This document shows positions 1 through 64,000 of a DNA stretch of 64,000 nucleotides, piece by piece (within the stretch, counting starts at the first letter, position 1; every line of letters begins with the position of its first letter). Both the position numbers and the translations under genes were made by a program. Source of the stretch: Amphiscolops sp. MND2022 (taxonomy: Eukaryota); the NCBI GenBank assembly GCA_964187785.1, contig OZ076420.1, positions 45,880,001-45,944,000 of the forward strand, in the 5' to 3' direction. The notes below the pieces were generated by a model, which saw only the letters and a program-made list of their open reading frames with translations, did not search any database and had not been told where the DNA came from.

Positions 1-874
1 AATGAATCCCGTTGTTTTAACTTGAGGTATTAGTACTAACAAGTCGTCATCGCCTTGTTGTCGTTTCGTTAAGGAATCACAAGGTTATTTATATCTGGTT
101 TATTACAAATTCGACATCTGAAATTTACGAATTGAGTGCCGCGGCTCTAACTGTAGAACTTCAAATCATCATAACTGAGCACTAGGTATGATAGTTATTG
201 AAATTTCAATGAAATTCGTTACAATTTTCACAACACGTAAATAATATTCCTTATAAGTTCTGTGTTTCGAATTTCTTACTTAACATTGATCGTAATCTTT
301 TCATTCTATCATTCTTCATGTCAATAACTTGCTTTTTACCGCCTCGTAAATTACAAATTTTTCATACGATTCAATGTTATAACTAAAAAGTTACTCATTT
401 CGTTGAATTAGCGAAAGTTGATATCGATATACAGTTGGCTAAAAAGCACTTTTTAGAGTCCTTGCTGATTTTTTACATCGTTTACTTTTATCCATTCATA
501 TTCCGAACTCAGCCTTTATGCAATATCCTGACCTATAATGACCTGACCTATAATGAAGTCCTGAAAACTGGAAAATATTCTGGGAACCTACAAAATTGAA
601 GTAAATTCAACAAACATCGACCACATCTAACCAAATCTATGGTCATATAAATGTTCCCAATTTCGGTTATTTTTTGATCTTATTCCGCTTTTGACCCAGT
701 TTTTCGACATAATCTGGGTCTCACCTTTCATTTCTAGTTGAAATTTTGATTCTTACTGTATACAAACTGCAAAAAACGGGCAACGCTTATCAAAGATTAC
801 GTTACACAGCTTAGTTGTTACATAATAGTGCTGCGTAAAAGCATTACGTAAATCGTGACGTAATCTTGTTGCAG

Positions 875-997
875 AGGAGGAGTAGCGCTGTGTCTGAACC
901 CGCAAGGAAGACGCAACGGAGAGGCGCTCGTCAGATTCGCCAACTCCACTCATCGAGACATGGCCCTCATGCGGCACAAAAGACACATGGGATCCAG
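875..997 (+). CDS. ESRP: ESRP exon, second half of RRM1 (absent from the ORF track)
   Basis: ttgcag|A GGA GGA GTA GCG CTG TGT...GGA TCC AG|gttagt; [41 protein letters not shown]; 123 nt, phase 2-2. Confidence 0.93.
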
Positions 998-3900
998 GTT
1001 AGTTCTTGCACAAACTTCGAAATTTTCACAAACTCGGACGAAAACCAACTGAAACATTCTTCTCAATCATTAGTTGTACTCTGGTCAGCTCCGCGATTTT
1101 CATATTATCAATTCTTGCTTTGAGAGGTCAACGTTTCATATTAGAAAGTCTTTGAAAAAGTCAGAGAAATGTGAAGTAGCAAACTGAAAAGCAATCAAGC
1201 ATCCGGAATTGATGAAACTTTACAGATCTTTAGGTGTGAGTGGAAAAGGATGTATCAATCAAACAAGCCAAACTTTGTTACAGGAGGCGCAAGGACACTG
1301 CTATATATTTTGTATTTTGCTCTAAAAGGCCATTGGAAAAAAGACAGTACTTACAGAACTCAATTGTTTGAAAACGAAAAAACAACGGAACAGACTCAAC
1401 AAAAATGCCACCAATAATCTAACAATACGGGAACGTCTGAAGTTGGCGCGATATCTAAGGATCAAAAAGCGCAAAGTTTTTGAAATACGCCTGGATGTTT
1501 TTATGAAAAGCTCAGAAAAGCTCAGGTTTCGAGATACCCAAAGGGTGCCTTTCATGCTCGATAAGACTCGGAAACCAACCACTTTTCCCCCAACTGGAAA
1601 CAAAAAACATGGAGTCCTCTATGCAAGCAAAACGTTTCGTTTCGATAAAACCAATTACAACAATGTCGCATAGAAAAAACGACGGTCTTAAAGAAACAAA
1701 GAAACAAACAAAAGTCGAAAATGGCGTGCTGGTTCACTGAGAAACGAAAATAAAAACTCAAATTTTAAAACAAAAAAACAATAAGTTTGAAAAATCTGGA
1801 CTTCTTGAAAATCCAGTTTGTTGCAAAATATCAAAAAAATTGAAGTGGGACCATTTGGAGACCTCAAAAATTTTCTTTAAAAAAATGAGAATTGAGAATT
1901 TTGAACAGTGTCACAATGCAGAAAAATGTAAATGGGGGACCCTTTCGGATTTTTTAACATCCATTCTGTTGCAAAATATCGAAGAAATAGAAGGTGTAAT
2001 CCAAAATTTTTCGAAAAAGTTTTAGTGTCGAAAAATCTAAGATAGCCAAAGGAGGAACCTTAGAATGTTTTCGATGTCCTGGACGTCGATTTTTCTTGTT
2101 TTGGTTAAGTTGCTTACGTTTCGATTGTTTTGAACATCTGTAGTTCAAGTTGTTGAACAAATGAACAAAAAAGTGGACCTTACGCGTATACAAAACTACC
2201 CACTGTAAGAGTCGGGCACTTTTCTCCAAAACGCCGACTAAATACCAGCTCACGCATTATTGTATATAGGGTCCTAAAGAGCAATTGAAAATATAACATT
2301 CCTCTGCTTATTAGTTCATCCTCTACATGACCTAATTCGGAACAGTCATTAATTTGGATGAACCGAATTGTTGTAGTCATATAAGTTCTGTCGCAATACA
2401 GTATTAGCATAGTTGTATTTTGGAACAAACAAAAGTAATCGACTCCTGCCAAGACAAAATATATAGGCAATAACGTCAACATTTCGGATATAGTATTTTC
2501 TTCATTGAGATAAATATCATCCGAAATAGGTTCTATCATAGTTCAAGTTTAAACGTTATAGAAGCTAGACATGGGTTTGTTGTGAACTCGAACGCTGGGA
2601 GAACTATTGGCGAAAAAAAATCCAAATGGGGATCTTGCAGTGTAAAAAAAAGACGGAAAATATCAAAAAACCCAAATTTGTGACTTTGTTGCAAACTGCG
2701 AAAAATACTCAAAGGTGTGACTCATTAGGCTCAGAAAACGTAGTTTGGCAACTGAAAACATCAGAAAATGAAAGCATTGAAGCTCAAATGAAAAGAAAAA
2801 ACTTAAAGGAAAGATATATACCCGTATTCTTTGCTAAGTTAGTTCCAACAAGTTTCTTCATATGAAAGCAAGCAACAATAAACACGTTGTCTATAACATA
2901 TTATGTTGAAGAAAACCATTCTGATACAATGTGATCGCCAAACTCACTGCTTCGAAAAACTGACATTGCAAGATCGTAAAAAACTCCAACCAATGCTTCC
3001 AATTGTTGCCATATTCAGGATATTTTTTCCGAGCAACTTGATAAAAGTTGATAACAACAAGTTGAGATTTCACGCATGGAAGTCTGTAAGTGTGACTGTG
3101 CAGACATTTCGATACAGGTACATTGAGGTGTACAAGAGTTCGGCGGAGGATTTCTGGAAGATAGCGGCGGACCCCAACAACGAAGCCATTGGATTCTTAT
3201 CTCACGGGGACAACATTATCATCAAAATGAGAGGACTCCCTTTTACGGCCAACGCCGATGACGTGGTCAGTTCACATTCCTGTTTTTTCTTTGGTTTTTG
3301 AAATTTATTTCAAGAAAGTTTCATTTGTGGAAAAATTGAGGTAACTATTTGCCAATTTCACCAGTCCAAGAGGAACCAATTCAATGGAACTGGAAAAACT
3401 CAAAAGTATCACCTTCTGTTCAAAAATTTGTGGTTGTTATCAAGTTCTGTTTTGACTTGCTATTCGGAAGAGAACTCGATAACAATCAGAATTACAAACA
3501 AAAGTTTGAACATTTAACCACGCATTTTCTTCCAGATTAGAATGTTAAAAAGAAAAATACAACCAAAAAATTGAAACATAATTTGAAGTTAAAAATTTCC
3601 ACAAACGTCAACTTTCGAGTTGCTCTGTCGCTTTTTGATAAAAGTCGAAAACTATCTTGTAATTAACTCTTGTTCGACATAATGCACTGTTCACGTATGT
3701 CAAAATCTAGATCAACCATATTTGGCCATCTTTAACAAGGTTCTCAGAAAAACAGTGAAGAAGTATATTTCCTTCCATATATGGTTGTTGCATCCGTGCC
3801 TAGATCGAGTTTTTCGGACCCAACCTGCCAATTGTGGGTGAGAAAGAGGGGATCCTGTTCGTGAAGTACCCAGACGGTAGGTCAACAGGGGACGCGTTTG

Positions 3901-6900
3901 TTCAGTTCGAGACTGAAGATTTGGCGAAGGAGGCTCTCAAATTGCACAAGGCCAACATCAGAGACCGATACATTGAGCTCTTCAGGTCAACAGCTGCTGA
4001 AGTTGTCCAGGTCAGTTGAGGTGACCTTTTAGTTGACCTTTATGGGTCTAAAAGTTGACCCTGTATAGTCGACTGAATAGCTTCAGAAAATTGTTTTAAA
4101 ATGATTTATAATTCAATAATTGGATTTCTGAAAAGTGTTTTCGTTGAATTAGTTGTCGGTAAACACCAAGTTGACGTAAGTTTCATGGCATGATCCGCCT
4201 AACTTCATGGTATTTTTTGAGTGAATTTTTGAGGTCATTTTTTGAAATTGAAATTCTGAGCATGTTTCACAAAAATTGTTAACTCTAAAACTCAAAAAAT
4301 GTGAAACTTAGTGAGCAAAACATTCACAATACACATCTGCCACCGAATAAACTATCCTATTAAACGTTTAACTCCCACCCACGGTAACAGCCTTCTCCTT
4401 GGTATGTCTGAAACCATTATGCCCATTGGATCCATCATTTTTCTAGGTCATGAAGAAGTTCTCAAACCCCCCTCTCCTGCCCAACGGACCCCCCAACATG
4501 GGAAATGGGGCTCAGGTCGGGCCCAACCTGAATCCCTCTCATACCCTGGGGTCTATTAACCCCGCCATGGCAGCAGTAGCAGCCGCCAATGCCATGAATC
4601 TCTTCCCCATGATTGGCAACCTGCTACCCTCCACCAAAAGTTGTCTTCTATTACGTAATCTGCCCATTTCGGTCAAGGTAGAAGACATAATCTCTCTTCT
4701 TGGGGAGTTCGCAGAGTCTATCAGACCAGCTGGTATTCACATGGTTTTGAATCCTCACGTAAGTTTCACAAAAACTTAATTTACAAAATTTTACAAGTAA
4801 ATTTTGCTCTATTTTTTACTCAGTTTTCTTTTGGAAGCATCATTTGAATTGAAACATTTTCTTATGTCTGATTTCAAAAAAAAGGGGTTCGTATACTCAT
4901 ATTAACGTGGAACCCGGTCGGTAAAAAATCTTGACATTTTTAAATCAACTTGGTAAGTCTAAACTGGCTCAAGCAAAATTCGATCAAAAATCACGAAGTA
5001 ATGCAGAAACTCTCAAGCCAGAAAACAATCACAAAATAAATGATCGAGAGCTCAAAATGTATCAAATTGTATCAATATTGCATCAAAATGTCAAAATGTA
5101 TCAAATTATATCAATATTGTACCAAAATGTATCAAATTATGTCAATATTGCATCAAAATGTATCAAATTTTATCAAAATTGTATCAAAATGAATCAAATT
5201 ATATCAATATTGTATCAAATTATGTCAATATTGCATCAAAATGTATCAAATTATATCAAAATTGTATCAAAATGAATCAAATTATATCAATATTGTATCA
5301 AAATGTATGAAATTATATCAATATTGTATCAAATTATGTCAATATTGCATCAAAATGTATCAAATTATATCAAAATTGTATCAAAATGAATCAAATTATA
5401 TCAATATTGCATTAAATTGTATCAAATTACATCAATATGGATGAAATGTTGACATTCGATTGTTACAGGGCCGACCGAGTGGCGACTGTTTCATTCAGAT
5501 GCATTCGGATATCCGAGCTGCGGCTGCTGCCCTCGGCTGCAATGGCAAGACCCTGGGAGATCACAAAATCCAGGTCACGCAATGCTCGCCAGACGAGATG
5601 AACGCCTTCTTCGTCGAAGGTGCGTCTCTTGAAGTATTAGCCAATCAGATTTGTGCAACTGACCCCACCCTCTCTTCTGCTATCTTGGCTGCAAACCAGT
5701 CGGCTCAAACCCAACAAAACCACACCTTGTTGAATTTAAACATGGGGGGTGTTGGGTGTCTAAACGGTATGGGTGGTGCAAGTCTTAATGCAGCAACTTC
5801 TGCAATTCCCTCAAACCTAATTTCATCTTCTTCTATCCCTTTATCAACTGCAATTTTCCCCGTATCTCTTCCCTCTGAATTATCACCTCTCTCAGCGGCC
5901 GCAGCTCTGCAACAGGGCAACTCAGTGACATCATCACACCACCAAGTGACGTCACTGATGACGTCAGCAGGAGCTATGACGTCACAGCTCAACCTCGTCA
6001 CTCCTCCCTCTTCTCCCCCCAGAGCCCGCTGAATCTTGCTCAACCTGTTTCCATTGGTACGAAGGGTACTTCTTTTCTTCTGTCTCCTATTCAACTCTCC
6101 CAGCGTTTGGCATTGTTGAACAATTATTACACCTCAATAGTTGCAATACTTTATAAGTCGATGGTTGGAGGAAATAACATCCAAAATTACTTGTTGTAAT
6201 TTAAGTCCAATAAAAGTCCTCCATGAAAATAATTTGATAAGTAAAAAAACTATTGCAATTTTTGTCAAAAATTTCGTCAAATCCAACCACTGCACAGGTA
6301 ATGGCACGTCGCTCCGCCTTGCTTTTTTGCTGCATTGAGGGCACTAGAGTTATGTGACTTTGGCATATAACGATTGCCTTCTTGGGACCTTATTAACTGT
6401 AAACACTTCTGGACGTCTATACAATCTAGAAAAATTCAATGATTTCGCGAGGCGGAAATTTCGTCGCCAGAAATTTCGTCGTTAGAAATTTCGTCGTAGG
6501 AAATTTCGTCGTATTAGCAAATACAGAAATTTCGTCGTCAGAAATTTTGCCGTCGGAAATTTCGTCGTATTGATAAAAATTAACAGCGTTCGCGAAAAGA
6601 GATTATTTGAAATATTAAATTATTTAATTATTAAAATAATATCTTGACAAGTTTCAAGTTTCTTATCAAATCGCTTATTGAGCAATGGTACAATTTAGGC
6701 TTGTTCCGGAGATGATTTCTTGCTTCTTTTGTCAAAAAAAATATCAAAAATACCGGGAAAGTTTTGCTTCAAGTATCGAAACAGCTTCTTGTTGGGAGGG
6801 GGATAAGAAACAATGTATATCTGGGGTGGGAGGGATGAGGAACATGGTCCGAAACTTTTTCTGTTAAAACCATTACTAAAAGTCAATAATAGCAATAAGT

Positions 6901-9900
6901 GCACAATTATCGATAATTATTAAGATACTTATCAAGACTCGATAAATTATGAGACATCAATAATATTGGACAATTTCTAATAGCTTAGAAAAAATGCGAC
7001 GTTTTATAGAGCGTAATTTCCGACGACAAAATTTCCGACGACAAAATTTCCGACGACGAAATTTCTGGTAATCAATGATTTCATGTGGTATCGATGCTAA
7101 ATGATCGAAAGAAAGACCACGAAATATGACAAAATATAATCATTTGGGACAGTAAGCTCGTTCAAGAAGAGCTAAACGCCAAGACATTGCTAAAACTTTT
7201 TCAAATGTTCGAGATACCAAACGCTGCTTACCATTCTGGATCTTTTTTATCTTCGGTGATTGGGATTTTTTTCAGATTGGGGATTTTGGGATGCACTTTT
7301 CACGGGGAGTGTTTAATACTGCAGTTTTTAGCTTCAGTGGAATGGCAATCTCTTTTAGTGTTTATAAATTTTTCCCCATTTTTTTTCAAATCTTTTCAAT
7401 ATTTTCATCATTTCTTCACATGAGATAAAATACAAACATTTTTGTGTTAATATGTGTCTCCTAATTTCCAGAACTCAGATAGCCCCAGAACTAATTTCTT
7501 TCATATGAGATAAAATACAAACATTTTTGTGTTAATATGTGTCTCCTAATTTCCAGAACTCAGATAGCCGACTCTATTGGTTCATTCAAATCATTTATTG
7601 TTCCTTATATTCTCTTCTCCTAGATTCCAAGATCCCCTTCGGTCTCAAAACTTTAAAACTATTTAAATCTTTAATTAATTGTAAACACCCTTCGTTCCCA
7701 ACTGAATGAGACTCCCAATCTTTGATTTTACGTAATAATCAACTTTAATCCTATTTTGCGAATTTGAAAGTGCAAAAAGATTTTTTTGACCGAAGATGAA
7801 GATTCATCTTTCGAAGACTTTGTGCCATTATCTGCAAAGACTTTCTTGCTATCGAAAAATTTTCACATCAAAGTCTTATTTTCCAAAAAGGGATGGTATA
7901 TATGCGGAGCCTATAGGTATAAAAAGCCTATAAATGCGGAGCGTCGCGTTTAGGTATTATCTCTTCAATTTTGATAATCCGATGTCCGAATAAGATAAGA
8001 TATCTTGTTTTGTTTAAAAACGATGAGATTGAAATCATGTTTTAATTTGAGAGAAGGGACTCTCTTTGTTGTATCAAACCAAGTAAATAACACAGTTTTA
8101 CTCCAGTTTTACACCTACCTCCCCCCCAACAAATGGCGTCAAAAACCCTGCTAAAGAGCAATGTTCTTATCCAGGTACCATAGCACCGCCCAGTGTACCT
8201 CCAATCTTCCAAATTCCGGGTCTTTTCCCGAACTTGTTCCAATCCGGAGCACACGTAGGAGCGAACAACCCCTTACTGGCCCAGGCAGCAGCCTTGAGAA
8301 ACAACCAGAACTGCGCTACCAATGTCTCACCTCATTTGTTGCAGCCAGGGGGTCACGCCGCAGGTTGGAAAAAAAGTTACAAATTTAATCAAATAAGATT
8401 ACAAAGAATCAAATCAATTTTTGAAATTTTTGTCATCAATAGGAGCAGCATTGAAAAGAAAGAAAAGAAAAGTTAATTTTCCAGATGTCATGAATAGTAT
8501 AATTTATAATAAACACAAGGCAAAACATGAACATCCCAAACGGACGAGGAATGAGCTTAATCGCTCTTCAAGTCCTCGCCCTCAAGAACCAATTTTTAAC
8601 ACTTTCATTCATTATTTAAATTTTTGAAGTACGAATACACAATTCTCACTTAGAACAGAACACACTATAATTCAATTACATTATCTATTTCACATTGAGT
8701 TTTCTCGAGAGCTATAACAAGCATAAATGGCTTTGTACTTCAAAAGTTCTGTCCAAGACTTACTTGGGTATTTCCCAAAACATTTACACGCTGAATGCAT
8801 GAATTCTGAATGTTTTTACATTTTTTGCATGTTTTTTGCAAAAATCATTGATGTTTCAGGCGCAGCAGCAGCGGCGGCGGCAGCAGCAGCGGCCATGTAC
8901 ATTCCAAATGCAGCGGCTGCTCAGACATATCATCAGTTGACTCCCCCCGTGTCTCCCCATAACTCCCTTCTGTACGGACAGCCCAACTTCACCGCCGTCA
9001 AGATGAAGGGTCTTCCCACAGACGCCACTGTTCAAGACGTCATGACGTTTTTCAGCGATTACATAGTTAGTCAGATCGGCAAAATTATTTTATTGTTACT
9101 TACCAGAACTGCGCCACTTTTGAGTTGTCTGTTTCAAATATAGAAATAGAATCAAATACGAATTCAGAATCGAAATTTAGAGTCGAGTTAATTTTTTGAG
9201 TCGAGTTAATAAGCATTGAATTAAACAGAATCCTGAATGGTATATTTCATATAAATTTTTCGGAAAAGAAATTGATTGAATGATTTGGCCTTCCTCCTAT
9301 GGAGCGACCTCCACTGAAGTAGTCGTAGTGGCACGTCGCTTCAATTCCCACCTGCTTTTAGTGAATTTGATGCACGAGTTTTAAAAATGCTCCATTTTTG
9401 ATCTCGGAATATTTTAGAACTACACGAGCCTAAAGAATTTTGCAACCTTTTCAAATAACTCCACTCTACCTAACAATTCCACTTTTGGTGAGGTATCTAT
9501 TAATGAAGCGTATTTTAGTTATAGTGGAACGTCGTAGACCTCTGATTTGCTTTGAAGTGTTTTTCGGTACTATTAGACCGTTATTTTTGACCAAAAAAGG
9601 TCCTGTGATTACTGAATTTGATAAAATATGATTAAAAAATTAAATGGGACACCATTGACAAACTTCAGTGGGGTCACAAAAATTGATACGGGATTTTTGT
9701 ATCTTCTCATATCTGGCCCCAAAATAGGATGTTTTCATGAAGAACCACAGATAACTGGATCGTTTTTAACCAACCCTTTGTTTTCCAGATTCCGGAACAC
9801 GCCATTCAGCCAGTGATCAACCAACATGGAAAAGCTACCGGGGAGTGCTCTGTCATGTTCTGGTCCCTGGAAATTGCTAAGCAGGTTGTGGCCGAAAAGG

Positions 9901-9947
9901 ACAAATCCAGGATCCGAAACCACGTGATCGAATTGTCAGTCGTCTGA
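875..9947 (+). CDS. ESRP: ESRP/fusilli-family RNA-binding splicing regulator, 5'-truncated; exons 875-997, 3118-3265, 3804-4010, 4447-4758, 5469-5619 (or longer, see findings), 8175-8363, 8860-9065, 9789-9947
   Basis: The spliced translation gives ESRP-type qRRM motifs [21 protein letters not shown]...[17 protein letters not shown]...[12 protein letters not shown]...[13 protein letters not shown] and CLLLRNLP...GIHMVLNPH|[11 protein letters not shown]. Every junction is GT-AG with matching phase. The start of RRM1 and the N-terminus lie upstream of the window. Confidence 0.93.
3118..3265 (+). CDS. ESRP: ESRP exon, end of RRM1 and start of RRM2
   Basis: tacag|G TAC ATT GAG...GAC GTG|gtcagt; phase 2-0. 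Confidence 0.93.
3804..4010 (+). CDS. ESRP: ESRP exon, RRM2
   Basis: cctag|ATC GAG TTT...GTC CAG|gtcagt; 207 nt, phase 0-0. Confidence 0.93.
4447..4758 (+). CDS. ESRP: ESRP exon, linker and first half of RRM3
   Basis: ttctag|GTC ATG AAG...CCT CAC|gtaagt; 312 nt, phase 0-0. Confidence 0.92.
5053..5438. repeat. Intronic tandem array of degenerate 10-11-bp units (AATGTATCAAA / ATTATATCAAT / ATTGTATCAAA)
   Basis: About 35 consecutive related units are visible. The array generates the spurious ORFs 4931..5275 and 5241..5444. Confidence 0.92.
5469..5619 (+). CDS. ESRP: ESRP exon, second half of RRM3 (short form; the ORF stays open to 6032)
   Basis: ttacag|GGC CGA CCG AGT GGC GAC...GTC GAA G|gtgcgt; the phase-1 donor matches the phase-1 acceptor at 8175. 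Confidence 0.85.
6447..7071. mobile_element. Foldback/MITE-like element with inverted subterminal arrays of GAAATTTCGTCG(N)2-3
   Basis: About 7 units at 6455-6570 on +, inverted units (CGACGACAAAATTTC) at about 7016-7066; flanked by the 11-bp direct repeat TCAATGATTTC (6436-6446, 7072-7082). Confidence 0.7.
7421..7569. repeat. Local tandem duplication of 64 bp (period 85)
   Basis: tgagataaaatacaaacatt...gaactcagatagcc occurs at 7421-7484 and 7506-7569. Confidence 0.9.
8175..8363 (+). CDS. ESRP: ESRP exon, Pro/Gln/Ala-rich region; symmetric 189-nt exon
   Basis: atccag|GT ACC ATA GCA...GCC GCA G|gttgga; phase 1-1, open frame [15 protein letters not shown]... Confidence 0.75.
8860..9065 (+). 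CDS. ESRP: ESRP exon, poly-Ala, TPPVSP motif and first half of the C-terminal RRM
   Basis: tttcag|GC GCA GCA...TAC ATA|gttagt; [22 protein letters not shown] resembles the ESRP C-terminal RRM-like segment. Confidence 0.88.
9789..9947 (+). CDS. ESRP: ESRP terminal exon completing a fourth RRM (absent from the ORF track)
   Basis: ttccag|ATT CCG GAA...GTC GTC TGA; [52 protein letters not shown]; phase 0 matches the previous donor; the G-x-x-T-G-E-x-x-V-x-F pattern matches qRRMs. Confidence 0.88.
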   Translation: MPEHAIQPVINQHGKATGECSVMFWSLEIAKQVVAEKDKSRIRNHVIELSVV

Positions 9948-12900
9948 ACTTCCAAAAAGTCAACATTTAAAAATTCTTCAGTGAAATTTGTTCACACGCT
10001 CTCAACCTATTCGGTCACAAACAAAGGATGCAGTTTTGTTGCTTCCTTTTAAGGAAAATCTTATTAACGGAAATGTTCTTGACTATTGTTTTGTGGAAGG
10101 AGACAAACTCCAGAGTCTTTTAAGAAGTGACGAAATTCCGCCCGGTGCTAACTGCAGATATTACCAGTACGGTACGTTTCTGTCTTTACCAAACGAGTAA
10201 GCAGAGTTATACAAACAAACAAACAAAAGACTCAGACCAAAAATAAGCTTCTAAATTATACCCAATTACAATAATAACTTTAGTCTTATATAAAATTCCA
10301 ATAACAAATGTATTTGAATCAATTATAAATTTTATCCATTACCTTCTGTGGCATGCGTATTACCTTATACCTCTGAAATTGGTGGTAGTCAGTTTTGCCG
10401 AATTGTTATTTAGCCGAACTACGTTCGAGTGAACTTAGACAGGATTGAGTTCAAGAAAAAGTGAACAACGCAGTCGCTGAGCACTGATGTTGCTATGCTT
10501 CAGTTGACCGAACAATCCTATTGATAGTTTAGATTTTCATGTTTAATTGAAATTCAGCTCAAATAACAGTCGACATTTTGTCTTACCACCAATACAAACT
10601 CTCTTGCTAAGCACAGGGCTTCCTTTTTCTCTCAAGCTCCCAAACTGACCCAAATTTGTGCTTCCTCTAGCTTCATGAAAAATACATTTCTTATAAAGAT
10701 CTCTAAACATTGCTCTTTTTTGAAGTATTCTGTGTGCAAAACTAACTATTTTTTACTATTCTTGCAAAGATCATGAAAAATACTTCACTTCTTAGCATCT
10801 TGGAAGAAACATACAAAACTTCAATGATTTTTGAAGGAGCATGGATGATACTTTGAAAAAATGCATCTTTTTGAAAGAAGAGTATTTTTCTGACTCTAGG
10901 GTCCTTAGTCAGCGCAAGTCTGAGGGAGTTGAACTGTTTTCAAAGTAACTTTCCTCTTTTGTCATCATTGTGACGTCACCGGTGGCCTCAGGAATTCTAG
11001 CGCAAAGGCACCTCTCGAGTTTCCTTGTATCACTCATTCTCTGCATGTTGAAAGAGACTTACAAAAAAGCAAATCATTGGGACACATTCGCCCAAGAATT
11101 CTAGTGTACCTTTCTAACCCGGGTTGTTTGATTCGTTTTCCATTTTCAATTTCATTCATCTTAGCGTCTTTGTGGAAACTTGCTAGACGTTAATCAGTCA
11201 ATGACAATAAGTACCCCCCAAAGATTCCCAAACGCTGAAAAATTTTCTCAAAATGTAAAACTTTGCATTACTCGAAAATTTTGACGATATACCAGATGAA
11301 CTTCTTCTGTACATGTAGATGAAAAATGGTAATCTTACAATCCGGGTTTTGAATAAATGTATGTATCGCTTGCATGGATATTTAAAGGGTTCGTTTTCTG
11401 CTGAAAAATTGCTGTGTACGTAGTATACGTAGAAGGAATATTTTATTTGCGCCCAATTTGCTTAACACTCTTTGACCTTTTTTTTCAAACCTTGACCTCA
11501 AAGTTAAACGCGGGGTTTTTGATGTCACGATTCAGACGGAGAAAAGTTTGAAGCAAATTTTAGCCCAAATTTCTGTTATTATGATCAAAGTTTCAAACTT
11601 TCAAAATTCCAATTAATATTTTTTCACTCGGTTTGATATTTGATCATTCTTTTTCTCCGTTCAGGTGGGAATTTGTGATCCCTAATTTGTCATCAACCAT
11701 CGACTCCTTTTCAACAAGCAAAAACCTGTCCCTAAACCACCCCCACCCGCGCCTAGCATACGTACCAATTCTTTCAATTGCCATAAGTGCCTTCGTTTTT
11801 ATGCAAGAAGCGCACATTGCTTAGAAATTCTTTGTGCAATAATAATTTTTATTTCATGTGCATTTCAGTGCTTGATCAATGTATTGTTAAATAATGAACA
11901 CTTCATCAGCCCCTAAATTTTTAACTATCAATCTTCAACTTAAATTGCAAACTGTAATTTCTAAATTTCCTTCAAATTATTTCCTCAGAGCTATCATTTC
12001 TCATTGAAATGATCCTTACGACGACTCCAGATAACTTAATCGTGCTAGATTTATCTATAATTCAAGGAATACTTCCTGACTTTTATTCGAAACTTTTCTG
12101 AACTTTATTGATGCTTCTTATGTATTTGCTCCCATTTTTTTCCTAACAATTATACTTTGCGTTCGACTCAGAGCACATTATGAGAATAAATATATATATC
12201 GCTATAAATAAAGCAATTCTTTTTTATTATTTTTTTAATTTTCCGAGAAATAAAGTTTGAGATGAGAAGGTCAATTGTAAATGAAGTTTTCAATCCCTCA
12301 TGGTTCCGGAAGTATGAGAAGTACGACGATTTTCTGCCCTGTAAGGTAGACTAGTTATCTTTAACAAAATATTTTCAGAGTCTCAATAGTCATCCGTTAA
12401 AAACCAAAAAAAAGTTTCCTACCGGACATTGAAAAACTAAGAACATGAAAGATACCAAGTGTAATGTTCCGTTAAGAAGCTCAGAAACCCCCCGTCAACA
12501 GGGGAAATATTTCTCACTAAGATCCATTCACCATTTGAGTCTGCTGGAAAATTTTCCTTAATGACTTCAAGCCCACAAGCCTTTTTCTCACAAAACATGG
12601 AAAGTTCCAGGAGCTTGATTGGAAATAATTTGTAGTTCGGGAAAGTTTTTCAACTTTGTTAGCGTCACGGGAAAATTAAAATTGATAAAATCATAGCTAC
12701 ATTCAGATGTAAATCTTTGGCACGTTAAAACTTTCAAAACAGCATGGATTTGAAGCGCAATCAAATTTAAAATGATGCATAAACTTTCATGCAGCTTGAT
12801 AAAAGTCAATTAAACGAACGGAAACATTAGCAGATAGAAGTTTCGGTCGGAGTTTCATAAAATCAGGATAAATTTGCTTGTCAACGTACACGAACATATA

Positions 12901-12969
12901 AAACTTCAAGCAGTTTCAACCAAGGTCAATATTTGAACAAGAAACAAACCGACACTGGGTTGTTTTTAA

Positions 12970-13485
12970 ACAGAACAAGACGGGAACGTCTAAAGTCGGC
13001 GGTATATCTAAGACACAAAAAGCGCAGATTTGAAATAGGAGTAGGACGTTTTCACGAAAAATTCATGTTTTCGAACCTCCGCCTCCTCCTTACAAAAATT
13101 CAATATAGTTCGGATACAACGTCAAAAGTTCGGATATAGCGCTTAACTCCGGATATCACGAGAGGGGACTTCAATAAGATTAAAGGGGGACCCTTTGAAG
13201 ACAAAAAATTTTCCAAAAAAAGTCTCACAGCGCCGAAAAAAATTGAAAGAGGACCTTTTAGACTTGTCTGGTTTTGTATGTTACATTTAAAAAGTAAAAA
13301 CTGAAAGGGGGACACTTTGCGATAACTTAGATGCGTTTCCCACGTATTCGTTCGTTTAGTTGAACAAACTGAACAAAAATTTTGTCGCTTCGAGTCTGGC
13401 TGAAAAAACGAGTACCTGTAATAGTCGGGCTCTATCATCAATAAAAGTGCCGACTAAAAAGCACTAATAAAACAGTGACTAGCGT
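12970..13485. repeat. Copy of an abundant dispersed repeat family; related fragments at about 1425-1500, 1800-2245, 13735-13790, 14700-15130, 29440-29860, 50100-50830, 57875-58245
   Basis: Shared motifs GGAACGTCTGAAGTCGGCG..ATATCTAAG, GGGGGACCCTTT, AAAAAAGTCTCACARTGCCGAAAAA and a terminal AGTCGG...CCGACTAAAAA stem-loop recur in these intervals. Confidence 0.75.
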
Positions 13486-15647
13486 TTTTCTGGAGTCTCA
13501 TTCGAACGTCTTTTTTATGTTCAACTTTTTAGGTAGTGTTTTCCCGGGTAACTTACAGAGTTACGACGTACGCAAAAGTCATCCTGACTCCTGATCTCAA
13601 AGGAAGTTTTACAAAAATATGAACAAAGGACCTCTCCAATTTTTTTGTTGTTTAGTTAGGAAAAATCCTTTCTTAGCCTGCAGAATTCCAGTCTTCATCT
13701 CTATTTAGCTTTGTGGATTTTGCAGACGTGAACAAGACTGGAACGTCTGAAGTCGGCGCCCTGTATGAAGCTCGAAAAGAACAAAATCTTATTAAGATTC
13801 TCAGGGTGGGTTTTGGGGCAATTGATGATTTTTCCGAGCATTTATGTAGGTGAATCCATACATGGATCCACCGACCCTGCTACTTTTCTATGCATCCAAA
13901 CACACTTTTTGTAGAACCCTTCTGAGGAAAAATTCTTAAGGGACCTTTTTTGAAAAGCTGCTGTAAGTGCTTTGTGATATGACACCAATTCATACTCGTT
14001 TCCAGTTACATCACTTCTAAAACGAACTCATGCCAACACTACAGCGGTACTTCAAATTCAATTATTGATGTTTTCAAGTCGTGTTAAACCTCTAGAGGCA
14101 ACAGAAACTGGTTGCCAGTTCCGTTCGAAATTCTCTATTTCATCTATATTCTGGATAGGTTCTTTGATTGTTTTTAACGCTTCGTCATGTTGAGGATCCG
14201 ACTGTTTTTGTTGTCATTCTGTGGTAAGGGTTTCAAAGAGGGTGCGCAAAAATACCAGACTCGATATATTACGTTTCATTTAATTAGGGCGACCATCAAT
14301 GATCGAAATTGGGTTTTGTTTATCTGCACTTTTTCTAAGGGTAACTTCATTCCCGTTTGGAACTATTCATGCTTAAAATTTTGACCTTATTCGCTAGATA
14401 TGGAGTACACCTTCTGAAGGAAAATGTTTCGAGCTACTTCGTAGGTCAGAATGGTGTAAGCATTCAAAAACAACTAAGCTCGATTTCCAGTAAGCTTGTT
14501 TTTAGGAGGCATCTGTAAATTCATGTATGAAAAGTTCCTCAAATTCACCCCAAAGTTGTCAAAACTATTTCCAATTTTTGACACTTCTGATGAAACTATG
14601 TGCAATAATATAAAAAAACCCGGATTGCTCAACTTTCCTAAATGTGCAAAGGACCTAGATTCAAGCTTTTACGATTCTCTGAGTGCCAAAAATTACCTAA
14701 AGAAATACGCCTGAGACTAGGAAACCACTTTTTGCCCAACAGGAATCACAAAAAATCCAATTTTTTGATTGTTTTCCGCTGAAGTTCTCTGATGGCGAAA
14801 CGAAGTACTTTTGCCAAGCGGAAGTCAGGTATGAAAGCAAGGGGTACTCTTTGACCAAAAGAAAGTTTCGGAAAGTCGCACAGAGTCGAAAAACTGAAAT
14901 GAGGTAATTTCCACAATCAAGAAGAAACCTCGCCGGTTCCATATGATCAACGGTAACAAAGAAGTCACCCTCAAGACTCGGGAAACCTATTTCTTTTACA
15001 GAAAAACCTCAAAAATTGAAAATAACGAAAAATGGTTTTCGAAATTTATTTTCAAAAAAGTTATTGAAAATGTTCTCTTTTCTCGGTGAGTGGCATAGTG
15101 CCGAAAAGACGAAAAGTGGCCAGCTATCGCAGAAATTATAAGTTAGGGGTTTCCTTTAAAATTGGCTAAAATGAATCAACGCTTTCCTTTTTTCGAACTT
15201 CTTCGAATATCTCGCTGCTCAGCGGGCGTCTTGTTTGATTCTCGCTCAAAATGCACCAATAAACTGCTGTAATTTTCTTCAGTTCCCTGCACAAAAGTTC
15301 TCCTACAGTAATTTTTAGAATTGGACGAAAGTATACTTAATGAGAGTATCGGACTGATCTCCAAAGTCATATCATGCAATTGATCTAGTTGATATACACC
15401 AAAAGTGATATAATGTATCTCTCGATTAACGTTTTCTCGGAACCATTACGAATTGTTTGAAATTACCATTGTGTCTTAGGTGAAAGTTCAGACGCTTCAC
15501 AAAACATTGCAAGCCAAGCCACTGATGAAGCAAACGAAGTTCCAAGTTCAATATCGATGCCAGAGATGCTTACAGAAGCAAGTTGTATCCTGAAATCTAA
15601 TGCTATCTTCAGAAGAAGGGGCATCGATAAGCAACTGAATTTACACT

Positions 15648-17190
15648 TGTCGCAGGCTACCGCCTGCGATGGCCTACTTTATCAAGTCACCCCGGAAGAC
15701 GACATTAATATTCCAGGACCAGGAGTCCTACCGATCTACTGAAACTCTCAAAACTTACATAACATATTAGTGAGTATTGCTATCTTACTAAACAAATGTT
15801 TTTTCACGTTGTTATGGCGCTTATTTTGATAAAACATGCAATTTTTCTAAACACTCTGACCTAAGGTCAGTTTGACCGCAACCATTTACTTTTATTATTA
15901 TTTTATATACTGATATGTAAAAACGTTGATGAACTATTTTGTCTATTGTGAACCAATCCTTTCATACAAATATGCAATTAATTGCTTGTTGCAGTTTAGA
16001 AATGTAAATTAGAAATCAGTTGAATAAAGCAACGAACTGGTAAAAGTAAAGGAAACGCGTTCAACTTGTACAGCGCTGCCGTCAAGTTGACGCGTTGTCC
16101 CAATTACTTTTAACCAATCAAATTGCGCCAATAGTATCGTGCTAAAGTCACGCGGACGTTAGGTCCAATTTGTTATTGAAAGCCGTATAATACTCTCAGA
16201 AGCATGAAATATTACAGTTTGCATGTATTCATTAATATCTGTTTTGTTGTTGCTTCCATTTATATATTAGAGGACAAGTGACGTAATGTATCAGTTCACC
16301 CTAGTTTCTATTTATAGCCAATATTATGTCATAATTAGGTTGTTGCTATTTTTGATGATGACATCATTCATATTGTTACTCTATGACGTTCAAAATACTG
16401 AGTGTCATGGTGATAAAAGTATATAAACGACGGGTCCGATTTTGTAAATTCAATTCAGTACTGTTGCAACGATACACATACGCACTGTGAAAGTTAGACG
16501 AACTGTCCAATTTACTCTTAAAACGCAAATCTCTCATTATATAGTCTTCAACTAGAAAGCAGAAAGCCAGAGAAAAGCGCTCAAGACAATCTGACGTAAT
16601 GTCCGACATTGAAAACTTAGATGTAATGTTGGGAAATTACCAGGAAGATGATCAAGTTAGAGATGAAGATATTAGGAAAACTGATTTTGACTTAGAGTCA
16701 AGGAGACCTCAGAGAGAAACTAATTCAATTAGTGGAAACTTTAGGTCAATATTGAATATTATTGCGAGTGAGAATAGTGAAATTACAGTTGAAACCAGTA
16801 GAGCAATAAATTCAGAAATTTCTTCGCAAATGTCTAGGAAATTAGAAGAAATGAGATCAGATCTTAATTCGCATATTCTGAATGCAATTGACTCTGCAAT
16901 TGAAGAAAAGGTGATTCCCAGCATCAGGATAGCATTGGAAAGTCAAAATTCAACAAAAAATACAAATACGGACCTTCGGTCAGATGGACCTCATCCGAGT
17001 ACTTTTGGTCAAGTACGTCCGCAAAGGGACCTTAGGTCAGTTGGACCTCAGCAACAAATTGCTGGAAAAGCGTCCCAGGATGCTAAGAAAGACTTCCCTA
17101 GGTTAGTAACGACGAGTAGTAACCAAATAAATCATCAAAGAGAGAATTCAGTAGATTCTTTTGGGAGTGATGATGAATCTGGTTACGACA
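15648..17190 (+). repeat. 5' LTR (1543 bp)
   Basis: Near-identical to 25186-26727; roughly 35-40 differences counted by eye (about 2-3%). Confidence 0.95.
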
Positions 17191-17231
17191 TGGTGACAGG
17201 AGTGGGATACGAACCCACGCATCCGAAGATA
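17191..17231 (+). other. Primer-binding site complementary to the tRNA-Leu 3' end, extended to at least 41 nt
   Basis: The reverse complement TATCTTCGGATGCGTGGGTTCGTATCCCACTCCTGTCACCA reads as variable arm + T-arm + acceptor strand + CCA of a type-II (Leu) tRNA. Confidence 0.88.
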
Positions 17232-17238
17232 CAGCATG

Positions 17239-18727
17239 AATTATTACCCAGGAATTGCAAAAATCGTCAACAAATGGGTACAAGGGTGTGAAATCTGTAT
17301 AAAAGACAAAAGGATCCAAAATGCATCGATAACACCAGAATTACTCAACTTGCCTGAATGGGACCTCGGAAGATGCCCTACAAATTGATCTTCTACCTAA
17401 CCTACCACCAAGTGGAGTATACGAAAACATCATTACGGCCCTAGATGTTTTTTCAAGATACCTTTTCGCCTATCCAGTAACTGACGCCTCAGCCACTAGT
17501 ACAGCAAAAGTACTTATTGATATAATGACCAGACACACATACCTACTAACTACGCTGATTACCGACGAAGGAACAGCATTTACGTCCTGCCTAGTTGACG
17601 AAACTGCAAAAATCCTAGGTATTCAAATAAAGTGTGCAACGACGAAACATCCTCAAACGATTGGTAAACTAGAACGCACTCATGCAAGTCTTAAAGGAAA
17701 CCTTAAAATGGCATCAGGTGAATATCGACGACAATGGCACAAATATCTACCATTGGCAGTCCTCAATTATAACACGACCTATCATTCAAGCCTAGGATGT
17801 GAACCTTCCAGAATTTTTCATGGCAGGATACCGTATAATATCCTAGACCACAGGTTAGGACTCAATCCTAACCCAAAAATCTTACCTACAACTGATTTTG
17901 CAGAAGAATTTCTAAGGCGCACGCAAATACTTACAGACAAAACAAAGAAAAACATAATGCAATCCTACCTAAAGTACAAGGAATACTATGACCGGAAGGC
18001 TAAGGCAGCCCCATTGGGACTCGGCGACTACTGTTTCATTTTGCAACCACTAGCTGACCATCAAGGCTCTAAAATTCCATTCCGGAAGTTCCGGTGGATT
18101 GGACCTTATGTCATCGAAAAGGTCCTCCCCAACGAGAATTCCATAGTACGCAAACTCAATTCTAACAAAACACAGATTTTACATCGAATCCGATTACGAA
18201 AATACACGCCAAACGCTACTCTACAAGACAATCGCCCGGAAGGCAATCTGCAAGCGGATGACGAAATCATCAACCCTCAAGACGATTTATATATTATTTC
18301 ATGGGAAACGGATTTTGACGAATTTCCTACATTTGATGCTTCAAAAAGCAAGTCGGCCGAGTTTTTAGCTGATTCTGATCAACAGGACGCTATAATTACA
18401 GACTTGGACCTGCGGTCCAACCGACGCGATGAAAATACCGATGACGCTACTCCTGGACAACGTGGAAATGAAAACAGCGATGAGGACCTTAGGTCAACTC
18501 GACCGCAGCAAGATACTGATTCAGAAATTGGTGAAACGACTTCTAAACGCCCTTCAGATGAGGAAGAATCGGAATTTTTCGATTCTAGAGGCAAGGATAT
18601 AATCGTGCCCGATTTATCAAGCGATGAAAATGAGGAAATGGTTGTAGAAAATGAAAGTCCCAGGGGAGGGAAATATATTTTACGTCCCAGCCCGACTCCA
18701 AACTTTAGTGATGAATACAGATACTAG
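17239..18727 (+). pseudogene. Gypsy integrase (truncated zinc-binding domain, DDE core, GPY motif, acidic tail); one frameshift near 17370
   Basis: YYPGIAKIVNKWVQGCEIC; QIDLLP; ITDEGTAF; GKLERTH; IGPYVIEKV. Confidence 0.92.
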
Positions 18728-18880
18728 CAAAAGAAAGTAAATTCGCTACACCCCCTGATTTTTACTGAAATGGACTCTTGGGGGGCTTTGACTAACTATC
18801 GACTTTTTATAACTCATCAAAGACTGAACATCTATATCAAACATAAACACAAGAAAAGTTCACAAATATACAAAATACAA

Positions 18881-21800
18881 TTAGGATTTACTACATCCAG
18901 CAACTAGATCTTCTGCAGAACGGGTCAACTCAGATTCACTCAGCAACTGTGTGGTTTTCTTCATCAGTGACCCATGTTTCTTCTTCTTGGTCTTACTGCC
19001 ACTGGAAGATTCAGACTCAAGATCCACTGGTGGCGCGGGTTGAAATGAACCTTTAGGGTCCAACTGCTCCAAAAGCTTAGTCCGTCCAAAATAGTCGACG
19101 CTCAACCAAGGACAATACACGTCACTTAGCCCATGTGTCCCAAATTTTGGCTCTAGCAGAAGGAATTTAGAAATAGACTGCTCGGAAGTAACGGTCTCCA
19201 CTCCTCGAGGAACGTTGCGGAAATATGATTGCACTGGCAGTATCACGTCAACTTGACTGCAGGTCTGATCTTCAGTATTAATCGAGCCGAAAGTAACAAC
19301 TGGCAAGCTCTCAAAGGGTTCATCCAAGCAAAGGCAGGCAAGGCGAAACAGCTTATACAATAATGGACGACTGGTCAATGATACCTGAGCTACTAAAAAA
19401 TCGACAGTGTCTTTCACGAAGAGGGTAGGCTGTATCAGCTCAGGAAAAGTCTGACGCATCACGTCAACGAAGGAACGATACTCTTCAGAGCAGGGACACT
19501 CTTGATCAAGGGAGAAATAGCTGCTGAGTCGGAAACTCGTGAATAACTGTCTGTGGCAGTACATGGCATGTTCAATGGACCCAGTCAAAAAAGGTTCAAG
19601 GTCAAACAAACCCAGTCCTCTCACCAGATCAGTGGTCAAACTAGTTTGATGCTGCATTGAATTGAAGAGATGTGTGACGTAACTCCGTGCAGCTCGTCCA
19701 AAATCTTCCTTATGCTTGCCAGACAGGGCATCTAGAGGCAAGCCATCAGTCTGCTTGTCCTTTACGTCACGCTCAGCTTTGGCCTTACATGCGCTGTCTA
19801 GTTTTGTGCCCAGCTTGATCCGAGTTATAATTTCAGACACACTAAGTGCAGCGACTCGCTTTAGGTCCAGTTCCAAGATCTCTGACCATTGGTCCTCAGA
19901 AGGGATTCCTTTGAGACTGGCACATCTGCGGGCAAATTTGAGGAGATACTGGCAAAGTTGGCGGAAAGTATAAAACCCTCGGTCTCTGCGGCCTGACAAG
20001 CTGATGGAGAAACTCGTTGCATCTAAACATCATAAATATTAAACGATATTGGTTAGGGTGCTATTCCCAAGCAGGAGAAAACTTGACTAACAATCACGTG
20101 CGCGTTTTTGGAACAACTTCAATTTACAGGTGAATGAATCGTCACACAATATGGACCATTCCAAATTCTGAGGCTAGAATAGAACAAGACTATAATTAGC
20201 AGATTATTCAATTAAAGACCTGAAGTCATAATGACCACATCAATTTACCTGCTTGGACACTCCCATCATGGGATAGTACAGAGAGTGAGTGGTTAGGAAT
20301 TCGGTAACAGAGCTCCAGTTGTTCAACACTTCGCGGCATAGAATGTGAAGCTTCAAAACATCAAGTCGACAATCGCGAATGGCCTAAACCGGAGATCAAT
20401 TTGAGACTTATTGTAAAGAGATATATAAAACAAGGACAGCAGTGATGCTAGCCCTAGCCAATTCGGGGTTAACGAGAATCCACTCTAGATCAAGACTTCC
20501 TCCGAGGCAAACGACAATGTACTTGATCACAGCATAGAAGTTTATTCTCCCGAAAACGCTGTAGCTCTTCTTATGCATGACCTTCTCCAAAGAAATTTCC
20601 TCAACGCGCTTTCTGCTCTGGACGGGCAGTGAGAAAAGGGGACACTCATCTAGTAACTGCACTAAAGATTGGGTACAGCCACTACAACACACAGGACTAG
20701 CGCGGGGAGAAATTGCTGCCAAGAGGTAAGACAATAGGCACAACCCTGTTGAGGTCTGCCCGACCGTGCGTCCAGTTCTTCGGATCAATACACGACACAA
20801 TTGACCCTCACGCCAAAACCGAAGATGGAGAAAGAGCATGGGCCCCTTCTGTTCAAACTCAAGTGCGTAGAACCCGCTGCTCAGCACGTGATTGGCCAAA
20901 TCTTCTAGCAATTGGACGAAGATGAAAATTGGACGTGATGAAATAGCACCTGCAGAACAACAAAGTACACGTTTAATCAAAGAAGAAGTCAGTGCTTGCA
21001 CTGGGTCCACTAAGATTACAGATAAGGGGTTGATGATATCACAAAACCTAAGTTGACCTTAGGACAAATTCACGCGAAATTATTATTTACAGACAAACGC
21101 TCTTTGCCCCAGTTGAAATCCGTGAACAGCGACTGGTGGTTAACAACCACCCCAATGTCCTTCCAAAGCTCACGTAGCGTTCCAAGGTTCCCGAAAGTCG
21201 GCGAAGCGTGGCCCAAGATGGAGATCTGAACCCTGACGCGATTTTCAGAGGAAGAAGCCATATGGTCATGTCCCGCCATAAAATCGTCGTAGAAGGGTAA
21301 CTTCACGCCTATGTCTACCAACTCGACGTCAATGAACTTCGGTAATTCAGCTTCCAGTTCTAAAGGGGAAAGCAACTTCCCGTCTCTGCCCCGGACATGG
21401 TGGTGGACAACTTGAGTCACAGGGTCCACGACGCCAAGGTGCTCGTAGCGCCAACGTTGATCCTTGCGCAGATGACGCTCAGTAGCATGGTGACCTAAAA
21501 TTTCTTTTGGACCTCTGCCATTGATCGAGACGTTGCCCTTACAAATTTGACAGTAAAATTTGTAGCGGTTCCATTTAGGATCCATAGGTCCCGAAACGAA
21601 GGTGCGAGCCCAAGACATACCCTTGAAGTATTCTTGACGCATAATCTTGCAAGATCTTCCCACGCCTCGGTGCGAGGTTCTCGCTTTGGCCTTGGAGGAC
21701 TTCTTTGGGTGCTTTTTGGACTTGTCTCGTTGGGCTTCATGCTTTAACTCAGCCAAGGTTTGAGCGCCCGGGCTAGCACATGACTGGTTTGGAATTGGGG

Positions 21801-23184
21801 ACCCAAAGTCGCCTTGACTACAGCCCATAGGTGGAGGAGTGATCGCTTGCATTGACGAACCTTGACTGGATGCAACCTCATGCGAGTATTCAGTCCCCCA
21901 AAAGTCTGACTCATTCAGATCTGGACCACTAGTGTAGCTGCCTCCTGCGGACGTAAAACCACATGAAGTCCCTTCACCTTCTGAATCGGACAAGGGAGAA
22001 CGCGGAAAGGGACTCTTACACCGATCGTCCCGTCTGGTCGCACTCTCTCGCCCAGGCTCAACCTGCTGGCACGCATTACCACACTGTTGAGCATTTCAAA
22101 CGAGGAACGCGCAGTTTCATCTGCCACAACCATTAAAATGTGCTCGATCTGATCGCGATTGAATGCTACAGTCGGATGGCCTCGAGGAAGACTTATTGGT
22201 TGAGACTCAGAGAAGTATTTGCGGATGACCTCGCGGCTGGTGGCAGATAGCGTTGCCGACTTACTGGCTGCAGGACGCTCAGGCTCTAAATCAGTTCCGC
22301 TGGTCTTGTCACTTGGTAATCTCACTAGTCTCGGTTGGGGCGCTGTCAAAGCATCAGCTAGGGTAGACCGTGCGTAAGCATTGGAATCAGCGTCACTCTC
22401 AACTGGAGTTACTGCATCACTGTTTGTGGTTGCAAAGTTTGCCGCAGAAACTTGTCGGAAAGGGGACTTGAGGTCAGACTGACCAGACGCTTCAGGAACA
22501 GTGGATGCAATACTAGGTTCCACAGAGGAAATTTCAGCCTCCTCAATCACAGAATTGATGGTCACACGGTTTTTCTTCCTGTCAGGATCCTTGTTATCAT
22601 CTTTCAGGCTGGACTGCAGGTACCTTGTTGGCGGGTTAAGAGAGATCACTTTCGGGCTATCAGAACTTTGCGTGGGCTCAGGCGAGGATCTTCCAGCTTG
22701 GGGAAACAAAGTCAATTGTCCACTTTCACTCGATTTTTCCACCGAAGTGGTTTGCATCTCATATTCAATTAGGCTGGTCTCTAGCGCTGCCAATTTTCGA
22801 GAAATATATCTCCCACAACTTTCGTCAGACCCGCTACTGCTGAGAGCGTATCCTGGAGCTGGGGCGACTCATTTTGCGCTGGCGCAGAAGTGACACATGG
22901 TCCACTAACAGTAGCTTCAGTGTCAGGGATCGTCATTTCTACGTCAGTAGTCTTTTCAACAGACTCAGATTCAATGGATGGCTGTTCCTTTTGCATTTCC
23001 GGACTGGGTGGATCACCAGGCACGAGTTCGAGAGTCTTCGGCTCAGCTACCTTGGACTTGGTCTCATTGTTCTCCTTTGCAAGTTGAGACGTAGTGCTGA
23101 GATATTCAGTGTCATTGGAGTTCTCCTGACTAATTTCCTAAGATTCTACTGCTTGAGGAGTTGGTTGGCCAATTTGCTCAGTAT
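18881..23184 (-). pseudogene. Antisense, spliced accessory gene inside the Gypsy element: disordered N-terminus, BED-like C2H2 finger, hAT-transposase-like C-terminal region (about 1,300+ aa)
   Basis: Minus-strand exons about 23184-21091, 21009-about 20470, 20383-20249, 20173-20092, 20022-18881. The introns 20248-20174 and 20091-20023 are GT-AG and join in phase; the other two junctions are less certain. Contains CQIC-x16-HHATERH, frameshifts near 22797 and 22020, and one TAG near 23140. Confidence 0.75.
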
Positions 23185-24303
23185 CTAAATGAAAAGAAAT
23201 GAATTGACGCGGTTCACTTCCTGCAAATATGTCCATCTTACCGCAATTTCAAAGACTTCCGGAAGCAAGTTTAAATGTTCATGCTCAAAATGAGTTGTTC
23301 ACGATGGAGGAAGTAGCAAAGTTAAATGAAAGCCCTGATCAAGTTTGAATTTAACAACTTAAAGAACCAACCTGAAGGCAGTTCCATGACGGAAGGTCTG
23401 AATTTTCCTCGTTTAGTAGTCACCTTGTGTTTCACTGGAGTTTCGGGGTGTTTCCGTTGATGGAGATTTCTCTCCGCTACGTCGGGATACTATTAGCTGG
23501 GACGGTACTGTGATCGGTAAGGCACTTTCTAACTGACGTAGACAGCTACCAGTTTCACTTTAATCAATTGGGATGTAAAGAATTTGCAATACTCTGATTC
23601 AAATATCAGAATTAGACAGAAGTTGACCGTAAGTCAATTTGACGAGACTATAATTGTTCCACTATAGTCATGACTAATACTTTACGTAGTTATAATGACC
23701 ATTGGTCACATAGACTACACCTCTTTACTTCTCATAATTAGCACAGTGTACTTGAACTTCTATTTTCGTTTTACTCTGGTTAAACTAAAGCAAGACAGAT
23801 TATTTACCAACTACTTTGTAATTATTATTTATTAATTATGGACGTCGTGGCTACATGCAAAAGATTATCACCTATAACAATCATACCTATATATGCCAGA
23901 TAAATTTTCCTTGTTGCGGAACCTGCCAGTGAAGTACTCGGATCAATTTCATTTTCCTTTTCCCACCTTTTATGCGACTATTCTTTCACCATTAGCTTCA
24001 TTATTTCAAATTCGTCATCTTCAGCAGCCATTTTATGCGATTATTATCATCACGCACTGGGATTGGCTCCTTGAGTTGATGCCGCCGAACTGACCAACGG
24101 TCTTTGAAGAAATTTGTTGACAGAGAATTAACAACTATCACACTTATAACGTCAAGTGACGCCTTGGAAGAACTAAATGAAACAATATTAAGAGGCAATT
24201 AACAACCCCAGCCGATAAATTGGTTGAAAATCTTCTGCAGAACTAGAAAAGAATAAAACCTAAAAGGGAAAAGCTAAACGATGATCCGAGTAAATTCCCG
24301 CGC

Positions 24304-25277
24304 TTGTTTGCCGCTAAAATTGGGGTTGGACCTAAGGTCAGATGGACCGCAGAAGTTTACTTGCCTTACTATCATCTTGAAAACCAGTTGATTAAATTTC
24401 TCGAAAGCAAAATTGCGAAAAAGATACTTCTTCAACGATATACCCCTGACATGGAGTTACAATTCAACTGTGATCCTTACCCAAGGTCACTGGTAGACTT
24501 GAGCTACCAATCGTCAGAGGAAGATATGGATGTTGATTCCATAACCTCGACTCACGATGTGCTAGATTCCGTCAGTGATGATGACGATATTCAAGTCTTA
24601 GCGTGTTATCGCATCAGCCCTGAAGTTCCCCAACAATTAGTAGCAGGCCGTGCGATGACTCGGAAATCACTGAATGTCTCAACGATCCTTATTTGCCAAG
24701 CAGTGATCTAGCTGAATCAACAAGTACCTTTTCTGAACCGTCAAAATCCCTAGTGGACTGGTTTATTGGCAATCCACCGCCCTCCCATTATGGACAATCA
24801 ATTAGCAATCACCCAATCGCTCACTGTAGCCAGATTGCCCCAGTGTTGGAAACCCCCCTTTCGCCGCCGTTAATTGACCAGCAACCTACATATGACTCCC
24901 GCCCTGATGACTACCAGTCACATACTAGGGAAAGTTGGACTAACAATCCCCATATTACAGGACTTGGAACTAGCGTGAGCGGGACCTGCGGTCAGCCAAA
25001 TGACGTCTATCATCCAGGATGCATTGTGTGCGGCAAGAGTTACCCTGCAATCAAGGAGGAAATTACGCTGGCATATTTAGAGAGCACACATATCCAAGGA
25101 GAAACATATGAGACGAGAATGGCAAAGCGCTATGCATTTGAAGCAGGAATGTATGTGGGATCATTCATTCTTGTACCCCGGGAAGTGTCGCAGGCTACCG
25201 CCTGCGATGGCCTACTTTATCAAGTCACCCCGGAAGACGACATTAATATTCCAGGACCAGGAGTCCTACCGATCTAA
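24304..25277 (+). pseudogene. Sense 3' accessory ORF of about 325 aa (one frameshift near 24660) whose last ~30 codons lie in the 3' LTR; function unknown
   Basis: ORFs 24304..24711 and 24693..25277 join as ...GRAMT/EITECLNDPYLPSSDL...; CIVCG motif; the stop codon is inside the LTR. Confidence 0.6.
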
Positions 25278-26727
25278 TGAAACTCTCAAAACTTACATAA
25301 CATATTAGTGAGTATTGCTATCTTACTAAACAAAGGTTTTTTCACGTTGTTATGGCGCTTATTTTGATAAAACATGCAATTTTTCTAAACACTCTGACTT
25401 AAGGTCAGTTTGACCGCAACCATTCACTTTTATTATTATTTTATATACTGATATGTAAAAACGTTGATGAACTACATTGTCTATTGTGAACCAATCCTTT
25501 CATACAAATATGCAATTAATTGCTTGTTGCAGTTTAGAAATGTAAATTAGAAATCAGTTGAATAAAGCAACGAACTGGTAAAAGTAAAGGAAACGCGTTC
25601 AACTTGTACAGCGCTGACGTCAAGTTGACGCGTTGTCCAAATTACTTTTAACCAATCAAACTGCGCCAATAGTATCGTGCTGAAGTCACGCGGACGTTAG
25701 GTCCAGTTTGTTATTGAAAGCCGTATATTACTCTCAGAAGCATGAAATATTACAGTTTGCATGTATTCATTAATATCTGTTTTGTTGTTGCTTCCATTTA
25801 TACATTAGAGGACAAGTGACGTAATGTATCAGTTCACCCTAGTTTCTATTTATAGCCAATATTATGTCATAATTAGGTTGTTGCTATTTTTGATGATGAC
25901 ATCATTCATATTTTTACTATATGACGTTCAAAATACTGAGTGTCATGGTGATAAAAGTATATAAACGACGGGTCTGATTTTGTAAATTCAATTCAATACT
26001 GTTGCAACGATACACATACGCACTGTGAAAGTTAGACGAACTGTCCAATTTACTCTTAAAACGCAAATCTCTCATTAAAATGCCTTCAACTAGAAAGCAG
26101 AAAGCCAGAAAAAAGCGCTCAAGACAATCTGACGTAATGTCCGACATTGAAAATCTAGATGTAATGTTGGGAAATTACCAGGAAGATGATCAAGTTAGAG
26201 ATGAAGATATTAGGAATACTGATTTTGACTTAGAGTCAAGGAGACCTCAGAGAGAAACTAATTCAATTAGTGGAAACTTTAGGTCAATATTGAATACTAA
26301 TGCGAGTGAGAATAGTGAAATTACAGTTGAAACCAGTAGAGCAATAAATTCAGAAATTTTTTCGCAAATGCCTAGGAAATTAGAAGAAATGAGATCAGAT
26401 CTTAATTCGCATATTCTGAATGCAATTGACTCTGCAATTGAAGAAAAGGTGATTCCCAGCATCAGGAATGCATTGGAAAGTCAAAATTCAACAAAAATAC
26501 AAATACGGACCTTCGATCAGATGGACCTCATCCGAGTACTTTTGGTCAAGTACGTCCGAAAAGGGACCTTAGGTCAGTTGGACCTCAGCAACAAATTGCT
26601 GGAAAAGCGTCCCAGGATGCTAAGAAAGACTTCCCTAGGTTAGTAACGACGAGTAGTAACCAAATAAATCATCAAAGAAAGAATTCAGTAGATTCTTGTG
26701 GGAGTGATGATGAATCTGGTTACGACA
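25186..26727 (+). repeat. 3' LTR (1542 bp)
   Basis: See 5' LTR; followed by the TSD ACACT. Confidence 0.95.
26080..26727 (+). pseudogene. LTR-encoded ORF1 N-terminus (MPSTRKQKARKKRSRQSDVMSDIENLDVMLG...); also present in the 5' LTR (16540-17190), where the ATG is mutated
   Basis: Long open frame in both LTRs; in the 5' LTR it reads through the LTR end and PBS (SGYD|MVTG). Confidence 0.65.
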
Positions 26728-29700
26728 ACACTAGACCATGTCGTAAAAAAATTAGGCCTGATGGTCAACAACTTTTTTTCACATTGGTGCCAAACAAAAG
26801 TTTTGTATTATGAGCACATCTACCACGCTCTACCACACATCAACGTCAACATTAGTTGAAAGTTTGTAAATTGAAGACAAAGTTTGGAAAGTTGAAGGAA
26901 AGTGAAACGATATGGACCAAATCTAGCTGCACAAGATTTGAGATGGTAATCCATCCAACTGTATAGTTTCATGAACACTTCGCTTTAACGATACCGGAAT
27001 GTGGGTAGGTTTTTGATTTACTTCGATTGCCCGTTAGGAGAAAACCAATGATTAAATGTATTTCAAGAACCAGATTGTAAAGACGGTTTTATTTGGTAGC
27101 AAATTAACCATTAAATTTGTGCTAAAAACCAATCGATCAGATGATAGACCGGCGTCTGGAAATCGAAGATACTTTTGTACCGAGAGCAGAGCTACGACAC
27201 AAACTTTAGGATTACTGAAGATTCACAGAGCAACCTTCAAATGTTTCGAAGAGACTACAGGAAAATTGGCGTTCAATTAGCAATCCAATCTGAGGAAATT
27301 CTATACTTTCGAGAATACGAATATCACCCTTCGGGCGTCATTCCGAACGAGAATTTAAAAAATATATGAAAAAATAAATTGATCATATTTTCAGGAGTTG
27401 TACAAGAGTAATCGAGTGGCTGCAAAATCATTCTATGCATGTTAGTTAATCCGCCTGTTAAAAGTATATGACTATGCTGTTTCTGATGATACCGATCAAC
27501 CGATGGCAGAGTTATAGTATCGCAGAAAATAGTTGTCACTGTAATGCGTGCCAAAAGTCTAAAAACCCTTTTCCATCGGTCAGAAAAGCGGAAATCGACG
27601 ACGTTATCAAAATGAATTGTGTCCGAATTGAAACCGAAAAAATTAAAAATTAACTCATTTGGAAAGATAGAAGAAATTGATGATTCGATTGTAACCGAAA
27701 ACTGATCGTTGTTACTCAAAATAACGTAACGAGCTCGGTTGATTTTGAGCGTAACTACTCGAATCAATAACTGCCTTCACAACAATTTGTTTTTATTTGC
27801 AAAAAAAACGTGCTGGGACAAACGCGAGCAATTCGAACTGACGTTGAGCTACGGTCAACCCTCACCTAAAATTTCATTCTTGACGCAATCCCCGAGCAAT
27901 GTTTTTGAGATGTGAATACCTACAGTCCTCACCAAAAAAATCAATTAGCTACTTACAGTAATTATCAAGATTTCTGACTGATTATTTACAGTCAATCTGA
28001 TGGAAATAAACTTTTGCAAGAGTCTCAGCGGCATTGCGATATTTTTCCGGAAATAATGGTTAAAAATAAGTTGCCCAGTGCAAAAATGACCCGAATGTTT
28101 GACCTTTTAGGCTCGGATAACGCGTTCTATAAATTGAAAACATCAATAAACCGAAGCAGCGGTTCTCTAGTGAACGGGAAAAATTTGTAAGTAGCCCAGT
28201 GATAAACTTTTGGAACTCTTGATAAGAATATTGGATTTGCCTGGATTTGTTGGTAAGATGATTGATTCTCATCAAGAGTTTTAAGGAAATTAATGGATGA
28301 TCATGGATGAAAACGCAAAATGGTCTCAACTTTCATTTATTTCGGTATTACTTAGTAAAAGTAACGCTTTTCAGCACCACTGAAATTGAGAATTGGTAGA
28401 CTGAAATTAGTATACTGTATACTATACTGTATCAGTATACTATAGTTCCCCGTCTTGAAAAGACGATATGTCAATTCGTACCAAACTTTGTTTTATATAA
28501 TTAGAACGTTATAAATTTGATATGAAGTTGACTTCCAAAAAATTTTGGAAAGTTGTACTGATTTCATTATTGAAACTGTTCCATATTTCCGCTGGAAATT
28601 TTTAAATAAACAAAATTCGTTTCTACGAACACTCCTGGTTAGTGTTGGATGAAATGCATAAGTTATCACTGACTTGCTAAATGCAATTTTCACCTTCCCG
28701 ATTTCTTGATAAAAGTCTAGTCAAGATTCTTGTCGAGAATTTCAAACTTTTTGAAGAAGTAAGACTTTCCAAGATCTTATCAGGAAATTCAAGAGGTAGC
28801 AGGATTAACACACAGTGCTCTCAGTGTCAAAACACTTGAATTTCTTACCAACATCTTTTTTTCCTTTAAAATGATTTCGTAGGAAAATAAAAAGATGTTG
28901 GCGAGAAATCCAAGTGTTTTACATTGTGATAGCAGAGCCGAAAAGGTATTTTTCACAATTATCAAGAAAACTTTCATCAGTACCACGGAGGTCACCTTTA
29001 AACAGAGAAGTCACTCTCAAGGCTCGGAGATTCTCTTGTAATAATACTCATCAATGCCTTCCGCAAGTGGGGTGCTTTACCTACTGACGATCTGATATGC
29101 GAAATAGACAAAAAAAATTCTACCACCAGATTGCAGATCTTTACATTTTTGGTAATTGTGAATCAATTGATCTCATTTACAATTAAAATTTTTTGGCTGT
29201 AAAGGTAGAAACTGTTAAATGAAAGTCAATCTCCACCACACTCAAAAAAATAAAAACAAAAAACAGAAAAAACTGTTTCAAAAGGTTTCCCCTCGAAAAG
29301 CCTCTGTGCTTATGGGAAGCCTTTTCAGGGGCTATATCAGTTTCATGATTGTACGTATTTGTTCATATTTCTCTCCATTTTTGTATAACATATACTGTAC
29401 GCATATTATGACTTATTATCTATAGTGCACCCTGATAAAACCAATTGTTATTATTAAATCGGTTTTCTTTAACAGAAACCTCAAAAAATTGAAAATGGTG
29501 AAAAAAAGGTTCAGAGAAAAATTCTTCCGTACGTCGTACAGTGCTAAAAGAACTACGGGGGTCTCGCAAAGCGCTTTGTTCTTGCTTAATATCAAAGGGG
29601 GCTTTAATTTTGATAAATCCAGGAAAAGAGTCGCATAGTGCCGAAAAACCCCAAAGGGGGGATCCGTTAGCCTTTACTCTACCTTTGCAAGAAAAGTAAG

Positions 29701-31072
29701 TTTTTGTTCAATATGGGACTCGAACCCACGTACAGAGGCCTCTCAGACCTCGCCTTCGGGCCGACTAAAAATTCCCTTCTAAAATTAGAATTTTCTTAAG
29801 GAAACGAAAAATAATGATTAATTCATCATATAATGTCACTACTAGAAACAACTAGTATACAATGAGAAATGTTTTGTTATTATAATTTTACTATTTGCCG
29901 TCTTTCATGATTGTCCTCTGAAAAAAGGGATTTCGAGAAAGAATACATTACAATTGCTACCCACTGGGTAGTCTTCTAGCAAACCCCCAATACTTCAACA
30001 TTCAATTGGTTTGTGTCGCCATCAAAATCAGTTACCGGCAACATTTTTTAAACCTCTGGATTGATAATAGGGGGCCTTCAGGCTTCTCCCGTGCCATGTA
30101 TTGTTGATTAGCTCTGCTGGTAAAATTAAAAAGAAAGTCCAGTGAAAATAATGAACCAATAAAATTTCAAGGCGAAATGATGAGAGTCACCCACCCAGTC
30201 ATGAAAGAACTCTTTCTTCCCCTGATGTGAATAGCTCATGTGAATAAATCAATGTATCATGAAAGAGCAAGTAAAGAAAGCCAACATTTTGCATAAAGTT
30301 CATTGATTTGCAAAACCCATAGAATTCTACAACTTTCATCTATCTCGAACAATAATTTCGTTCAAGCAAAATCCTTGAAGTTTTTGAGTACTCTTGACTT
30401 TTTGGCGTGAAACAAAAACAAATGGAGAGATCTTTTTTCTAAGCTTCTGGAAGCTTCGAGCTGAAATTCCTCATAATAAGGGAACAATTCAATAGGAACT
30501 CTTTCGCAGTTTCACAAATCCCCAGAAGAAAACGAAATCTTTCTCAAATTCAGGGTCAGAAAGTTTATCTTACATTTTCTTTCAATTCTCAACTTGGACA
30601 AATTGTTATAGTTTGACAATCTGGTAGTAAATAATTTGTTTTTAATTCCCGCCCATATTTAATTTTTTTTCAGTTCCCGAAAAGAAAATACCAAAAAAGT
30701 TGAAATTTTTGACAGCTTGTCGCCATTCGATACTTTCTTTTCATTTTTATTGGATAAATGTAATAAAAATTAAAATGAATGTACCAAATGGAATCAAGCT
30801 GACAAATTTTTAAACTTTTTTGGTCTTTTCTTTTCGGGCACCGAAAGAAATTTAAATATTTCCGTTCATTTGGTTCCGGGTCACCAAATGATCTTTTTTC
30901 AAAAAAATGTTAACAATAATTAAAAACTTTCCTTGGTGAAATTTTGTTTCTCCACAGAGGTATATACATAACTTCTAAGCGTCATGATTTCTAAACAATT
31001 CTCCAGAATGTCAACTCCAACTTACATGTCTGATCAACTAGCAAAAGTCGCAAATTTTCATTTCGACCAAAA

Positions 31073-34000
31073 ATGAATTTTTCCATCACCACCACCACCA
31101 CAGTTCAACCCGAGGACGTGGACGCCTGTTTATCCACTGAGTCACCACGGTTTTACTGGATCATAGCTCTGGCTCTGGGTTTGGCAGCAATGTCTGGAAA
31201 CGCCATTATCATTCTAGTCAACATTTTCAAGAGAGTGGCTCGCAATTCAACCAATTTCATCATAACTAACTTGGCAGTAGTTGACTTCCGTTAGTTTATT
31301 CCATTTTTGTATTGATCCATTTCATTAAAGTACTATAACATAGTCTCATTCGAAGGTTGAATAGATTGCACATAGGATTATTTTAAATTTTTTTAAAATA
31401 ATGGTAAAGGGGACAGATTATTTCATTCAAATCGAAGTTCTTTGTCTTATTTCCGAAAAATAAGGAAAATCGTGCGGACAACTTTAACTCAAGAGGTAAT
31501 AGGGCTTAAGCTCAAAAGGCTTGAGCTCTTCTTGTATAATCCTGAAGAGCGATTATTCTGAAGAGCGATTATAATCATGGGCGAAGACCGGCAACCGCGC
31601 GCGCAAAGAATATCGCCGAAGAAGAATCAGATGATTCATTTCCAGCATGTTGTTTCAATAAATATTGACGCTGCTATGAATGTTGCATGTTTGTTGTTCA
31701 AAACTGATGTCTTTCTTTCACTGACTGATGATGCTTAAATGCAAAAAACTTGCTTCAATTTATAGCGAGTTTCACACAGGCGAAAATTTTTGAAAACATT
31801 GTTCATGATTTTGTTATAGTGAGTGGCGTTTCGTTCCTCGTGTTCAATGCAATGCCAACGATTCCCAAACCCCGAGGTTCCGGTCTTCTGGCGCACATAT
31901 TCTGCAAGGCATACTGCTCTAGTTACCCTGTGTGGGGTCTGCTCAATATCTCTGTGATGAATTTACTGTTGGTCACTCTTGACAGGTTCGCTGATTGAAA
32001 GCAGTACTAAATGAGAGGATTAGAAAGAGGCGCAGTGACACTTTGATAAACTTTCTTTCGTGAAAATAAACAAAATGAGAGAACAGGCATAAGAAATGAA
32101 CCGGGATCAGCATACGTCAAAAAAAACTTTGAACAGAACTCTCAGGAATCGGAAAGATTTTTAAAAACATATATTTACAACCCCAAAAAATCCCAATAGC
32201 GGGACCTTTTGAGAAACGAAAAAAGGCCGAAGTCAAGAATTTTGATCACTTCCACCGGATTGGCAAAAATAGACAGAAGGCGCTGACAAAAATAAGAGGA
32301 ATGGAAAACCAATTATGAAAAAGTAGCCCAAGTTCTTAAAGAAGTTTGATCAAAGGAAGCAGAACACACATATCAATGGATAGGAGAATCGATAATTGAA
32401 AGAGTTGATCGATGTTGCAAGATCGCAACAGCCGAAAATTGAATCTAGTTGACACAGTATTGATAAAAATACACATGTCGCTTGCCTGCCCGGGTTGACC
32501 CTCCACGCAAGTCGTAATACGATCGGATTATGATTGGCGTGATGTTGTATCAAGATTGTACTACAAAACGCATGATAGAGTTCGTGCACAGGGCCTGCAA
32601 TGCACGCCAGCAACTCTTTGAGAAGTACACAGCAATTTCAGGCCTAATTTAGACCGGTGTACGCCCAGTGTGAAAACTCTTGAAACTCTTGCCAAGATCT
32701 TGCATATTCTTACATATTCCCGTTTACTCTTGAAAGTCTTGATAAGATCTTGTTTCTTATTCTTGATTCACAAAAACCTCATGAATTCCTTGAAAGGAAT
32801 CTTAGTAAGAGTCTTATCAAGAGTGTCAAGAGAATGAATAAGTTGTAAAACAAACAGCAATTTTGTTTACAAGCAGTTTCCTGTTGTTCGCACTACCAGC
32901 TACACTATCATTCGTTGAAGTATTGGATATAGGACAACACAAAGTAGTGAAATTCAGAACGTGATAGCTTGATTGGTAGCGCGAAAAGCTGCGGCATAAT
33001 AGGTACGCTGATAAAGCTGCAGTTGGCGTCGGTTTTTGTTTGTTTTCATTCACTTTCGTCAGTTCATCTCCTGAATTTCTTGGCACGATTTTGCAAGATC
33101 TTACAAATTCGTGGATTACTTGGTAAGAATCTTGGCAAGATTCTTACCAAGAAATCCAGGAATATCCAAGATTCTTATCAAGAGTTGCAAGAGTTTTTAC
33201 ACTGGGCGTTCATTTCACCCCACATAATTTTACCCTAAAATCATTTCATCTCACATTCGTTTCACCCCAGATTGTGTTGTTATCCAAAAACCACTAGCCT
33301 TAATTAACCAAATACCGACTAAATTTTTATGCCCGCTGTCTAACTTGAGTCAACTTCGATTTGATTGTCAGGTTCCGAATATACAAAAGTAATAAAACGG
33401 AATACGTTAATTTTTGCTGAAGGTTCGCACCATTCGTGGAAATATTCGCTTACGCAACGAGAGCTCAATTTTGAACGATTGGATAATTTTTTTCAGCGCC
33501 TTGTTCAGAAGTATTACAATTCTGATGAGTACGATTTTTGGGTTCCATTTTAGTGGTTCTCAGTAAGAATGGTTTGATAATTTAACTACATTCAAGTGGT
33601 TGAGTAATTACATTCAATGCGATTTCTTTCGGCGCTAGGATTGGATTGAAATTGTATGACAGTAGTCATTATCATGAGACGGATTTGATAATTAAAATGT
33701 GGGGTGAAATGAACGAGGGATCAAATGAATTTGGTGAAGTGATATGTGGTGAAAAATATGGGGTCAATTGAACGCAGGGTGAAATGATAGGTAACTTTTA
33801 GACCAACTCAAAGATGAAAAATTGGTTCCATACCAATATGAATCCACAGGTTGAAGCTATTGCCCTTTGACGTCCTTCTATTTCATGCTGAATCATTCCA
33901 TGTGAAAGTGCTGTACTGCATTATAAACCAAGTACCAAGTTTCAAATAAAAACTTCAGATAAACTCGCCTTTTAAGGCAGTTTCAAGTTGTTAATATGAT

Positions 34001-37000
34001 TGATGATCAATCAATGTCATGCCCGAAGTCACTATTAACGCTTTTTCAAAATTGGGAGACGCATGGAACTATTGAGTGGAATTAATAAAGAATCAAGTAA
34101 AATGCCACGCCTTATTATTTACTGTATGAAAAAATTTCAAAAACATGCATTGTATAGTACAATCCGAGGGTCACCCTGGGTGAAAACAACACAAAGTTTT
34201 GCATATTTCTCACGCAAATTTTGCTATCTATCAAAAGACTCAGCAAAGAATCAACTGATTTTTCTAGAAATTATTCATCATTGATTGCTTATCCGAAAGT
34301 GGCAATGACATCTTTTTGGAAACTTGATATTTTCCGCCCACATTTAATGGGGAAGAAAATCATAAACTGTGTTGTGTTTTTTTCCCAAATTCTGCCAAAT
34401 TTCATTTTATTACTCCCTTTAGTAAATTCTAGTCACCGTGCCATAGCTGGTAGTGCGTCTGCCTGGCAGACACGAGGTTGTGGGTTCGAACCCGTGCCGA
34501 TGCGTTACATTTTTCGCGGAAAATATCCCGGTGGTTAGCGGGCGTCTTGTTATCGTTTGGTAATTCTTTTCTTTTCTACCAACAGGTACCTGTGCGTGGT
34601 GGCACCCTTTTTCTACAAACAAAAATTCAACAAGGGCTCTTTCATCATCGTCCTTCTGGCTCTCACGTGGATGCTCGGTGCTGCAAGTAACGCGTTTTTG
34701 TTTGAATAATAATATAATCAAATTGCCCCCCAATCAAATAAGGGGAGTGTATTTGATAGAGCCGGAATTTCGATCAACACCACTATTTGCGAGGAATTGA
34801 GCTTAAATTGGAAATGTCAGTCGGGAAAAGTAGTCAGAATATTTGAAGGTTTTTTGGACCTGAAAAATGAATAAAGCAAACAAAAAATTAAATTTGAACG
34901 AAAAGTAGAATAAGGGAAAACGCGTCTCCACGCCGACAAAAATATCTCATTTTCAATTAGAGAGTTAAAAAACTGAAATTTTTTCTATGGGTATATTCTG
35001 AAATTGGAGCAATGTGAGTGTAATTTGCCGGTCTTAGCGAAAAAAACTCATTCTATACTTATCATGTAAGAAAACTGTAGGGTTTGCATTCAGTTTCTTT
35101 TACTCTTTCAGCTCATTCAGAGCGGTCCAGATTGATTGGTGGGTCTGAAGTTTCAATGGCGAAGAAAATCAAAAGAGAGAAAATAGACCGTTCCAATCAA
35201 TCTGGGTCTATTCTTTTCTAATCGAAGAAATCTTGTGTCAATAGTTTCTATTTCATTCCACTGTATCGAGTAAAGTAAATGGTTTTTGGTGAACAGCAAT
35301 TCAACAGTTACTTTGAGAAGTTTTCACATCCATTCAATCAAGACAAGCGAAAGTTATCACGTTCGTTTCAGAAAAAGTTTGAAGAAAGTTTTCAGGCAAG
35401 CGGAAGTTGACTTCTGTTGAAATCCCAATTTCGTTGGAATGTTCGAAATCAGTTACACCCGGCCTCATTTTGCAATCGCAAAAAATTTAATTTCAAAAGG
35501 GGTAATGATGAAAACTGGTATCATGTGAGAAACTTAAACAGAGGACTGAACAATTTCATATTTCTGGTTTGAAAGATTGGTTATATAGTATGATCCTTTT
35601 GTCTTTCTTTGAATAGTTGATCTTTGTAATCTGGAACCTATTCGTTTATTTCCAAAGCACACAATCTGATAGCTGGCAAAATAAGTTCTTCCCGTGGTGT
35701 CCAAAGTTTGTATTGTTTATATTGATTTTCTTTGGAGAACTCGACTTCTTCACCATTAGATACAGATGCCATGATACGTCCCAAAGGCCAAAGACCTCGT
35801 GGTGTGAATTCCTGCAATATCCATACAATTGAACCTGGTTGAAGAGGTTTGGACAAAACTGTCCACTTTTTTCGGGGATTTAACGACGGATAAAATTCTT
35901 TTTGGAGACGATTCCAAAGGTAGTCAGCCAGTTGCTGAGCAAATTTCCATTGTTTAGATATTGTTGCGGGAGACGGGTATGGCTGGCTCAGTGGAACGTT
36001 GCTGTAGGCTCTCCCCAGCAAAAAGTGGTTTGGGGTCAAAGGCTCAACGTCACCAGAGTCTGAGGAAACCGCAGTGAGAGGACGATTGTTCATGAAGTGT
36101 TCTACTTCACAAAGAAGGGTGTTGAAAGTGTCGTCGGTTAAAGCGTTGTTGCCCAAGTTGGCATAGAACGCGTCTTTACAAGAACGAATGAGACGTTCCC
36201 AGACTCCTCCAAAATGAGGCGCCCTCGGAGGGTTGAAAATCCAGCGAAATTCTCGTTTTCCAAAAATTCTCGTATTGATGGTTGATTGAAGACTTGCAGT
36301 AATTCTTTTTCCGAGGCGGTGAAGTTGGTACCATTGTCAGAGATCAGCAAATGCAGTTGACCGCGGCGGGAAAAGAAGCGGCATAGAGCTTTCATGCACG
36401 CATCCACGGACAAGTCGGTACACATTTCATGGTGAACTGCGCGAGTGGTGAGGCATGTCAAGATTAGTCCATAGCGTTTATTGTAACTGTGGGAAGTGGT
36501 TTTCGAGGCGAATGGTCCAAAAACGTCGAGACCGGTTTGCTGGAACGGAAATGGTTGTTCGACGGGAAAGCGACAAATTGGCAGGTCTGACATTTCAGGA
36601 AACTCGGCGAACGCAGATTGACGTCGGCAATCAAAACAGCGGCGAATAATTTTCTTTATAACTGATCCGGCGGACAAGATCCAATATTCAAGCTGAAGTA
36701 TATGTTGTGTTTGCTTCAGGCGGGTATGACCATTGCTGATGTGGACGAACTCGATGAACAACTGGATTATGCGATTGTGTCCATCCAAGATGATGGGGTG
36801 TTTTAAGCAGTAATCAAACGGCGACTTATGTAAACGACCTTCGGCGCGAAGGCAATTGTCGGCATCGAGAAAGGGTTTCAAGTTTCGTAGACGGCTTTTA
36901 CTGGCGATAAATCTTTTGTTGGACAAAGAACGAATTTCGTTCTGGAAACTCTCCTTTTGCGACGCTAGGAGAAGAAACGTTTTTGCGTTAGACATTTCAT

Positions 37001-40000
37001 CAGCGGACGGAAACGGAACGGCGTGACGGGGCGAAAGTGATCGAAATGATGACGATTGAAACTTGGTCGGCGACGGCGTCACGTTGCGACAGTTAGTAAC
37101 GTTAGTTGGCGTTTGGAAGCGAAAGCGGAGGCCCTTAAATTTCGTGATAGCTCGAAGAACAAAGGCAGTGACACGAACCAGACGTTTCCATGAAGAGAAA
37201 CAATCGACTTCAAGAGTTTGGAAAATGTCCTGTTGAACGATAGAGCTTGATGATGGTAAGGGGACCGAATGGGTCTGCGAGGCTGTGTTTGTGGAAAATG
37301 TTGAAGTAATGGTAACGTGTTCCATTGCACATTGCGTTGTTGACACAGTGGCTACTGCTGCGGCGTCTGTGCCAACTGAATCTTCGATGGCTACTGTGGC
37401 TGTTGTTATTTCGGCTGCTTCTTCTTCATCTTCTGCTTCTTCTTCTTCTTCTTCTTCTTCTGCTAAGACAGCGGCGGTGTCGGAATTGTGTGTGGCGACT
37501 TCCACGTTACGGAGACTTTTGGTGTGTGGGGCTTCAAAGTTTTTGGCTACGTCTGTGGCATCCTCGTTGGCTACGTCTGTGGCATCATCGTTGGCTACGT
37601 CTGTGGCATCGTTGTTGGCTACGTCTTTGGCATCATCATCGTTGGCTACGTCTGTGGCATCGTTGTTGTCTACGTCTGTGGCATCGTCGATGGCTACGTC
37701 TGTGGCGTCATCGTTAGCTACGTCTGTGGCATTGTCGTTGGCTATGTCTGTGGCATTGTCGTTGGCTATGTCTGTGGTATCATCGATGGCGTGGAAGCAA
37801 TTCTTCTGTGAGGTTCTGCGGGTACACATCATGGCTGTCATTTGCGGGTGAACGGGATTTGATGGCCATTGCGAAACTGGTTGTTTCAAGAACTCAGGTC
37901 CTTGGAACCAGCGAGTGTAACTATGAAAGTCGCGGAACGGAATTCCGCGCTTACCATCATCGGCGGGATTCGTTTCTCCAGGACAATGATTCCATTGGTG
38001 TGATTGTGTGTTGTTGAGTATTTCTGCTACCCTGTTGGCAACAAAAACTTGTTGACGTTGATGAGACCCATAAATCCACTGCAAGACAGTAGTGCTATCT
38101 GTCCAGAGATGGATAGAGTCGAATGAGAGTCGCTGTTCGTGTTGAACAAAGTTTGCGATGCGGGCGCCCAAAAGGGCTGCTGCAGTTCGAGCTTTGTGAT
38201 GGTATGTTGCTGAAAGGGAGCAACTCGCGCCTTACCAAGCGCGAAACAAGTTTCGAGCGGCGACGACGGCGAACAACGGTAAACGAAATACGCGACGGCG
38301 GCGAGAGCGGAGTAGGAGGCGTCAGTGAATACATGGAGCGTTATAGCGTGCGGTTTATCACGGAAATATTGTCGCGGAATTGTGACGGAAGACAGTTCAG
38401 GTAATTCAGCAACTGCGACGAAGAAATCAGGCAAGACTGAAGGAGTTATCGGGTCATCCCATTTCAAGCCTTTTCGCCAAATAGTCTGCTGAATGATGCG
38501 AAAACGAATGGTAACGGGGGCGGCGATTCCTAGAGGGTCGAACACGGAGGACGTGGCGCGCAAAAGGGCTTTTTGAGTAGGTTTCTGTCCTAACTGGCTT
38601 TTCAGCTTATCAGGTGAGAATTGCAGTTCATCAGTGGACAGATTCCACTCCACTCCGAGAACTTTTTGCATTTTGGGTGCATGGTGAAGCTCCTCGAGTG
38701 ACAAGGCGCGATGTTCAGAAGGAACTGCGGACAAGATTTCATGACAATTGGTGATCCATTTAGTCAGATTGAACCCTCCGCGCGATAGGACGGTGCGTAA
38801 ATCATGAATGATTTGAACGGCTTGCTGGACGGTGTCGGTGGAAACGAAAAGGTCATCCATGTAGAAATGGTCACGAACGAGGCGTTGTATATGCGGATAG
38901 TCGGTTGAGTGGTCATCGGCGCAAGTTTGGAGAGCAAAATTAGCACATGTTGGAGAGCATTTGGCTCCAAACACGAAGCGAAGATATTCGAAGAATTGGG
39001 GATCGTTTTCGCCCCAGAGGAAGCGGAGGAATTTGCGATCATCTGGGAGTACGGAAACTTGCATATACATGGCTTCAATGTCGGCGGAAAGCGGGTACTT
39101 ATTTTCGCGAAATCGGAGGATGATTCCAAGAAGGTTGGCTAGTAGGTCGGGACCAGTAAGAAGCATGTCATTCAGACACACTCCTTTATATTTGGCTCGA
39201 GCGTTGGAAACTCGTCGGAGTTTTCCAGGTTTAATCGGACGAAGAATTCCGTGTTCTGGTAGGAGCCATCCAGTGGATGGAATGTCATTAGCGGGAACGC
39301 GGCGAATGTATTCGTTTTTGAGATCGTTTTCAATAGTTGCGGAATACAAGCTGAGAGTGGCTGGGTCCTGATTGAGTCGTTGTTTCAATTTCTTGAATTG
39401 TTGAATGGTGGCGGCGAAGTTGTTCGGAAGTTCGGCGTTCGGCTTCCAGAGCAACCCTACTTCGTATCTGTTGTCAACGAAGCGAACGGTGTCTCTAAGT
39501 GTTTTAACAGCGTGTTTTTCTTCCTTTGACATGGTGACCTCAGGATTAATCCCAAAACTTTCCATTCTCCAGAAGGACGCGAGAAGATCGTATAAGTCGT
39601 CATCGTCGTGATGATTGTCGGTGGACGTGAGACAGTGGAACGTTGTGGCATGGAAAGTTGATTGATGATAACGGCTTTCATGGGGACCGCCGATGGTCCA
39701 ACCTATGTTAGTTAGGACGGCGCGCGGTGCGTTCGGAGGACCTTTGAAGACAGTTCGAGCGGTGATAAGATCGAAATTGTCTTGTCCCAAGATGAGTCCG
39801 ATCTGGTTGCTGAGAAGCTGCGGAAACTTGACACCTTGAAGGTGAGGAAATTGTTGACAGATTGCATTGAGAAAAGAGGTATCAACGTCGGCGAGATTGA
39901 ATGACGGCAAAACGAAAGTGTGGTTGATGGTGAAACTTTCAGCGGTGTTACCGAAAGGGTGAATTTTCACTGAAACCATGTTTGCTTCCAGTGATTTGGA

Positions 40001-43000
40001 CTCGTGAAACCCTCCAATGTCGAGTTTCACAGCAGGTCCGGTGATTTTGCATTGCAAAGAGTGAGCAACGTTTGAAAGTAGATAACTACATGTGCTTCCT
40101 GAATCGAGGAAAGCGTAGGTTGAAATGAAGGTGTTTTCATTTTCCAAAGTCACTGGTACCACCATCAAAAGGGCACCAACACTTGTAATGTCAGGTGGAG
40201 GTGGGCTTGTAGATGATTGGTTACCAGCAAGCTGAGTGTTTTGTAGTGGCTTCTTGGTGTTGGCGAAAGATTTTGTTGTAGATTTGGAATTGCGGTTGTT
40301 GTCGTTGGACTGCTGACTATGTTGTCGGGGAGTTTGCAGTATATTGTCGTCGTGTAGGGTTGTATGATGTTTGCGATTGCAAGAACGACAGTTGTGCTGA
40401 GACTTACAATCGTTTTTCAAGTGGTGTCCTAGACAATTCAGACAAAGTTTGTTGTCTAACAACATTTGGCGTTTCTGTTGGAGGTTGGCGTTCTTGTAAA
40501 TGGAGCAATGGGCTGGGTGATGATCAATTTTGTCGAAAGGACAAAGTGGTCGATTTTGTTTGTTTAGGGTAGATCGTGTTGGAGGTGGGTCTTTCGTTGT
40601 TGAGCTTGTTGACGGGCAGTTATCGGGGCTATATGGGAGATTATCGCAAGCGAGTGCAAATTGTCGCATCCAAACGTTGAAATGGATGAGGCTCGGTTGT
40701 TGCAAGTTGTTAGTCACCGCATACTGTGACCATTGTAGTCGTTGAACAGGCGGCAACTTGTTCACAGCAAATTGAACGTACAGTGTTGAGTTCAGGTCAT
40801 TGTAGAAACCAAGTGATTGAAATGATTCCACGAGGTTGTTAACGAAAGTAGAAAACTCTGTAAATGTGTTACGTTGCTGTATTGAAGGCTGACGAAAATT
40901 CTGTAGAAGGTGTAGAAACTTGTTAACAATTATCTCAGGTCTTCCGAATCGTCGTTGTAGTTCGGCAATTGCTGCGTCGTACATCTGGTTGTTACAAGAG
41001 AACACTGAAATAGCTTGGTTTGCTACTCCTATGGTCAGAGTTTGAAGATGGGTCATTTTCTCTGCTAACGAAATAGGTTGATCGTGGATTAGGGTTTTGA
41101 AAAGACCGTACCACAAGTTCCATTTCATGGGGTCTCCGTCATACGGCTCAATTTTCAGTTTTCGTCGAGCGGGATGAGAGAGAGTGTTATGTGGCGGTTC
41201 TAGTGTTTTAGAAAGCTTTAGCTGCTGGGTGTCTGCTTGTGGTTGAACATCTGCGGAGGAAAGACGCGTATTGTTCGGCGGATCATTTTGAATGGAAGGT
41301 CCGATGTGATTATCTATCGCTAGCGCTTCTCCTGATGTAGTGACATTTATTGTGTCGGCTGGTTGTAGTAGGTCGACTTCGTTGCGGTTGTTGCATGTTT
41401 CGTCGGGTTGATTTGCTGTTGCAGATTGGACCAAACTGGAGAACTTTTCTGTCAAATCGTCGTATTCATCCTGTATTTTGGTGAAATCGACGATGAGTTG
41501 GTCAGCTGTTGCATTCTCGGGTAGATGATCGAGTAAAAATAGCGTAGATTCTTCGACATCAGCGAGAATTATCTTCAGTTCAACCTTTAGTGGTTCAATA
41601 TTGAAGTTGAAATTTTCTTCTTCGATGGCTCTGTATATTCTGCTAAAGAGTCGAGTGGCTTTGGCAATATGAAAGTTTCGCTGTGCAAGCGATGTTTTCG
41701 GTTGGTTGGCTTTGGAAGGCATGGTGAGTCACAAAAGGAAATTGCAAAAGATCGTAACAAAATGGTTGATCAATTGGTGGAAGAGACAAATTCTGTGGTG
41801 AATCTAGCTGGAGATTACTCTAACTTGAAACTTGCGGCAACAATCTGATCATCAATTGCAGGTTGAAGTTGATGGTTTATCAAAAGGCAGTAGAAGAATC
41901 AAATTTTGAGGCGTATCTTTTGGTAGACAACCTTAACTTGATACTTTTGATACTGATTCGATAACCTAGTCTTAACCCCAAAGAAAGCAAAGCAATTCCT
42001 ATTTTTTTACGAATGCAAATTGAGTCAGCCGTCCTTGACAGAAGGCCAGCCAGTTCCCAGAGAAAAGCGGGTTCGGATCTTTAGGGCGCCATGTAAGAAA
42101 ACTGTAGGGTTTGCATTCAGTTTCTTTTACTCTTTCAGCTCATTCAGAGCGGCCCAGATTGATTGGTGGGTCTGAAGTTTCAATGGCGAAGAAAATCAAA
42201 AGAGAGAAAATAGACCATTCCAATCAATCTGGGTCTATTCTTTTCTAATCGAAGAAATCTTGTGTCAATAGTTTCTATTTCATTCCACTGTATCGAGTAA
42301 AGTAAATCGTTTTTGGTGAACAGCAATTCAACAGTTACTTTGAGAAGTTTTCACATCCATTCAATCAAGACAAGCGAAAGTTATCACGTTCATTTCAGAA
42401 AAAGTTTGAAGAAAGTTTTCAGGCAAGCGGAAGTTGACTTCTGTTGAAATCCCAATTTCGTTGGAATGTTCGAAATCAGTTACATATCAACTTGGCATTT
42501 TCCTTCAATCTTCAGTTACTTTTCACCTAATGATAATTCGTTCGAATTATTATTGTTCCCAGTATTATGCCTCTGTTTTTTATTTTCCAGATATTCAGTT
42601 TCCCGCTTGAGTAGCCCCGTTTTCTACCAAAATATAGTTCCGGCGTAATTCTCAGTCGGCTAAAATCATTTTCATTTCCGCTCACTACGGGTAATGATTA
42701 CGTAATCGGCGACGCTGATACAACGTAAATTCAAACAATTTAATGTTCCAAGCTCACATTTTTCTGGGACTTTGGCTTGTTGTTGAGTCATTTTTCAAAG
42801 GAAAAAATAAAATATACATTTTCAGTTGCTTCGTACAATTCCTTTCTTTGGATTCCAAATGCAGACTTCTGCGCGATAGAACTGAAGTGGCTACAACCTG
42901 TCCTCTTGTGGGGTGGAGTTTGGTCGCTGTTTGGTATGCTTGTCGTCCCCACCATTCTCATGGTGTTCGCATATGCCCACATCTCCTACAAGTTGTCTCA

Positions 43001-45409
43001 GATGCCTCCTGAGTCGCAAGGTTCATGTGAAATATCCCAGATTTCGAAGACATGGAACGCTCGGTAGAAATTAAATTAATACAAATAAGTTTTCGGTCGA
43101 CAAATATTTCATACCTCAAAAAATTACATTTATACAATCATAAATATAATTACATACATGAGTTATTGGACCATAAGGTTGTCTATCTAGGGTTGTGTAC
43201 AGACAAAAGCGCCCCAGTCAAAAGCGCCTAAAATACGTCTACCCTCACCTAGGGGCAGTCACAGGCACAATGCCCTAATAATCTACCCCTATTCCAATTC
43301 ATCTTTGATTTTGATGAAACGATGATAATCCACTGGATATAGTATACCCTGGCCTAGGCAAGAATGTTACGATCAGGCATGATCATGCCGAGGGTATCAT
43401 ATTTTACCATGATTTACCATGTTTTACCATAATTCACCATGCTGAACCATGATCTTGGCAAGCGTTGCATCTCTTCGAGTGCTGGGATTTCGGTGTGGAA
43501 GAATAAAAATTCCTTGGACCGAATTCATTCGTTACTAATTTGTAAATGATTCTGTAAAACATTCACGCATATGATTTGTTTTCAGATTTCAAAAATTGTA
43601 TTGATTTCTCAAAAAGAAGGTATAAAGCTTGTAAATGATGCTTGGCACGTGAAAAGTGGCATCAATGCATTTGGCATTTGAAATGGAGGTTTTAAAAATG
43701 TTCCTTTTAACTGTAGAAACAAGAAGATGGCGAAATTTTATTTTCAAGATGAATTCAGAAAGAAATTCAGGTACACGACAAACTTACAATTAAAGTTAAT
43801 TAAAAATACCGTTTTTCTATTTTGATTTTTAAAAAAACACGCACAGACACGCCTTTCCACTTTGCAATCACGGTATAAGTATTGACAACTTCTTTTGTTA
43901 GTTTCTTTAAAACTGAGTGCGCACTGTAATTGATTGCTTTTTTGTCATTTTTCCAGGTTTTGTTATAAGTTACAGCGACAAAAAAATTAAAATTCTAACC
44001 AAACAAAACAGCCGATTTTAATCATCCGTTCTCAAAGTAGTCCCTGAAAAAACTCTCATAGAACTTCTTACTGGACATTTTTCCAATTCGCTGAACCCGG
44101 AAAGTGAACAATATTGGGTTTTTCAACAGCTTCTGAGCAAAAAAAAAATTTCGAAAAAGTTTTTAGTTTTACGAATTTGCTTGCCACACTGGTGCTAGTA
44201 GGCTATTTGTTTACGTGATATGGTTGCGCACCTTTAATTAAACGTTTTTTTCAGTTTTCCAGGTTTTGTTATAAGCTAAGGCGACAAAAAATTGAACCAA
44301 TCATCAATTTTACTGCGACTTCAATGAAAGAAAACTTCGGTAACATTAAAAGTTTTTCAAAAGCGTCTTATTCAGTGTGCTATTTGACTAACGGTGATTA
44401 CATAAGGTATTTACTTGAGAATCCTAAGCGTGAAAACAAAGTGATCGCGGTGGTGAAGAAGTGGAAATGTTTTCATGTTTTAATTGAAATAGTGGAAGCT
44501 GCATTGTAATCTTACAAAAATTGTCAATGTATGTCCATTAATTTTCCATGTTCTGTAAAAAAAATTAGGATGCATGTTTCCATGCAGCATGTAAAAAGTT
44601 TAAGCAAGCTCGACTAGGGTACGTTATTTGGTAGCGTCTGAGCTGGCAAAGTTTGAAATTTTGAGCGCAAAAAACTTGCCTTGCAAGCTATAAAAACATG
44701 GAAATGTTTCGACCACTTTCAACTAGGGTGCTTACTTCATTGCAGTTGTTTCTAATTCCAGCAAGACGTTCCCAGAAGAAAGTTACCTTTTCCTGTTTTG
44801 TGGCCGTAATGATCTTCTTCGGCTGCTGGCTCCCCGGTATTGGAAATTTCCACTTTAAAATTTTCAATCATTTTATTTTTTTTTTCAATTTCATATAAAG
44901 TTAACTTTTTATTGCGGCAAAATCCTTGTTTCAAATCGATCCACAGTTGTGTCGATAATTGTTTATCGCAAAAAGATTGAGCAATGGTTCAACAAATAGT
45001 GAGTTTGGTTCTTATGTTAGCTCTAATTACCTCAATGAATGTAGTATGACGAAATATGTCGACAAAAATGAATCAGCAAAACAATTTTCAACAGTTTTCT
45101 CTTAAACTTTTTGATCACTTTCAAATTATTCAAGTCCGCAAAAAAAGTAAAATTTTTGCAATGTGGGAAAGTTCCATTACAGATCAAATTTATTTCTTTC
45201 TCTACTCTCTGAACATTGCTGCGCTGGATTTACATTTGGATTCTGTTCTTTATCACACTGTGTTGAATCTGGGCTACTTGAACAGTTGTCTGAACCCGAT
45301 ACTGTTTGGACTCTTCAATCCAACCTACAGGGCTGCGTTCAAGCGGATGTTTTGTATTCAAAGGGGCACAAAGAAGAGTACACAAAAATCAACCGAGCGC
45401 ACTGGATGA
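31073..45409 (+). CDS. Rhodopsin-family (class A) GPCR, 326 aa, peptide-receptor-like; exons 31073-31289, 31820-31985, 34586-34686, 42826-43020, 44762-44836, 45183-45409
   Basis: All five introns are GT-AG with matching phases (1,2,1,1,1); the exons total 981 nt. Motifs: GN (TM1), NLAVVD (TM2), DR|Y (TM3), W (TM4), P..Y (TM5), CWLP (TM6), NSCLNPILF (TM7). The start codon could lie slightly upstream. Confidence 0.92.
32664..33206. mobile_element. MITE with ~28-bp TIRs (CCCAGTGTRAAAACTCTTGMAACTCTTG), CACTA/EnSpm-like termini
   Basis: cccagtgtgaaaactcttgaaactcttg at 32664 is the inverse of caagagttgcaagagtttttacactggg ending at 33206; flanked by CG on both sides (possible 2-bp TSD). Related CAAGA/TCTTG-rich fragments at about 28190-28980 and 53290-53410. 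Confidence 0.75.
34432..34555 (+). mobile_element. tRNA-derived SINE (Ala-like head)
   Basis: A box TGGCCATAGCTGG, B box GGTTCGAACCC, followed by a non-tRNA body; no intact cloverleaf. Confidence 0.7.
35065..35457 (-). repeat. BEL/Pao 3' LTR
   Basis: About 99% identical to 42092-42484. Confidence 0.96.
35638..41722 (-). CDS. BEL/Pao gag-pol polyprotein, with two single-base frameshifts near 38180 and 36250
   Basis: Gag with three Cys/His knuckles (CPFD..H..AHC, CLNC..H...DC, CRSC..H...H); protease AFLDSGS; RT ADIEAMY/YMDD; RNase H FTDAS, WTDS, NPAD; integrase H..H..CxxC, GLDVFGP, SDNGTNF, WERL; order PR-RT-RH-IN. Confidence 0.95.
37418..37790 (-). repeat. In-frame 24-bp tandem array (ATDVANDD)n plus a poly-Glu tract inside pol
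   Basis: About 10 units of GGCTACGTCTGTGGCATCGTCGTT on + (37545-37790) and (TTC)n at about 37418-37460. Confidence 0.92.
42092..42484 (-). repeat. BEL/Pao 5' LTR
   Basis: Preceded on + by ...ttagggcgcca (PBS on the minus strand). Confidence 0.96.
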
Positions 45410-46483
45410 AATACGAAAAACCCAAACACCCAAAAATCTTGCATGCCCCTTGCTCTGAAGGGATATTACCTTCGAACTCGATAGAAATATTATGAATGCT
45501 CCTCACTCCTCAAACTTTTGTAGAAACTGCACTTCTCAAAACTTTTTTCCCAGAAGTTCTGATTGAAGACGTTTTACTCGAAATTATTTGCACGATTTTG
45601 CAATACTACTAAGAAAAAAGTTTTACCAAAAATTTTAAACGTTAGAAATTTGTCCGTCAGGTATTTTTTCTAATGAACACTTGTCACTTCAAATTGCTTT
45701 CTAAGAATTGAAAGAGAATCCACTAATCACAAAATTATTTTCAATTGTGTAAGAAATACTATCTTTGATTATTAAAAGTATTAACTTTGAGAAAAAAACG
45801 CGGTTCTGAAACTAGATTTTCAAGGAAGTCTATCAGAGGCTTAATCAAATGATATCATCCATTATTAGATTTATTTACTTCAACACGCATTTGAAAAATT
45901 TCTGAAAGTTTTGAATGTAAGTTGCTACAAAATATTTGACAGCGGAAGGCACGCCAATCAGAAAGCGTCTTGTTGAGTTAATTGAATGCAATTAATACTA
46001 GGCTAACGATGTTGATGTTAATGGAGGTGCCACGTTCAAGCTTGTTCTTAAGACGATTAGAATTGCAGACGAAAACGCATTGTTTCTTGATATATGAATT
46101 GGACAAAAAGCCTCAAGAGTGTTATTAACACAGTGCTGTGTTATCCGATTGTTAATTGCTTGATCTAGTATGTAGCAGGTGCGAAAGAATATTGCGCGAT
46201 AGTATGTAGTAGCTATTGACGACTGCAACACGCGGTCGTGATTGCGGTTTAATTAACACCTGAAGCAACAACCAACCAGAAAGCAGTAACTAATGACGCA
46301 TAACAAAAGTGAGTACTGGCAAAGGGTACAATTGACCTTCAGTGAGATTTTGGTTACCATACTGTGCAGGCCCTATCTACATCAGTACTCTACAGGTTTG
46401 GAAAGATTCTCTATTCTCATTTTTCTTAACAATTCCATTTAAAAAATCTCAATTCAACTCTTCAAACTCAAAGACTTTCCTAC

Positions 46484-46790
46484 ATGGTGATCACCAGAGC
46501 TCATAGTAAAACTAACGTCCAAGCCAGAAATACCAACATGAATGATTATAGTGATAATGAAAGTGACATCAGTTTGCACGAACTCAACTCACACAATTTA
46601 ATTGCCGAAACAGTAGTCATCACTCTAATAAGCAAGAAAGGTATCTTGAACAGACCCACATTGAACGCATGTTCAATGGAAAGAATAAACAAATTGGTGA
46701 ACTAACAACCCTAGTTAAAACATTGCCTGACAAGGTGGCCTCATCTAATAATAGAGAAGAGAATGACTCTAATGCTCGAAGTTTCAGATC
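46484..46790 (+). pseudogene. Possible relic of a retrotransposon gag N-terminus
   Basis: MVITRAHS...NMNDYSDNESD, then in a shifted frame ERMFNGKNKQIGELTTLVKTLPDKVASSNNREEND (coiled-coil-like); no pol or LTR pair seen. Confidence 0.35.
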
Positions 46791-49700
46791 CACGAGTCAT
46801 TCTGACAGTATATACAAAATTTATGACACTGTGTTCTGCTAAATATTCGGATCTTTGTAACACAATAGTTGAGAACTACGGGTGAGAAAAAACATTTTGG
46901 TGATAGTCACACTGGTCATCACTTTTACCTGCAATTCATTCCCGAGAAATCATTCTTGAAAAGTGAACAGCCAAAAATGGTTGCATTCCTCCGATACAAA
47001 ATTTTCACGGATTGAAACCTAAAATTTAGGACATTTGTGATGCTTTTTCAGAGTAGACTTTCAAGGAGAACGTTATCACAAAAAGTTCCGAACTCAAAAG
47101 TTAAAGACAATAATCGAAGTACAAATACTGTTGCAGGAAGATCTCGGTAAAGCCAGTGGTCTGGGGAATAATTGCATCATGATGTATCAATGCATCAATG
47201 TATTTTGCATCATCCCAAGTAGGCCAAGTGATAAAACTAAGACAAGTTTCCATCGATTTTGACACAAAAATTCCCCTTCTAGTTTTGATAAAAATTGGAA
47301 GGATTCGTGCATCTGAGCTTTTTCTGAGAGAACGAAACCACAATACTAATGTCTAGAAAAAGCTGATCTTTATTAATCAATACTCGTAAATGACACAGAA
47401 GGAAGCATAAGCAGTTTTATCAGAAATCACGAAGGGACCAACAAACAGTACATATTTTTTCGAAACGGAAATTACGCCATTAACTTAGCTGCTTGGTACA
47501 GACTTGAATTCGACTCCTTTTTATTGTCGTTTCTGTCAACTAATGTACAATGAAAAAAGTTGACGAAGAATTGGGAACAACAAAAAAGACCAGAAAAACA
47601 CGGAATTCATTCGTACGGAAATTATATGAAGATTTTGCCGTAGGTACATTGAACATAATTTGAAAATCGTTTTTTTCATTTTGGGTGCACTGAAATAAAA
47701 GATAGAAGAATTGCCCACAATCAAGTGTGGTAATTTTTTCATACTCTTGACTTGATAGGATAACTTGAAATTAAATCTTAAAAATACACTTTCAAAGACC
47801 AATTCTTCTACTTTCAACTGAGAGCAAAAAACTGTGATTTCGAAGTGAAACACTGCGGAATACTCAAGTTGACTCATCACACGTACCTGGAAAAATAAAA
47901 ACCTGGACTGATGTCGGGAACCTATGCTGGACAGATTACACAGTTGTCACACCAACTGGGATATTATTCAGCACCTTTGTACAATGTGTTTGTCGACCGC
48001 GCATCTACCAATGGTACACTTAAATATATGAAAAAATGTGACACTTTGTACATTTTGTATTGGAGCGTACAGACAGGTTTTCTGAGTCGTTGAGGTAGTT
48101 ATCATTATTGAATGAAAAGGTATTGAATTCTCTTTTACTTCCTTTCAATTTAGATCTACCCAAACAAAAGTTTTCTAACTAAGATACTGTTTTGTCATTA
48201 TTGATTAGCAACCTCTGATTTACATCATTACAAACAATTAAACAATCTTGAGCACTTTAGATTATATAGGCAGTATTATTTTTTGTTCTATGAGATGATT
48301 CACAAAAGAGATGAAAAATTGATATTCTGCTATGTTTCTCTGGAAATACCCCTTGGTTCAGTTCAATCCATTAAGATACAACACCATATACAGACACTTG
48401 TTGCAATGGACCAGATGAAAATTTTTCCACGATTTTCACAGCTATTGGCGAAACACGAAACAACAGGAATTTCTACAAAGAAATTGATGCTTTGTGAGCC
48501 AAAGATGTTTGATAGATCGTGTAGGACAACATGCAGGCTATTTTCAATTTCGATTGAGTAAATATTTGGTCAGAGGAAAATGTAAATCTTCATTTCGCTC
48601 CGACTGTAGTAGCGCTTAATTAGTGGACGCTGTTAAGTTTGTAAAACTGCAAAGTATCTGACAAAAACAACTTCGTAACGAAAATGCTATCTCTCAAAAA
48701 CGAGCCTCAACCTGTACTGAGCTTACATGACTTTTCGTGTTTTTAAATGAGAATTTGCGTTTTCAACCGCTGTCATTTCAGTTTCAAAACAATCCGAACC
48801 CAATGCAATTGCAACTGACGCATCTTCGACCTATCATCAAAAGTTCAATGTCGTTGTGTTCTTCAAGAACATCCTAAGCATTAAATTACCGCTTTCTAAA
48901 GTTTCGTTGCACTAAAATTCACAACGGACAAAAACCACAGAATGACGTGACTAAATGACCGAATTCAGTAGTGCATTCAACAACAGGCCAAACGCGTTCT
49001 CAAATTCACCATCAATGATGTCAAGTCAAAGTGTGCACGGGTAGTGACTGATTATGTAACTCAATCAAAAACTTTTTGACAATAACACCTCATTCTCTTA
49101 AATTTAAACTGAACGCCCAATGAAGTTGTTAGTTGGAGAACTCAGTTACATAAAACAACATAGGCCATCGCTATAGCTACAAACAAGTTTGATAATTCCT
49201 TCAACCAACCATGTTTCAAGGAGACCTAAGCACGTTTTTCTTAGTCGCCTCTTTTGCTGTTATTCAGAAAAAAGGCTAACTTAATCAGGAATGATGAAAT
49301 GGAGAATATTGAAGGTGGCGGTGCCTATTCTATTCTCTTGTTGTCTTTTGGGCAACAACCTGTTCTTTTTTTCGCCCTGCTATCGAGAGGATGACAATTA
49401 TGCGTGTGACTTCCTTTCGAACTAATATTCACTTCTTTGTTAGTACGAAAGCGGTTGGGCATTTGGTTGAATATTAGTACGAACGTCTCCATTGAATGCT
49501 TTTTGAAGTAACATAGTTCTGATTATGACAAAAACTGTTATATACAGCTATGTTGCTCTTCTGGTTGATTTTTTGGTTTGAAGTTGCATGTATTGGGTTC
49601 CAATGTTTCTTGGACTTGGCATCTGGAATGGTTGCAATTCAGTCGACCTCGCTATGTTTACAACGAAGCGTTTCCTAGTACAAAGCTACTCTCATAGAGT

Positions 49701-51708
49701 GAACGATTATTGTTAGTTGCTGGGAAATTTTTTCTAGCATCAGTTTTCACAAAAAAAAAGATTTTCATAAGTAGCGCTGTGGATTCAGAAAGTAGATATG
49801 TGAAAGCGTGATAGGCTGAAATTGCTGTAGGTTAAATTTGTGAACAGATTAATCTAAGTGCGGTTGATTTGACAAAGGTTGAAGTTGTATAGGTTGAAAC
49901 TGCAAAGGACGAAATGTATGGATATGCGTCAAATAGATATGTGAAAAAAGTACGGAAAAAAGCTTTTGGGGGCTCTTGACATGTGTAATTGCAGTCGATA
50001 TTTGAGTATGTTGTGAAATGGCATTACCGAAGAAACCCATGTCCAAAGTTATTCAATATAACGAATTGAGTTTCAATTGTTTTTTTTGAACCAGTAGTTA
50101 ACAACCCGGGAACGGCCCAAGTTGGCGCATCGCTCAAGGTTCAAAAGTGTCAAAATTCTTGAGTATGCAAGGGAAACTTTTGTCAAATTTTTATCAAATT
50201 CACAGTATCAAGAAATAACAGGAGTGATAGACATAAGACCGATTTCTCCTTACCGCTTTCCCTAACTTGAAACATAAAAAAACTGCGCAATTTTTCAAAA
50301 GACAACTTTTTTCGAACGGTTTTTCTCGGCAAAAGTCCCGTAGTTCAAAAGAAGGAGCTTTGGGCCGTCAAACGCTTTTTTTTCAGACCAAAAACATTAA
50401 TCAAAGTGAAGGGTACCCTTTGACCAAAAGAAAATTGTTTTGAAAAAAATGCACAGTGTCGAAAAAACAGGTTTTTTTCACGATCATGGGGAAAACGCAT
50501 CATTTCCACAGGATCAAAAGAACAGTTCGAAAAACGTCTTTAGTCGCTGAAAAAGAGGAGCCATTTGGCTTTCTTGTTATTATCCAGTTTTTACAGAAAA
50601 TCAAAATAACCAAAAAAAGAAAAAAAGTCTCACAATGCCAAAAAAAGTAAAGCTTAAAGAATTATGGTCACCAAAGGCGGTACCCTTTGGTCGTACCAGA
50701 GATTGTTTGCTGGTAAGGTGGGAACGCTAGAGAATTTCTGTGAAAGGTGGAACTTTCAGTGTGAGAAAAAATCAATCACTGTAAGAGTTGGGCATTTTTT
50801 GTTTAACAAAAAGTGCCGAATAAAACCGGTGATCACATGCTTCTACAGGAACATGCGGAGCAAAACTTTCAAATCTAATACAAGAAAAGCAAATATCAAC
50901 TCCATGTAAAGGTTTCACATGAAAACCGAAGACTGTATTTATTTAATCATTCGATATACCATCATTAACGTAAAGTTCACGGACGTTGATTTTGCTGACA
51001 ACTCAATCGAAAAATTGGTTGAACTGAATCCAAAAAGATTAAAGCACTTATAATATTTTTCATCATGATTCTAATATTTGGCACTTTCTAATGAGCTTCT
51101 CACAAAGTCGACCAATATACAGTAGAAGAAAACACAGTATAGAAAAGGTCAATTTTAGGCACCATGTGAACCAACTCGAACTTTTTATGACAACGTCTAA
51201 ACATAGGACAGACCGTGAGCAATCCAAGGCACTTTTCTTTGTTTTGAACAAACTTCTTGTTGCATGATTTTTGGCAAGTTATTAAATCAAAAAAGACAAA
51301 AGAACGAGGCTGACACTTTTTTCATGCTCGAAAGTTATAGTCAGAGCTGAAAACAATTTTCTGACGTAACAACTTGAACTGCTTCTCACTGCTTGATGTC
51401 TCTGGAATTCCAACGTTCGATGATAAAATAATATCTAATACCTCAAAAAGACACAAAAAAATGAAAGACCTCATTAAAGTAATAGCGCTTGACAAGATTC
51501 AAGCCTTGAGAAGCAATTACATTTTATGGCAATTTGAAAAGCTTAAGATTTGGTTGTTGCCACGAGAGATTGCACGTTGATGGTTTTCGATGCCAAATTT
51601 TATAAGTATTCACCTTGGCTGAAGTTTCGAAGCTCGGTGTTGAATATTAATTATAATTCATTATTTTGGTCGAACCATTTTTGAAAAGTCACTTTTATTA
51701 GTACCAAA

Positions 51709-54700
51709 ATGAGAAGTCTCAGCTTGATTTGTGTGGTATTTTTGGCTGTGGTTTTAGTCGCAAATGGTAAGTTTCTTCAAATTAGACTTTGATGAAAAAT
51801 AGGACTTCCATTATCAGCTGGGCAATGTTCTCGAAACTACGATTTTCATCCTCAGTTAAATGGGCGTGTTTTTTCAAAGAAAATAACGTATTTTAAATGT
51901 TAATGCTAAATAAAAAACCGTTGCAAAGTTTGAAATAGTTTAACCTTGAACCAGCAACTTGTAACTTTGAAGCCACCGCTTCGACCCGACGCTGGCTTCA
52001 CTACTTGATTGTAACTCTGGTACCGTAGCTTGACAATATTCAAGAGAAATCGGCATGGAAAGATTGTTACTTTTGTCAAACTCACAGACGATAGTAATAG
52101 ACAAGGTCAACTTTTCAAAAAATCCCACAAAACACACGAACACACTTCGTCAACTTACCTCAGTAAAATTTTGAACTTCGTTGGTGTTTTTTCTGAACAT
52201 AAGTGTTTGAACTTCTCGCTTTAAAAATGAGTAAATCTCAACTTCAATTTTGGAACCATGTCTACGCATGCATATTTTTAACCATGTGTGCTCACAAAGT
52301 TCCCAGGTTGTAAAAGGGGTCTTGAATTAGAATCAGAAAAAAAACTTGATCCGACTTTACAGTCATAAACAGGTCTTGTTTATATATAACTATATTTATA
52401 ATAACTGCTCATCAGTTAACTTATTTTCTTCAATCATTTAATTAAATAATTGGAATATATTCTAACTTTTTAATGTAGGATTCAATTTCTGATACGCGTT
52501 TTGATTGCTATGAGTTGTCGCTTGATATGAGTTGTCGCCGTACGGACTCATTCATATCTGAAAAATAAACTCTCAATATTCCAACCGAGTTTACTTTGAA
52601 ACCTACAATTATTCAAAATATGACTGTCTTTTTTCCACGCTTTTTCACAACGCTCGAAAAAAGGCATACTATTTTTGCTGGAAGTGCCAAATCAGCTGTA
52701 GAAGTAGTCCTCTAAGTTTTTCTAACCATATTAAATTTTTATCCGTGAAATATATGTTTTTTTCAAGAATTAAATGTGCTTTCATGAGGGGGAAATATGG
52801 TCCAACAAGAAGAAACAAAAGGATCGGGGCTTTGAAATTTTTAAATATTGTTACCATTTTGATATACGTTTTTCAGCCCACCCAAAAAATGAACGGAGCG
52901 AAGAGACACGAGCTCTTTACAGCAATTTCAAACGACACTTGAAGGAAGCAATGCGTGAGTAAAACATTCATTTATGAAGCACATGGACTGAGTTCAGTAA
53001 AAGTTAATCGAAGGGGTCACATGGTCTTATATAAGTAAAAGTATATAGTATTGAACAAAAAAGAATATTAAGAAAAGGTTTGTCTTAGTTATGTTGAGTA
53101 GTCGAACAGAGAGTTTTCATTATATGATAAGAGATTTAGTTGAATTGAATTGAAATGTCTGTTCCTATAGAATAGCTAAGCTTTAATATGGGCAATTGTA
53201 TCGTTTTTCGCGTTCAGATCGTTTTTTTTGCAACCGTTAAAATTTTTTGAGACAGGAATTTTTGTTAGATGCGTTTTTTTGTAACTTTTGAGCAGAAAAA
53301 TGTAATCTTGCAAGATTCTCAAAATGCATTTTTTCAACAAGAGCTTACAAGAATTCTTGTAAGAATTTCGCAAGAATTCTGATTCTTGTAACCAAGGGAT
53401 GATTTGCTGAGAGGTTTCAGAATTTCTGCTGGGTACTCTTTGCTTTAACTCAGAATTCAAATGTTGGACTTTTTTGGACTACAATTCTATAAGATTGCGA
53501 GTAAAGATTTAACAAGTTTTATCATTTAGGATTATTGTGATGAAGTATTTCAGTTTCTAAGGGTTACATGTCAGAATCTCCTAAGTTAAAGTCCCCTAAG
53601 TTAGAATCTCCCAAGTTAAAATCTCCAAGACCCAAATCTCCTAGGTCAAAATCTCCTAAAATTAGAATAAAAGAAACTCATGGAAAAACAACTCATCAAC
53701 TTAATTGAAGCGGAAAGCTGTTCGATTAAGAACAATGGCTAACCTCGTTAGTTGTGGAGCGTGAGAAGAATAGGCGTCACAATAAAACTGAAAGCGTATT
53801 GAAAATTGACTTAGCGTTAGCAATAATATTTATCAACATGTCACAGAATCACTTTCAATTTTAAAGGGTGACACTGTCAATCATCAAAATACTATTATAT
53901 CGAACTTGCTCAATTCCGATACTTTGCATTGCCGAAGTGTCAACCATCGCAATAGACCTCAATGACCGCAATTGAGTTAGAAACCTCAATGTGTTCAAAT
54001 ACAGATTCTTTTAAGGTCAAATGCAGCCGGAACCTCAAAGTACCAAACAGAATGCTTACTGCTGGTCGTTCGATTCCAAATGTTTTCATACATATGCCTG
54101 TCGAAATTGTGAACTCTTTTTTAGCTATATATGTTCCTTCAAATGCTGCGTAGCATCTCAAAAGAAAACAAATAAGTAATTCTTCGACGCTGAATAGCAT
54201 CTGATTTTCAAACCTAATTGCAAACCTTCAATGTTTCTGACGCTGTATTTGCTAAAAGGGAGTCGAAATGTCTTGTATTGGGCATTGAAAGTTGCGCCTC
54301 GAGATTTTGCGGCGATGTCTGTTGAGTGTTCTTGTAATGAGGTCTTTTTTGGGATGGAAAGCTGCAGTGGAATATTATCAGTAACATTTTCCAAGCTCGT
54401 CACAAATGCATCTACATTTCTTGTATATACGAGTTTCTTTCATGGCCCTGACGAGTTTTCTTGCTTCGGTTTCCCCAAGGCACGAAACGACAACAGTGTT
54501 CTTGTGGGTATTTGGTGATCAAATCACCGCAAGTGATAACTGTCGATCGGCATTTGAACTGCCTGTTGTTGCGACTAATCCAATGGATGGTTGTTCTTGT
54601 TTGTTGTTTTTTAGTAAATTGTTTATCAGGGTATCTTTGTGGATAAGGGTACCTTTATCTTTGTTGGAGCGACCGATTTCGAAATTCATTATGCAGACAA

Positions 54701-56143
54701 ATGTTAATCGAAATAAGCAAGATTGTTGGTAATTTCGGTATTTTCACACATTTTGGTGAATTCAGTCTACCATATATAATTATCAATTACGTTTTCGTCA
54801 CCTTTTTTTAATGGCGTAAATGAGAACGGCGTGGTGGTAGTTTTAATTACCTTCACTCATTAGTCAATTATGCAATAATCTTTCAATGACTGTCTCAGCT
54901 ATTAATGCTTAATCAAAGTTACTTTCACACTATGAAATTCAAATTAGGAGATTATGAACTAGGAGATTTAGGTCTAGGATATTTTAACTTAGGAGATTTT
55001 AACTTAAGAGATTTGGACCTGATACCTTTCTGAGTATCTCAACGTCTTAGCGTATCTTTCACTTTTTTCTTGTCATCATTTGTTGCATGGGAAAACGGGA
55101 TATTATCTAACGGGATAATGTCTAAACCAATCCGATCACTCAAATTGACATGGATGAGGCATTGGTCGTGACATGTTGTTGTTACCCTGTGATTGGTCCA
55201 ATCACCTGATTGGCTTGGCCACAGTTCTTAAACGAAGTTTTGTGGGGTTGATTGCTTGAGTCGTTCCATGATGTAATCATGTCAGTCCTGATTAAAAATG
55301 CTTCTTCACTCGCATTGGACGAAATTGTTCAATATTTTCAAAATAGATGGAAAATCATTTTGGTATCTATGTTGATTCAGGCAGTCTGACGCAATGGCAA
55401 ATTTCAAAAAAAACAGTAATATAATCGAGAAAGTTTTGATTATAGAATTGGGAACATTTCAATCTTCAAACAAATTTAGTTCAAAAATGATAGAATTCGT
55501 TGAACAGAAACAATAAAAACTAAATCGCCGGACATTTTTTGACAAAATACCGATTGGAGAGTATACGAAGCTGTGAAGGCCATTGAAATGAAATGGAGGA
55601 AAGATTTTCTAACTAGCTCATCGTTCATTAATGATGTTTTTCTGGGCGATTTGGATATTTGCAATTTTGGACCAACTCTTGATTTCGCTAACATCTGAAA
55701 GACAAAAGTGTTCTTCTATGAAAGCACAATCGCAACGTGATATTCATTCAATGTTATGACAATTCTAACACGTCGCCTAAAAATCCGTTCATTCAGGTTA
55801 TCCGTCTTTCTCTTTTTTGTTCACGTTCGTTCCAATTTTTGCAGAAGCGCGTCATCCCGTGTGGGCACAAAGTGCCAACGTGCAAGGAAATCAAAAAGTA
55901 CAGGATACAGATGATGATGACGATGATGATGATCACAAGGGTCACAAAGGTCACAAGGGTCACAAAGGTCATGACCGCGGAAAACACCTCGGTCATCAAC
56001 ATGACGACGACGATGAAAATGATGATGATCCCGAAGATCAAGAGGATGAAGATTTCGATTATGATGACGACGAACAAACCCCTAGTAGCTCGGAAACACC
56101 ATTGGGAAAAGCGATTGCTTTTTTGACAGAAGCACTTTCCTAA
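51709..56143 (+). CDS. Predicted secreted Asp/His-rich protein with (HKG)4 repeats, 144 aa; exons 51709-51766, 52877-52954, 55845-56143
   Basis: aaaATG AGA AGT...GCA AAT G|gtaagt (signal peptide MRSLSLICVVFLAVVLVANA); tttcag|CC CAC...ATG C|gtgagt; tttttgcag|AA GCG...TAA. All junctions are phase 1 and total 435 nt; AATAAA near 56175 and 56238. Extra internal exons cannot be excluded. Confidence 0.72.
53562..55026. mobile_element. Foldback-like element with inverted arrays of ~15-bp AAATCTCCTAAGTT units
   Basis: Array at about 53573-53665 is inverted relative to the array at about 54945-55020; flanks TTTCTAAG / TTTCTGAG (7/8 match, possible TSD). Confidence 0.6.
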
Positions 56144-58725
56144 ATTGGAAGTCAAAAACCATTCTGAGGCTACAATAAAGACAAAAAATTTGGATGCCCA
56201 AATTTCATTCAGCGCTTGTAAATACTGTGTGATGTCCAATAAAACTAATATCAAATATCAGTCTTTGCAAAATGGGAACAGTTTGTGATAACAGAATCTA
56301 TTGTTGTTCAGTTTTGTTCACAAGAAAAATAATGCCCCTGAAACCGGTTTGAGATCTTTTGGAACACGCGTATATTTGGCAAGCTTCGAGGGGAAAAGAC
56401 GTCATGAATTTGTCGTCAAAACTCGTTTTGATGATTCCAAATACAACAAACAACTTGAAAAAAAGTTGGCTCCATTATTTTCGTGCAACTTCGTAAGCGC
56501 TTTCTGATCAAAATAACAATACTATGACAAAGCTCCAATCGGCGCTTCACTTGAAGTTCGAAATTCTAATAAAAATTTTTAGCGGTGTAAATCTCAACAG
56601 TGAAATTTTTTGGTTTTCGGAAGAGCTTTTGAAAAACTGAAACAAAAGCAAAAGAATACCTTTTGGCGAAATCAATAAGACACCCGCTGAACAGGGGACT
56701 ACTATACGAAGACAAATTTTTGAAGCTGAATAAACTACAAACTTGGAAAAGAAGTTTGAAAATCGTTTTTGTTCTTTCAATCTTTTAATATTAAATTTAA
56801 CAATCTGCTTAATTTTCTGACTATGAGTAGGCTAAGTAGCTGTTTTGTTGTTGAACTTTGGGAACTCTTGGGCCAGCGTTCTCGGAAATTTCAATGAACT
56901 GAAAATTGGAATTGTATTTGAATATCATATCTATGAACTATTAAAGTTTTCACTGGCGCAAATCAGAAATGGTTTCCAGAATCTTAGCATTGGAATTCAA
57001 CAGAGACAAACAAGGAATGTAAGTTTTAATATTTGGAATTTTTCGGAAAAAAAGTATATGCTAGACTCACGAGCAATAATACTGATGAACGCATTACGTA
57101 AATGGGGTGTATTACCTTCGAATAAAATGATATGTGAAAAGGATGATAAGCAGTTTGAAAAGTGGTATCACCAAACATCGGATCTCTATATTTTTGGAAA
57201 TGGGGACCTTACGAAGCTTATCTACAAGTAACCGAAAACCCTGGGGATGTTTTACTTTATCACAGGATCCAATTTTTCAAAAAAGGATCATTCATTTTAT
57301 TGCTCTACCACACACACAAAAACTATTATTGTTGAATAATAAGATTCCCTCTTGAAAAGCTAGTGCTTTTAGGGGTCCTTTTCAGGGGCTTCTTTGTTAA
57401 TTCGTTTTGTTTAATTCATTGTCTGTCATTTATGCCCTCTGATAAAATGAATATTATTTCTCTTATCAAAAAATATTCAAAAATTGTAAATCAAATGCAT
57501 AAAACAGCTGAAATTTTCTGATTGAACCGCCAATAAGCAGTTCTGCATTTTTGAGGTGGTTCCCAGTCAGAAACAATCTGCCCATGCCAAGGTACGCGCC
57601 ATATTTGCAGTCAAGTATTCAAGCAATCGGCTTGAAAATGTGTTATCGGAGTGACTAGCTTAACGTCACCGATGATTGCTCGTTGTTGCTTTTTGCAAGT
57701 GTTTTTTTGTCCGCCAAAATTTTGTTTTGTAAATGCACTCTGCTAAAATAGGGTTGAGGAATTTCCTGAAGGCCCAACAGTTGAAGTAAAATTGAAATGG
57801 CAACTTTCGACATTTTTTGTTTGCAATTTACTCAATATTTTATCATCTCATTTTTACATCCCAAAATTGTTGAAAACAAGCCGGAACCGGCCCAAGTCGG
57901 CGTCATATCTAAGGCTCAAAAATAGCAAAAGGACTTCAAAGTGTCAAATTATTCTCTTCTACAGTACCTGAAAAACCCAAAAGGTTGAACCTCTTTGGGA
58001 TTTTTCAAAATCCATTCTGTGGTAAAACATCAAAAGATTGAAGGGGAACCCTTTGAGGAATTTTTTTTCGAAAAAAATTCTCACAATGCCGAAAAACTGA
58101 AAGGGGGACCCTTTAGTCTCTCCCGGTATTGTCTGTTACGCGGAAAGAGGGAAAACCTTTTTGATCAGTTCGTGTGGATTGAAAAAATGTCACTATAATA
58201 GTGGCGTTTCACTTCATGAAGCGCCGACTAAAAAGCAGTCAAAAGTTTCCTTTCTTGTATAAGAATTGCCCAGCACGACAAAAGTTGAGTGAAATTCATA
58301 ATTTTTGGGAGAGAGTTTTCATTCTAAAAAGTGGATAGTTAATTGTTCAAAAGATGATCTGTGATTGTTTCAACTGATGAAAACTTTAACAAATTGAACA
58401 AAAATTGCAAGCAAATTGTCAAAAAATGAGAAATTCTGGAACGTTCGGCTTTTTTTCGGGTATTTTTCATACCAACTAGAAGTCCAATTTCTAGGGGAAC
58501 TGGATGGTTGGTTTTTTCGAAAAAAGATAATGTATTAAATATCACAGAGCTGAAAAAAGGTGCAATTTGGCCTCATGCAGTTTGAGCAGAAAAGTTGAAC
58601 AGTCGAAAAGTGGTCGTTCGGATGATATTTGGATCGTCGGCAGCAAAACAGTCTTAAAAGTGGATAATTAAGCGCCGGCTTTGTCATCTCGACAAAAACT
58701 AGTTGTTGGCACAAGATCAATACGT

Positions 58726-58932
58726 TGTTGCGCGGGAGAGCAAAACTTTGTTAAGAAAGAAGAATATATTTTTGAAAGCACTGCTTTTTGTTGAGTGAGT
58801 GAAAAAGAGTGATTGAAGCATGAACAATAATAAGAACAAGCGGTAAAGCATTTAGTTAACCATGAATGAAATATGACTAATTTTAAAACAACATAGCATG
58901 AAATGATGGAAATATGTTTTAGGCTTTCAACA
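58726..58932 (-). repeat. Putative 3' LTR (207 bp)
   Basis: TGTTG/CAACA inverted termini; no second copy in the window. Confidence 0.5.
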
Positions 58933-58973
58933 TCCAGGACACCTTGAATTTATTCAATATTTTAAGATTCAAT

Positions 58974-59850
58974 ATGACTGAATTTGTTGATCGTGATGCC
59001 AATCGTTCAGCTTCTGGACGCAGTAGACGAGTTCTTGAGTACTCTTTCGTGAATCCCAGAGAAAATAGGAGAAGTTCAATTGTCGCCCACTTGCCGTCTT
59101 TCAAGGATCTTGTTACAATTCTATCCAATCCAGAGCGGAAGTTCAGCTGTGTTCCAGTGAGAACCATTGAGGAAGTATGGGATAACCCTTTGGAAGTGGC
59201 TGTGATTCAGACACCAGTAGTAGAATTGAGTGACACTGATCTGACCTATTTGAAAGAACTTTCTTTTGATGATATTCCTTCATCATGGGGAGGTCTGAAT
59301 TTTAATAACTGTGACGAGAGCCCTGCCCGTGTAAAATCGGGTGTAAAAATTCAGTTCCCTTTCACTGTCGATCCTCGTTTGGATGCATCAGAGCTAATAT
59401 TCGAACGTCTAGGAGACTTGATATTCGTGGAGAAGTCAAGCTCCCGAGCTTTTCACCATGATCTGGAGGAAGAGGGCCATTCATTTGTCACACATCTCTG
59501 GGAGAAAACTGTGGATGTTCTGTGCTTTGTCAAGTTTGGGTCAAGAACTCGATCGAGCAGCAAGAGTAAGAAGAACAGCACTCTCTGGGACTATTCGCCT
59601 ATTAGACAGTCTTAAGCCAACCAGAGCTAAGCAGATTTTTTGGACTATCGTTGAGCCGGGTTGCACTATTTATTTTCCGTATGGTTTTCTGCATTCAGTG
59701 TGGACTGAAGTAGAGCAAGCCAATTGTAGTTGTATTTGCACTGTGGAGCGGAACATATCAGATGAATGGTGTAATCGTCAAAGAAAATTGGCTTCAGACA
59801 GGACTGCTGTGGGCAAGAGCCGTAAAGGGTATAAAAGCAGTACAGAATAA
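58974..59850 (+). CDS. Intronless JmjC-domain (2-oxoglutarate/Fe(II) dioxygenase) protein, about 290 aa, one frameshift near 59490
   Basis: Joined translation ...SSRAFHHDLEEEGHSFV(T)/HISGRKLWMF...TIVEPGCTIYFPYGFLHSVWT gives the JmjC H-x-D, G-x-K-x-W and PG...P.G..H.V motifs; AATAAA at 59881 and 59934. Confidence 0.88.
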
Positions 59851-60223
59851 CGGTAAGCATGAAACAAGATTGTTAATTTTAATAAATCGTAACATTGGAA
59901 TGCAGCGAAGTGTCAGCTAGGGTTCATTCGATCAATAAAATCGAATAACATGGAGTAAAATCATAAAATTTTGATTTCAGACTGCTTATTTTCGACTAAA
60001 ATGATGTAAAATTCTCTGTTCAATAGATGATACGTCGAAATGCACAATATTAAAGGACTTCAATCCATATCCATGCTGAAGAGGAGTGTATTTACAAGCG
60101 AATGAAGGGGTAAATAGTACTGAAAGGTAAAATGGGTCACTTAGGGCAACTTTTTGATGTAGTTGATTGTAGTGACCTTTGAATTTATTATTATTTTTTG
60201 ATAATCATTTTGAATAAGACTTT

Positions 60224-63200
60224 CTAAAGATTCGGTGAAGTAGTAGTGTCGTATCTATTGATAACAGGATCCAGTGGGAGCTTTCGTAACTTCGCTACTG
60301 GTCTGACGCAATTCCCTGTAATTGTCTTTAACTCTGAAACTCTTGAAATACCATCATTACCTTCGAAAAGTTTGACAACTCGACCAGTTTTCCACATAAG
60401 TGGTGGCTCATTGTTTTCAGCGATTAAAACCAAGTCACCTATAGCAAGCTGTGGACCGTTAATGAACCATTTTTTGCGGACTTGGAGTTCAGTTAGATAA
60501 TCGCGCTTCCACGATTTCCAAAAATCTTGATACATCTTTTGGAGTAATTTGAATCGCTGATTGCTATTGATGAATATATCTTCTTGTGGTAGCGAAATCA
60601 TGGAATCACCTATCAGAAAGTGCCCAGGAGTAAGAGGTGAGAAATCATTAGGGTCATTGGACATTGGGAACAATGGTCTTGAGTTAAGAATTGCTTCTAT
60701 TTGGTTGATGAAAGTCAGCATTTCCTCATAATTCAATCTCTGGACTCCAACAACACGTCTCAAATGGCGCTTCATGCTCTTAACTCCTGCCTCCCACACT
60801 CCTCCAAAGTGAGGTGCACGTGGAGGAATTGTTACCCACTCAATTCCTTGCTGGCTCAAATACATTCTCAACGATTCACTTTGGTTAGATTTACCAAGGA
60901 TAGCTTGTATCAGATCGTTTCTTGCACCGATAAAGTTGCTGCCGTTGTCACTAATGATCTTCTTGGGTTTTCCTCGACGAGCAACAAAACGTTTCAGAGC
61001 CATAATGCAATCTTGCTTGTTCAAACTTGATACCATTTCGAAGTGAATGGCCTTTGTTGCCAGACAAACGAATACTGCTATATAAACTTTCTGGATTTTA
61101 GCATCTTTAATCTTGATTGGACCTGCGAAGTCTAATCCAGTCTGAGAAAATGGTCGTGCTGGGGTAACTCTTTCTGATGGAAGGTCTGCCATCATCTGTT
61201 CGATCGGCTGAGATTGAAATCGATAGCATTTCACACAGTTACGCAATCTTTTGTTTACAGTTTTTCTTCCATTTATGATCCAAAACTGCTGTCGTATCGT
61301 GTTTAGTGTGAGTTGGCCCCCACCATGAAGCGTAGTTTCATGAAAATGATCGATGATCAGATTTGTGAGTGGACTTTCCGTCGGCAGAAGATAAGGGAAC
61401 TTTTTGTCTTCAACATAAGCAGACTGACTTAGTCTGCCACCAACTCGAACAAGGTCATGTTCAGGATCATAAAAAGGTGAAAGATTCTTGAGGGGCGATT
61501 TCTTATTTAGATCGTTGTTTTTTAATGCAGCGATTTCTTCATATAGGTGTGAATGCTGTTCTTGACGAACTAATTTAATCAGTGCATGTTTCCTGATTGT
61601 GACATCGGTCAATACTGATGTATCTTTGCTCACTTTCTGCTTACACTTGAAAATGAATTTGAGTACGTAACTGGTTATCCGAATTAGTTTATCGAGATTG
61701 CTAAAGCGTGTGATTGGGAGTATATCATCAGTTTCTGGAAACGTAACCCGACTTGCGTGTGACACGAGTTGATCAATCTTGCTGGTCACTTTTTGCGATG
61801 CCTTTCTTTTTTCCAACGTTTCTGCCTTGCTTGGTAAATGAATTTTCGGCCAACAGTCAGATTCTAGAGATAACCAAATCGGGCCCTGCCACCACTGCGT
61901 GGAGTTTATGAGTGTTTTGACTGAAACACCTCTTGAAGCTAGATCGGCTGGATTATCATTTGTCGAGCAGTGGTTCCAGCAGTCTCTTTTTAGTACTTCT
62001 TGAATTTGAGCCACTCTATTAGCAACGAACGTGTTCCATGTTCGTGGAATCTGTGCAAGCCATTGGAGAACAATCGTTGAATCAGTCCAGGCGTGAAGAG
62101 TCATCTGGGCATTGATTACGTCAAAATGTGACTTTGTGAAATTCAGCAATTGAGCTCCTAAGTGTGCACCACAAAGCTCTAAACGAGGCAATGAAACAAC
62201 TTTACCAGGTGCAACTTTTGTTTTTGACGTCAGGAGATGTACTGTCACAAATCCTAACTTATCCTTTGCTCGACTGTAAATAACTGTTGCATATGCTTTT
62301 CTGGCGCATCACAGAACATATGAAGCTGAAGTTCGATAAGTTGATTTTTGACAATCGGTCGCGGCAATTGAATTGTGTGGATTTCCGAAAGTTCATTGAA
62401 CTGACACTCGAAATCAGTCGCAATTTCTGGAGGCACGTTGTCGTCCCATTTCGTGCCATGTAACCAAATTCGTTGAATTAGAATTTTGAACTTGATTATT
62501 ACTGGTGACAGGAAACCATGTGGGTCAAATAATTTAGGGACAACATCGTTCTTTTTGTAAGATTTTGAGGTTTTTCTAAATCTGTAGTGAAATAGAAAAT
62601 ATTTTGTTTGGTTTCCACGACATCCCCAGTGCCTTCACTTTATAATTTTCTGAGAAAATTTGTACTTCATCAGCCGATTCTCTCAGTTCTGCAGGTATTT
62701 CACGAATCAAATTTGGATTATTTGACACCCATTTTCGCAGAGGAAAACCGTACTCATTAAGTACTTCACAAAGCTTGTGAACTAGAATTCTAGCCTCATT
62801 TGTAGAATTACTGCCTCCGAAAAAGTCATCAACATAGAAACCATGCTTTATGTGATACTTGATTTCTTCATCAGATGTTTTGTCTGCAATGTCAGCTAGG
62901 CATCGTGTAGAATGAAATGCAGACGATGCGATTCCATACGTAACACGAGTCATGCGCAATATCTGGAGTTTCTGACTTTCATCGTCTCGCCAAAGTATCC
63001 GATGAAAATTTCGATCAGTTTCATCCAATGCTACTTGTCTGTACATTTTCGCGATATCGGCTGATAGTGCAATTGGGTATATTCTGAACCTCATTAAAAT
63101 GGCGAACAAGTCATCCTGTATCGTTGGACCAACCATGAGAGCATCATTTAGAGAAATACCACTAGAAGTTTTTACAGATCCGTCAAAAACTACTCTCATT

Positions 63201-63994
63201 TTTGTCGTAGTCGAATCCTCTTTGAAGACACAATGATGTGGTAAATAGAAGCTTTGATCATCAGGTACTTCTAATGCCGCCTCAGGAACCACCTCCATAT
63301 GCTGCATGTTGATAAACTCATCAATGAATGCTTTGTATCCTTTTTTAAATTCTGGTTTTGCATTTAGGCGATTTTCCAAATGATTAAATCTTCTCTTTGC
63401 TTGACTCAAACTTTCTCCTAGTTTCATTGAGGACTTGAAAGGAAGCTTCACAACAAAACGGTCATTCTCTATTCTTGTATTTTGACAGAAATGGTCATTA
63501 CAGTCACTTTCTTCCCCTGTCCACATTGAACGTTGCGGCAATTCTTCAATTTCCCAGAATTGTTGGAGTTGAAAGTCAACTGATTCAACCGATGCACGAA
63601 AAGCCTGAGCATTACCTGAGTCTTTAGAGGGCGCTGTCCCTGACACTGTCCATCCGAAAGCCGTTTGGCGAGCAAACAAGTTTCCTGTGATTTGCTTTCG
63701 CTCATGTCCAACTATTTTTTCATAAATGTCCATTCCGAGGATGATGTCTATTTTACCCGACTTGTAAAAGTTTGGATCGGAAAATTCAATCTCATATGAT
63801 TGAATATTTGCAGGTACTTTGATTGACTTTGAAGGTAACAAACTAGTGAGTTTTGGGAGGATGAATGCAGAAACTTGATGCACTCTTGACATTCTGTCTA
63901 CTAGCTGTAAGTGGGATGTCCCATGATCAACAACTGTTGAATTTCCGCTAATGCCAGTAACACTTATTTTAGACTTTCTACGGGGTAAAGTCAA
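60224..63994 (-). pseudogene. BEL/Pao pol (end of protease, RT, RNase H, integrase) with several frameshifts at about 62250-62600
   Basis: ADIAKMYRQV, FYVDD, MFCDA, KTKVAP...LPRLEL, WTDS, NPADLASRG, GLDFAGP, SDNGSNF, GGVWEAGVK. Confidence 0.95.
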
Positions 63995-64000
63995 TTTCTG

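Follow-up and report, generated by a model that had tools for sequence, protein, structure and literature searches.

We identified, in a Ty3/Gypsy-type LTR retrotransposon of Amphiscolops sp. MND2022, a 42-nt copy of tRNA-Leu joined to a truncated integrase gene, and found it to be one of a series of over-copied primers across the genome. The copy lies in the window (the whole stretch of DNA analysed: 64,000 nt, contig OZ076420.1, positions 45,880,001 to 45,944,000; feature coordinates below count from its first base). Very probably, the plus-strand strong-stop DNA was extended past m1A58 to a stop at or before m1G37 and primed again 4.7 kb downstream, all in one round of reverse transcription. 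At this locus the LTR ends and the target-site duplication (TSD) are intact, 4.7 kb is lost, the junction lies at the end of the tRNA copy, and the error is confined to position 58; across many families, the copies carry the CCA of an RNA template and form a ladder with steps at 12, 18, and about 47 nt (40-48 nt).

The element occupies 15648-26727 (about 11 kb, forward strand) and is flanked by identical 5-bp TSDs (15643-15647 and 26728-26732). Its LTRs are 1.54 kb long with TG...CA ends: the 5′ LTR (15648-17190, 1543 bp) is 97.7% identical to the 3′ LTR (25186-26727), from which it differs by 18 transitions, 17 transversions, and 1 gap column. We assign the element to Ty3/Gypsy from its LTR/TSD structure and the Pfam-based domain order of a relative. 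In the pol stretch of that relative (94-95% identical), Gypsy-type Pfam models gave the order protease, dUTPase, RT, RNase H, and integrase; ORF1 of another relative matched DUF1759 plus a weak zinc knuckle. The element thus shares with dUTPase-containing Ty3/Gypsy elements (Metaviridae) the TG...CA LTRs, the 5-bp TSD, the tRNA primer-binding site (PBS), and, in the relative, the PR-dUTPase-RT-RH-IN order; it differs from them in lacking most of gag-pol, in an ORF1 that starts in the LTR, and in an antisense cargo before the 3′ LTR.

The only gag-pol enzyme domain left in the window element is integrase (17240-18727, forward strand; 94-96% identical to the relatives from 17240 onward), with a Pfam rve match (E 5.7e-08). 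It is truncated within the zinc-binding domain: the junction corresponds to about residue 1215 of the relative's pol stretch, inside Integrase_H2C2 (residues 1183-1238). Along with half of the integrase zinc finger, the element has lost the 3′ part of gag, protease, dUTPase, RT, and RNase H. The beginning of gag is retained because ORF1 starts inside the LTR: an open frame with the LTR-encoded start of ORF1 (16545-17291, forward strand) continues through the tRNA copy, and in the relatives the ORF1 frame likewise begins in the LTR and is read across the LTR end and the PBS. An earlier reading of this DNA from the letters alone (the sequence-only reading) had gag, protease, RT, and RNase H all missing, which is right for the three enzymes and the 3′ part of gag, and not for the first part of gag. 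The ORF1 start within the LTR was seen in both LTRs (16545-17291 and 26029-26643). Apart from the junction, the family carries antisense cargo ORFs of up to 382 aa between integrase and the 3′ LTR (18881-23137, minus strand), which relatives share (95.5% in common with one relative) and to which Pfam gave no firm match. A second LTR element on the minus strand (35064-42484) has 395-bp LTRs at 99% identity and a PBS unlike that of the first; at 37515-37828 it contains a coding-like tandem repeat of 24 bp.

The tRNA copy (17191-17232, minus strand) abuts the 5′ LTR end and spans the CCA, the T arm, and the long variable arm (positions 43-76, the 3′ part of the mature tRNA); 41 of its 42 nt agree with the Leu(CAG)/Leu(AAG) gene sequences once CCA is added. 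Judged from its sequence, this is a reverse-transcribed copy of the mature primer tRNA: the CCA is not encoded by the Leu(CAG)/Leu(AAG) genes, the copy sits at the LTR end, and it is longer than the PBS of the relatives. The single mismatch, which the sequence-only reading had placed at position 58, is indeed there (17209; T in the tRNA sense, A in the genes) and is likely a misincorporation opposite m1A58. Beyond it, complementarity had been followed to at least 17231 and in fact runs error-free one base further, to 17232 (position 43), which is 5 nt short of the G37 stop. Read in reverse, the pattern had no match in the 1.07-Gb genome. Integrase had been placed within about 8 nt, and it starts at 17240, after seven orphan bases (17233-17239, forward strand). 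These seven are absent from the tRNA and from the sequence upstream of the landing site in 11 relatives, and a search for their origin on both strands of the 11 relatives and of the element gave only 8-9-nt matches at chance level (including one 8-nt match in the element's own LTR). Junction microhomology, which had been suggested as a check, was looked for at the window junction and is absent, the 7-nt insert taking its place. Other copies sharing the deletion were likewise sought and none was found: among the best 40 of 1,910 candidates only the window spans the junction, and none of the pattern matches does.

The normal PBS of this family for tRNA-Leu is 12 nt long (17191-17202, forward strand). 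In 10 of 11 close relatives the tRNA match consists of these 12 nt only, and the eleventh carries an 18-nt tRNA copy; as the sequence-only reading expected of intact elements, none of the 11 has the long extension. That reading took 17191-17208 as an 18-nt PBS, which is correct insofar as these bases are the exact complement of positions 76-59 with CCA, and incorrect as to the length of the normal site. Since the family PBS is 12 nt, bases 13-18 of the window copy were already over-copied. Between the PBS and the integrase landing point, the close relatives (94-96% identical) contain about 4.74 kb that the window element lacks (4.93 kb in one). Another member of the family (L274, the same as L172) has an 18-nt Leu(UAG) copy in register over the PBS with no deletion, so the strong-stop strand of this family does reach position 59. 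Genome-wide, 6,536 LTR-end junctions carry the 12-nt PBS. Longer sites exist in other families: among 30 loci inspected with an exact 18-nt match, 12 belong to families in which 18 nt is the true PBS and not an accident. Families with a true 18-nt PBS (L101-L103, L264-L282) have LTRs ending in A-runs and occur in Leu(AAG/CAG) and Leu(UAG) versions; the presence of both isoacceptor versions implies that the PBS is rewritten by the primer, as in retroviruses. Some normal families (L130, L131, L245, and others) have a box complementary to the tRNA T loop/stem a few bases past the 12-nt PBS (exact in 2 of 30), which may be selected or may be an old, fixed over-copy.

The tRNA-Leu genes were located by pattern search, after ARAGORN had found no tRNA gene in the window and Rfam had called no tRNA on the fragment (as expected, because it is only 42 nt long). 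A tandem array of about 200-bp units (G000:C11:5.99-6.14 Mb; L202-L221) holds 660 tRNA-Leu copies, many of them degenerate, with anticodons AAG, CAG, and UAG; ARAGORN made 630 tRNA-Leu calls in 200 kb of it. At position 58, 658 of these 660 copies (200 kb) have A and the other 2 have C; none has T, in agreement with the prediction of the sequence-only reading that the genes carry A58. Exact genome-wide matches with a base other than A at this position number 10, namely nine LTR-fused copies (eight with T, one with C) and one Leu(CAA) gene with C; thus, neither the 660 array copies nor these 10 matches include a tRNA-Leu gene with T58, and all eight exact T58 matches are LTR-fused. Five array matches followed by CCA were dropped as over-copies, being genes with CCA by chance. 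An extension of the window match to 45 nt by way of four degenerate Leu(UAG) array copies with T42 was also rejected: the stem is mismatched, and positions 39 and 38 fail.

Over-copying recurs throughout the genome. In 60 of the 6,536 junctions the match to the tRNA is 18 nt or longer, against about 1.6 that a hand calculation predicts by chance; about 40 of them end at 18 nt and about 20 run on into the T arm. One locus within the group of about 40 (G000:C11:50420519-50432958) is a tandem array in which an LTR end carrying an 18-nt tRNA copy is repeated seven times at intervals of about 2 kb. A pattern search allowing up to two mismatches returned 65 matches (39 in the tRNA array and 26 outside). 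The 26 matches outside the array represent 24 events from many families, after one tandem duplicate and one fold-back arm were merged; events were counted as separate when their LTR ends or downstream sequences differed. One candidate (L075) was dropped as a T58 read-through: the bases in question are already present in its parent, which makes it an 18-nt copy.

Position 58 is T in 9 of the 24 events, C in 2, and A in 13. A base other than A at this position (11 of 24) compares with 7 changes among 768 sites at the other 32 positions (Fisher p 4e-14), a background that is slightly low because exact or two-mismatch patterns were used for the counts, which therefore also miss older copies; in the gene copies the corresponding figure is 2 of 660. 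The recurrence of this change supports the core of the sequence-only reading, that strong-stop DNA had run past m1A58, and the error is not obligatory, because 13 events keep A58. A-to-T is reported as the main m1A error of several RTs (PMC11019740).

The ends of the copies are also clustered: 10 events end at 47 nt (position 38), 2 at 48 nt, 9 at 40-45 nt, and 3 past the anticodon, so that 12 of the 24 copies stop at 47-48 nt (p 2e-7 when compared with ends spread evenly over 34-56 nt). In one of these 12 (L289) the landing site may supply the last bases, and both 48-nt ends include a base common to the landing site. A stop at m1G37, raised as a possibility by the sequence-only reading, is thus supported by the series, and not by the window copy itself, which ends at position 43. 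The three copies that pass the anticodon all keep A58; one is of spliced Leu(CAA), and one (L084, G000:C13:33165710) is of nearly the whole intron-containing Leu(CAA) precursor with CCA at an LTR end, the template of which, by its sequence, is an end-matured, unspliced precursor. Packaging of intron-containing pre-tRNA-Leu(CAA) has been reported for HIV (PMC4931115). Copies passing G37 make up 0 of 11 with an error at 58 versus 3 of 13 with A58, a difference that is not significant (p 0.22). At L296/L308 (G000:C7:27524117-27524199), a tRNA copy of 47 nt with T58 served as its own primer, and the fold-back product is a head-to-head palindrome with two LTR ends.

Three events match the Leu(UAG) genes L186/L188 at positions 38-43 and yet carry acceptor-stem bases of Leu(AAG/CAG), from which the acceptor stem of L186/L188 departs at two places. 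These would fit a switch of tRNA at the m1A58 pause: the strong-stop strand would come to a halt there, part from its primer, and be extended along a second, free tRNA-Leu within the particle before it lands, so that the apparent read-through would span two tRNAs rather than one. Consistent with such a switch, no gene with the Leu(AAG/CAG)-Leu(UAG) mix was found among 17 exact matches, and of 21 matches to the 18 nt of the Leu(UAG) type, none extends into the T arm. However, only two of the three mixed events are clean (the third, L289, landed at a site that itself supplies most of these bases); the same mix would also arise from PBS mismatch repair, from another round of transposition, or from a gene that was lost or left unassembled; and the window copy ends too early to tell. 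We therefore regard a switch as rather unlikely.

Using 54 normal elements as a library, we could map the landing sites of 14 of the 24 events (10 events had no parent among these elements); some of the parents are only 79-85% identical, and landing matches had to start within 12 nt of the tRNA-copy end. All 14 sites differ, at 39, 80, 84, 93, 114, 170, 607, 2014, 4745 (the window), 5341, 5708, 6401 (inverted), 7461, and 9316 nt past the PBS, with six of them no more than 170 nt away. Microhomology of 3-6 nt with the end of the tRNA copy was found in 7 of the 14 mapped events (5% expected for each, p 2e-6); among the rest, three have 1-2 nt and four, the window included, have an insert of 4-9 nt. 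Two events continue in LTR sequence, and one is a fold-back. Of the 18-nt copies, some lie in register without loss and one jumps 4.8 kb.

These junctions also bear on a two-step origin, in which an in-register over-copy was followed by a later host-repair deletion whose start coincided by chance with the tRNA-copy end. Over-copies in or near register are known (L274, L110, L309), and an insert without microhomology, as at the window junction, is often left by end-joining repair. Against such an origin, the element resumes 0-9 nt from the tRNA copy in 14 of 14 mapped events (a start within 12 nt was required, and 10 events had no match), and neither the 40 best candidates nor the pattern matches include a sister element with these 42 nt; we consider it improbable. 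Still less likely is that a retroposed tRNA fragment or a tRNA gene variant was inserted at, or recombined with, the PBS: the genome does hold hundreds of tRNA-Leu copies, and one event (L304) has a short duplication beside the copy, but the copies begin exactly at the LTR end, in PBS orientation and with CCA, they are followed by no poly(A), and the genes lack T58, so that position, orientation, and CCA largely refute this origin. A selected, family-wide long PBS of a non-autonomous subfamily is hardly credible, despite the T-arm box in some normal families, which resembles the lentiviral primer over-extension sequence (PMC13191261), since the window junction is single-copy among the best 40 of 1,910 candidates, several insertions with their own TSDs and this junction were not found, and a member of the same LTR group with a long copy (L284) has A58 and lands 2.7 kb further on.

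Under the favored reading, read-through followed by re-priming, plus-strand synthesis from the PPT would copy the LTR and then enter the primer tRNA, where it would mostly halt at m1A58 and sometimes pass with a wrong base, to halt at m1G37. Because the tail has no partner beyond the 12-nt PBS, it would normally be trimmed, or the strand discarded, as in Ty1/Ty3; here it would have been used by accident. Rarely, the 3′ end of the strong-stop strand would prime at a few matching bases elsewhere, and the product would integrate. In the window, the last bases before the jump may have been lost or never made, and seven bases added, with over-copy and deletion arising in the same round of reverse transcription. 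We infer from the copies that m1A58 and m1G37 account for the two stops. In tRNA-Leu, G37 is usually methylated to m1G. Methylation of A58 in the tRNA-Leu of this organism is presumed from its conservation (PMC13191261), and m1G37 has been reported in many tRNAs by zebrafish tRNA sequencing (PMC11417395). The minus strand may have been unfinished, as the sequence-only reading proposed more firmly, or looped out, and the same sequence would be left either way; the six landings that lie no more than 170 nt from the PBS require a minus strand that was almost complete.

The underlying error of reverse transcription is a known one, found here as a countable series of natural fossils. Pulsinelli and Temin (1991) reportedly obtained large deletions from the PBS in a retroviral vector, formed in one round by mis-transferred plus-strand strong-stop DNA, some of them said to carry extra tRNA bases; theirs was a vector in cell culture, whereas the copies described here are natural germline Gypsy elements of many families. 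In yeast Ty1/Ty3, the PBS is short and the first plus strand copies the tRNA, as here; there, the copy stops after 12 nt of the initiator tRNA, and the tRNA-bearing plus strand is described as a dead end whose primer sequence is not inherited (PMC5371799, citing Lauermann and Boeke), whereas here 18 or about 47 nt are copied, and 60 of 6,536 junctions have inherited such a copy. For HIV-1, the plus-strand strong-stop products P1-P5 made in vitro show the main stop before m1A58 (18 nt), and a minor product reaches position 38 and stops at the modified base 37, while unmodified tRNA is copied fully (PMC13191261; PMC8599865). The same sources describe the long products, seen in vitro or in TRMT6 mutant cells, as unfit for transfer or integration, and the product stopped at position 37 as unable to serve as a template (PMC13191261; PMC8599865). 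The ladder with stops at m1A58 and base 37 is alike in the two systems; in contrast to HIV-1, the long products here were integrated and inherited, come from a tRNA-Leu with G37, and keep the error at position 58. In the literature surveyed we found no genomic series of over-copied primers, and an earlier description in older primary papers is possible.

The window locus itself is a dead element, and its weight lies in the series to which it belongs. Strong-stop products regarded as "non-productive" in HIV and as a "dead-end" in Ty1/Ty3 integrate in an animal-type genome, at about one in 100 junctions, and cause deletions of 0-9 kb. The marks of m1A58 and m1G37 would be readable from an assembly alone, even in species whose tRNAs have never been sequenced, and genome data make it possible to test how the extra tRNA copy is disposed of at the second strand transfer when the PBS is shorter than 18 nt. 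More tentatively, dead retrotransposons may record germline tRNA chemistry in vivo, with m1A58 visible as an error and m1G37 as a stop, and with run-throughs representing precursors both spliced and unspliced, and the chimeric copies might mean that RT can leave its primer at m1A58 for a second packaged tRNA.

Follow-up and report, generated by a model that had tools for sequence, protein, structure and literature searches.

LTR retrotransposons are commonly regarded as encoding nothing beyond gag, pol and, in some cases, env. For the extra antisense ORFs found in plant elements we know of no recognisable function. JmjC-type iron/2-oxoglutarate enzymes form a class that includes histone demethylases. 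Among accessory proteins of other transposons, the VANC proteins of the Arabidopsis VANDAL (Mutator-like) DNA transposons are sequence-specific DNA-binding factors, which have been proposed to counteract the epigenetic silencing of their own family. Here we describe a JmjC-like gene carried antisense in a BEL/Pao retrotransposon of Amphiscolops sp. MND2022. Like VANC, its product is a transposon-encoded accessory protein, for which an anti-silencing role may be proposed; VANC differs in coming from a DNA transposon and in not being an oxygenase.

The closest described arrangement is that of the plant aORF-3R, antisense ORFs located between pol and the 3' LTR of LTR retrotransposons (PMC7264820). 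They are exemplified by Grande gene23, RIRE2, Retand and PvRetro13 in plant Ty3/gypsy elements, and a promoter has been described upstream of the Grande aORF (PMC7264820). The same review found no plant aORF-3R with clear similarity to known proteins, and cites antisense promoters for HTLV, micropia and IAP (PMC7264820). The JmjC gene resembles the plant aORF-3R in position, in orientation, in its presence in all or most family copies and in being ancient within lineages. In contrast, it resides in animal BEL/Pao elements (with a distant gypsy-type branch), and its product can be recognised as an enzyme by its fold, with the active site intact. HTLV-1 HBZ (named in PMC7264820) is likewise encoded antisense at a retroelement's 3' end and starts beside the 3' LTR. 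It belongs to a vertebrate retrovirus, however, acts as a bZIP regulator and is driven from the 3' LTR, whereas the antisense promoter of the JmjC gene is only putative. A literature search, with most subscription journals outside its scope, returned no transposon-encoded JmjC protein.

The window, i.e. the whole 64,000-nucleotide stretch of DNA analysed (assembly GCA_964187785.1, contig OZ076420.1, 45,880,001 to 45,944,000), ends inside the element. The region described here belongs to a BEL/Pao LTR retrotransposon of 6.9 kb on the minus strand and forms its 3' internal part (Table 1). Its two LTRs differ at 2 of 207 positions (99.0% identity) and have TG..CA ends, and LTR pair identity was 97.6-99.5% across five copies of the element; the LTR occurs three times in one locus (L031). 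The target site duplication is 4-5 bp long, ACGT at the window copy and GACCA or TTGTC (5 bp) at other copies. A primer-binding site beginning with TGG lies 5 nt from the 5' LTR, and gag with DUF1759 was found farther out, beyond the window, between pol and the 5' LTR. Together with Peptidase_A17 and an integrase with DUF5641, these features assign the element to BEL/Pao.

Table 1. Features of the element and its JmjC-like gene. Positions are those of the window; window-equivalent positions continue the same numbering beyond its end.
Feature	Position	Strand	Remarks
Target site duplication ACGT, left copy	58722..58725	.	right copy follows the 5' LTR, window-equivalent 65646-65649 (beyond the window)
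3' LTR, 207 bp	58726..58932	-	reads TGTTG...CAACA on the + strand
JmjC-like accessory gene	58974..59850	+	antisense to gag-pol; stop 59848-59850
H-H-D motif	59454..59462	+	His161 and Asp163 (family numbering), predicted Fe(II) ligands; aligns with PHF8 FHID
G-R-K-L-W motif	59500..59514	+	Lys179 (59506-59508), predicted 2-oxoglutarate-binding lysine; aligns with PHF8 GEK
Distal His241	59692..59694	+	predicted third Fe(II) ligand, in Y-F-P-Y-G-F-L-H-S-V; aligns with PHF8 GWIHAV
Spacer between convergent stop codons, 373 bp	59851..60223	.	AATAAA on + at 59881 and 59934
pol, C-terminal ORF	60224..62248	-	Peptidase_A17 tail, Integrase_H2C2, rve, DUF5641
pol, N-terminal part	62576..64000	-	aspartyl protease and RT; continues past the window end
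5' LTR	window-equivalent 65439-65645		beyond the window end

An earlier note on this DNA, made from the window alone, had proposed the 3' LTR, the end of a minus-strand BEL pol and a JmjC gene enclosed between them. The second LTR copy was indeed found past position 64000, and pol ends where proposed, in an ORF with Integrase_H2C2, rve and DUF5641. The 3' LTR does not lie between 59850 and 60224, which would have left the JmjC gene outside; the gene is inside the element. The predicted duplication, TACGT, had to be corrected to the 4-bp ACGT.

The JmjC-like gene sits between the pol stop and the 3' LTR, tail-to-tail with pol. Its ATG is 41 nt from the LTR (about 40 nt had been claimed), and the three active-site motifs and the AATAAA signals past the stop that the note had named were all located. 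The claim of an intact ORF of about 290 aa failed in the window and held for siblings of the element. In the window copy a frameshift at about 59,480-59,500, between the HHD and GRKLW motifs, splits the gene into frame pieces 58974-59615 and 59458-59850. A search of sequencing runs found the stretch in no RNA run; in whole-genome DNA contigs from four runs it was repeated, and other copies varied in length at the frameshift site. The gag-pol of the window copy is also broken, into at least three ORFs. This copy is young but dead: its JmjC gene is frameshifted and its gag-pol is split. About 12 near-full-length siblings (88-98% identity) all start at the LTR edge and all contain the JmjC gene, which adjoins the same LTR in every one of them; in six of these it is an uninterrupted ORF of 292 codons.

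The gene extends well beyond this family. In the Amphiscolops genome at least 139 six-frame matches were obtained from 315 candidates, and a search of 1.84 billion representative proteins in public data yielded 42 clusters (E<=1e-3). At 14 of 14 divergent loci of the same genome (L060-L073), the JmjC gene was convergent with the C-terminus of BEL pol at a distance of 100-560 bp, and the same arrangement was found on two outside contigs (L076 and L078). The pol proteins of the BEL lineages carrying the gene are only 40-65% identical, and the gene is often intact. A distant branch of the family lies antisense in a Ty3/gypsy-type element. The gene thus has the antisense position of an aORF-3R, with pol on one side and the 3' LTR on the other, in most or all family copies, and it is carried, as the earlier note required of cargo, by every near-full-length copy, by 14 divergent BEL lineages and by two outside this genome. 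Most BEL elements of this genome appear to lack the gene (315 versus 6214 first-look candidates); a check by eye found no listed JmjC match near any of the 150 best DUF5641 matches. A metagenome homologue (P0002, 48% identical) is part of a repeat about 2 kb long, and no pol was seen up to 830 bp away. No clear element borders were seen in the neighbourhoods of three further homologues (P0030, P0044 and P0012, on L074, L079 and L080).

To judge selection, coding divergence was compared between and within sub-families. Between sub-families, dN of the JmjC gene was about 0.5 while dS was saturated. Omega was 0.27 between one Amphiscolops copy (L007) and the metagenome homologue, and 0.42 (p 0.008) between L007 and L010. 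Within young sub-families omega ranged from 0.3 to 1.2, which would be expected of copies that had gained much of their divergence by decay after insertion. JmjC divergence tracked pol divergence (Mantel r 0.84, reached by 1 of 20,000 permutations). The gene has descended with the element, under purifying selection, throughout a deep diversification of BEL. We are highly confident that it is real, selected and element-borne.

The identity of the protein was then approached by alignment, profile and structure model. Asp163 and Lys179 are invariant in an alignment of 29 sequences, and H161, W181, P236 and H241 are at least 90% conserved, in members that are only 20-50% identical. When aligned to the PHF8 motifs, the family has the His-x-Asp...His metal triad and the 2-oxoglutarate lysine of JmjC oxygenases. 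The family profile, compared with PDB sequences, matched PHF8 best (E 4.6e-7), followed by KDM7 and PHF2; identity to the KDM7/PHF8/PHF2 and KDM2 proteins is only 10-13%. Searches of Pfam and PDB with single sequences gave only marginal NO66/JmjC_2 matches. No single sequence reached the Pfam JmjC gathering score, the best scores seen being 22.6 bits for JmjC (cut-off 24), 24.5 for Cupin_8 (27.4) and 18.7 for JmjC_2 (22). In the Pfam scan of the 29 members, the Cupin_8 match of one member had E 5e-8, and no second domain was found in any member, i.e. no PHD, chromo, Tudor or CXXC reader and no JHD helical domain.

The AF2 model built from the 29-sequence alignment (pLDDT 84.6, pTM 0.80) is a single domain of residues ~40-280; an alignment of 5 sequences gave pLDDT 34, which was unusable, and the structural results rest on the larger alignment. 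The top matches of the model in Foldseek, VIA and AFDB were all JmjC proteins, with Z up to 14.9. Superposition gave Z 14.9 for PHF2 and 14.6 for PHF8 and KDM2A, with an rmsd of ~4 A over ~224 residues. The language-model neighbours of the protein are JmjC/Cupin_8 clusters. Among AlphaFold DB fold clusters no close relative was found (identity <=16%). The model and its fold matches display the JmjC double-stranded beta-helix. The JmjC assignment, earlier based on motifs, has now been strengthened by the profile match to PHF8/KDM7/PHF2, the model Z of 14-15 and the conserved catalytic residues. Alignment and model together show a predicted product with this fold, an intact metal triad and the 2-oxoglutarate lysine, and we consider it probable, from these predictions, that the protein is catalytically active.

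By profile and by structure the best matches of the element protein are KDM7/PHF8/PHF2 and KDM2 (JHDM1-type), although FIH and JMJD5 follow within about 1 Z unit. The element protein differs from the KDM7/PHF8/PHF2 and KDM2 enzymes in being ~290 aa long, without PHD, CXXC or F-box modules or JHD, retrotransposon-encoded and below the Pfam cut-offs. Giant-virus JmjC/cupin proteins and the AlkB domains of plant RNA viruses are also 2-oxoglutarate oxygenases of mobile elements, and are remote fold neighbours. However, they belong to other clades (8-16% identity) and other genomic contexts, none of them in a retroelement.

How the gene serves the element, if at all, was weighed against several explanations. 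That the ORF is a normal host gene or a retrocopy right beside the element, or is open by chance, was ruled out and has next to no probability, because the frame is enclosed by the LTR pair and duplications, is multi-copy, and has homologues that share the conserved active site. The note's alternative of a single-copy syntenic host gene falls with it, the gene being multi-copy and inserted with target site duplications. A captured host fragment could still persist as a functionless passenger, a decaying relic, and the broken state of the window copy and of about half of the siblings, as well as within-family omega values that can approach 1, would agree with it. Nevertheless, retention of the gene, often intact, across such divergent pol lineages, its divergence in step with pol, the preserved catalytic residues and the lack of a close relative in AlphaFold DB fold clusters (identity <=16%) make this very improbable, and a recent passenger was rejected since the gene is retained across divergent BEL lineages and tracks pol. 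Antisense transcription might instead be what is selected, the RNA adjusting copy number or entering small-RNA pathways while the protein is incidental; antisense transcripts have been proposed as possible regulators of LTR retrotransposons in the review of plant aORFs (PMC7264820). We regard this as improbable, because it is the amino-acid sequence that is constrained (catalytic residues do not vary among members 20-50% identical), JmjC dN is far below the saturated dS, and the model is a confidently folded domain.

A more serious alternative keeps a functional element-borne JmjC oxygenase and makes it a hydroxylase, comparable to FIH, JMJD5, JMJD6, NO66 or TYW5, acting on a non-histone target important for replication. 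The enzyme might modify a host factor of translation, splicing or restriction, the Gag or integrase of the element itself, or RNA, for instance the tRNA primer. In favour of this, the protein consists of the catalytic domain alone and has no module for reading chromatin, the single-sequence search matched only NO66 and JmjC_2, and the top Foldseek matches include JMJD5 and FIH. In the fold ranking FIH and JMJD5 (Z 13.7 versus 14.9 for the best demethylase) and TYW5 stand within 1-2 Z units of the best demethylase matches; the ranking does not tell lysine demethylases from hydroxylases. The sequence profile speaks against it, as its matches below 1e-3 are to the KDM7/PHF8/PHF2 group only, and NO66, JMJD7 and JMJD6 follow at E 0.1-1. 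A hydroxylase is less likely than not. That the protein is a histone demethylase with an anti-silencing role is, likewise, a tentative reading of the profile and fold matches. For the explanation as a whole, a conserved, element-borne, antisense JmjC oxygenase with histone methyl-lysine as its likeliest substrate, we see about an even chance.

Under this preferred explanation, the JmjC gene would be its own antisense transcription unit, with a promoter in or adjoining the 3' LTR, next to which its ATG lies, and with polyadenylation in the spacer ahead of pol. No TATA-like motif was found within 300 bp upstream of the ATG (L007 was scanned for the window family), and the AATAAA signals are weak evidence of polyadenylation because the spacer is 67% A+T. 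The product would benefit the element as an active Fe(II)/2-oxoglutarate oxygenase. Histone methyl-lysine would be its likeliest substrate, as for KDM2/KDM7/PHF8, so that repressive marks on element copies would be removed. Since the element carries a JmjC-type gene, it may edit the chromatin marks that silence it. In the widest form of this idea, an animal LTR retrotransposon clade (BEL/Pao and the distant Ty3/gypsy-type branch) encodes a histone lysine demethylase, expressed from an antisense LTR promoter, which erases marks on the element (possibly H3K9me2, H3K27me2 or H4K20me1, for example) and counters heterochromatin and piRNA-guided silencing; in this form we hold it to be doubtful.

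The locus provides an extra retrotransposon ORF whose product has a clear enzyme fold and whose active site is intact. It has long been retained across divergent element lineages, and its apparent nearest relatives are enzymes that remove histone marks used in transposon silencing. If active on chromatin, the protein would let a retroelement oppose epigenetic silencing by its host directly, through an enzyme, and would offer a system in which the conflict between transposon and host over chromatin can be tested in animals. As a hydroxylase, it would even so represent an accessory enzyme of a kind new to retroelements.

Some variation was also seen in the form of the gene. In some lineages it consists of two short frames, possibly joined by a 45-nt intron (predicted GT..AG at L078 6967-7011). 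On the two outside contigs the JmjC gene, whole or in part, lies inside a terminal direct repeat (851 bp in L076 and 1018 bp in L078). These repeats, whose ends are not canonical, may be either a long LTR covering the gene or tandem copies sharing an LTR. At one further locus (L039), the LTR and the JmjC gene are joined to a non-BEL ORF.

The 207-bp repeat at 58726-58932 has a second copy with 2 mismatches at 65439-65645 on the window numbering, detected in the 4 kb past the window end (L031), where the earlier note had advised looking for a partner LTR. The LTR ends of this element read TGTTG...CAACA. The expected target-site duplication is also present, as ACGT on both outer sides of the window copy rather than the proposed TACGT, and clean 5-bp duplications were found in two other copies. 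The minus strand between the LTRs encodes gag (DUF1759), aspartyl protease, reverse transcriptase, integrase (H2C2 and rve) and DUF5641, which is the domain set of BEL/Pao, and a PBS starting TGG lies 5 nt inside the 5' LTR. The JmjC-like gene is therefore internal to this element and runs antisense to it, with the pol stop (60224) on one side and the 3' LTR on the other. From the 41 nt between its ATG and the 3' LTR, we infer a putative antisense promoter in or beside this LTR. A 1080-bp tandem duplication was also observed across the 5' boundary of the element (L031 6807-7886 and 7887-8966; 64807-66966 on the window numbering, mostly past the window end). Each unit combines the 5' LTR and 241 bp of flank with the PBS and the 5' part of gag, which results in a third LTR copy at 66519-66725.

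The positions that the earlier note assigned to the JmjC-like frame and its motifs were confirmed with one correction. The frame is not a single continuous ORF, as had been claimed, and shifts between the H-H-D and G-R-K-L-W motifs at about 59,480-59,500, so that a mechanical ORF list yields two overlapping pieces (58944/58974-59615 and 59458-59850). Contigs of DNA sequencing runs from this organism include other copies, which differ in length at this spot. The gag-pol of the window copy is broken into at least three ORFs, and this copy is dead. The window's own JmjC family has no intron, and its poly(A) signals lie within A+T-rich DNA. Elsewhere in the window, 55737-56254 contains overlapping ORFs, among them a poly-Asp / (His-Lys-Gly)4 frame at 55817-56143.

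Features of the JmjC-like gene in the window copy
Feature	Position	Strand
ATG	58974	+
H-H-D motif	59454-59462	+
G-R-K-L-W motif	59500-59514	+
Distal His	59692-59694	+
Stop	59848-59850	+
AATAAA	59881 and 59934	+

A DNA search of the genome returned about 12 copies covering nearly all of 58726-60230 at 88-98% identity, and further, more divergent copies at about 80%. Every one of the 12 or so begins at the LTR edge, a second LTR lies 6.5-9 kb from many of them, and six contain an uninterrupted 292-codon ORF. The family is young, since the two LTRs of a copy share 97.6-99.5% identity in the five copies compared. Judged from these sequences, all family members seen carry the JmjC-like gene as a component of the element; it was found neither outside the LTR nor as a single-copy host gene or retrocopy, and the reading of it as element-borne thus withstood the three outcomes named against it. 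Of 315 first-look candidates in a six-frame protein search of this 1.07-Gb genome, at least 139 were matches, which form many groups 32-48% identical to the query, many with open frames. In all 14 divergent loci retrieved (L060-L073), the gene is convergent with a BEL pol C-terminus, 100-430 bp apart. DUF5641 has 6214 first-look candidates in this genome, and none of the 150 best matches, compared by eye, was near a listed JmjC match, so the gene seems to mark a subset of the BEL elements. One of these loci (L072 359-3773, G000 C6:1781000-1785000) shows, in this order, pol (+), the antisense JmjC-like ORF, about 380 bp and a gag ORF (+) oriented like pol, which looks like two tandem elements with one common LTR.

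Single-sequence searches gave marginal matches (JmjC_2, E 0.0015-0.016; NO66, E 0.011), and no member checked reached the Pfam gathering score. When 1.84 billion representative proteins were searched exhaustively with a profile, 42 clusters matched. In an alignment of 29 natural, unaltered sequences (mean column identity 24%), D163 and K179 are invariant, and conservation is at least 90% at H161, W181, P236 and H241. The profile of this alignment matches the JmjC domains of PHF8 (4.6e-7), KDM7 and PHF2, and the His-x-Asp, Lys and distal His line up with their catalytic motifs. The AlphaFold2 model from the same alignment (pLDDT 84.6, pTM 0.80) has only JmjC enzymes as its best structural matches (PHF2, Z 14.9; PHF8 and KDM2A, 14.6; ceKDM7A, 14.5), with FIH and JMJD5 at Z 13.7. 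AlphaFold DB clusters, viral models and the language-model atlas returned only JmjC/cupin proteins, none above 16% identity. These results show that the antisense gene of the element is conserved and encodes a JmjC-fold protein whose metal and 2-oxoglutarate site is intact; the protein represents an unnamed, remote JmjC subfamily.

Among young siblings omega was 0.3-0.9, as expected if some of the divergence reflects neutral decay once the copies had inserted. The value for the deepest pair inside the family (L007 versus L010) was 0.42 (binomial p 0.008 against neutrality), and comparison with a 48%-identical metagenome homologue gave 0.27; between sub-families dN was about 0.5-0.58 with dS saturated. 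A role of the locus as RNA only, or as a passenger without function, fits poorly with this constraint at the amino-acid level. The JmjC gene evolves faster than pol, and its core distances track pol distances across ten lineages (Mantel Spearman r 0.84, reached in 1 of 20,000 permutations), which fits a single ancient acquisition and vertical inheritance together with the element thereafter.

The protein is probably an active oxygenase benefiting the element. Our best-supported, if doubtful, guess for its substrate is histone methyl-lysine, since only KDM7, PHF8 and PHF2 are significantly related in sequence, and they also lead the fold matches; the enzyme would then strip repressive marks from the chromatin of the element. 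Hydroxylation of a host or element protein, or of RNA, is about equally likely. The fold ranking does not separate hydroxylase from demethylase, and a chromatin reader module is absent from the protein.

Plant LTR retrotransposons are well known to carry additional antisense ORFs between pol and the 3' LTR; according to a review, none of these resembles a known protein and their function is unknown (PMC7264820), and an annelid LTR survey states likewise (PMC8220671). The JmjC-like gene occupies the same position but has an identifiable enzymatic fold, and no transposon-encoded JmjC was found in a full-text literature search, which had most subscription journals outside its reach. We therefore rate it as a new form of aORF-3R, in animal BEL/Pao elements.

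Homologues are also present in Tara Oceans and other ENA/Logan assemblies. On a Tara scaffold (L076) whose pol is 40-42% identical to that of the window element, the gene and BEL pol converge 486 bp apart, and the same layout was found in L078 at 562 bp. L078 has two short frames (116 and 157 codons) in one reading frame, and the 45-nt GT..AG stretch between them would join them cleanly, so a short intron is probable in some lineages. End-repeats taking in the JmjC-like gene, similar to the arrangement in L072, were seen in both loci. An ENA element of about 12.3 kb (L075 4244-16526; terminal repeats 358 bp, 99.2% identical) carries the distant member P0037, antisense between two minus-strand ORFs of no assigned identity. 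Its pol has RT_RNaseH/RT_RNaseH_2 but lacks BEL-specific domains and does not resemble BEL pol; this element is a Ty3/gypsy-type host for the gene. The two large minus-strand ORFs (434 aa, 9368-10672; 771 aa, 4821-7136) have no Pfam match, a 236-aa ORF has a weak dUTPase match, and 132/196-bp tandem repeats form an upstream array (1-3590).

Another distant member, P0030, adjoins a 1228-aa ORF that combines C2H2/BED zinc fingers with an Endonuclease VII domain (L074 11374-15060) and may be part of a different mobile element; the 8 kb to each side showed no terminal repeats. P0002 (48% identical, Tara Oceans metagenomes, L032-L038) lies in a repeated block of about 2.0 kb, whose copies are 96-98% identical and have differing flanks; in L033 a CA/GA microsatellite lies downstream. 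Neither pol nor terminal repeats were visible, so this may be a form that is non-autonomous or stands alone. An ENA assembly contains a 97%-identical copy (L039 9753-13204) in which the match to the LTR and JmjC gene ends 127 bp past the JmjC stop; beyond it lies a minus-strand ORF of 701 aa, distinct from BEL pol, and upstream are three tandem 207-aa RVT_1 ORFs.
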